A stretch of DNA of 50,656 bases. It comes from a virus. Taxonomy: Duplodnaviria > Caudoviricetes. The DNA lies in IMG/VR virus record IMGVR_UViG_3300031857_000291, positions 1 to 50,656 of that record; one strand, written 5' to 3'. The notes under the pieces were generated by a model. That model searched no databases, was not told where the DNA came from, and saw nothing but the letters and a program-made list of their open reading frames with translations. The translations under genes and the position numbers were made by a program. Shown here in pieces: positions 1 through 50,656 of this stretch; position 1 is the first letter of the stretch, and each line of letters opens with the position of its first letter.

Positions 1-1238
1 GTGATGACCAGCTTGTCCAGCGACCCCGCAACGTCCATCGAGGTAAAGCCACCCGTGCCTACGCCCGTGTTGGCGCCGCCTGGGGGCACTTCGCTCATCT
101 GGTCGGCCACGAACGTGGTGCTGCCTGCCACGATGTTGGTCAGAGGTACCCGCAAGATACGGGTGAGCGTGAACAAGTACAGGCAGGCAACGCCAGAGCC
201 GGGGCCGTGCGCCAGTGTCGCCACGCGGCCATTGTTGGCCTGCGACAAGTTGCCAGTCACGACTTGGTTGCCGGTGACCACCATGTCGCTGCCGGTCAGC
301 GTGGCCGCTCCTGCCGTCAGCGTCAGCGGGGCGCGGATGTTGTAGCGGAACAGCTTAAGCGTAGTGGCCGCGCCGTCTGGCGCGTAGACGTACTGCTGGG
401 TCCAGGTATCGCGGTCGCCCAGCGCGCAGCCGCCGATGGTGGTGTTGGTAATGGTGGCCGCGTCCTTGAGCCAGTAGACCGCTTTGATCTTGTCCACCGT
501 GGTGGCTGCGGGGATTGTGGTGGCTGGGTTCTGGAAGTCCTCGTACCTCAAGCCCTTGGCGATGAACAGCCCGCCGTTGGTGGTGGTGACGTTCGTGTTC
601 GCGTGAACGATCATCAGATCCTGGATGACGTAGGGTGTACCGGTGCTGATGGTGCCCGCGCTGCTGCCAAGGGTCAGACCCGTTCCACTACCAATTGCGC
701 TGATGGGATACCAAGTCGTGATCTGCGTTGGGTCGGTGCTGCCGAAGCCGATACGCGAGCCCACACACTGCGTGGTGAAGTCCGTGCCGCTGCCAGTGAC
801 CGCCGTACCGCTGACGCCCACGGTGCCCGTGGTGTAGTTCTCCAGGATTACTCGCAGGCCGCGAGTGGTGACGTTGCCGGTCGTCGGGAACGTCAACGTG
901 ACGGCGCCGACCAGGGTGTAGGTGGTTGTCGAAGGCACCCACGTCCACAGTTGCACTCGGCGAGTGGCTGCGGCAGTCGCAAAGTCGCTACCGAAAACCC
1001 AGAAAAGATCGTCCGTGATTTTGATCGGGTGAACGAAGTTGGCCGGAATAGCCAGGGACGATTCGCCGAAGTTGGCGACGTTCAGAGGCGAAGGGCCGAT
1101 GAACTTGTCTGTGTCGCCCGCGCCCAGATTGAATTGGCCCGTGTGCTTGCCCCGGTTGATCTTGGTGGCGTCGTAGGCCGCGCCGATGGCCTGCTGAACC
1201 AAGGACCCGTTGAAGACTTGTTCGACTGCTGCTTTCAT
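1..1238 (-). CDS. Large Thr/Gly-rich virion (tail/fibre-like) protein, truncated by the left window edge; absent from the supplied ORF track
   Basis: ATG at 1238 overlaps the upstream TGA (ATGA). The frame reads MKAAVEQVFNGSLVQQAIGAAYDATK...GTVGVSGTAVTGSGTDF...FTSMDVAGSLDKLVI open to position 1, with beta-rich structural composition. Confidence 0.75.
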   Translation of the reverse strand, partial: MKAAVEQVFNGSLVQQAIGAAYDATKINRGKHTGQFNLGAGDTDKFIGPSPLNVANFGESSLAIPANFVHPIKITDDLFWVFGSDFATAAATRRVQLWTWVPSTTTYTLVGAVTLTFPTTGNVTTRGLRVILENYTTGTVGVSGTAVTGSGTDFTTQCVGSRIGFGSTDPTQITTWYPISAIGSGTGLTLGSSAGTISTGTPYVIQDLMIVHANTNVTTTNGGLFIAKGLRYEDFQNPATTIPAATTVDKIKAVYWLKDAATITNTTIGGCALGDRDTWTQQYVYAPDGAATTLKLFRYNIRAPLTLTAGAATLTGSDMVVTGNQVVTGNLSQANNGRVATLAHGPGSGVACLYLFTLTRILRVPLTNIVAGSTTFVADQMSEVPPGGANTGVGTGGFTSMDVAGSLDKLVI

Positions 1239-1417
1239 TCGGAAACCTCATTCGGGTCTTGCCCGACTACCGTGGCCGCCAGGAACTGACAGGTGGGCCC
1301 GTTGGTGTCAACCTTGCGGCGGCACAACACCAAAGACAGCAGCTCGTAGTCCCCGGCCTGGACGACTTCGTAGTCCGGGGCGCCGACAACGGTCTGCCAC
1401 TGGGTGATAGCGAACAT
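1235..1417 (-). CDS. Small hypothetical protein (60 aa)
   Basis: MFAITQWQTVVGAPDYEVV...; fills the gap between two structural genes and is translationally coupled at 1235-1238. Confidence 0.55.
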   Translation of the reverse strand: MFAITQWQTVVGAPDYEVVQAGDYELLSLVLCRRKVDTNGPTCQFLAATVVGQDPNEVSE

Positions 1418-1425
1418 AGCGGCCC

Positions 1426-1824
1426 TTACAACGCAAAGATGCCGCTGGCATTCCAAGTGACCGTGATGTCACCGCCGTTGGGCGTAACCGGCAGGCCGGT
1501 AAAACCGGTGTCAAGGAACGCCACCAGGCGCGAGGTGCCTGCGGTGCCGGTGTCGATGTAGAGCACGATGGCCTCGGCACTGTTGCCCGTCACCGCCGTG
1601 TAGGTGACGTCTGCCGCGTCAAAGACACCGTCGGTGTACGTCTTGGTGCCCAGCGTCTGCGCCGTGCCCACCACGCCCGTGAGCGAGGTCAGGAACTCAT
1701 GCGCGGCGCTGTAGGTGTACGCGCCGGTGTCCACCAGCGCGGCCTTCACCGTGCCCGTCAGGCTGGAGTTGGCAGAGCTTTGCAGCACCGCCTCCTTGTA
1801 CTTCGGATAAATCGCGTTTGGCAT
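1426..1824 (-). CDS. Virion structural protein (tail-associated, 132 aa)
   Basis: MPNAIYPKYKE...GVFDAADVT...LVAFLD...PVTPNGGDITVTWNASGIF resembles a widespread phage structural family; lies directly downstream of the portal. Confidence 0.7.
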   Translation of the reverse strand: MPNAIYPKYKEAVLQSSANSSLTGTVKAALVDTGAYTYSAAHEFLTSLTGVVGTAQTLGTKTYTDGVFDAADVTYTAVTGNSAEAIVLYIDTGTAGTSRLVAFLDTGFTGLPVTPNGGDITVTWNASGIFAL

Positions 1825-1831
1825 CGGTCAG

Positions 1832-4207
1832 TTACTCCACTTCAATCCGGGCCACGCGGCCCTTCTCGCGCACGATGCGCTTGGGCCTGCTGATTGCAGC
1901 AATCGCCCGATCGGCATTCTCTCGCAACGTGCTGGAAACGTCCGCCATAGCAGCGCCCACGCCCTGCACCGCCTTGTTGATATCTGCAATCTTAGTTTCC
2001 ATCGTCTGCTCGACGCGGGTTACAGTTTGATCAATCTCGGACACCTTCTCGCGCAAGGTATCCACCACCTGCACTATTTCACCACTGGCCACCTTCGTGC
2101 TCTGGTTAGCGGCAAGCTCCTCCATCACGGCGGCGAGCTTGGCTTCCTGCTCTTCAAGCTGACGGCGCTTGATGGCGTTGTCAATTCTCATTGACTCTGC
2201 CTTAAGAGTGTCAAATTCGCTCATAGGCTTGGGCTGCGCAGCGGCAGGGCTGGCCGGGGCACCGCCCGCAGCAGGCGCTCCAGTGCCGTCCTTCTGCGGG
2301 CCCATGATTTGTGTGAAGTGCCTTGCCAACGCACGCTTGTTCTCGTTTTCTTCTTGAATCTGAGTGATGCGCTCTTTAGTCTGGTTAGTTTCCCGAGTCT
2401 TCTCAAGTGCCACCACCTGTGCAGACGTCTTCTCCTTGAGTTGCTGCTGCATCTGCTGTAGCTGAAGCATCGCTGCGCGGAGCTGCTGCTGTAGTTGTGC
2501 AACCTCAGGGTTATCCATGGTAAAGAACCTGCTGCCATCCTGGTAACCAAGATGACCAAAGATTTCTTTTCCAACCTCCACCATATTAACACCCGGCACA
2601 GGGTTGCGCAGCATGCCGGAGTACATATTCATCGCAGTGAGGAACTTTTGAAGCTTCTGCCCAGGGTCCGTAGCGCCCATCCCCACATTAACAGTGAGTG
2701 TTACTTCCTGGTTGAGTAGCTCATCAGTAACTTCGTCTACCCCAAAGCGCTGGAGCAGCTTGGCATTCTTAGCTGCAAGGCCAAGAATTACGCGGTCAGT
2801 CTCGTAGGCTTGCTCAAGCAAGATCAGTTGCCGCAGTGCGGGCTGGATGAACGTTTCAACGTATGTGCGGATAAGATACTCAACCAGAGTTCCATTGCTC
2901 TGGTTGAGCATGCTCATGTTGCGGGCGGGCGCGTTGGCTGCGCCCGCCATCATGATTGCTGCGGGGTTGAAATTACCCAGCAACTCGTCCATCGACATGT
3001 CGAGACCCTGTTGCTCCATGTAGGAACTCTGGGTAACGTCAGGCCAGGAAATTTCGCGTACGTCGTTGATGGGGTCGTTCATCATCACAACGCCACCGGG
3101 CACGTTGCGGACGAGGCCTGCTAGGTCAACTTCAACACCGCGCTTGGCAAACCACTTCTTATTCAGCGCGAACTTGACGTTGTCAATGCGCTGGTTCGCA
3201 ATCTCGTTAATCTCGTCCTCAAGTCCCCGGGCCAGCGTGGGCACACTGCTGGGCATGGGCTTGTGCGTCTCAAGAATGCAGGAGCCAATGACGTAGGGCC
3301 TACGGCCGTGAAACACCTCGTCCTTGAGTGGGACGGGGTCAGTCAACAGGCCGTACTCGCCCAGGGTGTAGAAGGTGTACTCCTCGCCATCCCTACGATG
3401 AATGTGCCGCTGCACCCAGGCAATTTCATAGTCCCCAAGGGCGCGAGTGTCGGCGCTCTGTGGGTCTTCCTTGTTGGCATTGCGGGCGATGCGCGTACTG
3501 TCAAAGTTACTGCTGGCCGTGGCAAGGCTGATAGGTAGCGTCTTCCACTCGCCGCTCTCCATCTTTGCCCGGATGTCCATGGCGTGCATGGGGATCAGGT
3601 GGATGAAGTAGGGGCTGGTGCCCACTACGTCTATCCAGCTAGCGGCGGGGTCAAACCTGACGTTTTCAATGGGGATGAGATCGATCTGCGGCTTGTCAAC
3701 GTTCTGTAGCTCGTCGTACAGCCAGTGTACGTGCCCGCACACCACTCCGGTAGTCTGTGCGTCTTGTATGCCGCCCATCACCACCTGGAACCAGGGGATG
3801 GTACGCGTCAGCCGGTACTGGACAAGCTGCTTCATCACCTCGGCGCTGGCTACCTGCGCCTTGTCCGACTGGTCGCCCGCGCCAATACTCACCACGTCCA
3901 CATTGCTGAAGAACGCGGCAGCAGCCGCAGCCTCGTTTTTCCGGATTACGGAGCGAATCTTGGGTCGGTACAGGCGGCTGCGCTTGTCGTACGCGGGGGC
4001 GTTGTACTTGCTGTCCGACGGGTGCATGTTGTTGAATGCACGGATGCTATCTTCCCACGCCTTGCGCCAGTTGCCGTCCACATAGCTGGTGCTGCTACGG
4101 AACGCGCTCCTCGCCCGGGACAACCACTCGTCAGATCCGGTATCTTCGTCCGGATTGCCGTTCTGCGCAGTGGGCGGAGTGTTGGTTCTGGCGATGTCGG
4201 AAATCAT
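1832..4207 (-). CDS. Portal protein, P22-like, with long C-terminal coiled coil
   Basis: About 790 aa downstream of terL; motifs RPYVIG, EINEIANQRIDNVK, RNVPGGVV and a Gln-rich barrel region. ATG at 4207 overlaps the upstream stop. Confidence 0.85.
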   Translation of the reverse strand: MISDIARTNTPPTAQNGNPDEDTGSDEWLSRARSAFRSSTSYVDGNWRKAWEDSIRAFNNMHPSDSKYNAPAYDKRSRLYRPKIRSVIRKNEAAAAAAFFSNVDVVSIGAGDQSDKAQVASAEVMKQLVQYRLTRTIPWFQVVMGGIQDAQTTGVVCGHVHWLYDELQNVDKPQIDLIPIENVRFDPAASWIDVVGTSPYFIHLIPMHAMDIRAKMESGEWKTLPISLATASSNFDSTRIARNANKEDPQSADTRALGDYEIAWVQRHIHRRDGEEYTFYTLGEYGLLTDPVPLKDEVFHGRRPYVIGSCILETHKPMPSSVPTLARGLEDEINEIANQRIDNVKFALNKKWFAKRGVEVDLAGLVRNVPGGVVMMNDPINDVREISWPDVTQSSYMEQQGLDMSMDELLGNFNPAAIMMAGAANAPARNMSMLNQSNGTLVEYLIRTYVETFIQPALRQLILLEQAYETDRVILGLAAKNAKLLQRFGVDEVTDELLNQEVTLTVNVGMGATDPGQKLQKFLTAMNMYSGMLRNPVPGVNMVEVGKEIFGHLGYQDGSRFFTMDNPEVAQLQQQLRAAMLQLQQMQQQLKEKTSAQVVALEKTRETNQTKERITQIQEENENKRALARHFTQIMGPQKDGTGAPAAGGAPASPAAAQPKPMSEFDTLKAESMRIDNAIKRRQLEEQEAKLAAVMEELAANQSTKVASGEIVQVVDTLREKVSEIDQTVTRVEQTMETKIADINKAVQGVGAAMADVSSTLRENADRAIAAISRPKRIVREKGRVARIEVE

Positions 4208-4545
4208 GTAGACTTGTCCTGTAGCGTGAGCATCTCGCCATTCCACGCGCCACGGGGCACGCCGCAGCGCTCAAGCAGCTCGCCACCAGCGCGGACTACG
4301 TTACGCTCCAGCTCGCTAACCGTGGCGGCGCGGTGCGCGTCAACGGTAAAGCCGTAGCGCCCGTCGTCAATCGCCATGTTCTTCACCACCAGGGTGCGGC
4401 CCGGTGCCCAGCCCACCATCCACACATGCGCGGGGTAGTGGTTGCTGAGCACTTGCGCTGCCAGCTTGGCAATGAGCTCCATCTGGCTATTTTCGGCGTC
4501 TCCAGCGGTGGCTTCGACGGTGGCAATGTCAGCAGCAGAATTCAT
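4204..4545 (-). CDS. Hypothetical protein upstream of portal
   Basis: 113 aa ORF coupled to the portal; preceded by a TACACT promoter-like element. Confidence 0.65.
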   Translation of the reverse strand: MNSAADIATVEATAGDAENSQMELIAKLAAQVLSNHYPAHVWMVGWAPGRTLVVKNMAIDDGRYGFTVDAHRAATVSELERNVVRAGGELLERCGVPRGAWNGEMLTLQDKST

Positions 4546-4552
4546 GGAGCGT

Positions 4553-4582
4553 AGTGTAACAGGGCCGGGGGCCTAGTGGCTA
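4553..4582 (-). promoter_or_regulatory. Putative promoter TAGCCA-N18-TACACT, probably giving a leaderless mRNA
   Basis: TACACT at 4558-4553, followed by 7 nt and then the ATG at 4545; same pattern at 6713, 9151, 13441 and 42366. Confidence 0.55.
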
Positions 4583-4672
4583 GTGCCGTGGCGCTACGCG
4601 CAGCGTGATGCCTACGTGCCCGAAGGTGCGGAGGAACCAGCGGATGATGTGGGGTGCTGGGCGGGGGGTCAT
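4580..4672 (-). pseudogene. Truncated 30-aa copy of the gene at 42728-42988
   Basis: MTPRPAPHIIRWFLRTFGHVGITL vs MTPRPAPHIVRWFLRTFGYGGITL; 4601-4672 matches 42917-42988 at 63 of 72 nt. Confidence 0.75.
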
Positions 4673-4674
4673 GG

Positions 4675-6495
4675 TCAGACGGCAATCGTGCCGAACGTCT
4701 TCCATGTGCCTGGCGTGCCGGCACTTGTACACACCCAGCCAATGTTTCCACCAGCAGATGGTTGCGAATGCCACACAATATCGCCCCGCTCCCATGTTCC
4801 GCTTGTAGGCACCGTGTAACTGGCGAATTGACGAGAATACAGATTGGAAGCGGCTGAACCCCTGTAATCGTAAAGGGTCATCTGCATTCCGGGCGCGTTC
4901 TGTCCACGCCCGTACAGAGGAGACAGCGCAGCCCCGGCGTCATTCTTCGCCCAGAAATAGGTCTGATTCGGATACGTCTCATTCTCCACAACAACGGCAT
5001 CCGTGTAGTCCACGACAAACTGCTGACCAGCAGTGGTCATATTGGTCGTGTACACGTTCCCAGAAACCACATTCAGTTTCCTGGCGCGCACAAGCTCACG
5101 GGTGGCGGCCCCGGTGGAATAGGCCGCACTCGGGCAATAAACCTGATTGCTGATAAATTCGCCGCCGCAATCCATCTGCAGCATGATGGCGCCGCCGTTG
5201 CTTACTGAGTTTTCGTTGACAAACGAACAGTCTCGGATGATGACCTGCTGGTCATAGATCGATCTGGAGGCGTCTTTGACCGCCAGCAATGATTGATTTT
5301 TTCCATACACAACGTGGTCTTTTATGCTCACTGTGCTCAACATATCTGAGTACAGAGGTGTGATGCGCGGGTTTGTTGCGGCGCCAGTCGTCAGTCGTGT
5401 CGTGCCGCCCGTAATCGAGCCATTCTTTACCGCAAAGATAATTTGATCAGAGCCAGAGGCAGACGCTCCAACCTCGAAGTATGGGTTTTCAAAAACGATG
5501 TCATCGACATTTCCCGTTGATGCGATGGACGGGTAAGTTGGCGACGCAAGATTGATACACGCAAAAATTGATCCCCCGTTGCCCGTAATGCGAGGATTGA
5601 CGAATTTAAGCTGCCGTACTACCACGCCAGTAGTTACGTTTGGCTCAATGTCCAAACCTGCGCCAGGAGCATAAGACCCGAACGATCCAGTGTTCCCCGT
5701 GTCACGAAAACGGCAGTTAATAAACGTGCCGTTGAACAGCCCGATGATGCTGCACCCTTGGCGACCGTTGTTATAAGAGTCGAGATTGATAACCGCAAAA
5801 TTGCGCGATTCCGTAGAAATTACTCCAGCCGTGAATTGATGGTCGATGTAAAGGCCATCGTTGGGGTGGTCGTGCAGTACCGGGTTGATTAGCGTCACAT
5901 TCTGACACCCAAAAAACTGCAGGCCATGCTCGCCCTGCTCGGTCCCCACCTTTGTGCCTGTGCTGACGTTGCCGTTTGTCTTGACGTTTTCCAGAAGCAC
6001 GTTCTTGCATCTGCGAAAAACAATGTTTGACGAAGTAAGCGATGCCGAATGAACAAAATCGGCCTTGAGACTGATTTCTGCGCCAGCATCAAAAACAAAC
6101 GTCAATCCGTCGCAGTCTGTAAATTCGATGTTGACCGTGTTCGGTGCGCCTGTCTGAGCTATGTAATAAGTGCCCTTCGGCCAAAGCACAAACCCGCCGC
6201 CTTGAGCGTTGACGTAGTTTTTCAAAGCGACAATCGCCGCCGTGTCGTCGGTCACCCCGTCGCCAACCGCCCCGAAGTCCTTCACGCTCACCGTCTCGCG
6301 CATCTTGGCCTGCGCCGTGCGCGTCTGCGCCCCTGTACCCGACTGGATAAACCCCACCCAGGCAGCGCCGTCACCATCGGCCAATAAGCTGGAGAGCGCG
6401 ACACGCTTGGTAGTGCTACCCTGCACCAGGGGCAGCAGTTCGGTGCCGTCGGGGGTCGTAGCGGCGGGGAGCTGGGAGATTTTGATGTTACTCAT
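4675..6495 (-). CDS. Tailspike/fibre 1 with right-handed beta-helix (pectate-lyase-like) depolymerase domain
   Basis: N-terminal MSNIKISQLP, then SVKDFGAVGDGVTDDTAAI, beta-helix repeats (NNGRQG, GLDIEPN) and C-terminal GWVCTSAGTPGTWKTFG. Confidence 0.85.
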   Translation of the reverse strand: MSNIKISQLPAATTPDGTELLPLVQGSTTKRVALSSLLADGDGAAWVGFIQSGTGAQTRTAQAKMRETVSVKDFGAVGDGVTDDTAAIVALKNYVNAQGGGFVLWPKGTYYIAQTGAPNTVNIEFTDCDGLTFVFDAGAEISLKADFVHSASLTSSNIVFRRCKNVLLENVKTNGNVSTGTKVGTEQGEHGLQFFGCQNVTLINPVLHDHPNDGLYIDHQFTAGVISTESRNFAVINLDSYNNGRQGCSIIGLFNGTFINCRFRDTGNTGSFGSYAPGAGLDIEPNVTTGVVVRQLKFVNPRITGNGGSIFACINLASPTYPSIASTGNVDDIVFENPYFEVGASASGSDQIIFAVKNGSITGGTTRLTTGAATNPRITPLYSDMLSTVSIKDHVVYGKNQSLLAVKDASRSIYDQQVIIRDCSFVNENSVSNGGAIMLQMDCGGEFISNQVYCPSAAYSTGAATRELVRARKLNVVSGNVYTTNMTTAGQQFVVDYTDAVVVENETYPNQTYFWAKNDAGAALSPLYGRGQNAPGMQMTLYDYRGSAASNLYSRQFASYTVPTSGTWERGDIVWHSQPSAGGNIGWVCTSAGTPGTWKTFGTIAV

Positions 6496-6701
6496 GGCGT
6501 GCCGAGGTTAGGGTTGTAGATGCCGGAGCGGGTACGGTCCGTGCTGTCAAACTGGCGGGAGTTGCCAAACTCGTACGCGCCGTGGTCAGGCGCACTAAAC
6601 TCGCTGCCCCAGGCACGCTCAACTAGCTGCTGCCAGTTGATTGTGCCCGTGGTTACGCGGCTAGTAATCTGGCGGGTGGTGGCGCTGGTGGGTGCGGGCA
6701 T
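6492..6701 (-). CDS. Small hypothetical protein (69 aa)
   Basis: Coupled to tailspike 1 (ATGA overlap); has its own promoter-like element upstream. Confidence 0.55.
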   Translation of the reverse strand: MPAPTSATTRQITSRVTTGTINWQQLVERAWGSEFSAPDHGAYEFGNSRQFDSTDRTRSGIYNPNLGTP

Positions 6702-6712
6702 ACGTGCTCCGT

Positions 6713-6742
6713 AGTGTAGTGGGCATGCAGGGGCGGGGGCAA
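6713..6742 (-). promoter_or_regulatory. Putative promoter TTGCCC-N18-TACACT
   Basis: Intergenic between terL and the 6701 gene; matches the recurring minus-strand pattern. Confidence 0.6.
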
Positions 6743-6756
6743 GGGGGCAGTCTCAG

Positions 6757-8355
6757 CTAGGTGTACTCGGGCTCCAGGTAGCCCACTTCCCGCAACGTGG
6801 GGGCGTGGGGCTCCATGTCATAGATGCGTGAGAACGCATCTACCAAGTCTTTGTTCCCGCCGAAGGGGAAGAAGTGTACTTGCAACCGCAAATCTTTACT
6901 TAGGTCGTAGATTTGGTTGCTCTCGTCCTTGCGCTTGATTGGCCGCGCAATGCGGTGCGCGTAGCCGGTATTCTGCATCTTGCGCTGCGTGGCGGTCAGC
7001 TTGTCGTCCTCGGTGTCGTAGGGCAGGTAGATGCGGTGGCTGCGCAGGTCAGGCCCCAGGCGCTGCACGCGGTCAACCTTGCTGCCCTCGCTGTCTCGGG
7101 GCCACATAAGCTCCTCAATGGGGAAGTGCCCGCCCTCGTTGGGCTTCTGCATCTGCTCGGCAAAGTAGTCCAAGTCAGCCTGAGCGCCAAAGGCCTCGTA
7201 GCCCACCTTTACGTTCTGTACGCCGGGGGCACGCTTCCAGCGGTGGAACATTTGCGCGGTGCGGGTCCAGCGCTCGCGCAGGTCCATCTTGTGGTTAAAG
7301 CCATCTAGCAGATACTTGTTGAGCGCATAGTCAACGCCCACAACGGCAATGGCGGTCTTGGCTGAGCCCTTCTTCTTACTGCGGGCGGGGTCAACCATGA
7401 TGTAGACGTTAAGCACCTCGGGCCGTACTTCGTACGTGCGGAGGTCCTCCACGTTGAACATGCGCTGCTGGCCAGCCAGGGGGTTCTGCAGCATCTGGCA
7501 GGAGATGGTAGCCTCGCCCTGGTCCCGCACCTTCTTGTCCCAGGTTTCCTGCGTAAAGAGCACTGGCGTGCCGGTAATGGTGCCGTCAGCCGTGGCGGGG
7601 TGCAGCCGCACCACCACAGACTTACGCTTGATAATCTCCTCGTACGTGTCGGCGTACGAGTAGCGGGTGCCAATGTGCCACTTGCGCCCCCCGGCGGTGC
7701 CGAGGTTGTCGCTAAGTTCCCAAGCCTCGGTGGTCTTGGCAATCTGCTCCGGGGTGGACACTGACTCGCGAGTTACGACGTCATCATACACCATGAGCGC
7801 AAAGTGCTTTGACGTCGGCTGCCCGTCCACTAGGCCATGAGCCTCAATGGTGTTCTCCTTGGGGTTGCTGCTGCGGCAGACGGTGATGCCGTTGTCCAAA
7901 CTCCAGGACGGTGCCTCGCGTTCTGGATTCTGCCAAAAGATAGAGGGGAACTGCGCCCGCAGGTCCTCATTCTTCTCAAACTCTTTCTGTATCTGGCGCA
8001 GAAACGCCTTGGCGATTGGCTTTGTGTGGCTGAACAAACCGATGGTAATTTCGGGATCGTTAATTATCTCTTGGATAATGCCAGCAAAGGTGATAATCGT
8101 GCTCTTGTAGTGCTCCCGGGCCCAGAGGTCGAGGTAGCCGTCGCGGGCTGCCTCTACCTCCCGCGTGCGGGCGTACAGCCAGGGGTGTATAGCATCCGGC
8201 CGGTGCAGGGTTTTAACTAGGAGGTAGTACCTATCATTCTGCGAGAGCCAGGGCTTAATCTGGTCCGTGGGGAAGCTACCCTCCAGTATCTGCCAGAACT
8301 CTGAAATAGAGTGGAACGGCGCGGCCAGCAGCGCGGCTTTAATTTCCGGCGTCAT
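6757..8355 (-). CDS. terL: Terminase large subunit
   Basis: Walker A-like AREHYKST, Walker B LMVYDDV, coupling motif IGTRY and nuclease motifs VDPA and DLVDA. Confidence 0.92.
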   Translation of the reverse strand: MTPEIKAALLAAPFHSISEFWQILEGSFPTDQIKPWLSQNDRYYLLVKTLHRPDAIHPWLYARTREVEAARDGYLDLWAREHYKSTIITFAGIIQEIINDPEITIGLFSHTKPIAKAFLRQIQKEFEKNEDLRAQFPSIFWQNPEREAPSWSLDNGITVCRSSNPKENTIEAHGLVDGQPTSKHFALMVYDDVVTRESVSTPEQIAKTTEAWELSDNLGTAGGRKWHIGTRYSYADTYEEIIKRKSVVVRLHPATADGTITGTPVLFTQETWDKKVRDQGEATISCQMLQNPLAGQQRMFNVEDLRTYEVRPEVLNVYIMVDPARSKKKGSAKTAIAVVGVDYALNKYLLDGFNHKMDLRERWTRTAQMFHRWKRAPGVQNVKVGYEAFGAQADLDYFAEQMQKPNEGGHFPIEELMWPRDSEGSKVDRVQRLGPDLRSHRIYLPYDTEDDKLTATQRKMQNTGYAHRIARPIKRKDESNQIYDLSKDLRLQVHFFPFGGNKDLVDAFSRIYDMEPHAPTLREVGYLEPEYT

Positions 8356-8965
8356 TGCTCACCACCTCTACGCCACCCATCCGCTTGGCAAGCACGGCGG
8401 CGAACTTGCTCATCACAGCGTCCACCTGTCCCTGCTCAGTGGGGGTGGGGGGCGGCTTGTCAAGGTCTTCAAACACACCCTGAATTCCATACGCCTGCCG
8501 CTCGAGGAGCATCAGCGTCTTCATACTATCGGCCAAGCGGCCAAGCACGCGGCTCTTCGTGTCAAGTGTGGCCAGGGGGTCGTCGTCCTCGCTGGGGGTG
8601 ACGGTGACCAAGTCCCCAATCAGAGTTGAGCAAATGTCGCGTGCCTGCTTGATGTCCTTGCGGTGAGTGCTGAGCACGTTGGCCTGCATCTCGGCATTGA
8701 CGCGCTCAATAACCGCGAGCTTGCGCTCCTTCTCCTCGGCCATGCGCTCTCGGTTGGCGAGGATCATGTCCGCAGTCATCTTGGCAACGAGGTTGCCCTT
8801 GTTACGCGTCCAGCCCTTGTTACTCGCTTTGGAGATGAGCAGCGTGGGGGTGACGCCTATCTCTGTAGCTATGTCCACGGTGGGCTTGTCCGTAGTTTCG
8901 TACTGCACCTGCGCCCAGTCCCAGTCGTTGTGCCGGGCGGGGATAAATACTGCTTTACTTGCCAC
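8339..8965 (-). CDS. terS: Terminase small subunit (probable)
   Basis: N-terminal HTH (DWAQVQYET...IATEIGVT...KGWTR) and LERQAYGI; immediately upstream of terL. Confidence 0.75.
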   Translation of the reverse strand: MASKAVFIPARHNDWDWAQVQYETTDKPTVDIATEIGVTPTLLISKASNKGWTRNKGNLVAKMTADMILANRERMAEEKERKLAVIERVNAEMQANVLSTHRKDIKQARDICSTLIGDLVTVTPSEDDDPLATLDTKSRVLGRLADSMKTLMLLERQAYGIQGVFEDLDKPPPTPTEQGQVDAVMSKFAAVLAKRMGGVEVVSNDAGN

Positions 8966-9119
8966 GCTTCTTAACTACTGAGTTAGCGCTGGCAATGGCG
9001 CGGCCTTCATTCTTCGTCTTCTTCAGCACCGAGTTTGCCACGGCGGACCACTGGCGCTTTTCTTTGCTGGTGTCTGCCTTTCTGGTGTACTTGGGGGCGT
9101 CGGCCATCGTGTAGGGCAT
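8955..9119 (-). CDS. Small basic phage protein (54 aa); not in the ORF track
   Basis: GGAGG RBS, then MPYTMADAPKYTRKADTSKEKRQWSAVANSVLKKTKNEGRAIASANSVVKKRGK; overlaps the terS start. Confidence 0.7.
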   Translation of the reverse strand: MPYTMADAPKYTRKADTSKEKRQWSAVANSVLKKTKNEGRAIASANSVVKKRGK

Positions 9120-9150
9120 GGGGTAGTCCTCCAGCGGGGGTGGTGGGGCT

Positions 9151-9180
9151 AGTGTACCGCCTGCCCAGTGGCGGATGCAA
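9151..9180 (-). promoter_or_regulatory. Putative promoter TTGCAT-N18-TACACT for the packaging operon
   Basis: Upstream of the first minus-strand gene; recurring pattern. Confidence 0.6.
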
Positions 9181-9287
9181 ATAAAACATTCGATCGACTG
9201 CCGAGGCTGAATTCATACCCCCCATGTTCGATTCTCAGTGCCCTGCTCTTGATTCTCAGTACCACGTGCGTGGTGGTAATCTGCTTG

Positions 9288-9397
9288 GATACTCAGTAGC
9301 TGAGATTCTGAGAACCCCGGCACTTTGATACTCAGTAGCTGAGATTCTGAGAACCCCGGCACTTTGATACTCAGTAGCTGAGATTCTGAGAACCCCG
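9288..9397. repeat. 39-bp tandem repeat, about 2.8 copies (GATACTCAGTAGCTGAGATTCTGAGAACCCCGGCACTTT)
   Basis: Units start at 9288, 9327 and 9366, each with a CTCAG-tag-CTGAG inverted repeat; related GATTCTCAGT at 9230 and 9251. Confidence 0.95.
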
Positions 9398-9553
9398 CAC
9401 ACGGGGGTGGAGACAGACGCCGCCCTTTACCTCTGCCTATGTCAATTTTGGGTTCCGGGTTCCTGGCGCTCAGGTCTGGGGCCCCTGGAGGTTCTGGTCG
9501 CTCAGGTCTAGGGATCAGGTTAGTGGGCGCTTACTTCTATTCCGGCGCACGCA

Positions 9554-9675
9554 CTAGGGGTTTCTACCTAGGGGTTTACCCTTAGGGGTTTACCCTTAAG
9601 GGTTTCCACCTAGGGGTTTACCCTGGGTGTTCCGCCTAGCAATCCGCATGCCAGGGGCATTAGGGTTTGTACCTA
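9554..9675. repeat. Five tandem 14-bp units (consensus CTAGGGGTTTACCC) plus a related site at 9661-9675
   Basis: Units at 9554, 9568, 9582, 9596 and 9610; same motif as the promoter box at 13473, 14504, 17530 and 28598. Confidence 0.9.
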
Positions 9676-9798
9676 GCAAAAACTTTCGGCATGTAAGGTT
9701 CGTGTAAGCTTCGCCCGCATAATGAGTGGCATGCACTAAGTGATGGTGCATACCGTAAGGGGCCCGGTGCATGGCCCCTAGCGTAAAGGAAGCCTACC

Positions 9799-10206
9799 AT
9801 GGCACGCAAGCAAAAGACCCCGGCCCCCGTGGCCCCCGTAGTCGTTGAGGCCCCCGCAGTGGCCGAAGCCCCCGCAGTGGCCGAAGCCCCTGCCCCTGCC
9901 CCTGCCCCCGTAGTGGTGGCGGGTACCGAAGTGACCCTGACCAAGTCGCAGGTCGCGCTGACCACTGCTAAACACGGCGGACGCGTGATGCCCGGACAGG
10001 TGGGCAAGCACTATACGGTCGGTGGCAAACCTTACCGTGTCCGGACAGCTACGAATGCTGCGCAGTGGCAAGCCGTGCTGAGCGCCATCAGCAAGGGTGC
10101 CGGGAAGGCCACCGTAGATGGCATGGTGGCCGAGGGCTTCCCCCTTACCCTTGCAGCCCCCTTCGTCAGCTATGCGGTGAACCGAGGCTGGCTGGCTGAA
10201 GTGTAA
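9799..10206 (+). CDS. Hypothetical early protein with Ala/Pro/Val-rich N-terminus
   Basis: AAGGAAG RBS, CATAAT at 9718 and a terminator directly after the stop; EAPAVA repeats. Confidence 0.75.
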   Translation: MARKQKTPAPVAPVVVEAPAVAEAPAVAEAPAPAPAPVVVAGTEVTLTKSQVALTTAKHGGRVMPGQVGKHYTVGGKPYRVRTATNAAQWQAVLSAISKGAGKATVDGMVAEGFPLTLAAPFVSYAVNRGWLAEV

Positions 10207-10214
10207 GCCCCTAC

Positions 10215-10242
10215 AAGCCCCCGGTAACCCCGGGGGCTTTTT
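10215..10242 (+). terminator. Intrinsic terminator
   Basis: AAGCCCCCGG/CCGGGGGCTT stem followed by a T-run. Confidence 0.8.
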
Positions 10243-10267
10243 GACTCCTTACCCTGAGGACCTGACC

Positions 10268-10351
10268 ATGACCGAGAACGAGAAGTGTATGCTCACCGCG
10301 CTGGGGGCCATTGTGGCACTTGCAGTGTTTTTCGCAGTGATGATGTACTGA
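10268..10351 (+). CDS. 27-aa single-pass membrane peptide; not in the ORF track
   Basis: GAGGA RBS; MTENEKCMLTALGAIVALAVFFAVMMY. Confidence 0.5.
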   Translation: MTENEKCMLTALGAIVALAVFFAVMMY

Positions 10352-10365
10352 CCTGACGACCCCAC

Positions 10366-10425
10366 GGCCCCCTAGGGGCCTTTGTTTTTTGGCCCCCTAG
10401 GGTAACCCCTAGGGGGCTTTGTTTT
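10366..10425 (+). terminator. Two tandem intrinsic terminators
   Basis: GGCCCC/GGGGCC followed by TTTGTTTTTT; GCCCCCTAGGG/CCCTAGGGGGC followed by TTTGTTTT. Confidence 0.7.
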
Positions 10426-10438
10426 GTGGGCACCTGAC

Positions 10439-10513
10439 CCCTGCCCTGCCCTGCCCTGCCCTGCCCTGCCCTGCCCTGCCCTGCCCTGCCCTGCCCTGCC
10501 CTGCCCTGCCCTG
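10439..10513. repeat. (CCCTG)15 perfect pentanucleotide microsatellite
   Basis: Counted directly; reads (CAGGG)15 on the minus strand. Confidence 0.97.
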
Positions 10514-10519
10514 CCCCCC

Positions 10520-10620
10520 GAGGACGCTGACCTGACGACCGACGACCGAGGACGCTGACCTGACGACCGACGACCGAGGAGGACGACCGACGACTTGACT
10601 GCGAGACCTGACGACCCGAG
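10520..10620. repeat. 28-bp direct repeat x2 (GAGGACGCTGACCTGACGACCGACGACC) with degenerate GACGACC units
   Basis: Copies at 10520-10547 and 10548-10575. Confidence 0.85.
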
Positions 10621-10707
10621 TCCAAGACTCTTAGACTTTTAGGCCTGCGTTCGAGGTCCATATACGCGTGCGCGGGCGTTTAAGACCTCAGCTCCAGGTG
10701 TTCAGCC

Positions 10708-10780
10708 GCTCGGTGGGGTGGGTCATTGTTTTGGAAACCAAGACCTCGGCGCTCGGTGGGAAGGTCATTGTTTTGGAAAT
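10708..10780. repeat. Imperfect direct repeat GCTCGGTGGG..GGTCATTGTTTTGGAAA x2
   Basis: Two copies visible in this interval. Confidence 0.8.
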
Positions 10781-10936
10781 AAAGTGCCTAAAGCGGGGGT
10801 TTTCTGCCCAGTTTTTGTATACAAAGTCATTTAACACCGAAAACCTGAGCCGGTAACACGCGCACCACACCGGAGCACGCTCTAGATACCAACCTGTTGC
10901 GCTCAAGCAACACAACACCTATCCGTGGCGGGGGCA

Positions 10937-11158
10937 GGTAACAGTGGTATACGGTAACAGTGGGGGTGCCATAGCGCTTTATATGGGGGTGTATATGATA
11001 CAGACATTAAAAGAATACATTGCATGCCACACATAGACACAACCCGTCTAATTTACTGTTACCACTGTTACTGTGCCCAAAACCCCTTGCAAAACAAGCA
11101 CTTAGCAGGTAACATCACATTATTTAGTGATGTTACCACTGTTACTCGCGATGTTACC
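10937..11158. other. Putative replication origin (GGTAACA iterons flanking an AT-rich core)
   Basis: GGTAACAGTGG at 10937 and 10953; ACTGTTAC at 11055, 11064 and 11138; 11-bp inverted repeat GGTAACATCAC/GTGATGTTACC (11108/11127). Adjacent to the primase 3' end. Confidence 0.55.
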
Positions 11159-13292
11159 ACCCCAACTTTTTGAGGTGCGCGTTCACAGCACCGCTATCCC
11201 ACTCCTTGTCCCTACCCTGTACGACCCAGAACCGCTCGGGCTGCCCCGTGCTGGGCCTCTTAATCAACTTGCCGCCGTGCGCCTGTTGGAACCCCCCATT
11301 CCGCAGCGCGTTTGACAAGCTCTTAACCTTGCCGGGTGAAAGTTCCGCCTCACTCTCTCCGTAGTAGAGCACGGCAAGTTCCTTAGCGGTCCACACCGCT
11401 TTGCTCTGCCCGGGCAGGGGCAGCACGGCTTCGGGGTCAGCGTAGAGGTCCGCCACCCAGGCCTCCATGGGGGACATGGTGGCGGACTTAACTTCTTCTT
11501 TCCATGACGTAGCGGGTGCCCACGCGGCGGGGTCAAACCAACTAATGTCCACCCCTAGCAGATAATTGTAGAGCGCGGAGGGTCCCCACCCATTCTCCGC
11601 CCACTTAACATACCTCTGCCAGTAGGCTTGGTCCCCCCGCCTGTCAACTCCCCCCACGCCCCAACGCACCACGCAAGCACGTCTATCGTCTTGGTCGAGC
11701 TTCACACAATCCCAGTAGTTGCTCGTAATGACAAGATTCACGTGGTTAGCTATCTCATACTCGGGCTGACCCTTGCGGTTAACCTTCAGCATTTCCTGAG
11801 TGACGAGAGCCTTGACCCGTTGGCTCACCATGTCCTCCTCCCCACGGGCGCGTACCAACTCATCCGCGTGTACAAACTGCCGCTGCGCATAGTAGCTGGT
11901 GAACGTACTTTTAAGCGCATCCGTATCAACGATTACGGCATTCCCACCGTAGATGGCATGTAGCGGTTTGAAAAACAGATTTTTCCCCGTGCCGCTGGGG
12001 CCAAACATCAACACATAGCTGTTCAACTTCTTGCCAGGGTTCTGTAGTGGATAAGCGCACCACGCCACTATCCACTGCCGTAGCTCATCGTTGTCCACGT
12101 TATTGGCCAACAGCTCCAGCCAGGGGTCAACGTCCCCTGGCTCGGGGTCTAGGCCCATGCCGCGCCACAGGTTCAAGTTAGGTAGCCCGCCACGGTCACC
12201 CATGATTAACCTGCCCTTACCCGGGCTGTACTCAAGGCTTTGGGCCTCTACACGATCAACACTGCTCAGCCATACGCGGGGCACATTCACCTGCCGCGTG
12301 CGCTCGCCGTCCTCAACCTCCACGGTAAAGTGCGCGTAGTTCACATCAGTAAACACGGCGCGGGTCATCAGGTCGCCGGTGGCTTGGTCGGCAATACGGC
12401 CCAGCTCTCGCACCACGCACACCTCGCTACTGAGCTGTAGCATCATCTGGTGGTACTCGCTAATGTCAACGGGTGTTCCTTCACCCTGTAGAAACTCCAG
12501 CGCCTGCGCGTCCCCCACCCGGGCGCGGTAGTCGTCAAAGCCTTGGTCCTCACCACCCTCCGCTTTCGGCACCCGTAGGGCCACAGCTTGACGCCCGGTA
12601 ATCTCCATCAGCTTGGTGGCAAGCGCATTCTCAGCCGCTTGCACCTGCCAGTTATCCCACGCGTTGCTGTCGAACACGATTACGGGCTGGAGCTGTAGTG
12701 CCTTCCACGGCAGGTCCTTCAACTCCTCCACCAGGGCGATGTTATGCTTGCGGCTGCTCCAGCCCCACACGCCATTCAACCCCACGCTGGGTACGCCGAG
12801 CACCGCGCCGTTGATTGCTTTGATGCACGACTCGTGAATGTACACCCTATCCCCACTGGCGAGCTTCCGCCAGTCGTACACTGGGGGCAGATAGGCGTGG
12901 GGGCTTTCGTTAGGTGGGCAAAACATCTTGCCCGGAGTGCGTGCCTTGCTGGCGTCCACCACGTCAGCAAAGCTGGTGACCACCCGCAGCTCCACCTTGT
13001 CCATCAGCGGCACAAGGCGTGCGCTCCACCACTCAATAACCTGGTCCTTGTCCCCCAGCTTAAAGTGTGGGAAGACCACTGCCGCCCGGTTATCCGCCGC
13101 GTTGACCTGCGTGCTGCGCCGCGCAGCGGCAATCAGCTCAACGGCTTGCATCACGTGCAGGCCGCACTGGTCGGCAACCGCCCTGCTCACCCCACGCTGG
13201 GCTAAGTAGTCCCACACACGGCCGATGCCGGGGAACTGCTTCTCCTCCCTGTGGTTCTTAAACGACAGGCTTATCTCATTGAACGTTAACAC
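11154..13292 (-). CDS. DNA primase-helicase (DUF3854-like TOPRIM + SF3/DUF5906-like ATPase)
   Basis: TOPRIM motifs IHESCIKA, IVFDSN and GFDDY; Walker A GPSGTGKN; ADE; ITSN; DDRR. AAGGGG RBS. Confidence 0.85.
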   Translation of the reverse strand: MLTFNEISLSFKNHREEKQFPGIGRVWDYLAQRGVSRAVADQCGLHVMQAVELIAAARRSTQVNAADNRAAVVFPHFKLGDKDQVIEWWSARLVPLMDKVELRVVTSFADVVDASKARTPGKMFCPPNESPHAYLPPVYDWRKLASGDRVYIHESCIKAINGAVLGVPSVGLNGVWGWSSRKHNIALVEELKDLPWKALQLQPVIVFDSNAWDNWQVQAAENALATKLMEITGRQAVALRVPKAEGGEDQGFDDYRARVGDAQALEFLQGEGTPVDISEYHQMMLQLSSEVCVVRELGRIADQATGDLMTRAVFTDVNYAHFTVEVEDGERTRQVNVPRVWLSSVDRVEAQSLEYSPGKGRLIMGDRGGLPNLNLWRGMGLDPEPGDVDPWLELLANNVDNDELRQWIVAWCAYPLQNPGKKLNSYVLMFGPSGTGKNLFFKPLHAIYGGNAVIVDTDALKSTFTSYYAQRQFVHADELVRARGEEDMVSQRVKALVTQEMLKVNRKGQPEYEIANHVNLVITSNYWDCVKLDQDDRRACVVRWGVGGVDRRGDQAYWQRYVKWAENGWGPSALYNYLLGVDISWFDPAAWAPATSWKEEVKSATMSPMEAWVADLYADPEAVLPLPGQSKAVWTAKELAVLYYGESEAELSPGKVKSLSNALRNGGFQQAHGGKLIKRPSTGQPERFWVVQGRDKEWDSGAVNAHLKKLGW

Positions 13293-13306
13293 AGTCTACA
13301 ATCCCC

Positions 13307-13334
13307 TTGCGTGCGGGCCTGCGCACGCTATAAT
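13307..13334 (+). promoter_or_regulatory. Sigma70-like promoter TTGCGT-N16-TATAAT, antisense to the primase leader
   Basis: Near-consensus hexamers, with no plus-strand protein start before the next terminator. Confidence 0.6.
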
Positions 13335-13339
13335 GGGGG

Positions 13340-13440
13340 CGCTCCAGCCAGAGCACGCTCCCCGTACTAGTCCCATCTCCGGTGAAGCCGGAGGTCTGAA
13401 AGGCCCAGTCCCCTCACCCCGGGGACTGGGCCTTTGCTTT
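13340..13440 (+). ncRNA. Candidate ~100-nt small (antisense) RNA
   Basis: Promoter upstream; internal hairpin CTCCGG/CCGGAG (13377-13393); 15-bp stem AAAGGCCCAGTCCCC/GGGGACTGGGCCTTT followed by GCTTT. Confidence 0.45.
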
Positions 13441-13446
13441 AGTGTA
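13441..13446 (-). promoter_or_regulatory. TACACT -10 element of the probable primase promoter
   Basis: Same TACACTA as the other minus-strand promoters; the -35 is non-canonical. Confidence 0.4.
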
Positions 13447-13472
13447 CCCCCACCCCCATTAAGAAGATAGCT

Positions 13473-13515
13473 TAGGGTAAACCCCAGTACTTCCAAACAG
13501 TCGCTGCGCCACAAT
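13473..13515 (+). promoter_or_regulatory. Box-type promoter: TAGGGTAAACCCCAG-N22-CACAAT
   Basis: Identical 22-nt spacing at four loci. Confidence 0.65.
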
Positions 13516-13568
13516 ACCCTTACTGGCAAAGCCGCCAGGGTTCTAGTTGACAGTAAGGAGTGTGTAGA

Positions 13569-13817
13569 ATGCTAAAAGACTCTTGGATAGTCGAGGTGAC
13601 TGACACCTTTGGCGGCGCGGCTAACTACGCCTGGGTGCGGCGGGCATTCCTCGCCACGCCGCCCGCCCTCACCCGCCGGAGCCTTGTGCGCCGCGCCAAG
13701 GCGCTGATGTGTTGGAGCGGCCGCCCCTGCGCCGTGTACGACCATGGCGACCAACTCGAGCTCCGCCCGCGCTGCTCCAGCGTTGTCATGTTCATCACCT
13801 ACGCGGGGCAGGCATGA
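13569..13817 (+). CDS. Hypothetical early protein
   Basis: TAAGGAG RBS; EVTDTFGGAANYAWVRR motif. Confidence 0.7.
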   Translation: MLKDSWIVEVTDTFGGAANYAWVRRAFLATPPALTRRSLVRRAKALMCWSGRPCAVYDHGDQLELRPRCSSVVMFITYAGQA

Positions 13818-13990
13818 TAGTGACGCGCTGCATTGCTCCACCCGTGCCCACGCGGCAATGGGACTGGGTGGCGTTCGTCCAGGGCGACGAGGAAGCCAAC
13901 GGCCCCACCGGGCGTGGCCCCACCGAGGCCGAAGCCCTGCTCGACTTGTGCGAGCAGCTAGCCCAGCGAGTTGCTGAGGGTAGAGAATGA
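13814..13990 (+). CDS. Hypothetical early protein (58 aa)
   Basis: ATGA-coupled; MIVTRCIAPPVPTRQWDWVA...GRGPTEAEAL. Confidence 0.65.
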   Translation: MIVTRCIAPPVPTRQWDWVAFVQGDEEANGPTGRGPTEAEALLDLCEQLAQRVAEGRE

Positions 13991-14250
13991 CCTACGCTGG
14001 CAAGTACCGCAGCGCGGGGTTCCGCCCCCGGGACGTACCCGCCACCGCAGTGGTGACTAAGCCGTTGCTCCGGGTAACTGAGCGCCCCGCGAGCCTCCAG
14101 GCGGCTGACACTACCTACGCTCCACGCCCCACGCCGGACAGGTACACGGGCACAGAGTGCATCGGCATCGCGGCCATGCACAAGTCCAACCTAGTGCCAG
14201 TGTTCACCCCCGCGCAGGCGGTTGACGCTGCCTCCATGCGGAGAGGGTGA
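13987..14250 (+). CDS. Hypothetical phage protein
   Basis: YTG..CIGIAAMHKSNLVPVF..A..MRR motif; coupled to the upstream gene. Confidence 0.7.
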   Translation: MTYAGKYRSAGFRPRDVPATAVVTKPLLRVTERPASLQAADTTYAPRPTPDRYTGTECIGIAAMHKSNLVPVFTPAQAVDAASMRRG

Positions 14251-14257
14251 CACCACC

Positions 14258-14506
14258 ATGTTGCTTGAAACACGCATTTGCGGCATCCCCTGCCGTGTGG
14301 ACGCCACCGTGCTTGTAGTGCCCGGGCGCATGAGCTGGAACGCCCCTAGTGACCTTGACTACTGGGGCTACACCGAGATTGACTTTACGGTGCTTGACCG
14401 GCGCGGCCGCCCCGCCCCCTGGCTGGAGCGGAAGATGACGGACTATGACCGTGAGCGGCTGGAGGAGGAGCTGCTCAACGCCCACACCAACTACGACCCG
14501 TACTAG
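14258..14506 (+). CDS. Hypothetical phage protein
   Basis: MLLETRICGIPC...LDRRGRPAPWLERK. Confidence 0.7.
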   Translation: MLLETRICGIPCRVDATVLVVPGRMSWNAPSDLDYWGYTEIDFTVLDRRGRPAPWLERKMTDYDRERLEEELLNAHTNYDPY

Positions 14507-14547
14507 GTGTTTACCCCTATTGTGCAGACTAATCAACACTGCACAAT
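14504..14547 (+). promoter_or_regulatory. Box-type promoter: TAGGTGTTTACCCCTA-TTGTGC-N16-CACAAT
   Basis: Box directly abuts the -35; conserved spacing. Confidence 0.65.
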
Positions 14548-14601
14548 GGCTTTGCCTGCAAGGTGCAGGCGTTCTAGTTTCAACCTGAGGAGTTTGCTGA
14601 T

Positions 14602-14841
14602 ATGCGAGTTTACCTTGACCTGGGCTACGACTGCCGCGCTGCCGTGGACCTTACCCCCGCTGAGCTTGACACCCTTACCAAGGTGCTGGACCGTGCCCGC
14701 CCCGTGAGCGGCTGGTGGCACGGAGATGCCGAGCTCAAGCTGGCCGAGAAGCGCAGCGTAGAGTACAACGTCCGCGTGGTGCCTGCCAGCGTCAAACTGG
14801 TGGAGTACGTGGCTGAGCAACCCACCACCACGGAGGCTTGA
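14602..14841 (+). CDS. Hypothetical protein
   Basis: GAGGAG RBS. Confidence 0.7.
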   Translation: MRVYLDLGYDCRAAVDLTPAELDTLTKVLDRARPVSGWWHGDAELKLAEKRSVEYNVRVVPASVKLVEYVAEQPTTTEA

Positions 14842-14842
14842 G

Positions 14843-15262
14843 ATGGGCGACCGTGTACTGATGCAGTGCCACTCAGCCAAGAGTGGCAGATTCGGCCCCG
14901 TGGTGTATTGCCACTGGCTGGGGGACAAAGCACCGCAGATTGTCAACCAGCTGATTAACCGCATGCGTGGCCGCAGCGGAGACGTTGACTGCACCAGCGC
15001 TCGGCTGGTGCAGGAATGTACGCTAGCGCAAGCTGACCCTGCCACCTGCATGGGCATTGGCGTGTGGAACAGTGACCACCTGCTCACCGCCAAGGACAGC
15101 CACGGGGACGCTGGCTGCGTCCTGATTGACGTGGACAACTGGGCTATCACCTACGTGGGAGGATACCTGGAGCATGACGGCTTGTTGAAGTCCACAGAGC
15201 AGCAAGCACAGGACGCTTTGTATGCCCACATGGCTACTACCCCCTTAGTGGGGGCAAATTAA
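14843..15262 (+). CDS. Hypothetical protein
   Basis: GGAGG RBS; MGDR...VYCHW motif. Confidence 0.7.
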   Translation: MGDRVLMQCHSAKSGRFGPVVYCHWLGDKAPQIVNQLINRMRGRSGDVDCTSARLVQECTLAQADPATCMGIGVWNSDHLLTAKDSHGDAGCVLIDVDNWAITYVGGYLEHDGLLKSTEQQAQDALYAHMATTPLVGAN

Positions 15263-15283
15263 CGCCACCACGGGGCACCTGAC

Positions 15284-15646
15284 GTGTCTGCTGGGCAACC
15301 CGTAACCCCCGCGCCCCGTGCGCTGGCTCTGGTTGCCCAGCTACGGTGGATTTACAGCACGTCCACCGCAGTGCACGCCCCTCTAGTGCTAGAGGCCCTT
15401 ACCATACTAGAGCAAGCAGTGAAAGACGAGACAACAACCTACCTCTTCGACGACGGCACAGAGCCTACCGTCCGTCGCCTACCCAAGGGCTGTGACCAGC
15501 AGGGCCGCTTTCCCGAGGCAGCGGAAGCTGCAACAGAAGTGGGCGCTGATGATGCCCCCGTGGGTATTGGTTCCATCGTCCTGAGGAGCGTGAAGGCCAT
15601 CATCATTGTCGGCGTGATTGCTTTTCTTGTGGGGGTGTTGGCATGA
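15284..15646 (+). CDS. Hypothetical protein with C-terminal TM helix
   Basis: Ends AIIIVGVIAFLVGVLA; start uncertain. Confidence 0.5.
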   Translation: MSAGQPVTPAPRALALVAQLRWIYSTSTAVHAPLVLEALTILEQAVKDETTTYLFDDGTEPTVRRLPKGCDQQGRFPEAAEAATEVGADDAPVGIGSIVLRSVKAIIIVGVIAFLVGVLA

Positions 15647-15987
15647 CTGAGAAGAGTGAAGCCCTGCGGCTGGCTGATGCGTTAGAAGTGTCGATTAGTG
15701 ATGCATGGCACAAAGAAGCCGCCACCGAACTGCGCCGCCTTCATGCGGAGAACGAGAAATTCCGCAAGCACATTGAGGGCCAGAACACTGAGCTGGACAA
15801 ACTGATTCCTATGGCTGAAAGGCTTGAGGCCCAGCGCGATGCGATGCTGGAGGCGTTGAAAAGCACAGGCCTGTTTCTGCACCACTGCTGGTGCGATGTG
15901 CAGATGAACGACTACTCGTTCGAGAAGCTGAATCAGCAAATGCAGATCGTTGACGCTGCCATTAAGTCGGTGGAGGAGGGGAAATGA
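15643..15987 (+). CDS. Hypothetical protein
   Basis: EALRLADAL...AATELRRLHAE coiled-coil motif. Confidence 0.7.
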   Translation: MTEKSEALRLADALEVSISDAWHKEAATELRRLHAENEKFRKHIEGQNTELDKLIPMAERLEAQRDAMLEALKSTGLFLHHCWCDVQMNDYSFEKLNQQMQIVDAAIKSVEEGK

Positions 15988-16205
15988 GCGACTACGGGGA
16001 TTTGTGCCGCGATCTACGCAGCTCCAAGCGTGAACACCGCCTCAAGCATGGAGTGCTCTGCCCCGAGTGCAAACGCGTTCGACCCAAAGCGCACCCCACG
16101 ATCTTGCTGCCGCAGCAGCGGTGCAAGGTGGACGGCTACCGCGATCCCCGCCCGCGTGGCGAGACTTACTTTGACGCCATCAAGGCGGTGGAGGAAAACA
16201 CATGA
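15984..16205 (+). CDS. Hypothetical Zn-finger-like protein
   Basis: CPEC...C motif; GGAGG RBS. Confidence 0.65.
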   Translation: MSDYGDLCRDLRSSKREHRLKHGVLCPECKRVRPKAHPTILLPQQRCKVDGYRDPRPRGETYFDAIKAVEENT

Positions 16206-16363
16206 CCCCGACAAACAAGCTGCGCTTTGTGGAGCGCGAAGTGCCTTGCGGAGACGGCTATTCCAAGACCATCCGCGTTCTTCAGCAGTGGTGGGAGCCG
16301 CCTTATCCTGGCCCTGCTATTCCGGGCGAATGGCGGGACGTACCGCTGGAGGAAGAAGTATGA
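16202..16363 (+). CDS. Hypothetical protein (53 aa); not in the ORF track
   Basis: MTPTNKLRFVER...VLQQWW...EWRDVP; ATGA overlaps at both ends. Confidence 0.7.
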   Translation: MTPTNKLRFVEREVPCGDGYSKTIRVLQQWWEPPYPGPAIPGEWRDVPLEEEV

Positions 16364-16683
16364 ACGAGACAGACCGTGAACTGCTTGAGGCCGCTGCGAA
16401 GGCGGCTGGGATTTACTACTGGATTGACGCCGACGCTGTTGTTACGCACAGCGACACGCCCGGTTCAACGCGGGAATGGAACCCACTCACCGACGACGGC
16501 GATGCGCTGCGGCTGGCGGTGAAGTTGCGGCTTATGCCGGTCATTGAGGAATGGTCTGACGGGCTGCGGGTATTCGTGCCATCGCATCTTGATGGCGTCG
16601 AGCGTTTGTCCGGCGACCCCCTCGCCGCCACCCGCCGCGCCATCGTCAGGGCTGCGGCTGAGATTGGAAGGAGCATGAAATGA
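16360..16683 (+). CDS. Hypothetical phage protein
   Basis: MNETDRELLEAAAKAAG...WNPLTDDGDALRLAV...TRRAIVRAAAEIG; the true start is 16360. Confidence 0.75.
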   Translation: MNETDRELLEAAAKAAGIYYWIDADAVVTHSDTPGSTREWNPLTDDGDALRLAVKLRLMPVIEEWSDGLRVFVPSHLDGVERLSGDPLAATRRAIVRAAAEIGRSMK

Positions 16684-16853
16684 TCACCCTACAGGAAGCC
16701 CTCCACGTTGTCCCGCTCAACGACCTGCGTGAACACGTTGCCAGCAAGAACTGCTGGTGCAAGCCGACCGAAGACGATCAAGTCGATGACGTTTGGATTC
16801 ATCACTCGATGGATCAACGAGAGCAATACGAAGAAGGAAGGAACATGACATGA
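16680..16853 (+). CDS. Hypothetical protein (57 aa); not in the ORF track
   Basis: MITLQEALHVVPLNDLREH...CWCKP...HHSMD; coupled at both ends. Confidence 0.7.
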   Translation: MITLQEALHVVPLNDLREHVASKNCWCKPTEDDQVDDVWIHHSMDQREQYEEGRNMT

Positions 16854-17284
16854 CCAAGATCACAATTGACCGCGCCGTGGTGGAGCAGGCGCTGGAGGCG
16901 TTGGAGCTACTGCAAAACGCCATCTACAACATTGGGGGTGAACACGTCACCGGATGGGGCTATGCGAACGATGCTGCTGATTCAGCCGAGAAGCCAATCA
17001 CCACCCTCAAGGCCGCGCTGGTAGAGCCGCAGGAGCCGGGGTTTTGGGGGCGTGTTGCGGCACGACAGGCCAGCAGGATCAAGCAACTTGAAACCACCGG
17101 CCAGCAGACGCTGGAGGCGTTGGAGAATTTTGGAATGAAGCACTACGAGAACACTGGCGAAGTGCTGCACAGAGACGTTTACGAAGCCCTCAAGGCCGCG
17201 CTGGCAGAGCCACAGAATCCTTGCAACCCTTCGTGCGCTCCGGGCTACTGCTACTGTGAGCCGGTGCATGGGGTCAAAGAGTGA
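16850..17284 (+). CDS. Hypothetical protein with internal duplication
   Basis: Two LEALE...LKAAL.EPQ units. Confidence 0.65.
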   Translation: MTKITIDRAVVEQALEALELLQNAIYNIGGEHVTGWGYANDAADSAEKPITTLKAALVEPQEPGFWGRVAARQASRIKQLETTGQQTLEALENFGMKHYENTGEVLHRDVYEALKAALAEPQNPCNPSCAPGYCYCEPVHGVKE

Positions 17285-17532
17285 GCATCGTCACCCACGT
17301 CGCCGTCTTCTTCGCCCGCAACCCTGACGAAGAATTGACTGCTCACGACATCGGCATCAAATGGGGCATGAAACCCAACAACATCGGCCACTCGCTGAAG
17401 TACGCCGAGCAATCAGGCTGGGTCAAGCGCACCAAGCGCACCGACCCCGGCGCGCGATACAAGTACCACTGGGTCTACACCGCTGGCCCGCTGTTACTCA
17501 AGCAAGTTGAAAAGTCCCGCAGCGCACCCTAG
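17281..17532 (+). CDS. Winged-helix-like DNA-binding protein
   Basis: FFARNPDEELT..DI..KW...I..SL......GW pattern. Confidence 0.55.
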   Translation: MSIVTHVAVFFARNPDEELTAHDIGIKWGMKPNNIGHSLKYAEQSGWVKRTKRTDPGARYKYHWVYTAGPLLLKQVEKSRSAP

Positions 17533-17572
17533 GGTAAACCCCTATGGCACGGGTAAGTCAAAAGCGCAAAAT
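17530..17572 (+). promoter_or_regulatory. Box-type promoter: TAGGGTAAACCCCTA-TGGCAC-N16-CAAAAT
   Basis: Conserved box and spacing. Confidence 0.65.
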
Positions 17573-17627
17573 AGCTATGCTGCCGCAGTGGCAGTAGTCC
17601 TAGTTAACCAAGAAGGAAAGTTACATC

Positions 17628-18467
17628 ATGCGTCCCATTCTCACCTCTCCGCGCGTGCTGCGCACCGGCCAGCCGCTGACGTTGGCAGGCATCCAGCAAG
17701 TGTGCCCTGCGGTGTTTGCCCCTCAAGCGCACGCAAGCCGGGGGCCTAAGTACCTGTACGTGCCCACAATCGAGCCCCTCAACGCCCTGTTGGACAGTGG
17801 CTGGGGCGTGTACGAGGCCAGCCAACAACGCGCCCGCGCCGCCGACCGTGACCCCTACACCAAGCACATGCTCCGCCTGCGGAAGCTCGAGCACTTTGAC
17901 AGTACGCAGGTGCTGCGGGACGGAGTGCCGGAGGTAATCCTCATCAACGCACACGACGGCACCGCCGCCTATCACTTGCGGGCAGGATTCTTCCGCTTTG
18001 TGTGCAGCAACGGGTTGATTGTTGGCAACCAGATTGCCGGGTTTAAGATCCGCCACACGGTAACCAGCCAAACCACCAGCGAGGTTATTGACGGCTGCAC
18101 CCGCGTAGTGACGGAGAGCTTCCCCGTAATGCTCGACAACATGGACCGCTTTAAGAGCATCCACCTATTGCCCGAGCAGCAGTACCGGCTGGCTAATGTG
18201 GGCATCAAGCTGCGGTATGGCACCACGCTACCGAAGTTTACCGTGCAGGACGTACTTACCTGCCGCCGCCCCGAAGACGAGGAGCCTACCCTGTGGAACA
18301 TCTACAACCGCGTGCAGGAGAACGTGGTGTACGGCGGCTGGGAACAGCGCAGCCGTGGATACAACCGACGCACCACCGTGCGTGGCGTTGAGCGTGTAAG
18401 CGCCGTAGCTGGCATCAACGCTGGGTTGTGGGACGCCGCTACCACCCTGGCTGACGAGCTTGCTTGA
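17628..18467 (+). CDS. DUF932 family protein
   Basis: YVPTI, TKHMLRLR, PEVILINAHDG, FRFVCSNGL and LWNIYNRVQEN. Confidence 0.85.
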   Translation: MRPILTSPRVLRTGQPLTLAGIQQVCPAVFAPQAHASRGPKYLYVPTIEPLNALLDSGWGVYEASQQRARAADRDPYTKHMLRLRKLEHFDSTQVLRDGVPEVILINAHDGTAAYHLRAGFFRFVCSNGLIVGNQIAGFKIRHTVTSQTTSEVIDGCTRVVTESFPVMLDNMDRFKSIHLLPEQQYRLANVGIKLRYGTTLPKFTVQDVLTCRRPEDEEPTLWNIYNRVQENVVYGGWEQRSRGYNRRTTVRGVERVSAVAGINAGLWDAATTLADELA

Positions 18468-18706
18468 TGCCCACCCACCTGTACGAGTACGCTGGCGTTA
18501 CCCTGAGTGTTGAGTATACGGTGGATGCAGCGGATAGCATCCCCACACTCAGCGCCGCCCGGGTGTTAGATGCCAGCTACCAGCCCTGCGGGCCAGACTT
18601 AATAGACTGGTTGCAGCGCCTTGTATTCATGCACACGCCAACCGATGGAGAGAGTGTGCTCTCTATCATAGCCGGAGAAATACACAGTGTCCTTAACTGC
18701 CACTGA
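18464..18706 (+). CDS. Hypothetical protein
   Basis: Coupled ORF in the operon. Confidence 0.5.
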   Translation: MMPTHLYEYAGVTLSVEYTVDAADSIPTLSAARVLDASYQPCGPDLIDWLQRLVFMHTPTDGESVLSIIAGEIHSVLNCH

Positions 18707-19073
18707 ACTTGCCCAACTGGCCGACCACTACTGGACCACGCGGGCCAAGCGCCTTGATGCCGACAAGGTAGCCAAGGATTTGAAAGATGAAGAGTCTCGC
18801 GCCGAGGCTACTTTGATAAAGGAGATGCGTGAGCAGCAACTCACAGCCATTGGAGGCAAGCTGGTGCGTCTTGCTATCCCCACCGTGCCAGAGTACGTGC
18901 CCGCCGTAAAGGACTGGGACGTGCTTTACAAGCACATTCTGGAGTCGGGTGACTTTAGCCTGCTCCACAAGCGGGTGGGTAACACCGCCTGCAAAGAACG
19001 CTGGGACGCCGGCGTAGACGTACCGGGGGTTGAGAAGTTCCCGGTGTACAAGTTGTCAAAATCAGGAGTTTGA
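18687..19073 (+). CDS. Conserved phage replication-module protein
   Basis: VKDWDVLYKHI...LLHKRV...VPGVE; upstream of the SSB-like gene. Confidence 0.65.
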   Translation: MSLTATELAQLADHYWTTRAKRLDADKVAKDLKDEESRAEATLIKEMREQQLTAIGGKLVRLAIPTVPEYVPAVKDWDVLYKHILESGDFSLLHKRVGNTACKERWDAGVDVPGVEKFPVYKLSKSGV

Positions 19074-19076
19074 ACC

Positions 19077-19856
19077 ATGAGCGAGATTGTCACTACCCAA
19101 GCCTCTGCGCTTGCCCTGCCCAACGACGTGCTTGCCGCCCTGGCGGCTGAGGCCAAAGCCGCCGCCGCTAAGGAGCGCCCCGCCCTGGGCCGCATTGGCC
19201 TTAAGAGCGGCGTTATGACCTACGCGGGCCAACCCGTAGCCGGTAACAAGATGGAAGCCATTGTGCTCTGCGCCAGCTTCCGTAACGTGTGGTACGCCGG
19301 ACGGTACGACCCTAACAACATCGTCAATCCGAACTGCTTTGCCCTCAGCATGGATGACGAGGGCATGGTGCCGCACAGCAACGTCAGCAAACCGGCCAAC
19401 TCCACCTGTGCCGGATGCCCCCACGACGAGTGGGGCAGCGACCCCAACGGCGGCCGAGGCAAGGCCTGCAAGCAGACCCGCCGCCTTGTGCTGCTGCCAG
19501 GGCACGCCATGGAACAGGGGCCAGACGCACTCCGCGCCGCAGAGATGGCTGTGCTGGACTTGCCCGTCACCAGTGTGAAGAACTACAGCAGCTACGTGAA
19601 TACGCTGACCGCCAGCACGCAGATGCCCACGTATGCCGCCGTGTGCGAAATTAGCGTGGTGCCCGATGCCAAAACGCAATTCAAGGTCAACTTCCGGGCT
19701 ATGCGTGTGGTGCCTAGCATGGAGCACTTGCAGGCCATCAAGTCCCGTATGGATGGAGCGCAGCTTGTGGCGCTGGAGCCCTACGCCGAGACTGCTGACG
19801 AGGACGACGCACCGCCTGCCAAGGTGGCCGCGCCCGCCAAGGGCAAGAAGTTCTAA
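19077..19856 (+). CDS. Probable ssDNA-binding/annealing protein
   Basis: CAGCP..EWGS...GKACK..RRL Zn-like motif and an acidic/basic tail; located before the polymerase. Confidence 0.6.
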   Translation: MSEIVTTQASALALPNDVLAALAAEAKAAAAKERPALGRIGLKSGVMTYAGQPVAGNKMEAIVLCASFRNVWYAGRYDPNNIVNPNCFALSMDDEGMVPHSNVSKPANSTCAGCPHDEWGSDPNGGRGKACKQTRRLVLLPGHAMEQGPDALRAAEMAVLDLPVTSVKNYSSYVNTLTASTQMPTYAAVCEISVVPDAKTQFKVNFRAMRVVPSMEHLQAIKSRMDGAQLVALEPYAETADEDDAPPAKVAAPAKGKKF

Positions 19857-19862
19857 GGTTTT

Positions 19863-19948
19863 GGGGATGGTCTAGCGTGGCGGGGTTGTCTCCTCCCTGG
19901 CCCACAATCCGCTCAGTGCGGACGCCACGCAGCACATAGACATGCCCC
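19863..19948 (+). ncRNA. Candidate structured RNA (multi-stem junction)
   Basis: GGGGATGGTCTA/TAGACATGCCCC outer stem, GCGTGGCG/CGCCACGC inner stem, two hairpins and a TCTCCTCCCT loop. Confidence 0.4.
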
Positions 19949-19949
19949 T

Positions 19950-19999
19950 GCCCCCACTCACCATCTCGATAAGCAGTTGCCGGTGAGTGGGGGCTTTTT
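19950..19999 (+). terminator. Intrinsic terminator upstream of the DNA polymerase
   Basis: 13-bp stem GCCCCCACTCACC/GGTGAGTGGGGGC followed by TTTTT. Confidence 0.7.
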
Positions 20000-20012
20000 A
20001 CAAGGAACTCGA

Positions 20013-21824
20013 GTGCTTACCATTGACTTTGAAACTGAAGGGATAGTGGGTAACCCCATCTATGCACCGCCGCGCCCGGTGGGCGTATCAATTAAACGGG
20101 AAGGAGAAGAGTCCACCTACCACGCGTGGGGGCATCCTACGGAGAATAACTGCTCGTTTGAGCAGGCCAAGGCCACGCTGCTCACCGCCCTGCACGAGGA
20201 CAAAGAGGGCTACCTCGCCCACAACGCGCCATTTGAAGCCGCCATTTTGCGCGAGTACTTCGGCTATACGCAGAAAGACCCTCTCAAGGTACACGACACG
20301 CAGTACCTACTATTCCTTGCTGATCCGTACGCCTTAACATTCAGCCTCAAGCCGAGTGCTGAGCGCATACTGGGCCTGCCCCCCGACGAGCGGGATGACG
20401 TTATGGCTTGGGTGCTGGCTAACGTGCCCGGAGCCAAGAAGTCTGACTGGGGGGCCTACATCTGCAAAGCGCCGGGTGGACTGGTTGGCAAGTACGCTGT
20501 AGGAGACACTGACCGTACCCGCGCCCTGTTTGACGCGCTGTACCCCCGCATTCTGCAGGCCGGTATGCTGGAGCCCTACCGCCGCGAGCAGCACTTGGCC
20601 CCCGTGCTAAGCGCCAGTAGTGAGCGTGGCGTGCGCCTTGACATGGAGCGGCTAGAGGCAGACATCAAGGTGTACACCGCCGCCAAGCTCAAAGCCGAGC
20701 ATTATGTATACAAAACGCTGGGCGACTTTAATATCGACTCTGACGCTGAGCTTGCCGCCGCGTTGGACCGTGCGGGCCAAGTTACCCAGTGGGTGCTAAC
20801 CCCCACGGGCAAGCGCTCCACAAGCCGTAAGAACCTTGTTGGACGCGTTAAAGACCCCGCGCTGCTGGCCTACCTTGCCTACAGGGGCGTGCTGCAAACG
20901 TGTCTTGGCACGTTTGCCGAACCCTGGCTGTACCAAGCCAGCCGGGAGGGCGGACGCCTACACCCACAGTGGAATCAGGTACGGGGTGACAAAGGCACGG
21001 ACGGAGACATGTCCGGCACCCGCACGGGGCGGATGAGTTGCCGCAACCCCAACCTGCAGAACCCACCGAATGAATTTGAAGGTTTGGTGATACCTGAGGG
21101 CCTACCCCCACCCATGATTATGCGGAGGTACCTGCTACCCGAGGAGGGGCATGTGTGGCTCAAGCGAGACTTTAGTGCGCAGGAGATGCGTATTATGGCC
21201 CACTTTGCCGAGGGGCGGCTCTACGATGCCTTCCGTCTTGACCCCACCACAGACCCTCACGTCGCTGTGCAGAGGATGATTAAGGAGCTCCTTAACATTG
21301 ACATGCCCCGCAAGTACGTCAAGATTACTGGCTTTGGAATCATGTATGGACGCGGAGTGCCAAACCTTAGTGCTGCCCTGGGAGTTGATCAAGAAGAAGG
21401 CAAGCGCGTGCGAGACGCTTACTATGCAGCTCTGCCGGAAGTCCAACAACTCAGTTACGATACTCGCAACCGAGGGAAGCGAGGCCAGTTTATTCGAACT
21501 TGGGGTGGGCGAGTGTATTACCGTGAGCCTGACCCGGCACGGGATCTCAGTTACAAGTTGCTCAACTACCTTATCCAAGGCAGTGCGGCGGACCAGACTA
21601 AGCAAGCGATGATAGACTGGGACCGTACCCGCGCCCCAGGTGACGTGCTGCTAGCCGCCGTGCATGATGAAATAAACATATCCGCCCCAATGGATGATGC
21701 TGCCGGGGCTATGCGCCGCCTGCGGCTCGCCATGAATGCGGATAGGTTTGACGTTCCCTTCATGTCTGAAGGGTATACCGGCCCCAACTGGGGCGAAATT
21801 GTGGGGTACAAAGATAATGACTGA
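20013..21824 (+). CDS. polA: DNA polymerase family A with 3'-5' exonuclease
   Basis: ExoI IDFETE; RTGRMS..NPNLQN; motif A DFSAQEMR; motif B RKYVKITGFGIMYG; motif C VHDE. AAGGA RBS before GTG at 20013. Confidence 0.95.
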   Translation: MLTIDFETEGIVGNPIYAPPRPVGVSIKREGEESTYHAWGHPTENNCSFEQAKATLLTALHEDKEGYLAHNAPFEAAILREYFGYTQKDPLKVHDTQYLLFLADPYALTFSLKPSAERILGLPPDERDDVMAWVLANVPGAKKSDWGAYICKAPGGLVGKYAVGDTDRTRALFDALYPRILQAGMLEPYRREQHLAPVLSASSERGVRLDMERLEADIKVYTAAKLKAEHYVYKTLGDFNIDSDAELAAALDRAGQVTQWVLTPTGKRSTSRKNLVGRVKDPALLAYLAYRGVLQTCLGTFAEPWLYQASREGGRLHPQWNQVRGDKGTDGDMSGTRTGRMSCRNPNLQNPPNEFEGLVIPEGLPPPMIMRRYLLPEEGHVWLKRDFSAQEMRIMAHFAEGRLYDAFRLDPTTDPHVAVQRMIKELLNIDMPRKYVKITGFGIMYGRGVPNLSAALGVDQEEGKRVRDAYYAALPEVQQLSYDTRNRGKRGQFIRTWGGRVYYREPDPARDLSYKLLNYLIQGSAADQTKQAMIDWDRTRAPGDVLLAAVHDEINISAPMDDAAGAMRRLRLAMNADRFDVPFMSEGYTGPNWGEIVGYKDND

Positions 21825-22536
21825 CACCGTAGAGCTTAACGTAAAGCCGCCTTTCCGCTGGAGCTTCAGCCAGTGGGAATCGTACAACCAGTGCCCCGCA
21901 AAGTGGAACTTCCAGAGCCGCATGAAGTTGCCGCGCCGCCCGCCCGGGCCTGCCGCCGCCCGTGGGTTGCAGATGCACGACACGGTAGAGCAATACATCA
22001 AAGGTGGGGAGCCCAGCGTACTGCACCCCGACATTGATAAGAAGTACATCCCCATACTGGACGCATACCGCAACCACCCCAACGGAGACCGACACACCGA
22101 AAAGAAGCTGGCCTTTGACGCTGAGTGGTACCTGTGTGCTCCACAGAGCAAGTACGCTGCCTGTGTGGCCGTGCTGGACGCCGTGCGCTACACCAAGCCC
22201 CATGCCACTGATACCGGAGTGCTGGAGGTAGGTGAGTGGAAAAGCGGCAAGCCCAAGGACACCCACGGAGACCAGCGCAAGCTCTATGCAATGTTCGGTA
22301 TGCGGGCGTGGCTAGCAGATGAGGTGCGCGTCACCACCTACTACCTGGAGGACACTGCACCCCCGCAGCGGCTGGTGGTGAGTAGCCAGAGCGGCTTTGA
22401 AAAGCTCAAGGCCCTGTGGATTGACCGCATCAGTACCATGCAGCGTGACCAAATCTGCGCCCCGCGCCCTGGCTTCTACTGCCGGTTTTGTGACTACGCC
22501 AAGGCCCAAGGCGGACCTTGTCAATTCGGTGCTTGA
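21817..22536 (+). CDS. PD-(D/E)XK (Cas4/RecB-like) exonuclease
   Basis: WSFS..ESYNQCP, RGLQMH, EWKSGK, Q...YA and a C-terminal CRFC...C cluster. Confidence 0.8.
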   Translation: MTDTVELNVKPPFRWSFSQWESYNQCPAKWNFQSRMKLPRRPPGPAAARGLQMHDTVEQYIKGGEPSVLHPDIDKKYIPILDAYRNHPNGDRHTEKKLAFDAEWYLCAPQSKYAACVAVLDAVRYTKPHATDTGVLEVGEWKSGKPKDTHGDQRKLYAMFGMRAWLADEVRVTTYYLEDTAPPQRLVVSSQSGFEKLKALWIDRISTMQRDQICAPRPGFYCRFCDYAKAQGGPCQFGA

Positions 22537-22819
22537 AAGTTACATAGAAAGGAAGGTAAGGTCTTGGGCACGCTCTAAGGGCGTGCTCTGCCTAAAGCTG
22601 ACCCCGCAGGGTACTGCGGGCTATCCAGACGACCTATTTTTGTTTCGCGGCCGCACAGCCTTGATAGAATTTAAGCGCCCCGGTGGCAAGCCTAGACCCC
22701 TACAACTGGTACGGATTGCGGAACTTGAGCAACAGGGCTTCCCTGTAGGAGTGATTGACAATGTCGACGACGGAATTGCGTTCCTGGCAACCGCGCTCAT
22801 ATCAGCAACAGGCGGTTAA
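22529..22819 (+). CDS. VRR-NUC domain nuclease
   Basis: LESYIE..GYPD..IEFKRPGGKPRPLQ. Confidence 0.85.
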   Translation: MLESYIERKVRSWARSKGVLCLKLTPQGTAGYPDDLFLFRGRTALIEFKRPGGKPRPLQLVRIAELEQQGFPVGVIDNVDDGIAFLATALISATGG

Positions 22820-24152
22820 ACTTGGAATAGCTCAGGCGTGCGCGGGCTTTCTGCTGCGTCCTGGCATGGGCAAGACCACTATCAGTTACGCGATAGTAAA
22901 GATACTGCGCGACAAACGATTGATTAAACGCACGCTGGTGATTGCTCCCCTGCGTGTGATCTACAACGTGTGGCCTAAGCAGAAAAATGACTGGGCCGAG
23001 TTTGCTGACCTACGCGTGCAGATACTGCATGGCAAGGATCGCGTAAAGAACTTCCACAACATAGACGCAGACATCTACTGCATTAACCCAGAGGGTTTGG
23101 AGTGGCTTGACACGCCCGAGCATCTTGCTTGGCTGCGGCAGCACTTCGACGTACTGATTGTCGACGAGTCCACCAAGTTTAAGAACACTGGCACTCAGCG
23201 GTTTAAGAGAGTGCGCAAGTTCATTCAACACTTTAAGCGCCGATACATTCTTACAGGAAGCTTCACCCCCAACGGGCTGTTAGACCTATTTGGACAAATT
23301 TACGTGTTAGATGAGGGCGCTGCACTGGGTAGGTTCATAACGCACTACAAGACCAAATACTTCTACCCCACTGACCGCATGGGCTACACCCTGGCCCCGC
23401 ACGCCTGGGCTGCGGATGAAATTGCGGGCAAGATTGCTCCCCTCACCCTAGTATTGGACCGTGAGGGCAATCTTGATATGCCTGAGCTAATATTTAATGA
23501 CATCTTAATTGACCTACCTGAAAACGCACGCAAGCAATACGCGCAGATGGAGGAGCACATGCTCGCCACGCTAGATAAAGAACTGGTGGTGGCCGCTAAC
23601 GCTGCGGTGGCGACCAGCAAATGCCGCCAGATTGCTAATGGATGCCTATTCACTAACGCGGGCGACGGCACGTGGACTGACATACACGACGCCAAGATTG
23701 ACGCTCTAAAAGACCTTGTTGAGGAGCTGAGTGGGGAGAGCTTGCTGGTGGTGTACGAGTTTAAGCCAGACTTAGAAAAGCTGCGCAAAGCATTCCCCAA
23801 TGCGGTGCTGCTCACTGGCGGTAGCGCCACCCAGGACGCCACCAACATCAGCCTATTCGCGGGCGGCTTTGTGCAGATGGGGCTGGGGCAATTCACCAGC
23901 ATCAGCCTTGGCATTGACGGATTGCAAAACAAGTGCCGCAACGTGGTGATGTTTGGCCTGACGTGGAACTTACAAGACTATAGCCAAACCATTGACCGCA
24001 TCTGGAGGCAGGGACAGAGGGCCGACACAGTAATCGTACACCGCATAATTGCCAAGGACACGGTTGACCAACGCGTGCTGCGCGTGCTCAACGCCAAGGA
24101 CTCCACGCAGAGTAGCTTCCTAACTCTGCTCAAGGGCATGCAGCGCCCATAG
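22761..24152 (+). CDS. SNF2-family helicase
   Basis: PRSYQ, PGMGKT, IVDEST, LTGS, GIDGLQ and RIWRQGQ. Confidence 0.9.
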   Translation: MSTTELRSWQPRSYQQQAVKLGIAQACAGFLLRPGMGKTTISYAIVKILRDKRLIKRTLVIAPLRVIYNVWPKQKNDWAEFADLRVQILHGKDRVKNFHNIDADIYCINPEGLEWLDTPEHLAWLRQHFDVLIVDESTKFKNTGTQRFKRVRKFIQHFKRRYILTGSFTPNGLLDLFGQIYVLDEGAALGRFITHYKTKYFYPTDRMGYTLAPHAWAADEIAGKIAPLTLVLDREGNLDMPELIFNDILIDLPENARKQYAQMEEHMLATLDKELVVAANAAVATSKCRQIANGCLFTNAGDGTWTDIHDAKIDALKDLVEELSGESLLVVYEFKPDLEKLRKAFPNAVLLTGGSATQDATNISLFAGGFVQMGLGQFTSISLGIDGLQNKCRNVVMFGLTWNLQDYSQTIDRIWRQGQRADTVIVHRIIAKDTVDQRVLRVLNAKDSTQSSFLTLLKGMQRP

Positions 24153-24193
24153 CCCCGCGCTATGGGGACGTGAGTCCCATTGCAAAAAACAAT

Positions 24194-24221
24194 TTGCTTT
24201 GGAAACTCAAATGGGCATAAT
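24194..24221 (+). promoter_or_regulatory. Promoter TTGCTT-N16-CATAAT for the DNA-modification operon
   Basis: AT-rich upstream element; 16-nt spacer as in the other plus-strand promoters. Confidence 0.6.
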
Positions 24222-24247
24222 TACCTCTCAGCAGCACTAGTTACACC

Positions 24248-25195
24248 GTGAATATCTTTTACCTTGACAAAAATCCGCGCCGTGCCGCAGAAATGATGCA
24301 CGACAAGCATGTGGTGAAGATGGTGCTGGAGACTGCTCAGATTTTGAGCACTGTGTGTCATCGCCACGGCTGCTGGGTACCGGAGATGTATCGGCCTACA
24401 CACGCCAATCATCCAAGTGTGTTGTGGGCTGGTGAGAGCGTAGAGAGCTTCCAGTGGCTGTACGCGCATGGACTGTGGCTGGGCAAGGAGTTTGAGTACC
24501 GCTACGGACACGCTCACAAAAGCAGTGGAGTAATCGACATAGTACCCTACTTCACTCCACAGGAGTTTCCGCAAGCGCACTGGACCGAGCCTCCGCAGGC
24601 TATGCCAGACGAATTTAAGATTGCCGGGGACAGCGTAGCTGCCTACCGAGCATACTACCTGGGGCGAAAGGTAGAGCAAAGTGGCTGGACACGTCGCCCC
24701 GTGCCAGCGTTTGTGTTAGAAGGAAAACCTGAAATCATGGCTAAGAAGCAAGTGAAGACCGCGCCGACGGCTTCTACCCCCGCAGCGGCAGACGCACCGG
24801 CTGCATCCTCCAAGCGTGGAGCGCCCATTGGTGCCCGTGGGCCCAAGGGCGTGGCGCTAGACGCGCTGATTACCCTCAAGTGCGAGGGCAACCCCAAGCG
24901 TCCGGGCAGCAAGGCGCACGCAGTATTCGCACAGTACGCGGATGGGATGACAGTGCAAGCCTTCCTCGACGCGGTGGGCGACGCCGCCACCCCCAACTTG
25001 GTGTACGACGCTGCGCACGGCTTTATCTCCATCGAGGGGTACGACCCCAAACTGGTGGTGAAGAAGGAGCGTGCCCCCAAGGAGCCCAAGGCTCCTAAGG
25101 CCCCGCGTGCCAAGAAGGCCGCTGCCACCGCCGCAGCTCCCACCGCCGCTGAGGTAGAGGTGGACGCCCTGGCCGTGGAAGAAGTGATCGACTGA
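24248..25195 (+). CDS. Pyrimidine-dimer DNA glycosylase (DenV/endonuclease V-like) fused in frame to a Lys/Ala/Pro-rich DNA-binding-like domain
   Basis: MNIFYLD...DKHVVKMVLETAQILST...HANHPS...QAMPD..AYRAYY; internal AAGGA RBS and ATG at 24737. Confidence 0.75.
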   Translation: MNIFYLDKNPRRAAEMMHDKHVVKMVLETAQILSTVCHRHGCWVPEMYRPTHANHPSVLWAGESVESFQWLYAHGLWLGKEFEYRYGHAHKSSGVIDIVPYFTPQEFPQAHWTEPPQAMPDEFKIAGDSVAAYRAYYLGRKVEQSGWTRRPVPAFVLEGKPEIMAKKQVKTAPTASTPAAADAPAASSKRGAPIGARGPKGVALDALITLKCEGNPKRPGSKAHAVFAQYADGMTVQAFLDAVGDAATPNLVYDAAHGFISIEGYDPKLVVKKERAPKEPKAPKAPRAKKAAATAAAPTAAEVEVDALAVEEVID

Positions 25196-25205
25196 CGGCA
25201 AGTAA

Positions 25206-25982
25206 ATGGACATCGTAATTCCAACCTACGGTCGTCCACAGCAGAGCAGGCAGCATACCCTGAACGCCCTGGTGGCGGACGGGTTGCTGCCTGTACTGAT
25301 TGTGCAGCACCGCGAACATCAGCTCTACAACTGGTATCATGGCCCGGTGCATGTACTACCGCCAGAGATACAGACCGTAGCCCCCACGCGGGACTACCTC
25401 ATTCATAACGAGGTGTGGAAGAGTCGCTTTGTCTGCATGCTGGATGATGACCTACACTTCTTTGCCCGTCGTAATGATGACCCCACCAAGTTCCGTCCTC
25501 TGGTGCCGTTTGAGCTCGGCCGCATGCTGGCGCAGCTTGAGGGTATGCTGGACCGTTTTCCGCACGTGGGCATTGCCCCCAGAGAGGGTGGTAACCGCAA
25601 CACGGAGCCATTCATGCTCAACACACGCATCATGCGCGTGCTGGGGTATGACCGTGAGTTTTTGCGCACCCACAAGGTGACGTTTGCCCCCATGCCGGTG
25701 ATGGAGGACTTCCACGTTAGCCTGCAACTACTCAAGCTGGGGCGGGACACCCTGGTGCTGAACAATTGGTGCAACAACCAAGCCGAGGGGAGTGACGCTG
25801 CCGGGGGCTGCTCAACGTACCGTACCCCCACTTTACAGACTGACGCTGCCCGCCTGCTAGCCGCGCTGCACACCCCCTACGTCAAGGTTGTGGAGAAAGA
25901 AACCAAGACTGCGTGGGGCGGCGGCACTCGTACTGACGTGACCATCCAATGGAAAAAGGCCCGCAACCATGCTACAGACTGA
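25206..25982 (+). CDS. GT-A fold DNA-base glycosyltransferase (TET/JBP-associated GT-like)
   Basis: IVIPTYGR, MLDDD (DxD), EDFHVSLQLL and GGCSTYR; sits in the base-modification cluster. Confidence 0.75.
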   Translation: MDIVIPTYGRPQQSRQHTLNALVADGLLPVLIVQHREHQLYNWYHGPVHVLPPEIQTVAPTRDYLIHNEVWKSRFVCMLDDDLHFFARRNDDPTKFRPLVPFELGRMLAQLEGMLDRFPHVGIAPREGGNRNTEPFMLNTRIMRVLGYDREFLRTHKVTFAPMPVMEDFHVSLQLLKLGRDTLVLNNWCNNQAEGSDAAGGCSTYRTPTLQTDAARLLAALHTPYVKVVEKETKTAWGGGTRTDVTIQWKKARNHATD

Positions 25983-26796
25983 GCTTGCCTACTGGATAAA
26001 CGAGCGCTGGCGCATCCGCCAGCAGCGGGAGCAGGGCGTGCCCCCACCCTGGAGTGAGGACAAGGTGTTCCGCACCGTGCGCTTCTGCAACGTGCATAGG
26101 GAGGACGACAAGGTAACCCGCTGGGTGCGCAGGTACTGGAACCGTGGCACCGATCCCGCGTGGCGCTTTGTGGTGGCGCGGCTCATCAACTGGCCTGATA
26201 GCTTGGAGGACATTCTCAACTGCGAGACCCCAGCGCGGATGCGAGACCGGCTTAAGGACCGCCGCTACACCCACGCCAAGGTGTTTACCAGCGCCTACAC
26301 GGTCAGCACGTGTGGACGCAAAATGGACAAGTTGGACTACGTATTTGACCACGTAGCCGCCCGCGTTGCGCAGGCACAGTGGGCAGGCACCCACTCCACA
26401 CTGGAGGATGCGTACACATGGCTCTCTAACATTGATGGGCTAGGTAGCTTCCTCTCTGCGCAGGTAGTTGCGGACATGAAAAACACGCACGGCCACCCCC
26501 TGCACGACGCAGCGGACTGGTGGACATGGTCAGCCCCCGGACCGGGGAGCCTGCGGGGGCTGAGCTGGTTTTTCCACCACAACCACCTGAATACAAGCGC
26601 CAGCCGCTACCACACAGACCTTGCTACGTGCCGCGAGGCAACTGACCCACTCATCAACCCGGAGGTGCCCCGCATCAGCAACCAGGACTTTCAAAACTGC
26701 TTGTGTGAATTCAGCAAGTGGTGCAACGTCACATATCTCAACGGACACGTTAGGAACAAGTATGTCCCAGTTCTTCCAAAGAGTGCAAGAGTTTAA
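25969..26796 (+). CDS. aGPT-Pplase1-like (HhH-fold) thymidine-hypermodification protein
   Basis: ERWRI...PPWSED.VF...RFCNVHREDDKVT; GLGSFLSAQVVAD; PGPGSLRGL; QNCLCEFSK. Confidence 0.8.
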   Translation: MLQTELAYWINERWRIRQQREQGVPPPWSEDKVFRTVRFCNVHREDDKVTRWVRRYWNRGTDPAWRFVVARLINWPDSLEDILNCETPARMRDRLKDRRYTHAKVFTSAYTVSTCGRKMDKLDYVFDHVAARVAQAQWAGTHSTLEDAYTWLSNIDGLGSFLSAQVVADMKNTHGHPLHDAADWWTWSAPGPGSLRGLSWFFHHNHLNTSASRYHTDLATCREATDPLINPEVPRISNQDFQNCLCEFSKWCNVTYLNGHVRNKYVPVLPKSARV

Positions 26797-27154
26797 CCGC
26801 GTGTTCGGTATGCCGGAGCCTGCGGTGCCGGTAATGCCCAACAGTCTACGCCTACGCCAGTTTAGAGACATGCTGCTGGCCGAGGTTAATGAGTACGACA
26901 CCGTACGAGAGCTTGAAGACTTTGCTGACTGGGTGGGGGACATCATCGTCTACTGCGCCAGTGAGGCTATACGCCACGGCATCCCAATCGAGAAGGTGCT
27001 CAACATTATCATGGCCAGCAATATGTCCAAGCTGGGGGAGGACGGCAAGCCTATCATCAACAACGCCACCGGCAAGGTGGAAAAGGGACCTAACTACTGG
27101 CGTCCCGAGAGCATGATTCAACAACTGCTTGCCATGGAAGGCGCAGAGAGATGA
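26762..27154 (+). CDS. MazG-like (DR2231-type) NTP pyrophosphohydrolase
   Basis: VQEFNRVF, EVNE, D..GD, SNMSKLGEDGKP and GKVEKGPNY. Confidence 0.85.
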   Translation: MSQFFQRVQEFNRVFGMPEPAVPVMPNSLRLRQFRDMLLAEVNEYDTVRELEDFADWVGDIIVYCASEAIRHGIPIEKVLNIIMASNMSKLGEDGKPIINNATGKVEKGPNYWRPESMIQQLLAMEGAER

Positions 27155-28122
27155 TTCACACCATAACTGCCAGAAACGTGAACACCGCGTTTGCTGACGC
27201 TTGGCACTACCTGCGGGTGTCCGGCGTAAAGGAGAACAGCCGTAACGGCCCCGTGCTGGTGGCTCCCGGTCCGGTAGTGACTACCTATCTGCACCCCCAG
27301 CAGCGGGTATTGTTCAACCCCCAGCGGGATGCCAACGCCGTATTCCATTTGATGGAGGCCCTGTGGATGCTCGCTGGTGAGAGCGACGTACAGTGGCTCA
27401 AGCAGTTCAGCAGCAACATCGCCACCTATGCGGAGCCTGACGGACACATTCACGGCGCGTACGGGGCCCGCTGGCGTAACTGGTTTGTTGACGGCGAGTA
27501 CGACCAGCTACACGTGATTATTGAAATGCTGCGACGCGACCCCACCACCCGGCAAGCCGTACTCCAAATGTGGGATCCCGGCAGTGACCTCGAGGGCGAC
27601 TGGCGGGACCGCCCCTGCAACACCGCCGTGTACTTTGATGGACGCGGGGGCCGCTTGAACATGACGGTTACCTGCCGTAGCAATGACATTCTCTGGGGCT
27701 GCTACGGAGCCAACGCCGTACACTTCAGCGTGTTGCAGGAGGTGGTGGCACATGGCGCGGATCTGCCGCTGGGGGTGTACAGGCAGTTCAGCAACAACTG
27801 GCACGCCTACACGGGTAATCCGATGGTGCAGCAGTTTCTAGACATGCCCCCGTTTGAGGAGCATGACTATTACCGTGAAAGTACCGTAGCTCTGCCCCTG
27901 CTGCAACCCGGCGAGCGTTACCAAGACTTCTTGCTCGACTGCGAGAATTTGGTGAGTAGCTACAGCACAATGAAAACTGAGTTTATGCAGCGGGTTGCCC
28001 TACCCCTGCGTGACGCTTACCTCGCCCGCAGGGAGGGGGAAGCAATCAACTGGCGTGAGTTGCCTGAGTGTGACTGGACGCTGGCATTTTGTGACTGGTG
28101 CAATAGAAGAGGAACCAAATGA
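27151..28122 (+). CDS. Thymidylate synthase homologue, probable dUMP hydroxymethylase
   Basis: SRNG, EALWMLAG, GAYG.RW, RQAV, catalytic PCN, RSND.LWG.YGAN and H.Y. Confidence 0.8.
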   Translation: MIHTITARNVNTAFADAWHYLRVSGVKENSRNGPVLVAPGPVVTTYLHPQQRVLFNPQRDANAVFHLMEALWMLAGESDVQWLKQFSSNIATYAEPDGHIHGAYGARWRNWFVDGEYDQLHVIIEMLRRDPTTRQAVLQMWDPGSDLEGDWRDRPCNTAVYFDGRGGRLNMTVTCRSNDILWGCYGANAVHFSVLQEVVAHGADLPLGVYRQFSNNWHAYTGNPMVQQFLDMPPFEEHDYYRESTVALPLLQPGERYQDFLLDCENLVSSYSTMKTEFMQRVALPLRDAYLARREGEAINWRELPECDWTLAFCDWCNRRGTK

Positions 28123-28592
28123 GCAACGCTAATGAAGTGCAGGTAGGTGGCGACCATTACCGCCAAACAGGCGCAGCACTCCAGCACTGGGACTTGGCTG
28201 TCCACTTTAAGTGGGACCCATTCCAGTACCAAATCACCAAGTACGTGATGCGCTGGAAGTACAAGCACAGCACCCCTGCCGAGCGGTTGAAGGACTTGCA
28301 GAAAGCCGCGCACTTTCTGCAAAAGTACATTGAGGTCGTGGCAGAGTACGACCCCTCCGCCGCAGCGCCCGCAGCGCCGCCCGTGCCGCAGCCCGCCGTT
28401 ACCCCAAGGGCTGATGCTGCGCTTGCCCAGCTACTTAGCAATGCTGACTGGCAGGTGGAGGGCTACTTTGGTGACCTCACCCAGCACTACCGCTGCCGCC
28501 ATTGTGGGGAAATGGTACGCGCCCCAGACGCAGATGCTGCTACGCAGATGCACGGTAGCTGCGCCACTCCCCGCTACGTTGGGCAGGACTAA
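28119..28592 (+). CDS. DUF3310 protein (T7 gp1.7-like nucleotide kinase domain) with C-terminal Zn-ribbon
   Basis: QVGGDHY...KYVMRW..K...DLQKAAHF; CRHC. Confidence 0.75.
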   Translation: MSNANEVQVGGDHYRQTGAALQHWDLAVHFKWDPFQYQITKYVMRWKYKHSTPAERLKDLQKAAHFLQKYIEVVAEYDPSAAAPAAPPVPQPAVTPRADAALAQLLSNADWQVEGYFGDLTQHYRCRHCGEMVRAPDADAATQMHGSCATPRYVGQD

Positions 28593-28597
28593 CCACT

Positions 28598-28640
28598 TAG
28601 GGTAACCCCCTATTGGTTAGACTAGTCTGCCTGCCATACT
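28598..28640 (+). promoter_or_regulatory. Box-type promoter: TAGGGTAACCCCCTA-TTGGTT-N16-CATACT, upstream of the heptose genes
   Basis: Conserved box and spacing. Confidence 0.65.
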
Positions 28641-28675
28641 GCCACCACAACGCAACCCCGCCACCCTCCCTAAGC

Positions 28676-28960
28676 ATGAAAACCTACATCGTCTACCACA
28701 TGCGCAGACACATTCCCCCCGTGGGGAGTATCCACATTGCGGCTGACCGAATCGGCCATGTGCCTGGGCACTCCAGGCGGGGTGCGTTGCTCGTCGCCAA
28801 GCTGACATTCCCGTTACTTGGAAACAACCTTGCCGTAGGAGAAGATGAAAGTGATGACAAGTCTGATGGACGTGATACGCAAGCCTACGCCTTTGCGCAT
28901 CGCAACAGCGGCGCTAGAACAAGCCGAGAGGGACAGGCTAACCGCCGTCGAACAACGTGA
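28676..28960 (+). CDS. Hypothetical protein
   Basis: First ATG after the promoter; overlaps the next ORF and has a weak RBS. Confidence 0.35.
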   Translation: MKTYIVYHMRRHIPPVGSIHIAADRIGHVPGHSRRGALLVAKLTFPLLGNNLAVGEDESDDKSDGRDTQAYAFAHRNSGARTSREGQANRRRTT

Positions 28961-29075
28961 GTACTACGCAGCTATGGAGGAGATGCTGATTCGTCGCATC
29001 TCCCGCCTGCGCCGCGAAGTTGTGCAACTGACTCAGGAGGCTGAGAATGAGAAAAAAGATTCTAGTGGTGGGTGA
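28845..29075 (+). CDS. Hypothetical coiled-coil protein
   Basis: AGGAG RBS; overlaps the kinase start. Confidence 0.65.
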   Translation: MKVMTSLMDVIRKPTPLRIATAALEQAERDRLTAVEQREYYAAMEEMLIRRISRLRREVVQLTQEAENEKKDSSGG

Positions 29076-29943
29076 CTCCATGGAGGACGTGAGGCTGGAC
29101 TGCGAAGTGTCCCGCCTCTGCCCCGAGGCTCCGCTGCCCATCTACGACATTGACCAGCGCATCCACTACGCTGGGGGCGCTGCCAACGTGGCGTTGAACA
29201 TTGCCGCTATGGGCGGTGAGGTTACGCTGCTCACCGCAAAGGCAGAGCGCACCGAGCTTGACACGCTATACGCCAGTGGAATTGGCAGTGTGGTGACCAA
29301 AGTCACCACGGCCAACACGGTAAAGACCCGCGTGTTCACTGCTGGAGTGATGCGTGCCCGCATGGACGATGACTATATCCTCGATGAAGATGAGAGTGAG
29401 GATATGCTAGCCCTGTTTATTGATCAGATCAAGCACGCTGATGTTGTAGTGTTTAGCGACTACGGCAAGGGCGCTCTGCGTCACGTAGCCAATATGCTAG
29501 ACTACTGCACCGGCAAGCTGACGCTGGTGGACCCCAAGGGGGATAACTGGGCTAGGTATGAGAACGCCACGTACATCAAGGCCAACGCGGCCGAGTGTGC
29601 TGCGCTACAGCAATCTCCAGCAGAGCTTGCCAAGTGGCTGAACAACCGAGCCATTGTCCGCACTGCGGGGGCCGCCGGGTATGAAATCAACTACGTGGGC
29701 GATGAGTTCGGCAAGCTCTACCCTGCGCACAAGGTGGCTGCTGTGGACCCCACCGGGGCGGGGGACAGTTACCTCGCCGCTATGACGGTGGGCCTTGCCG
29801 CCGGACGCACCCTACAAGCCGCGTGCAGATTGGGCAGCATTGCCGGAGCCCTGGCAACCACCCACGTGGGGACAGCAGTAATCACTTCAACGGAGATTAA
29901 CGAGTGCTTGAAAGAACACTATCCGAGCATAGCGCCGCTGTAG
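29047..29943 (+). CDS. hldA: D-glycero-beta-D-manno-heptose-7-phosphate kinase (HldE/RfaE domain I, PfkB family)
   Basis: ILVVGD.M.D, SRLCPEAP.P, GGAANVALN, T.KTR, SDYGKG, LVDPKG and DPTGAGD. Confidence 0.85.
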   Translation: MRKKILVVGDSMEDVRLDCEVSRLCPEAPLPIYDIDQRIHYAGGAANVALNIAAMGGEVTLLTAKAERTELDTLYASGIGSVVTKVTTANTVKTRVFTAGVMRARMDDDYILDEDESEDMLALFIDQIKHADVVVFSDYGKGALRHVANMLDYCTGKLTLVDPKGDNWARYENATYIKANAAECAALQQSPAELAKWLNNRAIVRTAGAAGYEINYVGDEFGKLYPAHKVAAVDPTGAGDSYLAAMTVGLAAGRTLQAACRLGSIAGALATTHVGTAVITSTEINECLKEHYPSIAPL

Positions 29944-30473
29944 AAAGCCTGCGGGCGCAGTGGACGCTGCTTAAGAGCATGGCGCACATGCTTGCTGGCT
30001 GCATCAACCGTGGGGGCACCATCTACCTCTGCGGTAATGGGGGCAGCGCGGCGGACTGTCAGCACCTAGCGGCTGAGCTGGTGGGGCGCTTCCAGCGGCC
30101 ACGGCTGGGGTTCCGCGCCGTAGCGCTGACAACTGACACCTCAATACTCACTGCCGTGGGCAACGACTATGGTTTTGAGCATGTGTTTAGCCGTCAGGTA
30201 CGGGCGCTGGCTCGGCCGGGGGACGTGCTTATGTGTATCAGCACCAGTGGCAACAGCGCCAACGTGGTGGAAGCAGCCCGCGCCGCCACCGAGCTCGGCG
30301 TGCCCACACTGGCGATGACTGGTAGAAACAAGAGCATGCTCAGCCGCGTAGCCGCCGCCACCCTGCACATTGACAGCGAGGTTACCGCCCGCGTGCAGGA
30401 AGCGCACATTGTTGCTGCGCACATTCTATGCGAGTTGATTGATGGGGGACTTGATGAAGAGAGTTTGGACTAA
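29904..30473 (+). CDS. gmhA: Sedoheptulose-7-phosphate (phosphoheptose) isomerase
   Basis: CGNGGSAADCQHLAAELVGRF, NDYGFEHVFSRQV, ISTSGNSANV and RVQEAH. Confidence 0.93.
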   Translation: MLERTLSEHSAAVESLRAQWTLLKSMAHMLAGCINRGGTIYLCGNGGSAADCQHLAAELVGRFQRPRLGFRAVALTTDTSILTAVGNDYGFEHVFSRQVRALARPGDVLMCISTSGNSANVVEAARAATELGVPTLAMTGRNKSMLSRVAAATLHIDSEVTARVQEAHIVAAHILCELIDGGLDEESLD

Positions 30474-30882
30474 CGGCTGCTTTGACCTGCTGCACGCGGG
30501 GCACGTTACCTTCTTGCAGCACGCGGCCTCCTTGGGAACGCTGACAGTGTTTCTCAACAGTGATGCAAGCATCTCAGCATTGAAGGGGGTGCATCGCCCC
30601 ATCACTCCCCTGGTGTACCGCCGCAAGATGCTAGAGGCACTCCGCTGCGTCACTCACGTGCATGTGTTTGATGGCCCCACCCCCGTTGAACTTTGGGCTA
30701 CACTAGGCACCGTGCCCGACATGTACGTCAAGGACAGCGAATGCGACATCGTACACTCAGCGGAAGGTCAGTGGATGCTGGAGCGGGGGGTGGCAATCAC
30801 CGCGCTGCCACGTCTACCCGGCATTAGCACCACACTAATCGAGCAGCGTATCCGTGCCGGAGTACCGAGCAGCGTTTCTTGA
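30454..30882 (+). CDS. hldC: Heptose-1-phosphate nucleotidyl(adenylyl)transferase (HldE/RfaE domain II)
   Basis: TNGCFDLLHAGH (HxGH), NSDASI..LKG..RP and GISTT. Confidence 0.87.
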   Translation: MKRVWTNGCFDLLHAGHVTFLQHAASLGTLTVFLNSDASISALKGVHRPITPLVYRRKMLEALRCVTHVHVFDGPTPVELWATLGTVPDMYVKDSECDIVHSAEGQWMLERGVAITALPRLPGISTTLIEQRIRAGVPSSVS

Positions 30883-31369
30883 CAGGGACGGAACCCTGAT
30901 AAAGGACGTCCCCTACATCAACGACCCCACGCAAGTCGAGCTACTGCCTGGGGTCGTTAGAGCTTTGCGTAACTTGATTGAGTGCGGCTACCTGTTGATT
31001 GTGGTTACCAACCAGAGTGGGATAGGACGCTGGCGCATCACTAAGCCGCAGTACGTGGCCGTTCAGCGGCGGATGCTAGACTTACTGGCGCAGCATGGGG
31101 TGTACATCACCGCTACGTACTACTGCCCCCACACGCCGGACGCTGGCTGCGCCTGCCGCAAACCCGGCACTGAGCTATTTGAGCGTGCCGCCCGAGACTT
31201 TGACATTGACTTGTCCCAAAGCCTAATGTTTGGAGACAAGGAGAGCGATATGGTGCCCTGTGTGGGCACTTGCATCCGGGTGCCAAAGGACGCGTCCTGG
31301 GCTGCGTGGTACCGCCCCCGCTACCCTAGCCCCACCCCACCTGTAAAAACGCAGCCCGGGGGCGTCTGA
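30854..31369 (+). CDS. gmhB: D,D-heptose-1,7-bisphosphate phosphatase (HAD)
   Basis: FLDRDGT, VVTNQSGIGR, YCPH....CACRKP and GDKESD. Confidence 0.9.
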   Translation: MPEYRAAFLDRDGTLIKDVPYINDPTQVELLPGVVRALRNLIECGYLLIVVTNQSGIGRWRITKPQYVAVQRRMLDLLAQHGVYITATYYCPHTPDAGCACRKPGTELFERAARDFDIDLSQSLMFGDKESDMVPCVGTCIRVPKDASWAAWYRPRYPSPTPPVKTQPGGV

Positions 31370-31400
31370 TAGCTCTGGCGGGGCACTACCTGCCGCGTGG

Positions 31401-31763
31401 CTAGTAGCTCCACACTGTGGGGGCGCTGCGCAGGTCCAGATGTACGAAGCGTCCGGAGCCCTTTTGCTGCACCCCGATACCCGTAAAGCCCAGGTGCATC
31501 GCCAGGCGAAGCAGCTCGTGGGCATCGGCGCCCTGCACGCCGACATCGCAGGCCAAGCCGGTAGAGTGCATCCCCGGCTCGGCCTTGGCCTTCTCCACCG
31601 GGTGATCCGGACAACGATAGCCCGAGGTAATCGTCATCGGCTTGCGGTAGACATCCCGCAGCGCCTGCAATCGACCCATAAACTCGGGCCGCATTTCCTG
31701 CTTGCCGCAGTGCCGGCAGCGGAACTCAGCTTCCGTGAAGTTGGGGTAGTCGGACCAGTTCAC
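31401..31763 (-). CDS. Endolysin, peptidase M15A family
   Basis: NF..AEFRC, ITSGYRC, HSTGLACD and FVHLD. Confidence 0.88.
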   Translation of the reverse strand: MNWSDYPNFTEAEFRCRHCGKQEMRPEFMGRLQALRDVYRKPMTITSGYRCPDHPVEKAKAEPGMHSTGLACDVGVQGADAHELLRLAMHLGFTGIGVQQKGSGRFVHLDLRSAPTVWSY

Positions 31764-32161
31764 TTGGTCACCCCCTTGAACTTCTCCATCGTCCTGTACC
31801 CTCCGATGCCAAGCAGGCCGGTGACTACAACCCATAAAAGGTCGATGTTCACGTCCGGGGGTTCCGGCCAGCCTTTAATCCTAGCCACCCACGTCAGCAC
31901 CGGCTGAACAATCGTGGCATAAGCAAAGCCTAAGCCGCCAGTCCACATAAACAGCGGTCGCCCCCCAGCCACAAACAGGCTTGGGTGTTGAGCCTCGCGG
32001 GCGTTGATCTCAAGCTGCGCGATGGTCTGCTTCAGCTCGCCTTCGGCGGCCATGCGGACCAATTCCATCTCCGCTTCGCGTTTCTTCTCCGGATCAGGGA
32101 TGAAACGGTCCAGCAGCGTTTTTCCGACCTCAAGGATCGGCCCGAGGATGAGTGGGTTCAT
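31760..32161 (-). CDS. Holin (3TM GTA-holin-like)
   Basis: IN.REAQHPSLFVAGGRP and GLLGIGGYRTMEKFKG; adjacent to the endolysin. Confidence 0.85.
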   Translation of the reverse strand: MNPLILGPILEVGKTLLDRFIPDPEKKREAEMELVRMAAEGELKQTIAQLEINAREAQHPSLFVAGGRPLFMWTGGLGFAYATIVQPVLTWVARIKGWPEPPDVNIDLLWVVVTGLLGIGGYRTMEKFKGVTK

Positions 32162-32526
32162 TTACGCGCCTCTGACTTGATGTGCTCCCACGCGGCCACG
32201 CACAGAAACACCACGATGGCCCATAGGCCAGCCGCCGTGACTTTCGAAAACGCATCGCTCTTGGCCTTGTCCCACCACGATGCGTTGGCAATGGCCTTCT
32301 CGTGGGCTAGACGGTGCCCGTGCGGATCGCCCCCGGGGAATGCCTCCGAGAACGTGTGCTTGAGCATGGCAAACTGCTTGTCCATGTGCGCAGTCAAATG
32401 CTGTTCGTGAGACTTGAGGGCCGCGCTGACGGTCTTCTCAATCATCAGTGCCACCTTGTCCTCGGTCAGGGCCGACTGGCGCCGTTCTGTGCCGCTGTAG
32501 TCCGTCATCGGGGAGAGCTCCATCAC
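32158..32526 (-). CDS. Membrane protein of the lysis cassette
   Basis: One C-terminal TM helix; FPGGDP.GHR.AHE motif. Confidence 0.6.
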   Translation of the reverse strand: MMELSPMTDYSGTERRQSALTEDKVALMIEKTVSAALKSHEQHLTAHMDKQFAMLKHTFSEAFPGGDPHGHRLAHEKAIANASWWDKAKSDAFSKVTAAGLWAIVVFLCVAAWEHIKSEARK

Positions 32527-35500
32527 TGTTCTTCGTCCGAATTGTACGTGGCAGCGCCGCCCGCCGCAACCGCCCCACCCATACTGAATAGTTGAGTGCG
32601 TTTGGACTTTTTGGGGTCAACGGGTACTTCCCACCAACTATGGCCCTTGTCGTCCTTAACCTGCCTGCCTCCGAGCGACTTGAGGTAGTTAGTAACCTCT
32701 TTCTTGTACCGATCGTAGATACCTTGGTGCTCGGGGTACTCGAACTTGTCGCTTGGCTTAACAAAGCGGCTGATCACACCCTCGCTAATGTTGGAAGTAC
32801 CCGAGTGACTCCAGATGGGGGGACCAATTTGTCTACCATTGACATCAATGGGCAGGCGTTCGGCTTCCCACATGCCGGTGTCGTCTACACGGACGTTGCC
32901 GGTATACTTCCAGTCGTTGGCGGTGCCTGCTCTGTTACCTGGAAGACGCGTACCGGCAAGAGCGGGATCCATGGCTTGGCCAGGGGTAATGTCTAGCTTA
33001 CGCTCCCACCCCTCTACGGCGGCAACGGTGTCAGCGTCTGCAAAACGGACCACGGGTGGTATAGGCTTGTACTGCTCAACCTCAAGAGCCCGCCGTGCAA
33101 ATTCCTCAGCGTCCTTCCTATGTGGGGCGGTAACGGCAGCTATCATTCTATCGGTGCGGTTGAACCCTTGCTCGACGTAGGAGTCCTCTACCTGCTTTAC
33201 GTACTTGAGCGCAGACTTTGCTCGGTTGCGCAGACTTTCGTACTCAGGGTTAAGCTGCGGCGTGGCGGCACGGCTCAGCTCCTCGCGGATCAAGCGGCGC
33301 TCCCAATTCTTGAACATGGGGCGCTGCGCGGTGGCTGCGCCACCTTCCGCCAACTTAGCGCTGTGCTCGCTGCCTAAAAGACTTAGTCGGTTGCTGATAT
33401 CCTTTAGCGACTCCTCCAGCGCCAAACGCAATCTGCCGAGATGGATATTCAGTAGTCCAGCCCCAGGTCTAGTCTGTGTCGTTGCAATGTACCGAAGCAA
33501 GTCGCCTTCATTGTCAAGAATAGCGCGAGAGCCAACTTCGTTCAACGCCTCCGGTGTTAGTTTGCTGGCAATGTCGTCCTCCAGCAGCATTAAGAAATCT
33601 GGATTGGCTTGTAGCAACTTGTCTTGATTTTGCAAAATGTCATTTGCCGCAGAGCTCGCCCATTCGATACTATTGCCTCCGCCACTTTTCGAAAGTATCG
33701 GATTTATTACAACTTCCTGCGCCACTACACTGTCGAAGGCGCTCTCCAACCGTGCGCGTTCCTCAGGCGCTAGCTCCTTGCCAGCTTTCTGCACGAGGTC
33801 AGACTGTAGCTCCACCACATGGGGGATGCCTGTTTCATCCTCAAACGCCCTGGTGTGGCCGAAGTAGTTGGGGTCACCGAAGTGATTGTTCGTTGCTGTA
33901 GGTGTGGGGCTGCGGTGAATAGTGGTACGTACGTTCTGTGCGTTGGGCTGACTCATGCCCCCAGTCCAGTCCGCTGGCGTAGCATCTCTACCAATGCTTT
34001 GCAGTCCGTAATCGGCAAAACTGTCAGTATCCTTGGGCGTAAGGCGGAAATCTTTGGTTTCCAGCCCCACCTCGCGCACGAGATTCTCAGCGGAGATGCT
34101 GTCGCCCTCAGTACGGGCAAGCACGCGCTCGAACACGTCACGCTCGGCTTTTGTAACCTCGGGGCGGCGGAGCTGGTCGCGTATCTCCTGCATGGGGATC
34201 ATCGCCCACTTACCGGGCAAGTTCTCCAGCGTGCGCAGGGTGGTGGGTTGGTCGGCTAGGGCCTCACGCAACGTCATCTGCGCAGGGGGCTCCATGCTGG
34301 CGCTGATGGCTGGGGTAGCAGACCTGCCGTACCGCCCGCCCGTCAACTCCTCAACGGTCTTAAGCGACTCAGGGGGCCTGTCCAACCCCATGAACTGCTC
34401 CCGCATGGGGAACATCTGCAACCGCTCCTCCGGGGTGAGGTCCAAACGCGTTTGCGTAAGGCGGGCACGGGTCTCGCCCACGTTGCTGAGGTACTGCTCG
34501 TAACGGCCAGTTTCGGTGGGTTCGGCGATTCTAGACTTTTGGTACGACTCCCTAATACGAGCCTGTGATGCGTCTACACGTTGCTTAAGAGAGTCTAGCG
34601 GCACATTCCTAACTATCCTAAGCGTAACGTCCCGCAGTATTCCGTCTTCCGCAAATGTGCTTTCATTTTCGGGGTTGTACCTCCCAGCAGCTCCAAAGTT
34701 TTCAGCTGTTCCGTAATAATTAGCCCTATCAACCACCTCATCAAGAGCCTGCTCGGGCGTCATGCCTGGACTATTGTCCATCAACTTACGGGCTTGGAGT
34801 GCTGTGGCATCAGCATCAAAGTTTACCTTATCTCCCTCAAGCCGGGTTTTCCAATACTCGCCCGCGTCCTTTATTGTATCGGTAGAAATGCCATAGTCCC
34901 TATCGGCACGGTAGTCTATACTGTGCTGGAGCTCATGAGCCATGATGCTGCGCCCGTAATCCTCGCCCGGGCGCATGTATTGCGTCTGTAGGCGGATAGC
35001 ATTCGCAGGGGCGTCCATGTGGCCGCCAGCGCCGCCGAGCTCAGACTTAGTGAGAAAATCCACCTGCATCTCAGCCAGTTCGGGGATGCGGTCAAACAGC
35101 TCGGGGTGCTCGACAACATCCTTCATCTTCAGCCCACGGATGGGGGCCATCAAGCTATTGTTGGCATTCTCCAGCGCGGCGTCAAGTTGCTCGACAGTCT
35201 TTTTCTGCGCAAGGTCCAGCGCCTTGGGGGATGGGTCCTGTCCCGTCTGCACGCGGATGGTACGTGCCGCATTGCCCATGCTGCCGCCACGCTCCAATAT
35301 CTCACGCACTTGTAGCGCAGACTCAATGTCTGAGATGCGCTGCACCACGGGCGCTCGCGCAGCCTGCACAGCTTGCAGGGCCTTGAACTTCATCTTGTCA
35401 TCGCTAAGTTCTACAGCCCAGCTACCATCAAGGTCTCTGAGCAAGCCAGTCTGCACCAGCACCTCATCGGGTGAGGCGCCCTTGGCTTCAAGCTCTTGTG

Positions 35501-36140
35501 CTGCGGAAACCTTGGCCTTCTCCTGCGGAGTGAAGAATGTCTCAGGCAGAAACACTCCGCGCTGGCTCCTAGCCATCGGGCTAGTTACGGCGTTAGCGCC
35601 CAGAGAGTCGAGCATGGAAACGCCAGCGCTCTTCAACACCTTGGATACGCCAGGGGCTACCTCACGGGCGGCAAAGCCCCCAGGCAACATCTGCCCCACG
35701 GCACCCAGGTACTCCAGCGCCGCAGTACCGTACTGCCCCCGCTCAAGCGCTCCGGCAGCACGCTCAGTGCTGCGGTAACCCTCTTCCATAAAGTAAGGTA
35801 GTGCGGGCAGTAGGGGAATATCTGCCAAGCCAATGCCGAGTGGCAGGTTGCTCTGTGGTCCACCCAGCACAGTCTGCGCGGTGCGGCGTGCCCCTGCACG
35901 CTCCATGCCCAACCCCTCTAGTGCGGACTGCGCCTTGGCAACGTCCCTCTCCCGAGTGGTGGGGCGGTACTCACGCATTTCAGCCGGACGGGGCTGCTGC
36001 GTAGGTTGCGCACGGACCACGGGCTGCGGCACTGGAGCCGCTGGCTGCATGTAACTTGGACGCCACGGGGCGTCCAACGGAGAGTCTGGACGACGGGGTA
36101 CTTCACCAGTTTCGTAGCCCGGGTCTAGTTGTTGGTCCAT
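32523..36140 (-). CDS. Large internal virion/ejection protein with LPD23-like zincin domain
   Basis: DGSW..ELSD, HPELF...PEL, HELQH, Y....GE..AR..Q.R and VELQSD; last gene of the ejection cluster. Confidence 0.65.
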   Translation of the reverse strand: MDQQLDPGYETGEVPRRPDSPLDAPWRPSYMQPAAPVPQPVVRAQPTQQPRPAEMREYRPTTRERDVAKAQSALEGLGMERAGARRTAQTVLGGPQSNLPLGIGLADIPLLPALPYFMEEGYRSTERAAGALERGQYGTAALEYLGAVGQMLPGGFAAREVAPGVSKVLKSAGVSMLDSLGANAVTSPMARSQRGVFLPETFFTPQEKAKVSAAQELEAKGASPDEVLVQTGLLRDLDGSWAVELSDDKMKFKALQAVQAARAPVVQRISDIESALQVREILERGGSMGNAARTIRVQTGQDPSPKALDLAQKKTVEQLDAALENANNSLMAPIRGLKMKDVVEHPELFDRIPELAEMQVDFLTKSELGGAGGHMDAPANAIRLQTQYMRPGEDYGRSIMAHELQHSIDYRADRDYGISTDTIKDAGEYWKTRLEGDKVNFDADATALQARKLMDNSPGMTPEQALDEVVDRANYYGTAENFGAAGRYNPENESTFAEDGILRDVTLRIVRNVPLDSLKQRVDASQARIRESYQKSRIAEPTETGRYEQYLSNVGETRARLTQTRLDLTPEERLQMFPMREQFMGLDRPPESLKTVEELTGGRYGRSATPAISASMEPPAQMTLREALADQPTTLRTLENLPGKWAMIPMQEIRDQLRRPEVTKAERDVFERVLARTEGDSISAENLVREVGLETKDFRLTPKDTDSFADYGLQSIGRDATPADWTGGMSQPNAQNVRTTIHRSPTPTATNNHFGDPNYFGHTRAFEDETGIPHVVELQSDLVQKAGKELAPEERARLESAFDSVVAQEVVINPILSKSGGGNSIEWASSAANDILQNQDKLLQANPDFLMLLEDDIASKLTPEALNEVGSRAILDNEGDLLRYIATTQTRPGAGLLNIHLGRLRLALEESLKDISNRLSLLGSEHSAKLAEGGAATAQRPMFKNWERRLIREELSRAATPQLNPEYESLRNRAKSALKYVKQVEDSYVEQGFNRTDRMIAAVTAPHRKDAEEFARRALEVEQYKPIPPVVRFADADTVAAVEGWERKLDITPGQAMDPALAGTRLPGNRAGTANDWKYTGNVRVDDTGMWEAERLPIDVNGRQIGPPIWSHSGTSNISEGVISRFVKPSDKFEYPEHQGIYDRYKKEVTNYLKSLGGRQVKDDKGHSWWEVPVDPKKSKRTQLFSMGGAVAAGGAATYNSDEEQ

Positions 36141-36148
36141 GGCAGCGG

Positions 36149-37318
36149 TTACTCGTACTTGAGTGCAGTCAGGTACCCGGCTGACTGTGCAGCGCTCAGC
36201 TTGCTGCTCAGCCCAGCAAAGTACTCATCTTCAATGTCAGGCTCAGTCTCTGCAACATGCACCTTGTCAACTGTGGACATGGCGCGGCGCATGGCCTGCT
36301 TGGCGGACATGCCGTAGCCGCTCACAGCAAAAGGGTACTCCCCAGCGGTAACCCACAAATCACGCTCAACAATGGCGGTGCCATCCGCGTTCATGTCTGG
36401 CATACGCCGTAACTGGACCATTATTGGCTGCGCATGCACGGCCACGCCCCGCGTTATGCCGTAAACAGGCGCTCCAGGCTCCTCGCTCTCTAGCTTGAGG
36501 TAGAAAGCCATGTCCTCAGTGCGGTAGGTGGCGGTATCTTTGGAGGAGAGTGCGTCCAGCGCCCACTGCACGGGGTCGCTGGTGGGTTGTGCGGTACTCT
36601 CCATCGCCCAGCGGCACTTGGCTTTGAACACTACTGCGTCCCCCTGCGGGGTGATGCAGCACTTGACCGTAGCCGTGCCACGCAGTCCACGCTGGAGCAG
36701 TAGGTCAGTCATCGTACCGAGAGTGTCATCAAATAGAGTGGATGCCTCCACCCAGCGGCTGATGCCCGTGTGAGTCAACCCCTCCAGCACGGGGCCAACC
36801 CAGCCGTCGCGGCCCATGTGGCGGGTCACCGTGGCTTGCAAGCCCTCCACGTAATCTTGCAGCAGCAAGTCTCCCTCTGGAGTGGGCAGGCTGCGCACAT
36901 GGGCCAGCATGTCAGCGGCAGAGTAGGACTCAAACGTGTCAACGTCCTCGCCCTTCAACACGTAGCGGGCAGGCTTGGAGTACAGGTGCTTGACGAGCGC
37001 ATCAACGCTGGAAAACTGCTCAGTGGCCGGGGCCAGCGCGGCGTAGTCCTCAAACTTGAGCGTGCAGGGCGTATTCCAGATGGGGAAGCTGCGCTGCATC
37101 AACTGCCGCAGCTTGGCCTCAAACTTCTCGCATCCGCAGTTGAAAATTAGGTCAGCCCAGGCGGCGTGGGCCACCCAGTTATCCACGCGCTCAAAACCAC
37201 GGAAGCCGTTGCCCACCTCGGTGTCCGGCACGTACCACTTGATCGTGTGCCCTGCTTGACTGGCCCGTAGCGCAAGGCTCAGGGCTTTGCCCTTATCGTC
37301 CAGCAGTAGCAGGTTCAT
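36149..37318 (-). CDS. Divergent PurD-like/ATP-grasp protein
   Basis: MNLLLLD...LALRA..AGH.IKWY, YVLKG, LLQDYVEG and a C-terminal GARS-like V.AG.Y...V.G.G region. Confidence 0.55.
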   Translation of the reverse strand: MNLLLLDDKGKALSLALRASQAGHTIKWYVPDTEVGNGFRGFERVDNWVAHAAWADLIFNCGCEKFEAKLRQLMQRSFPIWNTPCTLKFEDYAALAPATEQFSSVDALVKHLYSKPARYVLKGEDVDTFESYSAADMLAHVRSLPTPEGDLLLQDYVEGLQATVTRHMGRDGWVGPVLEGLTHTGISRWVEASTLFDDTLGTMTDLLLQRGLRGTATVKCCITPQGDAVVFKAKCRWAMESTAQPTSDPVQWALDALSSKDTATYRTEDMAFYLKLESEEPGAPVYGITRGVAVHAQPIMVQLRRMPDMNADGTAIVERDLWVTAGEYPFAVSGYGMSAKQAMRRAMSTVDKVHVAETEPDIEDEYFAGLSSKLSAAQSAGYLTALKYE

Positions 37319-39069
37319 TCCGTCTCCTCACTCATCAAAAACGGGGCACGCTCCCTGCTGGGTTGCGCGGCCACGCCCATGCTCACCATGCCCGGTACAG
37401 CGGCCCCGGCAGGGGCGCGGGGTACTACCCCCCTAGGCTGCGCCATTAGGCGCTGGTAGCGCTCACCAGCGGCCATGCTGCGTACTGCTGGGCGGGCGGC
37501 AGCACCGGCAGCAAGCCCCACAGCAATACCGGGCTGACCACTGAATATTGCCGCTGGAATACCTGCGCCCATTGCCCAGTCGCTGAGCACCATGCCCTCC
37601 GGGGTAGTGAGCCCCTCACTGCGGCGGACTACGCTGGGCATAGCAGCAGCGGCCTCGGCCACCCGGCGCATGTTACCAGTCAGCGGCTCACCCCGCTCCA
37701 ACGCACGCCGCAGAGCTTGCGGGTCAACCTTGCCGGTGGTGAGGTTGGTAGCGTCCTCAACGGCGTAGGTCTTGGCGTAGAGCTGGCGTGCGTTGCGGAA
37801 CCGCTCCAGCGCCCCCTGCCGGTTGGTCTGCGCAAGGTGGGACTCCAACAAGTCCTCAAGCATGCTGGCAGCTTCCTTAAAGGCGTAGGCCGCGTCAATA
37901 CTCTCGCTGGGAGCGTCGCTGCGCTTGAGGGTGCGCGTAGCGGTGTCCCGCAAGTTCTTGGTAATGTCAACAATCTGCTCAGGGGTGAGTGTATTAACCT
38001 TCCCCATGGAGCCACGCAGGCGCTCAAGACCACCGTCCTTGTACAGGGCGGGCATCGCTTGCTTGATACTACGGAACCGAGAGTCCAAGTCCTGCACCTT
38101 GGTGAGCCATGCGGGGTCAGTTGCCCGGACGTTGATAACGTCTGGCAGGGCTCGTAGTTGATCGTACACCGCACCGGCTTGATTGCGGATGTTACTGAGC
38201 GCTCCCTCATCCAGTCTGCCGGTGGGGGACAAGCCAAGGTCCTGCCGTACGAGCTGGCTGGCACGCTCCTCATTGTACTGGACCAACCGCTTGACTAGCG
38301 GAGCTTGCTTGGCCACTGACTCAACTGCGATGTTGGTGGCCCCACCGCGTGCCTCGCTGGGCAGGGCGCGGAAGCCCGCTTGCTGCGCAGCCTTAATGGC
38401 GTCTTGCTCCTGCGTGAACTGCATGGGCCCCGTGGGGCGTCCGGGACGAGCGCGGAGCGCCTGCGCACCACCGGCCAGCGCCAACCCAGCCTCGGGCACG
38501 GTGCCACCGATAGCTTCACCCGCAATGCGACCCTGCTCACCCCCTACAGCCTGCCCCACTGCACCACCCACGGCCTCCGCCCCCTTGGAAGCAGCCACAA
38601 AAGGAGCTGACGCCATAGCGGTGAATGCTTGCCCCGCCTGCGTGCGGGGCTGGTAGGTCATCGCACCCTGTACGCTCTCAACAGCCGCAGCGCCGCGCTC
38701 CAGGGCTTGTTCCAGCGGCTTGCCGGTGGCAATGTCGTACCCCGTGCGGGCAAGGCCAGCAATTCCAGCAACGGGGGTGGCTACAGCACCAGTGACCATA
38801 GTGGCCGGAGTTTCCAGCAATGCGCCTGCCAGCATCTGCGCTACGCCCTTGGTCACCTCCATAGTGCTTGGTAGAGGTGCCACTTGCGGACGGAGCTGCC
38901 CCGTGGGCGCTGGCGCAGCCGCGCCCGCCTGCTGAGCAGCGCGGTACTTGGCCCACTCCTCACGCGGAGCGTAGATGCTGGGTTGACGCATAGCGGGGCG
39001 TACGGTCTCCCAGCCGTCAACCTTTGCGCCCTCAACATTCTCCCAGCCAGCTTCGGTATCCGTAGCCAT
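37315..39069 (-). CDS. Internal virion (DNA ejection) protein
   Basis: Ala/Gly-rich helical protein with TYQPRT.AG motif; position in the module. Confidence 0.65.
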   Translation of the reverse strand: MATDTEAGWENVEGAKVDGWETVRPAMRQPSIYAPREEWAKYRAAQQAGAAAPAPTGQLRPQVAPLPSTMEVTKGVAQMLAGALLETPATMVTGAVATPVAGIAGLARTGYDIATGKPLEQALERGAAAVESVQGAMTYQPRTQAGQAFTAMASAPFVAASKGAEAVGGAVGQAVGGEQGRIAGEAIGGTVPEAGLALAGGAQALRARPGRPTGPMQFTQEQDAIKAAQQAGFRALPSEARGGATNIAVESVAKQAPLVKRLVQYNEERASQLVRQDLGLSPTGRLDEGALSNIRNQAGAVYDQLRALPDVINVRATDPAWLTKVQDLDSRFRSIKQAMPALYKDGGLERLRGSMGKVNTLTPEQIVDITKNLRDTATRTLKRSDAPSESIDAAYAFKEAASMLEDLLESHLAQTNRQGALERFRNARQLYAKTYAVEDATNLTTGKVDPQALRRALERGEPLTGNMRRVAEAAAAMPSVVRRSEGLTTPEGMVLSDWAMGAGIPAAIFSGQPGIAVGLAAGAAARPAVRSMAAGERYQRLMAQPRGVVPRAPAGAAVPGMVSMGVAAQPSRERAPFLMSEETE

Positions 39070-41072
39070 TACTGTGCCTTTCTGCGCTGCTGCACACTGC
39101 CGTCAGGGCCTATGCGGTACTCAAAGGTGTTGGGGTCATACGTGCGCCCAGCTTTGCGCAGCGCGGCTTGAATTGCGTCTGTGTTTGCTGCGGGCGCAGC
39201 CTGAGCAGGCGCAGGCGCTGCGGTGGGTTCTCCGGGCAGGGGCACCGTAACGCCCAGGCGGCGGAGCTCCTCCCGCGTGGAGCGTACATCCTCCATCGCA
39301 CGGCGGCGGGCTTCAGGGTCTGTAGACGCGCCCATGCGCTGCACGGCTGCGTCATACTCACGGCGCAGAATGGTGGTACGCTCTTGGTCCCTGCCAGCCT
39401 GCGTGCCAGGGGACACCGTGGCACCATCTCCCCGCTTAGGGGGCGGGGAGATGCTCGTAATAAGCTGGTTCTTAGCCCCCTCCACGCCGCGCTGTCGGGC
39501 CTCGATCATATCCTTGAACGGCTGCTTAAACGCGAGCAACTGGCTCAGGTTGACGTTGGGGTCCAGCATCCGCTCAGCAAGCTGCTTGTAAGCCACGGGG
39601 GTTCCGCCCGCGCCCGTGGCACCGCTGGTGACGCGTGCCGCCTCGTCGATAAAGGCGGTGTACAGCGCATTCATGCCAGCGAAGGTGGGTTCCCCCGCAA
39701 TCTCAGTAGCGGCGCGGTTCCAGTAACGGCGGACAATGGGGGAGTCAGGTCCACCAATCTTCTTAAGCTCGGCCTCCATCTTGTCCAGAATGCCGATAAG
39801 CTCACGCTCACCAGCAGACAAGATGACGTCCTGCGTGGTGATGCGCTTGAGCGCCTCCTGCCCCGCCCGGGCCATGGACGCCTGCACCCCGGCTGACGTG
39901 GGCGTCTCCCCACGGCTTGCCATGTCCGCAATGAAATTACGGAGGAACAGCACACGGTCCTGCCGAGCGGCTGCGCCAGTGCCAAAGCTAGGCACGGGAA
40001 TCTGCCGCCCGTATACGCGGGAAAACTCAGCCAGCTTGGCGTTCTCGTCAGGTGTGAGGTCCGGCACATCACCCGGCTTAACCAGAGCGCGGGCAGCGGC
40101 CACGCTCCCAACACGGAAGGCATCCGCTGGCAGGGAAGGCACCTCGGTGCGCGTGCCGTCCTTGTTGACCTGCACGGTCTGCCGCAGGGAGCGGCTACTT
40201 TCGTAGATGTTGCCAGCCGGGTCAGTATACTGTTCCCAATCTCGGCCCGTGGTGGGGGCAGCACCACGGCCCGTGGCAAGCGGCTTCAACTCTGCGGGGT
40301 TGCCCGTGTAGGCGTTGCCAGTGGCAGTGTCAACCAACCCCACGCCGGGGACGTTGGCTACCACCTTGCCGTCCGGGGCAACAAGGTTCTCAGTCTTCCC
40401 AGTAGCGGCGGCGCGGGCGCGGGCAGCGTCCATCGCATTCTTAATCTGTGTAGTCTGGTACTTGCTGGCGCTAATCATGCCAGGGAGTACGTCCGGTGTA
40501 ACGGTCTGCAAGCCCTGCAACACCTCCGCGTTGAACATGGGGGTATTAGGCCCTGCCATGCGCCCCTGCATGCGCGTGAGCAACTGCGCTCGGTTGTCGT
40601 TAAACTTAGCCAGTGCGCTCTCCGGGCCACCGGCCTGCAAGTCAGCCTCGTACTGCTTCTGCAACGCATCGAGGAATGGCATTGCGCTCTCAACGCCTGC
40701 GCCGTAAGCGGCCAGCTCATCTTCTTTGAGCCCAGAAATTTTCTTCTGAAGATCGATGTCCGCAGTCTTCAGTCTCTGCGCCTGCTCCCCAAGGCGGGTA
40801 AAGTACTCAGGGCTTACGCGACCACGGAGCTCAGACAGGGCACGCTCAATGCCAGGAGGGGTGAACAGGTCTCCGCCAGACTTGAGGTAGGACTGCACGG
40901 CCTCACGGTCCGCCTGTGCAGAGCGTGCGCTGCGCATTTTCTCTTGCGTGTCGACCAGCGTACCAGCTAGGGAGTATGCGCCCTCCAGCTTGCTTGTAGC
41001 GTCTACAGGTGTGAACTGTGCCCGCATGGGCACAGCAGCACCGCTCTGTAAGAGTGAAAAGTCCACCGCCAT
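39069..41072 (-). CDS. Internal virion (DNA ejection) protein
   Basis: Helical 667-aa protein following the gp7-like gene. Confidence 0.6.
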   Translation of the reverse strand: MAVDFSLLQSGAAVPMRAQFTPVDATSKLEGAYSLAGTLVDTQEKMRSARSAQADREAVQSYLKSGGDLFTPPGIERALSELRGRVSPEYFTRLGEQAQRLKTADIDLQKKISGLKEDELAAYGAGVESAMPFLDALQKQYEADLQAGGPESALAKFNDNRAQLLTRMQGRMAGPNTPMFNAEVLQGLQTVTPDVLPGMISASKYQTTQIKNAMDAARARAAATGKTENLVAPDGKVVANVPGVGLVDTATGNAYTGNPAELKPLATGRGAAPTTGRDWEQYTDPAGNIYESSRSLRQTVQVNKDGTRTEVPSLPADAFRVGSVAAARALVKPGDVPDLTPDENAKLAEFSRVYGRQIPVPSFGTGAAARQDRVLFLRNFIADMASRGETPTSAGVQASMARAGQEALKRITTQDVILSAGERELIGILDKMEAELKKIGGPDSPIVRRYWNRAATEIAGEPTFAGMNALYTAFIDEAARVTSGATGAGGTPVAYKQLAERMLDPNVNLSQLLAFKQPFKDMIEARQRGVEGAKNQLITSISPPPKRGDGATVSPGTQAGRDQERTTILRREYDAAVQRMGASTDPEARRRAMEDVRSTREELRRLGVTVPLPGEPTAAPAPAQAAPAANTDAIQAALRKAGRTYDPNTFEYRIGPDGSVQQRRKAQ

Positions 41073-41076
41073 ACGG

Positions 41077-42027
41077 TCACCCCACCATGTCGTAATCGAC
41101 CATCAAGTACCCGGCAGGTCCGCGCCGCACGGCTTGGGGCTTGCTGCTGGCAAGGTCTTGAGCCATGACGCCCATGCGTGGCTCGTCGTCGTCCATCATG
41201 CGGTAGGCGTAGATAGTCTCACCATCAAAAGTTTTGCCAACGGGGCGGGCGTCCCGCTTGGCACGCATGTCAGACGTACCCCAGCCCAGCGTAGGCACGC
41301 CACCAGAGAGCAAATCAGTGCTGCTGCCCGTGATTGAATACGCAGGATTGGATAATCCAGGTGCCGAAAGGCCACTGCCTCCAGTGGGAACGTTGGGAGT
41401 CGTTGGGTTAAACAAGTTGTTCAACACATTCATCTGCCCCAGTGTGCTGCCGAGGCCCTGGATAGCGCTGCCATAGATATTGCCCTGAGCCACCTGAGCC
41501 CCAGCCAGCGCCCCACCGCCAGCCAGCACTGCGTTGGACGCAGTGTCCGCCACGCGACCCACCTCGGTCTGCCCAACCTGTGCGAGAGACTGGATGGGCT
41601 TAAGGTTAGCCTCAAGCTGCGCGAGGTACTGATTGAACGCCTGATTCTGGTACTGGGCACCAACCTTCTGCCCATAGTCAGTAAGGCCCGCCAGGGTGTT
41701 AGAAGTCAATAGCCCACCCCGGCTGGCAGCGGACTGCTCAATAGCCTCTCGGCCAGTGGCAAGAGCGGTCTGCATGGCGGGGGCGTTCATGGCATCGGCC
41801 ATGCTGAACTTAGCTTGAAATTCACCACCCGGAGCCAGCCCCCTCTCCAACCGTCCCAGTGCCACCTTACCTGCGTCAACCCACGGCTTGCGCTGCTCGG
41901 CTTGAATTTCAGCAGCCCGGGTGGAGGCATCGGCTTGCGTCTGCGCGGCGCTCTCAGCCCCGCTAGAGGCCATGTCCGCAGCAATTAGGCTACCACCCAC
42001 CGTGAGTAAAGCACCGATGAAAGGCAT
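41077..42027 (-). CDS. P22 gp7-like DNA transfer protein with C-terminal peptidase S74-like chaperone domain
   Basis: PWVDAG..AL and SAASRGGLL.SNTL..L..YGQ; C-terminal SD.RAK...Y.Y...GVMAQD....P.AV...GYL.VDY. Confidence 0.75.
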   Translation of the reverse strand: MPFIGALLTVGGSLIAADMASSGAESAAQTQADASTRAAEIQAEQRKPWVDAGKVALGRLERGLAPGGEFQAKFSMADAMNAPAMQTALATGREAIEQSAASRGGLLTSNTLAGLTDYGQKVGAQYQNQAFNQYLAQLEANLKPIQSLAQVGQTEVGRVADTASNAVLAGGGALAGAQVAQGNIYGSAIQGLGSTLGQMNVLNNLFNPTTPNVPTGGSGLSAPGLSNPAYSITGSSTDLLSGGVPTLGWGTSDMRAKRDARPVGKTFDGETIYAYRMMDDDEPRMGVMAQDLASSKPQAVRRGPAGYLMVDYDMVG

Positions 42028-42028
42028 T

Positions 42029-42358
42029 TCAGTTCTCCACGATGAGTTGTGCGTCCACCTTGTCTGGGTCTGTTTCACCCGTGTGATGAATGCAGTACCA
42101 CAGACTATCTTTAATTGACGCGATGGAGTGGCTCAGCCCCGCAGGAATGTTGATTACTGCGGGGGCGTGATATTCGCGCTTGCGGTCACCAAGCTGGACC
42201 ACTACATGCCCACTCGCGAGAATGGACATGTGGTCGTGCGTGTGGCGATGCTGTACCAGCGTGCGTCCAGCGGGGATTGATATTTCCTTGGCGTATACGC
42301 CACTGGAAAAGTGGTGCGTAACTTCGCAGCCAGCTTGCTCTAGGGTAACAAGTTCCAT
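42029..42358 (-). CDS. Cupin-domain protein
   Basis: HHFS.GVYAKE..IPAG..LVQHRH..DH.SIL..G...I.AG..H...WYCIH. Confidence 0.8.
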   Translation of the reverse strand: MELVTLEQAGCEVTHHFSSGVYAKEISIPAGRTLVQHRHTHDHMSILASGHVVVQLGDRKREYHAPAVINIPAGLSHSIASIKDSLWYCIHHTGETDPDKVDAQLIVEN

Positions 42359-42365
42359 AGCGGGT

Positions 42366-42395
42366 AGTGTACCGCGTGGGGGGCCATTGCCGCAA
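42366..42395 (-). promoter_or_regulatory. Promoter TTGCGG-N18-TACACT, probably giving a leaderless mRNA for the cupin
   Basis: The -10 is followed by 7 nt and then the ATG at 42358. Confidence 0.6.
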
Positions 42396-42731
42396 CTAGG
42401 ACACCTCTCTCCCGCTACAGCGGAAGTTGATGGCGCTTGCGGTGCCGGCGAGGGTGGAAATAAATCCATTAGGAGCGAGTACGTGCCCCACCAGCTCGGG
42501 GAAGGTGTAGGTTTCGCTAGGTTGCAGCGTCTTCGCTTTGGTAATCAAATTCTGATTGCCCGCAGTGTCTGACGGCGTAACCAAGTTGACGCTGATGGTT
42601 GACGCCGTTGCGCTGTAGTTGGTGGCCGTCACCTTGTCAATAATCGCAGTCACGCCCGTGGCGGTGTACTGCGTGGTCTGCATAGCCTCAGCAATTTTTG
42701 CTGGGACCAGAACCTTTACGATTACTGTCAT
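42396..42731 (-). CDS. Small virion structural protein
   Basis: TQYTA..V.AIIDK.TATN...ETYTFPELVG..L..GFIST...SGRE pattern. Confidence 0.65.
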   Translation of the reverse strand: MTVIVKVLVPAKIAEAMQTTQYTATGVTAIIDKVTATNYSATASTISVNLVTPSDTAGNQNLITKAKTLQPSETYTFPELVGHVLAPNGFISTLAGTASAINFRCSGREVS

Positions 42732-42988
42732 TCTGCTCTCCTAGCTTCGATTTCGAGCGGGTTGTTCCGGTAGCCGTGCCGCAGCAGGCCCCACAGGTAT
42801 GTCACATACCACCGCACCACCCCCATCCGCTGGGCCTGCTGCCAGTGGCACTGCTCATGCCTGATGAGCGGCGCTTCGTTGATGCGCTCGGCCAGGATGA
42901 AGATGCCCAGCGGCGGCAGCGTGATGCCTCCGTACCCGAAGGTGCGGAGAAACCACCTAACGATGTGTGGCGCTGGGCGGGGGGTCAT
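42728..42988 (-). CDS. Small HExxH (DUF4157-like) protein
   Basis: RHEQCHWQQ...GY.NNPLEIEAR. Confidence 0.7.
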   Translation of the reverse strand: MTPRPAPHIVRWFLRTFGYGGITLPPLGIFILAERINEAPLIRHEQCHWQQAQRMGVVRWYVTYLWGLLRHGYRNNPLEIEARRAE

Positions 42989-45099
42989 AGTGAACCAAAG
43001 GCAGACAATATCCAGCTAGAACCGTTGTACTCAACATCGCACCATTGACCTGCTGCAAGCGCCTTCAACGGGCCGGTCCCGACGTTCAAATTAAACGCGC
43101 CAGTCGCAGCGGCGGTGCGAACGATGCGAAATTTTGCACCGTTGTACGCACCAGTTGTGTCTAGTCCAGCAGATCGATTTCCAGTCAATGCAGTGTTCCA
43201 GATGGAGGTTATGGGATCGCCAACATAAAGTATGGCGTCGGCGTTTCCATAATCCGCAGAAACACGCTCGGTCCTTGAAACAGTTGGGCCAGAAAACGGA
43301 GTTTCAGCTCGCATCTGGCGGTTATTTTCCCAATAGACAGTGTTTGCGGTAGGCGAACCGTCCTGCAAGTACGAGACAGATCCCGCAACACCGTTTCCAA
43401 CAAAAGACACATAGTTGTTCGCCAAAGACACATATGTGCCGCCTGTATTTCGGATACCGACTTTCGCTTCAACGGTCACATCATCAACGTGTACCCAGTT
43501 GTCAGACACGTTGAGCCCATAACAGGTGGTAGTCCAGATGCACGCGCCAGATGTGTTGGGGTCATCCGTGAAGGTCAATGTGTTACCAGTCACGCGAGAC
43601 TGCGGAACATCTACGCCACCAAAGCGGTCAACGTAGATTGAGCCATCGACCAAACGATTCCCGGTAATGACAATGCCGCCTCGTGTCAGCGCCGTGTCCT
43701 GCGCGCAGTAGATGCCATCGCCCACCGTGCGACTGGTTCCATTCAACAGCGCAATGATGTCGTTGTCGGCAATCAGGCCGTTCCTGGAGTTTGACGCTGG
43801 CGCAGAAGGGTGGTTTGAACAGCGAATCACATGCTGCGCGTAGCCCTTGCAGTGGTTGCCGATGATGCTGAAGCCGTCAACGCCTTGCATGAAAATGCAG
43901 GCGTAAGGGTCAGTGCCAGCGCCAGTATTCTCAAACCGGTTATTGGAAACGCTAAGGCGAGCGCCATGACTACCTTTAAGCGCCAAGCCGCCATCAATGG
44001 CGTATCCGATATTCCCATTTATGATGCCGTTTTCGCAAAACGAGAAGTAAAATGGAAGGTTGCTTTGCGGAGCTAGTGAATTTGTCGTATACCCGTAATT
44101 CCCTTCGACAACAAAATTTCCGACATACAACCCGTAGATTGCGCCACCATAATCAGAAAACTCGACAGAATTACCCAACCACTTGGCATCCGTTCCGTAT
44201 TTGAAAGCAACTTCCGAGTGATGCGATGTTGCGTCACCTGATCCTTTGTTTTTTACGCGCACATTGGAAATCGTTGCGCCTTTGAAAAATCGAATCTGGA
44301 CACTGTTGCCGTCCCAGTTGTCGAACAAGCAGCCATTGACGAAATGGTCTTTTGTGTAGCCCGCTCCTGTGTAGGTGTCTCCACCAGCAAAGACACCAGT
44401 AATACGGATGCCCTCACTCAAGCCATTGAGAAAATATCCTCCGCTGACCCGTACCCGATTGCCGGTGAAGTTGAAGATTGCGTTTGAGTCTTCGCCGTAT
44501 ATCACAACAATAGGCAGCGCGACCGTGTTCAGAATTCTGGATGTTCCAAAATCAATTTCAATGTCACTGGACGCAGTAGTGACGGCAGCGTTCACGAGGT
44601 AAGACCCCGTTGGGAAAACCACTCTTTTGCCGCTTGATGCCGCAAACGCCGCCTGAATCGCCGCCGTGTCATCGGCCACCCCATCGCCCACCGCGCCAAA
44701 ATCTAGCACGCTCACCACCTCTCGCATTTTGCTCTGCGCCGTGCGTGTGACTGCGCCGGTGCCAGCCTGAATGAAGCCTACGAGCGAAGATCCCCCTGGC
44801 TGAGAAAGTGCTGAGGACACAGCCGCTTCGTCGGTCACCACGTTGTCTACGGTCCAAATCTCAGAGTCGTTAGAGTCCGTAAGCCTGAACTTGTAGCTCG
44901 CAGCAGGGAGCCACACGTTGGCTTCCCCACGGCTGTCAAGAATTACGGGGTTGGTGTTGGCAGCGGTCTGTGCCTGATCAACATACGTGGTCTGGGGGGT
45001 GAGCGCACCTGCTGAGTACGTGTACAGCTTGCCGCCGACCAGGGGGTTGCCGTTAGCGTCAAAAAACTGGATTTTGGGGGTGGGAGTCAAGCTGGCCAT
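42985..45099 (-). CDS. Tailspike 2 (virion-anchor N-terminus + beta-helix depolymerase)
   Basis: QFFDANGNPLVGGKLYTY...NTNPVILDSRGEA; SVLDFGAVGDGVADDTAAI; beta-helix repeats. Confidence 0.87.
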   Translation of the reverse strand: MASLTPTPKIQFFDANGNPLVGGKLYTYSAGALTPQTTYVDQAQTAANTNPVILDSRGEANVWLPAASYKFRLTDSNDSEIWTVDNVVTDEAAVSSALSQPGGSSLVGFIQAGTGAVTRTAQSKMREVVSVLDFGAVGDGVADDTAAIQAAFAASSGKRVVFPTGSYLVNAAVTTASSDIEIDFGTSRILNTVALPIVVIYGEDSNAIFNFTGNRVRVSGGYFLNGLSEGIRITGVFAGGDTYTGAGYTKDHFVNGCLFDNWDGNSVQIRFFKGATISNVRVKNKGSGDATSHHSEVAFKYGTDAKWLGNSVEFSDYGGAIYGLYVGNFVVEGNYGYTTNSLAPQSNLPFYFSFCENGIINGNIGYAIDGGLALKGSHGARLSVSNNRFENTGAGTDPYACIFMQGVDGFSIIGNHCKGYAQHVIRCSNHPSAPASNSRNGLIADNDIIALLNGTSRTVGDGIYCAQDTALTRGGIVITGNRLVDGSIYVDRFGGVDVPQSRVTGNTLTFTDDPNTSGACIWTTTCYGLNVSDNWVHVDDVTVEAKVGIRNTGGTYVSLANNYVSFVGNGVAGSVSYLQDGSPTANTVYWENNRQMRAETPFSGPTVSRTERVSADYGNADAILYVGDPITSIWNTALTGNRSAGLDTTGAYNGAKFRIVRTAAATGAFNLNVGTGPLKALAAGQWCDVEYNGSSWILSAFGSL

Positions 45100-45116
45100 G
45101 GCGGGGTTCCCCAGTC

Positions 45117-45878
45117 TTAGTGAGAGTTGATGTTGTTGGACACGGTGACGATGATGGACGGAATGCCCGGATGCGGAGCGGCGGCGGGCACGGCCAGCAG
45201 TTCCACTGACAAATCACTTACAGAAAACATGATCTCGACGTAGTCGCCGGCTTTGAGGCTGAAAAAGTAGTTCAGGGCCGAAAAAATCTCGGCGTTGTTG
45301 CCCTGGATTCTGATTTGACTGGCAGAGTCAGTGACGTCCACACCATTCTTGCGAAACCAGATGTAAAGCTCTGCGGTGCCGCCACTCGTCTTGTCGAATT
45401 GAACGGACAGTTGCAGGTTGTAAATTCCGTCCGTGTCCACGTTGATGCGCGACTGCGGGGAACCGCTCAGGAACACGCCGGATGACAGGTCCGTGGTGTT
45501 CAGCGTTACCTCGGTGGCCGTGTTGATGGTCGTCGCGGTTTGCGTGGCGGTGCTGTAAAAAGACCCGTAGCGCGACCGCTTGAACTCACGTTGCGGAGTG
45601 TACGCGGGTGCCAGCGCCAGTGCCTGTACTTCGGCTTCTAGCTGTGCGATTTGGTCAACCGTGGCAACGGTAGGCAGTGTCTGGCTCTCCTGAGCCGCAG
45701 TAGCCAGCGCCATAGTGAGTGCAGCCAGCGCAGCCCCTATGTCGGGTGCCTTGGCGTAGTCAGTATCTTCAACACCCGCGCTAGACGTAGCAAGCTGACT
45801 AAACCACGCCAACCAAGCCGACGTCAACGCGCCTGAGGAGTTAGCTATGGGAATTTGTAATGGTGGGGGGCTAGTCAT
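45117..45878 (-). CDS. Tail protein (needle-like, coiled coil + C1q/BclA-like knob)
   Basis: W..WF N-terminus, coiled coil and YGSFYS...GIYNLQLSVQ; follows the gp10-like gene. Confidence 0.6.
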   Translation of the reverse strand: MTSPPPLQIPIANSSGALTSAWLAWFSQLATSSAGVEDTDYAKAPDIGAALAALTMALATAAQESQTLPTVATVDQIAQLEAEVQALALAPAYTPQREFKRSRYGSFYSTATQTATTINTATEVTLNTTDLSSGVFLSGSPQSRINVDTDGIYNLQLSVQFDKTSGGTAELYIWFRKNGVDVTDSASQIRIQGNNAEIFSALNYFFSLKAGDYVEIMFSVSDLSVELLAVPAAAPHPGIPSIIVTVSNNINSH

Positions 45879-47397
45879 CTCCACCCTCAATGTCAACACT
45901 GCCAGAGGCGAGTACAAATTTCACAGGGTCCACTACGGTAATCTGCACAACAAGGTCCCGTGCGGAGCCAAGGCGGCGCAACATCACCCGCGTGGTGTAG
46001 GCTCCCAGCTTGCCAAGGGGCACCAAACGCTCGTTGCCAAATGTGCGCCCACCGTCTCTGGAGATGCGCAGCATCACGCGTGGATCCAATCCCGCAATGG
46101 TGGCCTGCTCAACCTCAATGTAGGAGCCTGCCTCTGTTACTAGGAAGTCACCCACCTCAGTTAGCAGGAGACCGTAGAAACCAAGCGGGTCCAGTCCACT
46201 AAGGCCAATACCGGTCTCAAAGTCAAGGAACAGCTCGGAGATTCCAAACTCGTTGCCCTGGTTCCGCACATGGCGGGTGACAACCTGCCGCTTGATTGGG
46301 GTGTCTGTGTCGGTGTATGTATTGATGTCTAGTAGATACAGGGCTCCGCTAGTGGTGTCGCTAACGTAGTTTCTACCATTGAAGGTAATGCCGTACTGTG
46401 CAAAGTGCCGCGCCTGCTCGGCTACGCCTGTCTGCGCCTCGTGCCATATGGCGGTCTTAGTATCGTAGGCGAATGACCTATTTTCTGTGGGGAAGGTTAT
46501 TTGCCAGATGGGGTGTCCGTACACCGTGTAGGTGAACGCGACTGCATCGTCCACCCGCGAGAACGAGGAAAACAGAGTGTTGAGGTCTGAGTCGCTAATT
46601 TCCTCAGGTGCGTAGCCGTTGAGCCGGATAGCGGAAATGCCACCGTCGGGCGCGTAGCCCAGAAAAATGTAGGTGTTGCCCACCTCTACAGAAGAGAGAT
46701 CAGCGGCTAGGCCCCAGCTCTGAGTGGCTCCGGTAATGCGCTGGTACGGTAGGGGGACAGAGCCAACGTCCTGCCAAAACTCAGTAGACTGCTGGCCCCA
46801 GAGCACCAGGGTGCCGTTCAAGTTGCCGACGCGCAGTAGCAGGTCACTATTGTTTTCCTTGGTGCCGAAGATTGGCAAGGACCCCAGATACGTCCACACA
46901 AGTCCGTCAAGTAAAGCACTGACGTAAAACTCACGCGTCCCGGGCTTGTTGACTATGAATCTTCCGTTGAGAAAGATTACAGACGTCGCACCCGTGGGGA
47001 AGAATGTAGTAGTAATGCTGGTGAGCGCACCACTGCTCACCGTGTAGACGTAGCCGGGACCACCTGTTACGAGGATGAGCTGTAGGCTATTGTCCGCAAA
47101 CTCGACGCGCCCACTGCCGGAGATGCCGGTCGCAAGCTGCGTGTACGCCCCAGCGGTGTCCACACTATACAGCACGCTCCCGGCCACCACGTACAGCGTG
47201 GTACCAATGACGTGCCACCCCCGCACGGGGGTGGTGGGTAGTGTGGTCCATAGCACGCTGCCGGGGGTGCCCAGCAGCACCACGGCGGAGCGGTCTTGGT
47301 CTTTGCGGATGTCGTACAGGCAGTTGAGTCTGCGCTGCCGAGTGACGATGTCCGATATGGCGCGGATGCCCGTACCAAAGAGCGGAATCGTACGCAT
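45871..47397 (-). CDS. Packaged-DNA stabilisation protein, P22 gp10-like (tail hub)
   Basis: GTPG, beta-propeller repeats, GH..WQITFP, YD..T..WHE, MLRISRDGG.TF and RRLG.ARD. Confidence 0.85.
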   Translation of the reverse strand: MRTIPLFGTGIRAISDIVTRQRRLNCLYDIRKDQDRSAVVLLGTPGSVLWTTLPTTPVRGWHVIGTTLYVVAGSVLYSVDTAGAYTQLATGISGSGRVEFADNSLQLILVTGGPGYVYTVSSGALTSITTTFFPTGATSVIFLNGRFIVNKPGTREFYVSALLDGLVWTYLGSLPIFGTKENNSDLLLRVGNLNGTLVLWGQQSTEFWQDVGSVPLPYQRITGATQSWGLAADLSSVEVGNTYIFLGYAPDGGISAIRLNGYAPEEISDSDLNTLFSSFSRVDDAVAFTYTVYGHPIWQITFPTENRSFAYDTKTAIWHEAQTGVAEQARHFAQYGITFNGRNYVSDTTSGALYLLDINTYTDTDTPIKRQVVTRHVRNQGNEFGISELFLDFETGIGLSGLDPLGFYGLLLTEVGDFLVTEAGSYIEVEQATIAGLDPRVMLRISRDGGRTFGNERLVPLGKLGAYTTRVMLRRLGSARDLVVQITVVDPVKFVLASGSVDIEGGDD

Positions 47398-48350
47398 TAC
47401 TCTTCCCCAGGCTGGAAGTACAGCGTGCTCTGCTCTGCGTCACCTTGCCGAGCAATAGTCAGTGCAGTGTTCTTAAGCGACTCCATCTTTGGGGTCCAGT
47501 TAGCCTTGAACATGGGGGCAATCTGCTCCGTAAGCCCCCAGCACAGCGCCAGATACCACTCCTGCGGGTAGTACGGGGCGTCGGCGTTCACTGTCATGTC
47601 CTGGATGGGCTCCTGGTACGTGATGACGATATGGCTGCGCGTGTCGATGGCACTGCCAACGTCTGTATAGACGCGGCTCGTGCCTAGACCACGCTCAAAG
47701 TAGATGCCGCTTGGGTCGCCAGCGTACAGTGGGTCCGCCTTGTTGGGCAGATAGTCGTAATCCTGCACGGTCATAATGCCCAGGGGACTGTCCGTGTTAT
47801 TGACGTCCCGCAGCACGGCAGTCTCAATATCCTTGGGGTTCTGAGCAGCTACAGAGTAGGCAAACACCGTGTTCCCACTCGCTGCGCTGCTGGGCAACGC
47901 AGCCGTCAGGTTAACCGTGCTGCCCACCACACTGCTAACGCCAGAGTAATGCAGGGCTCCACTGTCCAAGTACACGGCAACCGTGTTCGCCGTAGTGATC
48001 CCCACCACACTGTCCACCACAACTGCCGTAGCAGCAGCTAGGGCAGCAGCAGTCGTGGCAGTAGTGGTTAGGTCATTAGTCCAGCCCTGCGCGGTGGGGC
48101 CAATGATGTAGACGCCCGTGGTGTTGCTGAGTAGCAGGTGCCCGCGCTTGCGCGTCCATACCTTGAGGCCGGGGGCGAAGTCAGTTTTCCCCATCCACTG
48201 CTTGCACATCATGTTCAGCATGAATGTGCAGTCCTGCATCTCATTGGCTGTGGGCTGCTCGGCAGGGTCCAGCTTGCCGATATTCAGCATGGCTTGACGT
48301 ACGATGTCGTACTTCGTAACCCCGAATGAATACGTGCCGCTGGTTGCCAT
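47397..48350 (-). CDS. Head-tail adaptor, P22 gp4-like, with inserted beta domain
   Basis: MATSGT..F...DIV..A, LN.M.K.W, PQEW.LAL.WGL; upstream of gp10. Confidence 0.7.
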   Translation of the reverse strand: MATSGTYSFGVTKYDIVRQAMLNIGKLDPAEQPTANEMQDCTFMLNMMCKQWMGKTDFAPGLKVWTRKRGHLLLSNTTGVYIIGPTAQGWTNDLTTTATTAAALAAATAVVVDSVVGITTANTVAVYLDSGALHYSGVSSVVGSTVNLTAALPSSAASGNTVFAYSVAAQNPKDIETAVLRDVNNTDSPLGIMTVQDYDYLPNKADPLYAGDPSGIYFERGLGTSRVYTDVGSAIDTRSHIVITYQEPIQDMTVNADAPYYPQEWYLALCWGLTEQIAPMFKANWTPKMESLKNTALTIARQGDAEQSTLYFQPGEE

Positions 48351-48355
48351 AGGTG

Positions 48356-49420
48356 TTACGCCACTTTCTGCCGTGCGGACTCACAGTCGCGCAGTGCATT
48401 GTACACCGCCGCCCAGGCTTGACCAATAGTGATGTCTTTCTGGCACTGCGCTGTGCCACTCTCAGGGTCACGGGTGCAGGCGGTCCAGTTGTAGTGCAGC
48501 AGATGGCACGCTGGGGCCGCGTTGTTGCCACGTCCCGCGCACTTGGTGTTTTCACTCCACAGGGGGATAGTGTTGACCCAGTCCCGAGTCAGGTTCTCGT
48601 GCGTGCTGTGTGACAGGAACACCACCTTAGCCATCGGCTCGCAGGCCATCGCATTCATTACCCCGGTCTCAGGACCAATGATTACGTCTGCCTCAAGGCA
48701 GAAGCTGAGCGTCTCACGGATAGACCACACGCCAGACTTACGCACAATGCGGGGTTCGTTCTCCCAGCCAGCCTCCAGCAGCACACAGTCCGGCCCCCCA
48801 GTGAGGACCACCCGCGCAGTGGGAAACTCAACAAGTATGCTTGCCAGCACGTTGTCTAGGCCAGCCCAGGTCTTATGCACGCTGCTCCCAGCCAAGGACC
48901 ACACCACCACCGGCCCTTCGCCCATCTTGGCACGCTCACGCTTGGCCCACTTCACCTCCTCGGCAGTGCGGTAGAAATGAGAATTCAGCACATAGGGTAC
49001 CTCAGCAATGGCGTGCTGAAACTCAACGTAGTTACGGTTCATCAAGCTGTGGCGCACCTGTGGGGGGTATAGCGCCACCGCCCGCCCCTGCATGCCCAGC
49101 AGCGTACCCTCAACCGACTCGCTTAGATTGACCCACTTGTCAAACTTCTTCTTTTGCCACGACCAAAAGTCCATCAAGTTACCGTTAGGTACCTGATCCT
49201 TGTCAAACAGCACTAGGTTGTCGATGTTGGGGTCGTGCAGTACAACATCGGCTCCAGGCAGACTGGAGAATAGCGTAACGTGGTAGCCCTGCTGCTTTAG
49301 CCCCGCCCACACGCTGCTGGCCTGCATTAGGTCACCAAACGCGCCGTAGCGCACCACACAAGCCGTCTTGGTGGGCTTGTCGTTCTTGTAGCTGAATCTG
49401 TGCGTGTATTTGCTGCTCAC
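48356..49420 (-). CDS. Glycosyltransferase family 9 (ADP-heptose heptosyltransferase-like)
   Basis: VVRYGAFGDLMQ, HDPNID, SSVHKTW, SIRET...ADVIIGPETGVMNA and C.PC...C. GTG at 49420 overlaps the upstream TGA. Confidence 0.82.
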   Translation of the reverse strand: MSSKYTHRFSYKNDKPTKTACVVRYGAFGDLMQASSVWAGLKQQGYHVTLFSSLPGADVVLHDPNIDNLVLFDKDQVPNGNLMDFWSWQKKKFDKWVNLSESVEGTLLGMQGRAVALYPPQVRHSLMNRNYVEFQHAIAEVPYVLNSHFYRTAEEVKWAKRERAKMGEGPVVVWSLAGSSVHKTWAGLDNVLASILVEFPTARVVLTGGPDCVLLEAGWENEPRIVRKSGVWSIRETLSFCLEADVIIGPETGVMNAMACEPMAKVVFLSHSTHENLTRDWVNTIPLWSENTKCAGRGNNAAPACHLLHYNWTACTRDPESGTAQCQKDITIGQAWAAVYNALRDCESARQKVA

Positions 49421-49683
49421 CACTTCACCTTGTTCGCCCAAAATGCTGGAGATTCTTTGCCCTTGGCGATGTTCTTGGCATGGCGTGCCTTGAAAGACTC
49501 ACGGCGTTTGCGCTCAGCGTCGGACTCGCCCTCTTTCTTCGGAGACCCGCTAACGCCCTGCTGGCCGAAGCGGATCACCTTCTCCTTACCATCCCAGCAC
49601 GCCTTTACGACGTGACTTTTGGTGGGGTGCCCCGGCGTGCGCTTGGGGGTGTTGCACGCCATCTCGGCTTTCTTAAGCGCCAC
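49417..49683 (-). CDS. Small basic phage protein
   Basis: PKRTPGHPTKSHVV..IRFGQQG..RR.SFKARH..S.AFWA...W. Confidence 0.75.
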   Translation of the reverse strand: MALKKAEMACNTPKRTPGHPTKSHVVKACWDGKEKVIRFGQQGVSGSPKKEGESDAERKRRESFKARHAKNIAKGKESPAFWANKVKW

Positions 49684-49870
49684 GCTTCTGCCTCATCGTC
49701 TCGAGGGTTTGGGCAAGACGGGCACGCTGGCCCAGTTTTCCAGGTTTCTTGGCTGCGGCGGCAAGTTCCTCCTCTGGAATCTTGTCTCCGCGCTTAATGC
49801 CAAGCGATTTACGCAAGGCACCCGGGCGCTCAATGGCCTCGCCAATCCAGTATTGCTGCTGCTTAGGCAC
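49673..49870 (-). CDS. Small basic phage protein
   Basis: WI..AI..PGALR..LG....KIP...G.RARLA.TL; AAGGAG RBS. Confidence 0.75.
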   Translation of the reverse strand: MPKQQQYWIGEAIERPGALRKSLGIKRGDKIPEEELAAAAKKPGKLGQRARLAQTLETMRQKRGA

Positions 49871-50039
49871 GTCGCTTCTCCTTTGCTGCGTTCATGTTGT
49901 CAACTAGATTGGGGTATGGCCTGCCCGCTGCCTTGGCCGCGCTCTTGGCCTTGGCCTTCTGCGCGGGGGTGAGCGACTTGGTTGGCCCTAGGTCTTTGCG
50001 ACGGGGCACCTCCCACACGGGCTTGTCAGACCCTTTCAT
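49863..50039 (-). CDS. Small basic protein (58 aa); not in the ORF track
   Basis: MKGSDKPVWE...LTPAQKAKAKSAAKAAGRPYPNLVDNM; ATGA overlap with the methyltransferase. Confidence 0.7.
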   Translation of the reverse strand: MKGSDKPVWEVPRRKDLGPTKSLTPAQKAKAKSAAKAAGRPYPNLVDNMNAAKEKRRA

Positions 50040-50557
50040 AGCTTCTTGAACACGAAAAGTAGACTGTACTCATCGTCTTCGTTACGCTTTTGAAAATCAA
50101 TGAGGTCCCAAGACCCGGCAAGTCTCATGGCGTCAACTACGCGGTCGTAATTGACGTTCCACTTATGGTCTGGGTTTGCCCCTGGCTCGCCGACCCTGGG
50201 GTACTCATCCTCGTCAGGAAGGTACAGAATCAAGTACCCACCCTGTTTTACGATACGGAACCAGTCCTTGAGCGCGGCGGCGTAGTCCTCAATGTGCTCG
50301 AGCGTGTGGCTACTATATACGAAGTCCATGCTCTGGCTGGCAAAGACGTCGAGCTTGGTGGCATCCTCACACATGATGTCCGGCCGCACGCTAAAGCCGA
50401 ACTGCGCGTGGTGCATGTTATCGACGCTGATGGCGTGGGGCAACACCTTAAAGTCGCCAGCACCCACGTCAAGGCCACGGCCCCGCAAGTAGGGGGCCAC
50501 TTCCCACACAACCTTTTTAGATTCCGCCTTGTACGGCGCGTTAGCTGACCAGACCAC
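50036..50557 (-). CDS. Class I SAM-dependent methyltransferase
   Basis: GLDVGAG, DFVYSSHTLEH and WFRIVKQGGYLILYLP. Confidence 0.85.
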   Translation of the reverse strand: MVWSANAPYKAESKKVVWEVAPYLRGRGLDVGAGDFKVLPHAISVDNMHHAQFGFSVRPDIMCEDATKLDVFASQSMDFVYSSHTLEHIEDYAAALKDWFRIVKQGGYLILYLPDEDEYPRVGEPGANPDHKWNVNYDRVVDAMRLAGSWDLIDFQKRNEDDEYSLLFVFKKL

Positions 50558-50559
50558 TG

Positions 50560-50656
50560 TTAGAGTACTCCTACGTCCTCAGGCAATTTCCACATGGTGG
50601 CCTTATTGTACGTGAACTTTGTAATCTTTAACAGGTCCGCTGCTTTGGAAACATTG
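50560..50656 (-). CDS. 3' end of a gene cut by the window edge
   Basis: Open frame ...NVSKAADLLKITKFTYNKATMWKLPEDVGVL* ending just before the methyltransferase start. Confidence 0.35.
   Translation of the reverse strand, partial: NVSKAADLLKITKFTYNKATMWKLPEDVGVL

Follow-up and report, generated by a model that had tools for sequence, protein, structure and literature searches.

The window, an uncultivated phage genome of 50.7 kb (~91% completeness), appears to hold two separate glycosylation systems, a DNA module (24248-28592) and a heptose cassette (29047-31369) that would feed a GT9-like enzyme. We give this division roughly even odds (about 0.5); it builds on gene assignments, diagnostic residues, gene order and patterns of co-occurrence, and the chemistry, both donors and both targets given below are predictions from these. 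An earlier note on this DNA had proposed a pre-replicative hydroxymethyluracil (5hmU) pathway with a DNA glycosyltransferase, and this reading of 5hmU plus DNA glycosylation is well supported by the residues and the family of the thymidylate synthase (TS) homologue and by the signature of the glycosyltransferase (GT).

A conserved module predicted to make and glycosylate 5hmU

The same-strand run of GT, aGPT-Pplase1, MazG and TS genes previously placed at 25206-28592 consists of real genes and lies at these coordinates; all genes of the module, as well as those of the heptose cassette, are on the plus strand. The tightly packed run is opened by a gene (24248..25195) for a Pyr_excise-like protein (PF03013, E 9.4e-07; phrog_624 'DNA binding protein', E 1.3e-52), a homologue of which lies within 10 kb of the GT in 14 of 80 TAGT loci. 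The tail of its product is rich in Ala, Pro and Lys.

The following gene (25206..25982) encodes a TAGT-type GT-A glycosyltransferase (PF20691, E 1.7e-19, 71 bits for a cut-off of 27.5; PHROG 842). Its residues R10, D80-D82 and E167-D168-F169 fall in invariant or conserved alignment columns, and the protein shows the R...DDD...EDF signature known from phage GT-A DNA glycosyltransferases, enzymes similar to the base J glucosyltransferase; it is predicted to be a glycosyltransferase for 5hmU in DNA. Next comes an aGPT-Pplase clade 1 protein (25969..26796; PF18723, E 6.6e-31, 108 bits), of a family presently named HMUDK_hel and earlier aGPT-Pplase1, which lacks a P-loop and carries an invariant C246-E247 pair. 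The MazG-like NTP pyrophosphohydrolase (26762..27154) was recognised by PHROG 671 ('nucleotide pyrophosphohydrolase', E 3.9e-20), the Pfam search giving no match, and has homologues in 9/80 TAGT loci.

The TS homologue (27151..28122; PF00303 Thymidylat_synt, E 4.4e-23; phrog_5131, E 7.6e-93) contains the motif RSNDILWGCYGAN exactly as it had been claimed. In alignments, it keeps the catalytic Cys in PC(N) and D169, has an Asp at the position of Escherichia coli L143, and has an Asn at the N177 position, which aligns with an Asp in the CMP hydroxymethylase MilA and with an Asn in Mycobacterium tuberculosis ThyA; for the functional meaning of positions L143, D169 and N177 we follow the accessible part of PMC13326640. 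This TS is ~40% identical to those of Bordetella MW2/CN1 and YuA-like phages, and falls into one family with the TS of YuA-like phages and that of the related record G014, all of which follow the 5-hmdU kinase route; the key residues are invariant in YuA and G014, where the TS adjoins 5-hmdU DNA kinases. From its sequence, the product is predicted to be a dUMP hydroxymethylase (5hmdUMP synthase). The last gene of the run (28119..28592) encodes a small DUF3310-like protein, for which Pfam gave no match and the only hits were to PHROG families (phrog_5839, E 8e-17, and 'nucleotide kinase' families over their N-terminal part); with homologues in 65 of 80 TAGT loci, it is a conserved member of the module.

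Within 10 kb of the GT, 77 of the 80 related TAGT loci have a TS gene and 75 an HMUDK_hel gene, which adjoins the TS; the three genes make up a conserved unit. The slot upstream of HMUDK_hel-TS is occupied by a TAGT in the window and in G008, G009, G010 and G034, by a T4 beta-GT-like GT-B in G015 and G060, and by an amino-acid:DNA transferase (AADT) plus a P-loop 5-hmdU kinase in G014, and HMUDK_hel may be the 5hmU-DNA handling partner for whichever enzyme fills this slot. A search of the window for 5-hmdU DNA kinase, AADT and TET/JBP genes found none.

In the mechanism that we propose, the TS homologue would convert dUMP to 5hmdUMP, while the MazG-like enzyme may remove dTTP/dUTP, lowering their levels so that 5hmU replaces T in DNA. 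After replication, the TAGT-type enzyme together with HMUDK_hel would put a sugar on the hydroxymethyl group, yielding a base-J-like glycosyl-5hmU. The donor would most likely be a host nucleotide sugar, e.g. a UDP-hexose; the many relatives with this module but without sugar genes must use a donor of that origin.

The heptose cassette and the GT9-like gene

The hldA-gmhA-hldC-gmhB cassette described in the earlier note was recovered at the same coordinates, with all four genes above Pfam cut-offs. It comprises hldA (29047..29943; PfkB, E 3.3e-26; TIGR02198 rfaE_dom_I, E 7e-52, under the trusted cut-off), a GmhA sedoheptulose-7-phosphate isomerase (29904..30473; SIS_2, E 8e-31; TIGR00441, E 7.6e-54), an HldC-like heptose-1-phosphate adenylyltransferase (30439..30882; CTP_transf_like; TIGR02199 rfaE_dom_II, E 8.5e-31; phrog_7878) and a GmhB heptose-1,7-bisphosphate 7-phosphatase (30854..31369; HAD families; NF006506, E 4.8e-40). 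No HldD epimerase was found in the window, and the cassette product would therefore be the D,D-heptose form.

A small conserved ORF of 76 amino acids (28845..29075), without a match in the PHROG search, precedes hldA also in relatives (L003-L005, 80-84% identity; G060, 49%). The gap upstream of the cassette holds, on the minus strand (28599..28612), a copy with one mismatch of a recurring 14-nt motif, TAGGGGTTTACCCT, which the window contains 8 times for an expected 0.17; this copy is a candidate regulatory site. The phage promoter formerly proposed for the sugar genes was not recovered, since a sigma-70 scan of 24000-32500 gave one site against 2.5 expected, and none upstream of the cassette.

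The gene at 48356..49441 (minus strand), in the head-gene module, had been called GT9. Its product has no direct match in Pfam or PHROG searches, but it can be described as a GT9-like GT-B glycosyltransferase from its predicted structure and its homologues: the Atlas predicted structure reaches a TM of 0.71 to PF01075 clusters, and PF01075 occurs in 22 of the 120 listed of its 2814 homologues. Most of these 120 are fusions with a SAM methyltransferase. When profiles were compared, the match to E. coli WaaF was weak (E 0.028, probability 1.7%). The protein has four conserved C-terminal cysteines. Close by on the same strand, a SAM-dependent methyltransferase (50036..50557; PF08241, E 3.1e-12) is a homologue of the domain that most relatives carry N-terminally fused to their GT9-like domain, with 52-63% identity to the one in G056 and G060. 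ADP-heptose is the classical donor for GT9 enzymes, and we know of no GT-A enzyme with ADP-heptose as donor. Assuming from its family that the GT9-like enzyme uses ADP-heptose, it is the most likely consumer of this sugar and the one that the cassette would supply; it would act with the methyltransferase, in the head-morphogenesis block, on a target that its position suggests to be a virion protein.

Heptose genes follow the GT9-like gene more than the DNA glycosyltransferase

Only 5 of the 80 TAGT loci have heptose genes within 10 kb of the GT. All 11 heptose-bearing records of at least 30 kb (G000, G001-3, G008, G015, G060, G038, G052, G054 and G056) contain the GT9-like gene, and gmhA occurs in none of the 27 TAGT/TS records of at least 30 kb without it, 20 of which are at least 90% complete; these are, however, phages of another type, of ~40 kb and with GTs 39-56% identical to that of the window, so that their missing heptose genes are not an independent test. 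Four of the heptose-bearing records (G038, G052, G054 and G056, the latter rated 100% complete) have the cassette next to terminase and portal genes, and lack TS, TAGT, HMUDK_hel, TET/JBP and a GT-B of the G015 type. Conversely, gmhA is absent from G034, a complete record with terminal repeats in which TAGT, HMUDK_hel, TS and the GT9-like gene are all present. The survey thus largely shows heptose genes co-segregating with the GT9-like gene and not with the TS/GT cluster, which speaks against heptose as the DNA sugar advocated in the earlier note.

Some observations point the other way. In a sample selected by the GT9-like gene, 8 records have a TS-plus-GT cluster, and 6 of them carry gmhA, against 1 of the 35 others; shared ancestry and fragmentary records could account for this enrichment. 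Also, eight loci (L107-9, L111, L112, L113, L166 and L176) have the cassette immediately 3' of the TS module and in the same orientation, and in L174 it sits downstream of the DUF3310-like gene, there the sole module gene; lineages with a TAGT and lineages with the unrelated T4 beta-GT-like DNA GT both show this arrangement.

Alternative readings

It is unlikely, but the best placed of the alternatives, that the DNA GT takes its sugar from phage-made ADP-heptose, whether or not this also feeds the GT9-like enzyme, giving heptosyl-5hmU in virion DNA. What keeps this alive at low odds is the tight adjacency just described, seen in the window, G001-3, G008, G010 and G047, and also in G015 and G060 with their T4 beta-GT-like DNA GT, of a class demonstrated to produce heptosyl-5hmC when phage genes activate the sugar (bioRxiv 10.1101/2023.12.21.572611). 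The gmhA enrichment, the absence of gmhA from G014 with its kinase/AADT route and the precedent of RB69 and DLP3, which encode a sugar supply for DNA according to the available text of PMC13326640, agree with it. So does the GT column at N132 of the window, which is common only to heptose-bearing phages. On the other side, the GTs of these phages are not mutual closest relatives, and the closest TAGT outside the genus of the window (G009, 60% identity) comes from a phage without hldA, gmhA and hldC; G034 likewise keeps its GT without the pathway. To this are added the 75 of 80 GT loci without nearby heptose genes, the 27 GT/TS records lacking gmhA, the four phages with cassette and GT9-methyltransferase only, and the classical use of ADP-heptose by GT9 enzymes.

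Somewhat more doubtful is that 5hmU stays unglycosylated or is otherwise modified, with the GT-A acting on another acceptor and HMUDK_hel having a 5hmU chemistry of its own. Phrase searches of the literature turned up no account of phage DNA with native glycosyl-5hmU, the Cys-Glu pair of HMUDK_hel resembles the catalytic pair of clade 2 enzymes, and the clade 1 homologue is dispensable for the in vitro M6 reaction (PMC8989533; PMC13458397). Nevertheless, the window GT lacks none of the residues that mark the DNA GT-A family, its linkage to TS is nearly constant (77/80), and in relatives its slot is filled by enzymes with a known or predicted action on 5hmU/5hmC in DNA. We find it improbable that the cassette serves neither phage GT and is an auxiliary metabolic module altering the host LPS/envelope or sugar-phosphate flux in infection. 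Such a role is already assumed for cyanophage heptose genes, and among isolated phages hldA relatives turn up mostly in cyanomyoviruses (25-29% identity), together with genes for a kinase, an isomerase and a nucleotidyltransferase (32 records); moreover, the cassette lies where modules meet, a usual place for accessory genes, and may have its own regulatory motif. Within this phage group, though, it occurs only with the GT9-like gene (11/11) and is absent from all 27 GT/TS records without that gene.

Comparison with known systems

Phage GT-A DNA glycosyltransferases (TAGT) and the kinetoplastid base J glucosyltransferase are reportedly covered by work of Burke from 2021 (PMC8256090). The window GT shares with them the PF20691 match, the R...DDD...ED[YF] motif and the predicted transfer onto a 5-hydroxymethylpyrimidine in DNA. 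Whereas the characterised phage TAGT enzymes work on 5hmC from a methyltransferase plus TET, the window would obtain 5hmU from dUMP, without TET; as far as the accessible descriptions of those clusters go, the obligatory HMUDK_hel neighbour is a feature of the window-type module and not of theirs. GT-A genes beside TS homologues in metaviromes are already noted in the available text of Pyle et al. (bioRxiv 10.1101/2023.12.21.572611).

We also compared the gene clusters for thymidine hypermodification in the Pseudomonas phages M6, YuA and PaMx11, Salmonella ViI and Acinetobacter SH-Ab 15599 (Lee et al. 2021, PMC8989533; PMC13458397). These clusters have a dUMP-hydroxymethylase-type TS, ~39-40% identical to that of the window and equal in key residues, a clade 1 aGPT-Pplase/HMUDK_hel gene directly upstream of it, and pre-replicative 5hmU followed by modification of the polymer. 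In the window, the GT-A replaces the P-loop 5-hmdU DNA kinase and the amino-acid:DNA transferase, and the predicted product is an O-glycoside instead of an amine or amino-acid adduct. The likeness to arabinosyl-5-hydroxycytosine in RB69/DLP3 is that of a TS-superfamily enzyme for the acceptor base with clustered phage sugar-nucleotide genes; their TS homologues show D169N, N177D and an acidic L143 (PMC13326640), while the window TS retains D169 and N177, so one would not expect 5hoC.

The earlier note knew of no described heptosylated base in DNA; that view is outdated, as mono- and di-heptosyl-5hmC were produced from a metagenomic phage cluster, contig 53, in which a T4 beta-GT-like enzyme and phage sugar-activating genes put heptose on 5hmC (accessible part of Pyle et al., bioRxiv 10.1101/2023.12.21.572611). 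To judge from that part, a phage-encoded activated-heptose route adjoins a DNA glycosyltransferase in both cases, and the GT-B of G015 and G060 is of the same general class. Contig 53, however, has a HAD/APH fusion plus a cytidylyltransferase, a GT-B and 5hmC, shown by reconstitution, against the four-step GmhA/HldA/GmhB/HldC route, the GT-A and the GT9-like gene co-occurring with the cassette in the window. With the Gram-negative LPS core pathway (GmhA, HldA/HldE, GmhB, HldC; WaaC/WaaF), the window shares all four steps, with equivalogs as best matches, and the predicted GT9-like fold of 48356..49441; it differs in lacking HldD and in the high divergence of the GT9-like protein, most relatives of which are SAM-methyltransferase fusions among phage head genes.

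In all, the genes of this phage probably replace thymine with sugar-decorated hydroxymethyluracil, and its heptose genes more likely serve a heptose-type sugar transferase of the head module than the DNA.

A conserved, predicted 5-hydroxymethyluracil module in the replication arm

The record is a whole IMG/VR virus sequence of 50,656 bases, rated ca. 91% complete and lacking end repeats, and a megablast search of 50,697 phage isolate records revealed nothing near-identical to it. Its plus-strand arm (ca. 15.3-31.4 kb) contains replication genes, for DNA polymerase A, a PD-(D/E)XK nuclease, a VRR-NUC protein and an SNF2 helicase, together with the modification genes and the heptose cassette; the minus strand carries the lysis, tail, internal and head genes, the SU10-type portal and the terminase. 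All the genes listed in the earlier note were recovered at the positions it had given. The run starts, on the plus strand, with a TAGT-family GT-A glycosyltransferase (GT; 25206-25982; PF20691 over residues 1-201, 71 bits against a gathering threshold of 27.5), followed by HMUDK_hel (formerly aGPT-Pplase clade 1; 25969-26796; PF18723, 108 bits against a cut-off of 25), a MazG-like gene recognized by PHROG only (26762-27154), a thymidylate-synthase (TS) homologue (27151-28122) and a DUF3310-like gene (28119-28592), which had been labelled DUF3310 and whose matches are to PHROG families only, with no confirmation by Pfam. A gap of 450 bases, containing a conserved ORF of 76 aa, separates the latter from hldA, the first gene of the heptose cassette (29047-31369). 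The gene directly upstream of the GT, at 24248-25195 (+), encodes a protein whose N-terminal domain is Pyr_excise-like (T4 endonuclease V family) and whose tail is rich in Ala, Pro and Lys; of the 80 related loci, 14 have a homologue close to their GT.

Several residues of the TS homologue point to its product. In HMMER alignments to solved structures it retains the catalytic Cys (E. coli C146), with DRPCN aligned to ALPPCH of M. tuberculosis ThyA, and it has an Asp three residues ahead of this Cys, at the position of L143 of E. coli ThyA. Additionally, D179 corresponds to E. coli D169, and N188 aligns, past a one-residue insertion, with the Asn of ThyA (N177) and the Asp of the CMP hydroxymethylase MilA. 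These four key residues (D153, C156, D179 and N188) are invariant throughout an alignment of seven phage homologues, from the window, three of its relatives, YuA, PhiJL001 and a Manatee Spring virus, where the gene is annotated 'pyrimidine hmase'. PMC13326640 states that Asn or Asp at 177 sets uracil versus cytosine, that hydroxymethylation goes with an acidic residue at 143, which admits water and leads to a hydroxymethyl instead of a methyl product, and that D169N is the mark of 5-hydroxycytosine synthases. We thus rejected a 5-hydroxycytosine synthase, because D169 is retained, and a dCMP hydroxymethylase, because an Asn occupies the N177 position. The closest homologues from isolates (ca. 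40% identity) belong to the Bordetella phages MW2/CN1 and to YuA/M6-like Pseudomonas phages, a group whose DNA modifications derive from 5-hmdU. We therefore take the TS homologue to be a dUMP hydroxymethylase, with 5hmdUMP as its predicted product.

The GT contains the signature R...DDD...ED[Y/F] (R10, D80-D82 and E167-D168-F169), which Pyle et al. give for phage GT-A DNA glycosyltransferases, enzymes whose models are described there as resembling the base J glucosyltransferase. R10, D80-D81-D82 and D168-F169 are invariant in the nine GTs aligned, and E167 is replaced by Asp in two relatives (G008 and G010). Of 143 relatives from a profile search of IMG/VR we retained 80 GT loci, and within 10 kb of the GT we found the TS homologue in 77, HMUDK_hel in 75 and the DUF3310-like gene in 65 of them; GT, HMUDK_hel, TS and the DUF3310-like gene are, hence, a conserved and widespread module. 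No PDB match by sequence was obtained for the products of GT, HMUDK_hel or the GT9-like gene. The TS residues, the GT motif and the linkage of the module together support the proposal, made in the earlier note, of 5-hydroxymethyluracil (5hmU) and DNA glycosylation.

The gene slot upstream of HMUDK_hel and TS is variable among relatives with the structural genes of the window

This slot is occupied by a TAGT gene in the window and in relatives G008, G009, G010 and G034. In G015 it contains a gene for a 302-aa protein (locus L099, 13594-14502, minus strand), and in G060 a homologue with 79% identity (locus L192, 2434-3339, minus strand). Both adjoin HMUDK_hel, TS and a heptose cassette, and have no Pfam or PHROG match; the ESM Atlas groups the G015 protein with clusters of T4 beta-glucosyltransferase (feature score 0.95-0.96; TM 0.7-0.8 to GT-B enzymes), so that, judging from the models, the protein in this slot looks like T4 beta-glucosyltransferase. 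The complete relative G014, which has the same head genes as the window, encodes instead an amino-acid:DNA transferase (AADT; PF18724) and a P-loop 5-hmdU DNA kinase (PF18748), along with HMUDK_hel, TS and an HD phosphohydrolase (locus L193, 6326-9955), which is predicted to be an amino-acid/polyamine route replacing the glycosyltransferase. In phages Sonora and YuA the order is kinase, clade 1 protein and TS, and HMUDK_hel of the window has the same position, adjoining the TS homologue, as Sonora gp42 and YuA gp14. A kinase/AADT route in the window itself was rejected, since neither PF18748 nor PF18724 was matched at E values up to 1 and a Walker A pattern occurred just twice, not credibly in either case, in frames of 21 and 51 codons, one of the matches running across a stop. 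Likewise, no TET/JBP gene was found in the window. From the exchange of genes beside HMUDK_hel and TS, and from a window devoid of kinase, AADT and TET/JBP, we infer that HMUDK_hel would be a common partner of enzymes acting on 5hmU in DNA, and that the GT of the window would glycosylate 5hmU.

HMUDK_hel may also have a catalytic role of its own, because its family has an invariant Cys-Glu pair that resembles the catalytic pair of the clade 2 aGPT-Pplase enzymes. A fusion of HMUDK_hel with the GT was not supported by any of the four longer HMUDK_hel proteins, three of which have an AAA_25 domain; the fourth, of 583 aa, has PF18723 as its sole precomputed domain and did not resemble the GT in an hhalign comparison.

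The heptose cassette

The cassette encodes GmhA, an HldA-type PfkB kinase, GmhB and an HldC-type adenylyltransferase, all four passing Pfam cut-offs. Their best NCBIfam matches are the four equivalogs (E values from 7e-52 to 8.5e-31), all under the trusted equivalog cut-offs. An HldD-type epimerase, producing the L-glycero form used in LPS, was not detected in the window (no PF01370 match at E up to 1). In a tree of gmhA from 80 loci plus the window, with none dropped, cassettes next to TS and cassettes next to the terminase each need two label changes, and no well-supported branch speaks against a single origin of the cassette.

The earlier note had placed the sugar genes under a phage promoter. 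A sigma-70 scan found no promoter ahead of the cassette, and there is a recurring 14-nt motif at 28599-28612, one of eight matches in the window where 0.17 are expected; the sigma-70 promoter and terminator scans did not yield more sites than shuffled sequence. Three repeat arrays occupy the gap between the divergent arms, with 3 tandem copies of 39 nt at 9284-9400, ca. 5 tandem units of 14 nt (TAGGGGTTTACCCT) at 9555-9624, and ca. 18 copies of CCCTG at 10429-10526. The 14-nt unit is found again at 10200, 13474, 14504, 17531 and 28599, and the arrays at 9284-10526 are likely to form an origin or a regulatory region that contains a candidate phage-specific binding site.

Two other features of the window were observed. 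The 360-aa ORF at 207-1289 (+), rich in Arg, Gly and Ala and with a third-position GC of only 0.54, matches no family and is unlikely to be a real gene; the true genes around it may be on the minus strand. There are also two genes for pectate-lyase-type tailspikes (4675-6495 and 42985-45099), with segments 76-87% identical at and near their 5' ends (4600-4675 with 42916-42991, and 6232-6357 with 44656-44781), which look like paralogous spikes with an attachment part in common.

A GT9-like gene and a methyltransferase in the head-gene block

The GT9-like gene (48356-49441, minus strand) and a SAM methyltransferase gene (MT; 50036-50557, minus strand) are placed between the portal and head-closure genes, separated by a gene for an 88-aa protein (phrog_7595). 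Neither Pfam nor PHROG directly matches the GT9-like protein, and searches with it at E values up to 5 or 10 did not bring up PF01075. Its family comprises 2814 homologues in metagenomes at E up to 0.001; among the 120 of these that were listed, 22 have a precomputed PF01075 match, and most are of ca. 520 aa with an N-terminal SAM methyltransferase domain, which in the window is split off as a gene of its own. No tblastn match to the GT9-like protein or to MT-GT9 was found among the 50,697 phage isolate records. The Atlas model of the GT9-like protein aligns, with a TM of 0.71, to a cluster in which 78% of the members have PF01075, and also matches a bacterial 'LPS heptosyltransferase II' cluster; as modelled, it is a GT-B fold protein resembling LPS heptosyltransferases. 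By sequence the links to GT9 are weak: PDB entry 3TOV was matched with E 0.089, the match to WaaF was weak, the MT-GT9 family profile retrieved from the PDB only methyltransferases and one weak GT9 entry, and profile comparisons with E. coli WaaF and WaaC were not significant. We assume, from its family, that the enzyme would use ADP-heptose, the one line of evidence for this being its co-occurrence with the cassette. The MT-GT9 family also has four conserved C-terminal cysteines, whose conservation suggests a putative metal site.

Distribution of the heptose genes

We compared samples gathered with different genes. Among 43 records of at least 12 kb, out of 80 loci sampled by the GT9-like gene, seven contain gmhA, 11 TS and seven TAGT; gmhA is present in six of the eight records with a TS-plus-GT cluster versus one of the other 35 (G038). 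A single-protein locus search with HldA gave no match, and a GmhA alignment was used in its place to gather 80 loci, 26 of which were searched as whole records. In these 80 loci the cassette adjoins the TS module in eight and terminase or portal genes in nine; at locus L174 it adjoins the DUF3310-like gene, the only gene of the module present there. A GT9-like gene occurs in six of the 26 whole records (G038, G052, G053, G054, G056 and G060). TAGT is absent from all six, TS plus HMUDK_hel are present only in G060, and the other five lack TET/JBP and the GT-B type of G015. For instance, G056, rated 100% complete at 38.3 kb, contains the head genes of the window, including MT-GT9, without its polymerase or helicase, and has hldC, hldA and gmhA upstream of the terminase.

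Heptose genes are near the GT in only five of the 80 loci sampled by this gene, from the genus of the window, G008 and G010, all of them phages with a GT9-like gene. This sample included 27 whole GT/TS records of at least 30 kb (completeness 90% or more in 20), and not one contains a GT9-like gene or gmhA; thus, the idea that heptose genes accompany the DNA GT independently of the GT9-like gene was not borne out. Over the three samples, among the heptose-bearing records of at least 30 kb in this phage group the GT9-like gene is present in 11 of 11 and the TS module in seven of 11. The heptose pathway is missing from G009 and from G034, a complete record with terminal repeats, both of which have GT, HMUDK_hel and TS. 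The GT of the window is closest (60% identity) to that of the heptose-less G009, and the GTs of heptose-bearing phages are not mutual nearest relatives. A donor-sugar signature in the GT was discarded: a single alignment column separates the GTs of heptose-bearing phages, which is uninformative since other partitions give 0-6 columns.

In the place of the cassette, G009 (locus L104, 9558-10961) has a 224-aa ORF of unknown function, a GmhB-like HAD phosphatase (39% identical), the sole pathway gene kept there, and a small ORF (10677-10961), possibly the remnant of a lost cassette. In another record of 94 kb (G068; locus L165, 8206-15859), an FkbM methyltransferase, a GHMP kinase, gmhA, a radical-SAM/SPASM enzyme and a partial TAGT-like GT lie within 8 kb, the GT being ca. 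5 kb from the other four; there is no TS, HMUDK_hel or GT9-like gene in it. The arrangement resembles a pathway of the GDP-heptose type close to a GT-A, and is a single and weak example of such proximity.

Which enzyme uses the heptose

The simplest account is that the cassette would supply the GT9-like enzyme, because the GT9 family are classical users of ADP-heptose, and that the DNA GT would draw on a donor sugar of the host, as must be so in the many relatives that have no sugar genes. The earlier note had raised the GT9 gene as a competing user of the heptose; co-occurrence favours it, and a direct Pfam or PHROG match to the family was not obtained. Against this account, the cassette and the TS module are strikingly close neighbours in lineages whose DNA glycosyltransferases are of two unrelated kinds, and gmhA is enriched in those GT9-bearing phages that have a TS-plus-GT cluster. 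Moreover, the 27 GT phages without a GT9-like gene are of a different type, of ca. 40 kb, and are not an independent control.

A less likely reading keeps the original proposal: phage-made ADP-D,D-heptose would be used by the DNA GT, and virion DNA would contain heptosyl-5-hydroxymethyluracil, a 'heptose base J'; in the lineage of G015 and G060, the T4 beta-glucosyltransferase-like enzyme would then carry out the heptosylation instead. We know of no GT-A that uses ADP-heptose, and this proposal would give the first. There is a precedent, which also counts against the simplest account: Pyle et al. describe mono- and di-heptosyl-5hmC made by a T4 beta-glucosyltransferase-like enzyme with phage-encoded sugar activation. 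The earlier note, which knew of no described heptosylated DNA base, thus does not stand on this point. If true, heptosyl-5hmU would be the first heptosylated thymine derivative. Nevertheless, the co-occurrence test was unsupportive, and we consider heptosylation of 5hmU unlikely and supply of the GT9-like enzyme the simpler reading.

Known systems and significance

The thymidine hypermodification clusters of phages M6, YuA, ViI and SH-Ab 15599 are the known systems of which the module of the window is a variant; it has a glycosyltransferase where they have a kinase plus AADT. The adjacency of GT-A genes to TS homologues is noted bioinformatically by Pyle et al., and uracil products of these pairs are not reported in the sections covering them. 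In the literature searched, native glycosyl-5hmU was not reported from phage DNA, and the papers found on glycosylated 5hmU deal with kinetoplastids. The cultured phage PhiJL001, from a marine alphaproteobacterium, contains a TAGT-like 'glucosyl transferase' (36% identical; locus L106, 6001-8484) one gene away from a dUMP-hydroxymethylase-like TS, and is a candidate isolate for a direct look at glycosyl-5hmU.

If the module works as proposed here, a large group of uncultivated phages would use a pre-replicative route to glycosyl-5hmU, the chemistry of kinetoplastid base J. The exchange of GT-A, GT-B and kinase plus AADT beside an invariant HMUDK_hel-TS pair gives the hitherto unexplained clade 1 aGPT-Pplase proteins a testable role, as shared partners in the modification of 5hmU-DNA. 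MT-GT9, in turn, belongs to the core genes of the head module in a large phage group, some lineages of which carry their own supply of ADP-heptose, and this combination suggests a so far undescribed modification of virion components with heptose. Both glycosylation systems bear on how phages evade restriction and recognition, and on enzymes for DNA labelling.

Follow-up and report, generated by a model that had tools for sequence, protein, structure and literature searches.

The stretch of DNA analyzed here, hereafter called the window, is a viral record of 50,656 nt whose plus strand carries four overlapping open reading frames at 29047–31369. These match, in order, a heptose-7-phosphate kinase of the HldA type (29047–29943, 298 aa), the sedoheptulose-7-phosphate isomerase GmhA with a SIS domain (29904–30473, 189 aa), a heptose-1-phosphate adenylyltransferase of the HldC type (30439–30882, 147 aa), and the heptose-1,7-bisphosphate 7-phosphatase GmhB of the HAD-IIIA type (30854–31369, 171 aa). 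When the longest reading frames are taken, neighboring genes overlap by 40, 35, and 29 nt. The start of the adenylyltransferase is probably the ATG at 30454, because the alignment of its relatives begins at residue 8. A conserved small frame of 76 aa on the same strand (28845–29075) overlaps the kinase start; it is 80–84% identical in the relatives L003 to L005 and is also present in L007, which has no operon.

None of the four pathway proteins reached the curated NCBIfam equivalog cut-offs. The kinase scored 176.5 bits with PfkB/rfaE_dom_I (cut-off 345), the isomerase 199.3 and 182 bits with SIS/GmhA (276 and 209.45), the adenylyltransferase 106.7 bits with CTP_transf_like/rfaE_dom_II (181.5), and the phosphatase 137 bits with HAD-IIIA/GmhB (178). 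The best solved-structure matches were HldA 4e84 for the kinase (6e-31; 111 bits vs. 50 for the sister family ribokinase), GmhA 5i01 for the isomerase (2.5e-51; 177 bits vs. 117 for DiaA), HldC 5x9q for the adenylyltransferase (3e-17; 66 bits vs. 51 for glycerol-3-phosphate cytidylyltransferase), and GmhB 3l8e for the phosphatase (8e-24; 87.5 bits vs. 73 for HisB-N). The motifs GAGD of the kinase, CGNGGS...QH with the E/H residues of the isomerase, H.GH and ISTT of the adenylyltransferase, and DxDxT, the zinc Cys/His set, and RKP of the phosphatase were all kept, and we take their catalytic and ligand roles to be those of the respective families. The kinase positions GGAAN, DPKG, and GAGD were invariant in 25 sequences of the phage clade. 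Across seven orthologues the same was true of CGNGGSAADCQH, STSG.S, and QE.H in the isomerase, of NGCFDLLH.GH and ST in the adenylyltransferase, and of DRDGT, TNQSG, C..H..C.C, RKP, and GD...D in the phosphatase.

At the level of family and fold, the four genes are thus the kinase, isomerase, adenylyltransferase, and phosphatase of heptose metabolism, and from their sequences they make up a predicted ADP-heptose pathway of the beta type, with a PfkB kinase. This agrees with the sequence-only reading, an earlier annotation of the same DNA, which had named these four steps and had described HldE as split into separate kinase and transferase genes, an arrangement also found in the HldA/HldC pair of Burkholderiales. 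Its further statement that no HldD epimerase lies in the window held as well: no SDR epimerase of this type (PF01370) was found there or in any of the five related records. Since HldD is absent, the pathway should yield the D,D form, as had been proposed. The bacterial split pathway to ADP-L-glycero-beta-D-manno-heptose (GmhA, HldA, GmhB, HldC, HldD; Burkholderia, Neisseria) draws on these four enzyme families too, and its kinase and adenylyltransferase are likewise encoded by separate genes; the phage set, by contrast, has no HldD, belongs to a separate viral clade, scores below the equivalog cut-offs, and is encoded by a podophage of lytic type.

The carrier is an SU10-like podophage of roughly 50 kb, in line with the podovirus-like phage inferred earlier, and its linear record has a completeness of about 91%. 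Contigs of 14,630 nt from the runs X1 and X4 (23000–31602) and a contig of 8,014 nt from X10 (23000–30956) matched the window with 0 differences. Because these three separate sequencing runs, from different coded studies, bridge the operon junctions, the window is not a chimera with host DNA, the outcome that would have overturned the sequence-only reading. The GC content of the operon is no different from that of its flanks. In six other, related viral contigs the four steps also stand together in unchanged order, with 36–88% protein identity, intact frames, and conserved catalytic residues. The kinase phylogeny against bacterial homologues, which had been suggested as a check, yielded a distinct viral clade, with identities among its members from 100% down to about 36%; a branch 1.45 long, supported at 100, divides it from bacterial HldA, which forms a compact clade, and the nearest bacterial relatives were Burkholderiales HldA kinases at about 35–37% identity. 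The heptose genes are therefore long-resident phage genes and not a host fragment, and the earlier description of them as domesticated stands.

The viral contigs carrying the kinase were recovered by an alignment-based scan; a scan of viral contigs with the single kinase protein returned nothing, and a DNA search of 28000–32000 against GenBank phages gave no match. In a metagenome scan with the kinase alignment, none of the 80 loci among the matches listed had thymidylate synthase (TS)-like, TAGT, or HMUDK_hel genes; these loci had no further phage gene in common with the window, and the scan was not informative. In the RNA run X20, one 151-nt contig lay inside the kinase gene and two others upstream, which is too little for an expression claim. 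The gap upstream of the operon contains a copy of the 14-nt box TAGGGG[GT]TTACCCT (28599–28612, minus strand). The sequence-only reading had placed a phage-specific promoter box at 28598. As a repeated motif the box, a putative promoter, is real, with eight matches at up to two mismatches against 0.32 expected; it also occupies the orthologous intergenic position in two relatives.

Directly upstream lies a putative thymidine-hypermodification and DNA-glycosyltransferase cluster, which the sequence-only reading had not mentioned. The co-oriented run comprises Pyr_excise-like, TAGT, HMUDK_hel, MazG-like, TS-like, and nucleotide-kinase-like genes and then the heptose genes, and the order was the same in each of the six different contigs in which the operon was found. 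The Pyr_excise-like domain at the N-terminus of the protein 24248–25195 seemed to track the operon but was dropped as a marker, since phages commonly carry this domain on its own. The TAGT-family protein (25206–25982, plus strand; phrog_842) matched PF20691 with 71 bits against a cut-off of 27.5, and its model (pLDDT 96.6) was closest to the GT-A glycosyltransferases RmlT, TarP, and TarS. Its DDD motif (D80–D82) is invariant, and R10 and the D168–F169 pair are conserved. With PF20691, a TarP-like GT-A fold, and the R...DDD...EDY/F motifs by which Pyle et al. define DNA GT-A enzymes, it has the features of a phage GT-A DNA glycosyltransferase. In L019, the TAGT slot is occupied by a GT-B reading frame resembling T4 beta-GT.

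The next protein (25969–26796, plus strand) had a single match, to the helical domain PF18723 and spanning the full protein, and its phage homologues are annotated as aGPT-Pplase; on reading its sequence we found no Walker A motif, hence no P-loop kinase domain as expected of a 5-HMUDK, and we describe it as an HMUDK_hel/aGPT-Pplase-like helical protein. PDB sequence searches with this protein and with TAGT gave no useful match. The TS-like enzyme (27151–28122, plus strand) matched PF00303 with 82 bits and, in the PDB, the CMP hydroxymethylase MilA best. A dUMP hydroxymethylase would be expected to have the TS fold with its catalytic Cys and, at the position that sets base specificity, Asn in place of Asp. 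The window's enzyme has Asn, in "GAN," where MilA has Asp, and its homologues are annotated as deoxyuridylate hydroxymethyltransferase; it is probably a dUMP hydroxymethylase. A Pfam census of 91 reading frames around the heptose genes of six other phage contigs recorded SU10_portal (four members), radical SAM (two), Nmad5 (one), and DpdA (one), and no glycosyltransferase family among the 25 families listed of 57. In L015, some 3 kb separate an Nmad5 gene from the heptose genes. Our literature search returned no paper on heptose genes beside TS-like genes.

The minus strand near the end of the window holds a gene block with the order methyltransferase, GT9, adaptor, and nozzle-like protein. 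The methyltransferase (50036–50557, 173 aa) is a class I SAM-dependent enzyme. The GT9-fold heptosyltransferase-like protein (48356–49441, 361 aa) was identified from its fold, its orthologues, and a sub-threshold family match, and the SU10-type head-to-tail adaptor (47397–48350) immediately downstream marks the context as virion morphogenesis. The GT9 protein had no Pfam (PF01075, cut-off 22 bits) or PHROG match of its own, and its G009 orthologue reached 20.8 bits on PF01075, below the cut-off. Among the 120 homologues listed, PF01075 was recorded for 21 (59–65% identity), and many carry the JGI name "ADP-heptose:LPS heptosyltransferase." In its structural model (pLDDT 87.3) the protein has a GT-B fold nearest to GT9 structures, the best matches being GT9 3tov (2.8e-14) and WaaF 1psw (6.8e-13), followed by WaaC and TibC. 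Superposition was likewise best on 3tov and 1psw (TM 0.61–0.66) and lower on WaaC and TibC (TM 0.48–0.59). Compared with WaaC, WaaF, and TibC, which are GT-B enzymes of the GT9 type, the phage protein has sequence similarity at or below the Pfam threshold, is embedded in a structural gene block, and usually forms a fusion with a SAM methyltransferase. Near its C-terminus, C301, C312, H313, and C333 are invariant, a Cys/His set that may resemble the iron finger of TibC.

In most relatives the methyltransferase and the GT9 domain form one fused protein; in the window about 590 nt separate the two. The methyltransferase was present in 76 of 80 GT9 loci, and the adaptor adjoined GT9 in 79. A profile of the methyltransferase–GT9 alignment found only methyltransferases in the PDB, plus 3tov at E 0.26. 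The transferase is abundant in metagenomes, with 2,814 homologues at E ≤ 0.001 among 4,326 candidates scored, and absent from GenBank phages (0 of 50,697 records). We found no other GT9-family LPS transferase and, in the literature, no paper on a phage methyltransferase–GT9 enzyme. The sequence-only reading did not include the GT9 and methyltransferase genes (48356–50557) and mentioned the LPS core and the heptosylation of proteins merely in general terms, as known uses of the product.

The distribution of the heptose genes follows that of GT9. Four of the five operon-carrying relatives have GT9, the fifth being a 17.8-kb, 30%-complete fragment, and GT9 is missing from all three operon-less relatives with a completeness of 98% or more, each of which keeps TAGT, HMUDK_hel, and the TS-like gene; one relative that retains only a GmhB-like gene also has GT9. 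A strong GT9 match (E ≤ 1e-100) was found in 11 of 47 viral records retrieved through the kinase, many rows of this comparison being fragments and the window's close relatives not being independent of one another. Among the 11 are G002, G003, G004, G017, and G019, whose loci showed no polA or helicase similarity to the window, so that GT9 accompanies heptose genes in five or more phage records unrelated to it; the three of these that were examined for TS-like genes have none. In the other direction, GmhA was found in 2 of 38 further GT9 records and in one of the seven complete ones, the asymmetry expected of a donor booster. No heptose genes lay within 6 kb of GT9 in any of 80 GT9 loci; in the window the operon belongs to the early/middle module, about 17 kb from GT9 and on the opposite strand. 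Comparative genomics thus ties the heptose genes to the GT9 gene rather than to the DNA cluster, and it is this co-occurrence that suggests ADP-heptose as the GT9 donor.

Related arrangements are known from other phages. T4-like cyanophages (S-CAM1, P-SSM2, S-T4, and others) likewise carry genes whose annotations name a heptose kinase, isomerase, and nucleotidyltransferase, and GmhB is not named among the features annotated under the matches; they differ in their genomes of about 180–250 kb and in kinases only 25–29% identical to that of the window. The large records searched had no GT9 match, the weak matches covering the methyltransferase part only. Until now, phage-borne heptose genes have been classed among the generic auxiliary metabolic genes for LPS. 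Phage clusters for DNA sugar hypermodification (Pyle et al., 2023 preprint/Cell Rep 2024; arabinosyl-hydroxycytosine, PMC13326640) also combine a phage-encoded nucleotide-sugar supply with a transferase and place a GT-A DNA transferase with a DDD motif beside a TS-like gene, as in the window. The heptose case published by Pyle et al. relied on a GT-B enzyme that modifies 5hmC, together with a cytidylyltransferase and an HAD/APH fusion, whereas the window uses the classical four-enzyme route, which co-varies with a GT9 gene outside the DNA cluster.

We consider it probable that the operon is the phage's own supply of ADP-D,D-heptose for its GT9 heptosyltransferase. A clade of uncultured freshwater SU10-like podophages keeps the operon, its ADP-heptose would most likely be the donor for the GT9-fold enzyme, and this enzyme would act together with the SAM methyltransferase in the virion-morphogenesis block. 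Most GT9-bearing phages would draw on host ADP-heptose, to which the window's lineage would add its own supply, and the thymidine-hypermodification/TAGT cluster would be a separate system. Counted against this proposal were the equivalog scores of the pathway proteins, a GT9 membership resting on fold, orthologues, and a sub-threshold match, the position of the operon right behind a DNA-glycosyltransferase cluster and far from GT9 on the other strand, the 80 GT9 loci with no heptose genes close by, the fragments and interdependent close relatives in the co-occurrence data, and the precedent of heptose on phage 5hmC (Pyle et al.). A rival idea is that the ADP-heptose serves to glycosylate DNA bases, with TAGT placing heptose on 5-hydroxymethyluracil made by the dUMP-hydroxymethylase-like enzyme, a heptosyl analogue of base J. 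It would explain why the operon continues the co-oriented run of TAGT, HMUDK_hel, and TS-like genes at its 3′ end in a conserved order; precedents are phage clusters that decorate 5hmC with heptose or di-heptose (Pyle et al. preprint) and UDP-arabinose pathways encoded by phages beside DNA transferases (PMC13326640), and the DDD motif and TarP-like fold of TAGT match the description of DNA GT-A enzymes by Pyle et al. However, most of the 26 TAGT-positive loci among 80 TS-like loci keep TAGT, HMUDK_hel, and the TS-like gene without any heptose gene, including the three complete genomes that also lack GT9, and the operon occurs in only 6 of the 80, all of a single lineage. In addition, none of five other heptose-carrying phage records has a TS-like gene, whereas three of them have GT9, and the heptose transferase of the published screen is GT-B, not GT-A. 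DNA heptosylation, our leading idea at first, was demoted on these distributions and the GT9 co-occurrence and now appears unlikely.

The sequence-only reading, whose observations were confirmed and whose interpretation was supported in part, had the phage topping up or replacing the host's ADP-heptose pool for host enzymes of LPS core synthesis or protein heptosylation, because of high demand or a host without the pathway. The large cyanophages, with annotated heptose genes and no DNA link, would fit such a role, as would closest bacterial kinases that are ordinary Burkholderiales HldA and the placement of the operon at the end of a module, a typical site of accessory metabolic genes. It does not account for a phage GT9 gene accompanying the operon so closely, and the phage set has no HldD although in LPS cores the L,D form is the usual one; we judge this reading somewhat less probable still than DNA heptosylation. 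An artefact, either host DNA mis-assembled into a phage contig or genes in decay, might be read into the linear, incomplete record and the low equivalog scores, but is scarcely credible given both junctions bridged in three runs, the synteny and intact frames shared by six other viral contigs, and the uniform GC content.

For the proposed supply of GT9 with donor, the location of the transferase in the late structural module points to an acceptor on the virion or envelope rather than DNA. More speculatively, and with doubt, the SU10-like group might heptosylate, and in that reading probably methylate, its own virion protein through the virus-only methyltransferase–GT9, some lineages having captured the whole ADP-D,D-heptose pathway as a feed; the beta-helical tailspikes at 4675–6495 and 42985–45099, the adaptor or nozzle, and the capsid are candidate acceptors. 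The phylogenetic profile links a full heptose pathway to one specific phage transferase, and it illustrates that adjacency to a DNA-modification cluster can mislead on gene function. ADP-D,D-heptose is an innate-immune agonist in animals, and its synthesis driven by a phage would be noteworthy for that reason. The result is a testable donor–enzyme pair that points to glycosylated phage particles or envelopes in a major group of uncultured freshwater phages. Should the virion-protein reading be true, a phage would for the first time be seen to encode both the heptosylation of a protein and the supply of its donor.

The four overlapping plus-strand ORFs described in the sequence-only reading were recovered at the same coordinates in the ORF listing. 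Pfam and NCBIfam matches assigned them to PfkB and rfaE domain I (HldA, 29047–29943), SIS (GmhA, 29904–30473), the cytidylyltransferase-like rfaE domain II (HldC, 30439–30882), and HAD-IIIA (GmhB, 30854–31369), with HldA 4e84, GmhA 5i01, HldC 5x9q, and GmhB 3l8e as the respective top solved structures. Neighboring ORFs share 40, 35, and 29 nt, in that order, and the start of the kinase gene is overlapped by a conserved 76-aa ORF (28845–29075). Since all four proteins scored below the NCBIfam equivalog cut-off, they are divergent members of their families; in the solved-structure search, the pathway protein outscored the nearest sister family in each case. The claimed catalytic motifs were borne out by alignments with related phage contigs at 36–88% identity (seven sequences each for GmhA, HldC, and GmhB, and 25 phage-clade kinases), in which the recognized catalytic and metal-binding positions were invariant. 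The family search for an SDR epimerase found none in the window, in agreement with the reported lack of HldD, and none in five related records. A small ORF from 28677 to about 28850 (+), beginning MKTYIVYHM, has similar ORFs at the same position in the viral loci L013, L014, and L177, and probably represents another small conserved gene, lying between the DNA-modification cluster and the operon.

A chimeric assembly, against which the sequence-only reading had cautioned, is contradicted by bridging contigs, a level GC content across the operon, and a viral kinase clade. Within a 7.1-kb stretch over the operon, 99–100% of the sampled words were present in 12 sequencing runs, labelled mostly as freshwater, lake-water, or fungus metagenomes. 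In runs X1 and X4, one 14,630-nt contig each covered 23000–31602, and in run X10 one contig of 8,014 nt covered 23000–30956, all with 0 differences; these runs come from different coded studies, and one of them may be the source sample. The kinase clade is diverse, with about 34 members from metagenomic contigs in the size range of phages, and the next relatives outside it are stand-alone Burkholderiales HldA proteins with 35–37% identity. The suggested phylogeny against bacterial homologues was built for the kinase with 68 rows, and the bacterial sequences formed a tight clade (branch length 1.45, support 100). The freshwater metatranscriptome run X20 contained short identical contigs at 24747–25239 (Pyr_excise-like gene) and 29215–29365 (kinase), which is too little for a claim of transcription.

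The window comprises an entire IMG/VR virus record, which is linear, has a completeness of about 91%, and yielded no tRNA. Genes for a family A DNA polymerase, a PD-(D/E)XK nuclease, and a SNF2-type helicase lie on the plus strand within about 14.8–31.4 kb, while a primase-like gene (11154–13292) and the lysis and virion genes (M15 endolysin, 3-TM holin, two pectate-lyase-type tailspikes, SU10-type portal, and terminase) are on the minus strand. Together with a 317-aa SU10-type adaptor (47397–48350, −), this gene content makes the label "podovirus-like" given earlier reasonable. The tailspike genes (4675–6495 and 42985–45099) have in common repeated segments of 76–87% identity, located upstream of the genes and at their 5′ ends (pairs 4600–4675/42916–42991 and 6232–6357/44656–44781), which suggests a common N-terminal anchor module.

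Immediately 5′ of the operon, on the same strand, lies a complete-looking thymidine-hypermodification set (24248–28592) with a predicted dUMP-hydroxymethylase-like enzyme. Its first gene (24248–25195) encodes a 315-aa Pyr_excise-like/phrog_624 protein with a T4-endonuclease-V-like N-terminal domain and a lysine/alanine-rich C-terminal part; the C-terminal part occurs alone in L006, L007, L008, and L019, and N-terminal domains of about 175 aa often occur on their own in metagenomes. The following TAGT-family glycosyltransferase (25206–25982) was modelled with a GT-A fold (pLDDT 96.6; nearest RmlT, TarP, and TarS) and retains an R...DDD...EDF pattern. The only match of the HMUDK_hel protein (25969–26796) is to the helical domain of 5-hmdU DNA kinases, no P-loop was found on reading its sequence, and its phage homologues carry the annotation aGPT-Pplase. 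A MazG-like pyrophosphohydrolase (26621–27154), a thymidylate-synthase-like (TS-like) enzyme (27151–28122), and a nucleotide-kinase-like protein (28119–28592) complete the set. The closest solved relative of the TS-like enzyme is the CMP hydroxymethylase MilA, with Asn at the position of MilA's Asp, and its phage homologues are annotated as deoxyuridylate hydroxymethyltransferase. The gene directly 5′ of HMUDK_hel encodes TAGT in five of six operon-carrying contigs and a 306-aa GT-B, T4-beta-glucosyltransferase-like ORF in L019 (6742–7662, +), a swap of the DNA transferase at a fixed position. TAGT and HMUDK_hel may work together; both genes are also present in phage PhiJL001, about 0.5 kb apart. 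On the unrelated heptose-carrying phage contig L015, an Nmad5 (nucleotide-modification-associated) gene (5582–6151, −) is encoded on the strand opposite to the heptose genes, at a distance of about 3 kb.

The proposed phage-specific promoter box at 28598 is real as a repeated motif, TAGGGG[GT]TTACCCT occurring eight times in the window versus 0.32 expected, but the sigma-70 promoter scan gave no match at this site upstream of the operon. Three exact copies lie within 9569–9624 and others at 17531 and 28599, in addition to degenerate ones. The box can form a 5-bp hairpin, and in two relatives it directly follows the preceding gene in opposite orientation. Dense tandem repeats occupy 9284–9400, 9555–9624, 9832–9936, and 10429–10573, in or beside the mostly non-coding stretch 9226–10292, which may be an origin or regulatory region; they comprise a 39-nt unit in three copies, 18-nt repeats, a CCCTG pentamer run, and a 28-nt duplication. 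The same region contains four copies of a 28-nt unit with two boxes each, 14 nt apart, holding the TAGGGGTTTACCCT box.

A candidate consumer of ADP-heptose was found in the late module. The Glyco_transf_9 Pfam search of five operon-carrying relatives gave one sub-threshold match (20.8 bits, cut-off 22), a 518-aa ORF of record G009. This ORF is a fusion in which the N-terminal part shares 61% identity with the window methyltransferase (50036–50557, −) and the remainder 65% with the 361-aa ORF at 48356–49441 (−), which had no Pfam or PHROG match of its own. The model of the latter protein, here called GT9 (pLDDT 87.3), best matched GT9 3tov and E. coli heptosyltransferase II, followed by WaaC and TibC, a protein heptosyltransferase. 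Its C-terminal Cys/His set was invariant across 38 sequences and may resemble the iron finger of TibC. The family comprised 2,814 proteins at E ≤ 0.001 among 4,326 candidates and was found in 0 of 50,697 GenBank phage records. Among the 120 homologues listed, at 59–89% identity, most were fusions of about 520 aa, PF01075 was on record for 21, and many bore the JGI name [quoted passage not shown]. The two parts share a reading frame in the window, but about 590 nt with several stops (49442–50035) divide the methyltransferase from GT9; in G006, G007, and G016, the frame is open over 740 aa apart from one in-frame TGA that separates them. Among 80 GT9 loci, 76 have the methyltransferase part, 79 the adaptor, and 73 the next 508-aa protein, in a constant order. 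Where the flank was long enough, the portal lay upstream at about 5.5 kb; no heptose genes occurred within 6 kb, and GT9 was better conserved than the adjoining adaptor in many rows. By this order and conservation, GT9 belongs to the core of the morphogenesis block in a large uncultured phage group.

GT9 was present in four of the five operon-carrying relatives (68–92% identity), the single miss being a 17.8-kb fragment. Among five relatives lacking the operon, it was missing in three of 98–100% completeness and one of 63%, and present only in G011, the contig whose sole heptose gene is GmhB-like (locus L177). There, 11712–12858 (+) holds this phosphatase and a 224-aa ORF at the operon position, and the methyltransferase–GT9 fusion is still present. 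The search for GT9 covered 47 of the viral records to which the kinase alignment led, a set that excludes three further records and the 30 loci L060–L089. Strong matches over the GT9 part occurred in 11 of the 47, among them G002, G003, G004, G017, and G019, whose loci resemble the window in neither polA nor helicase. Where the kinase was at least 34% identical (13 records), GT9 was found in eight, and the five without it were all fragments, 4–30% complete. In the reverse direction, a GmhA match occurred in two of 38 further GT9-bearing records (one of seven among the complete ones). Heptose genes thus occur in a subset of the GT9-bearing phages, the pattern predicted if GT9 uses the heptose and can mostly draw on the host pool.

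The adjoining cluster offers another use for ADP-heptose, namely that TAGT would place heptose on 5-hydroxymethyluracil in DNA. This was the first working idea because TAGT, encoded beside the operon on the same strand, combines a GT-A fold with the pattern given by the Pyle et al. preprint for phage DNA GT-A enzymes, because in that preprint one phage cluster is reported to yield heptose and di-heptose on 5hmC, and because a UDP-arabinose supply encoded by phages beside DNA transferases has been described (PMC13326640). The kinase-alignment search returned 80 viral loci, and six different contigs belonging to the lineage of the window reproduced the whole arrangement (helicase, cluster, kinase, GmhA, transferase, GmhB, and converging late genes). 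A TS-like protein scan also gave 80 loci, with HMUDK_hel adjoining the TS-like gene in 78 and TAGT present in 26, but all four heptose genes occurred only in the same six contigs; one more locus, L177, has just the GmhB-like gene. Moreover, in the closer relatives L006 and L007 the cluster runs directly into late genes without the operon, and a TS-like gene is absent from all five other phage records that carry three or four of the heptose genes, which in these records have terminase and SU10-type portal genes nearby. These comparisons limit the link between heptose genes and DNA cluster to one lineage. Since GT9 is also present in heptose-carrying phages without hydroxymethyl-pyrimidine genes, DNA is the less likely acceptor, and its heptosylation was demoted from the lead reading.

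We therefore favor GT9 as the consumer. The operon would supply ADP-D,D-heptose from sedoheptulose-7-P during early or middle transcription, the late-module GT9 enzyme would move the heptose onto an acceptor, and the partner methyltransferase would probably methylate the sugar or the acceptor. A virion protein would fit as the acceptor because of the position of the GT9 gene and because TibC-type enzymes of its family heptosylate beta-helical proteins; a cell-envelope target is possible. A literature search, with supplements outside its scope, found no paper on a phage methyltransferase–GT9 enzyme or on heptose–GT9 coupling. Phage heptose genes are already known from cyanophage annotations, and the pairing of a phage nucleotide-sugar supply with a phage transferase is itself of a known kind.
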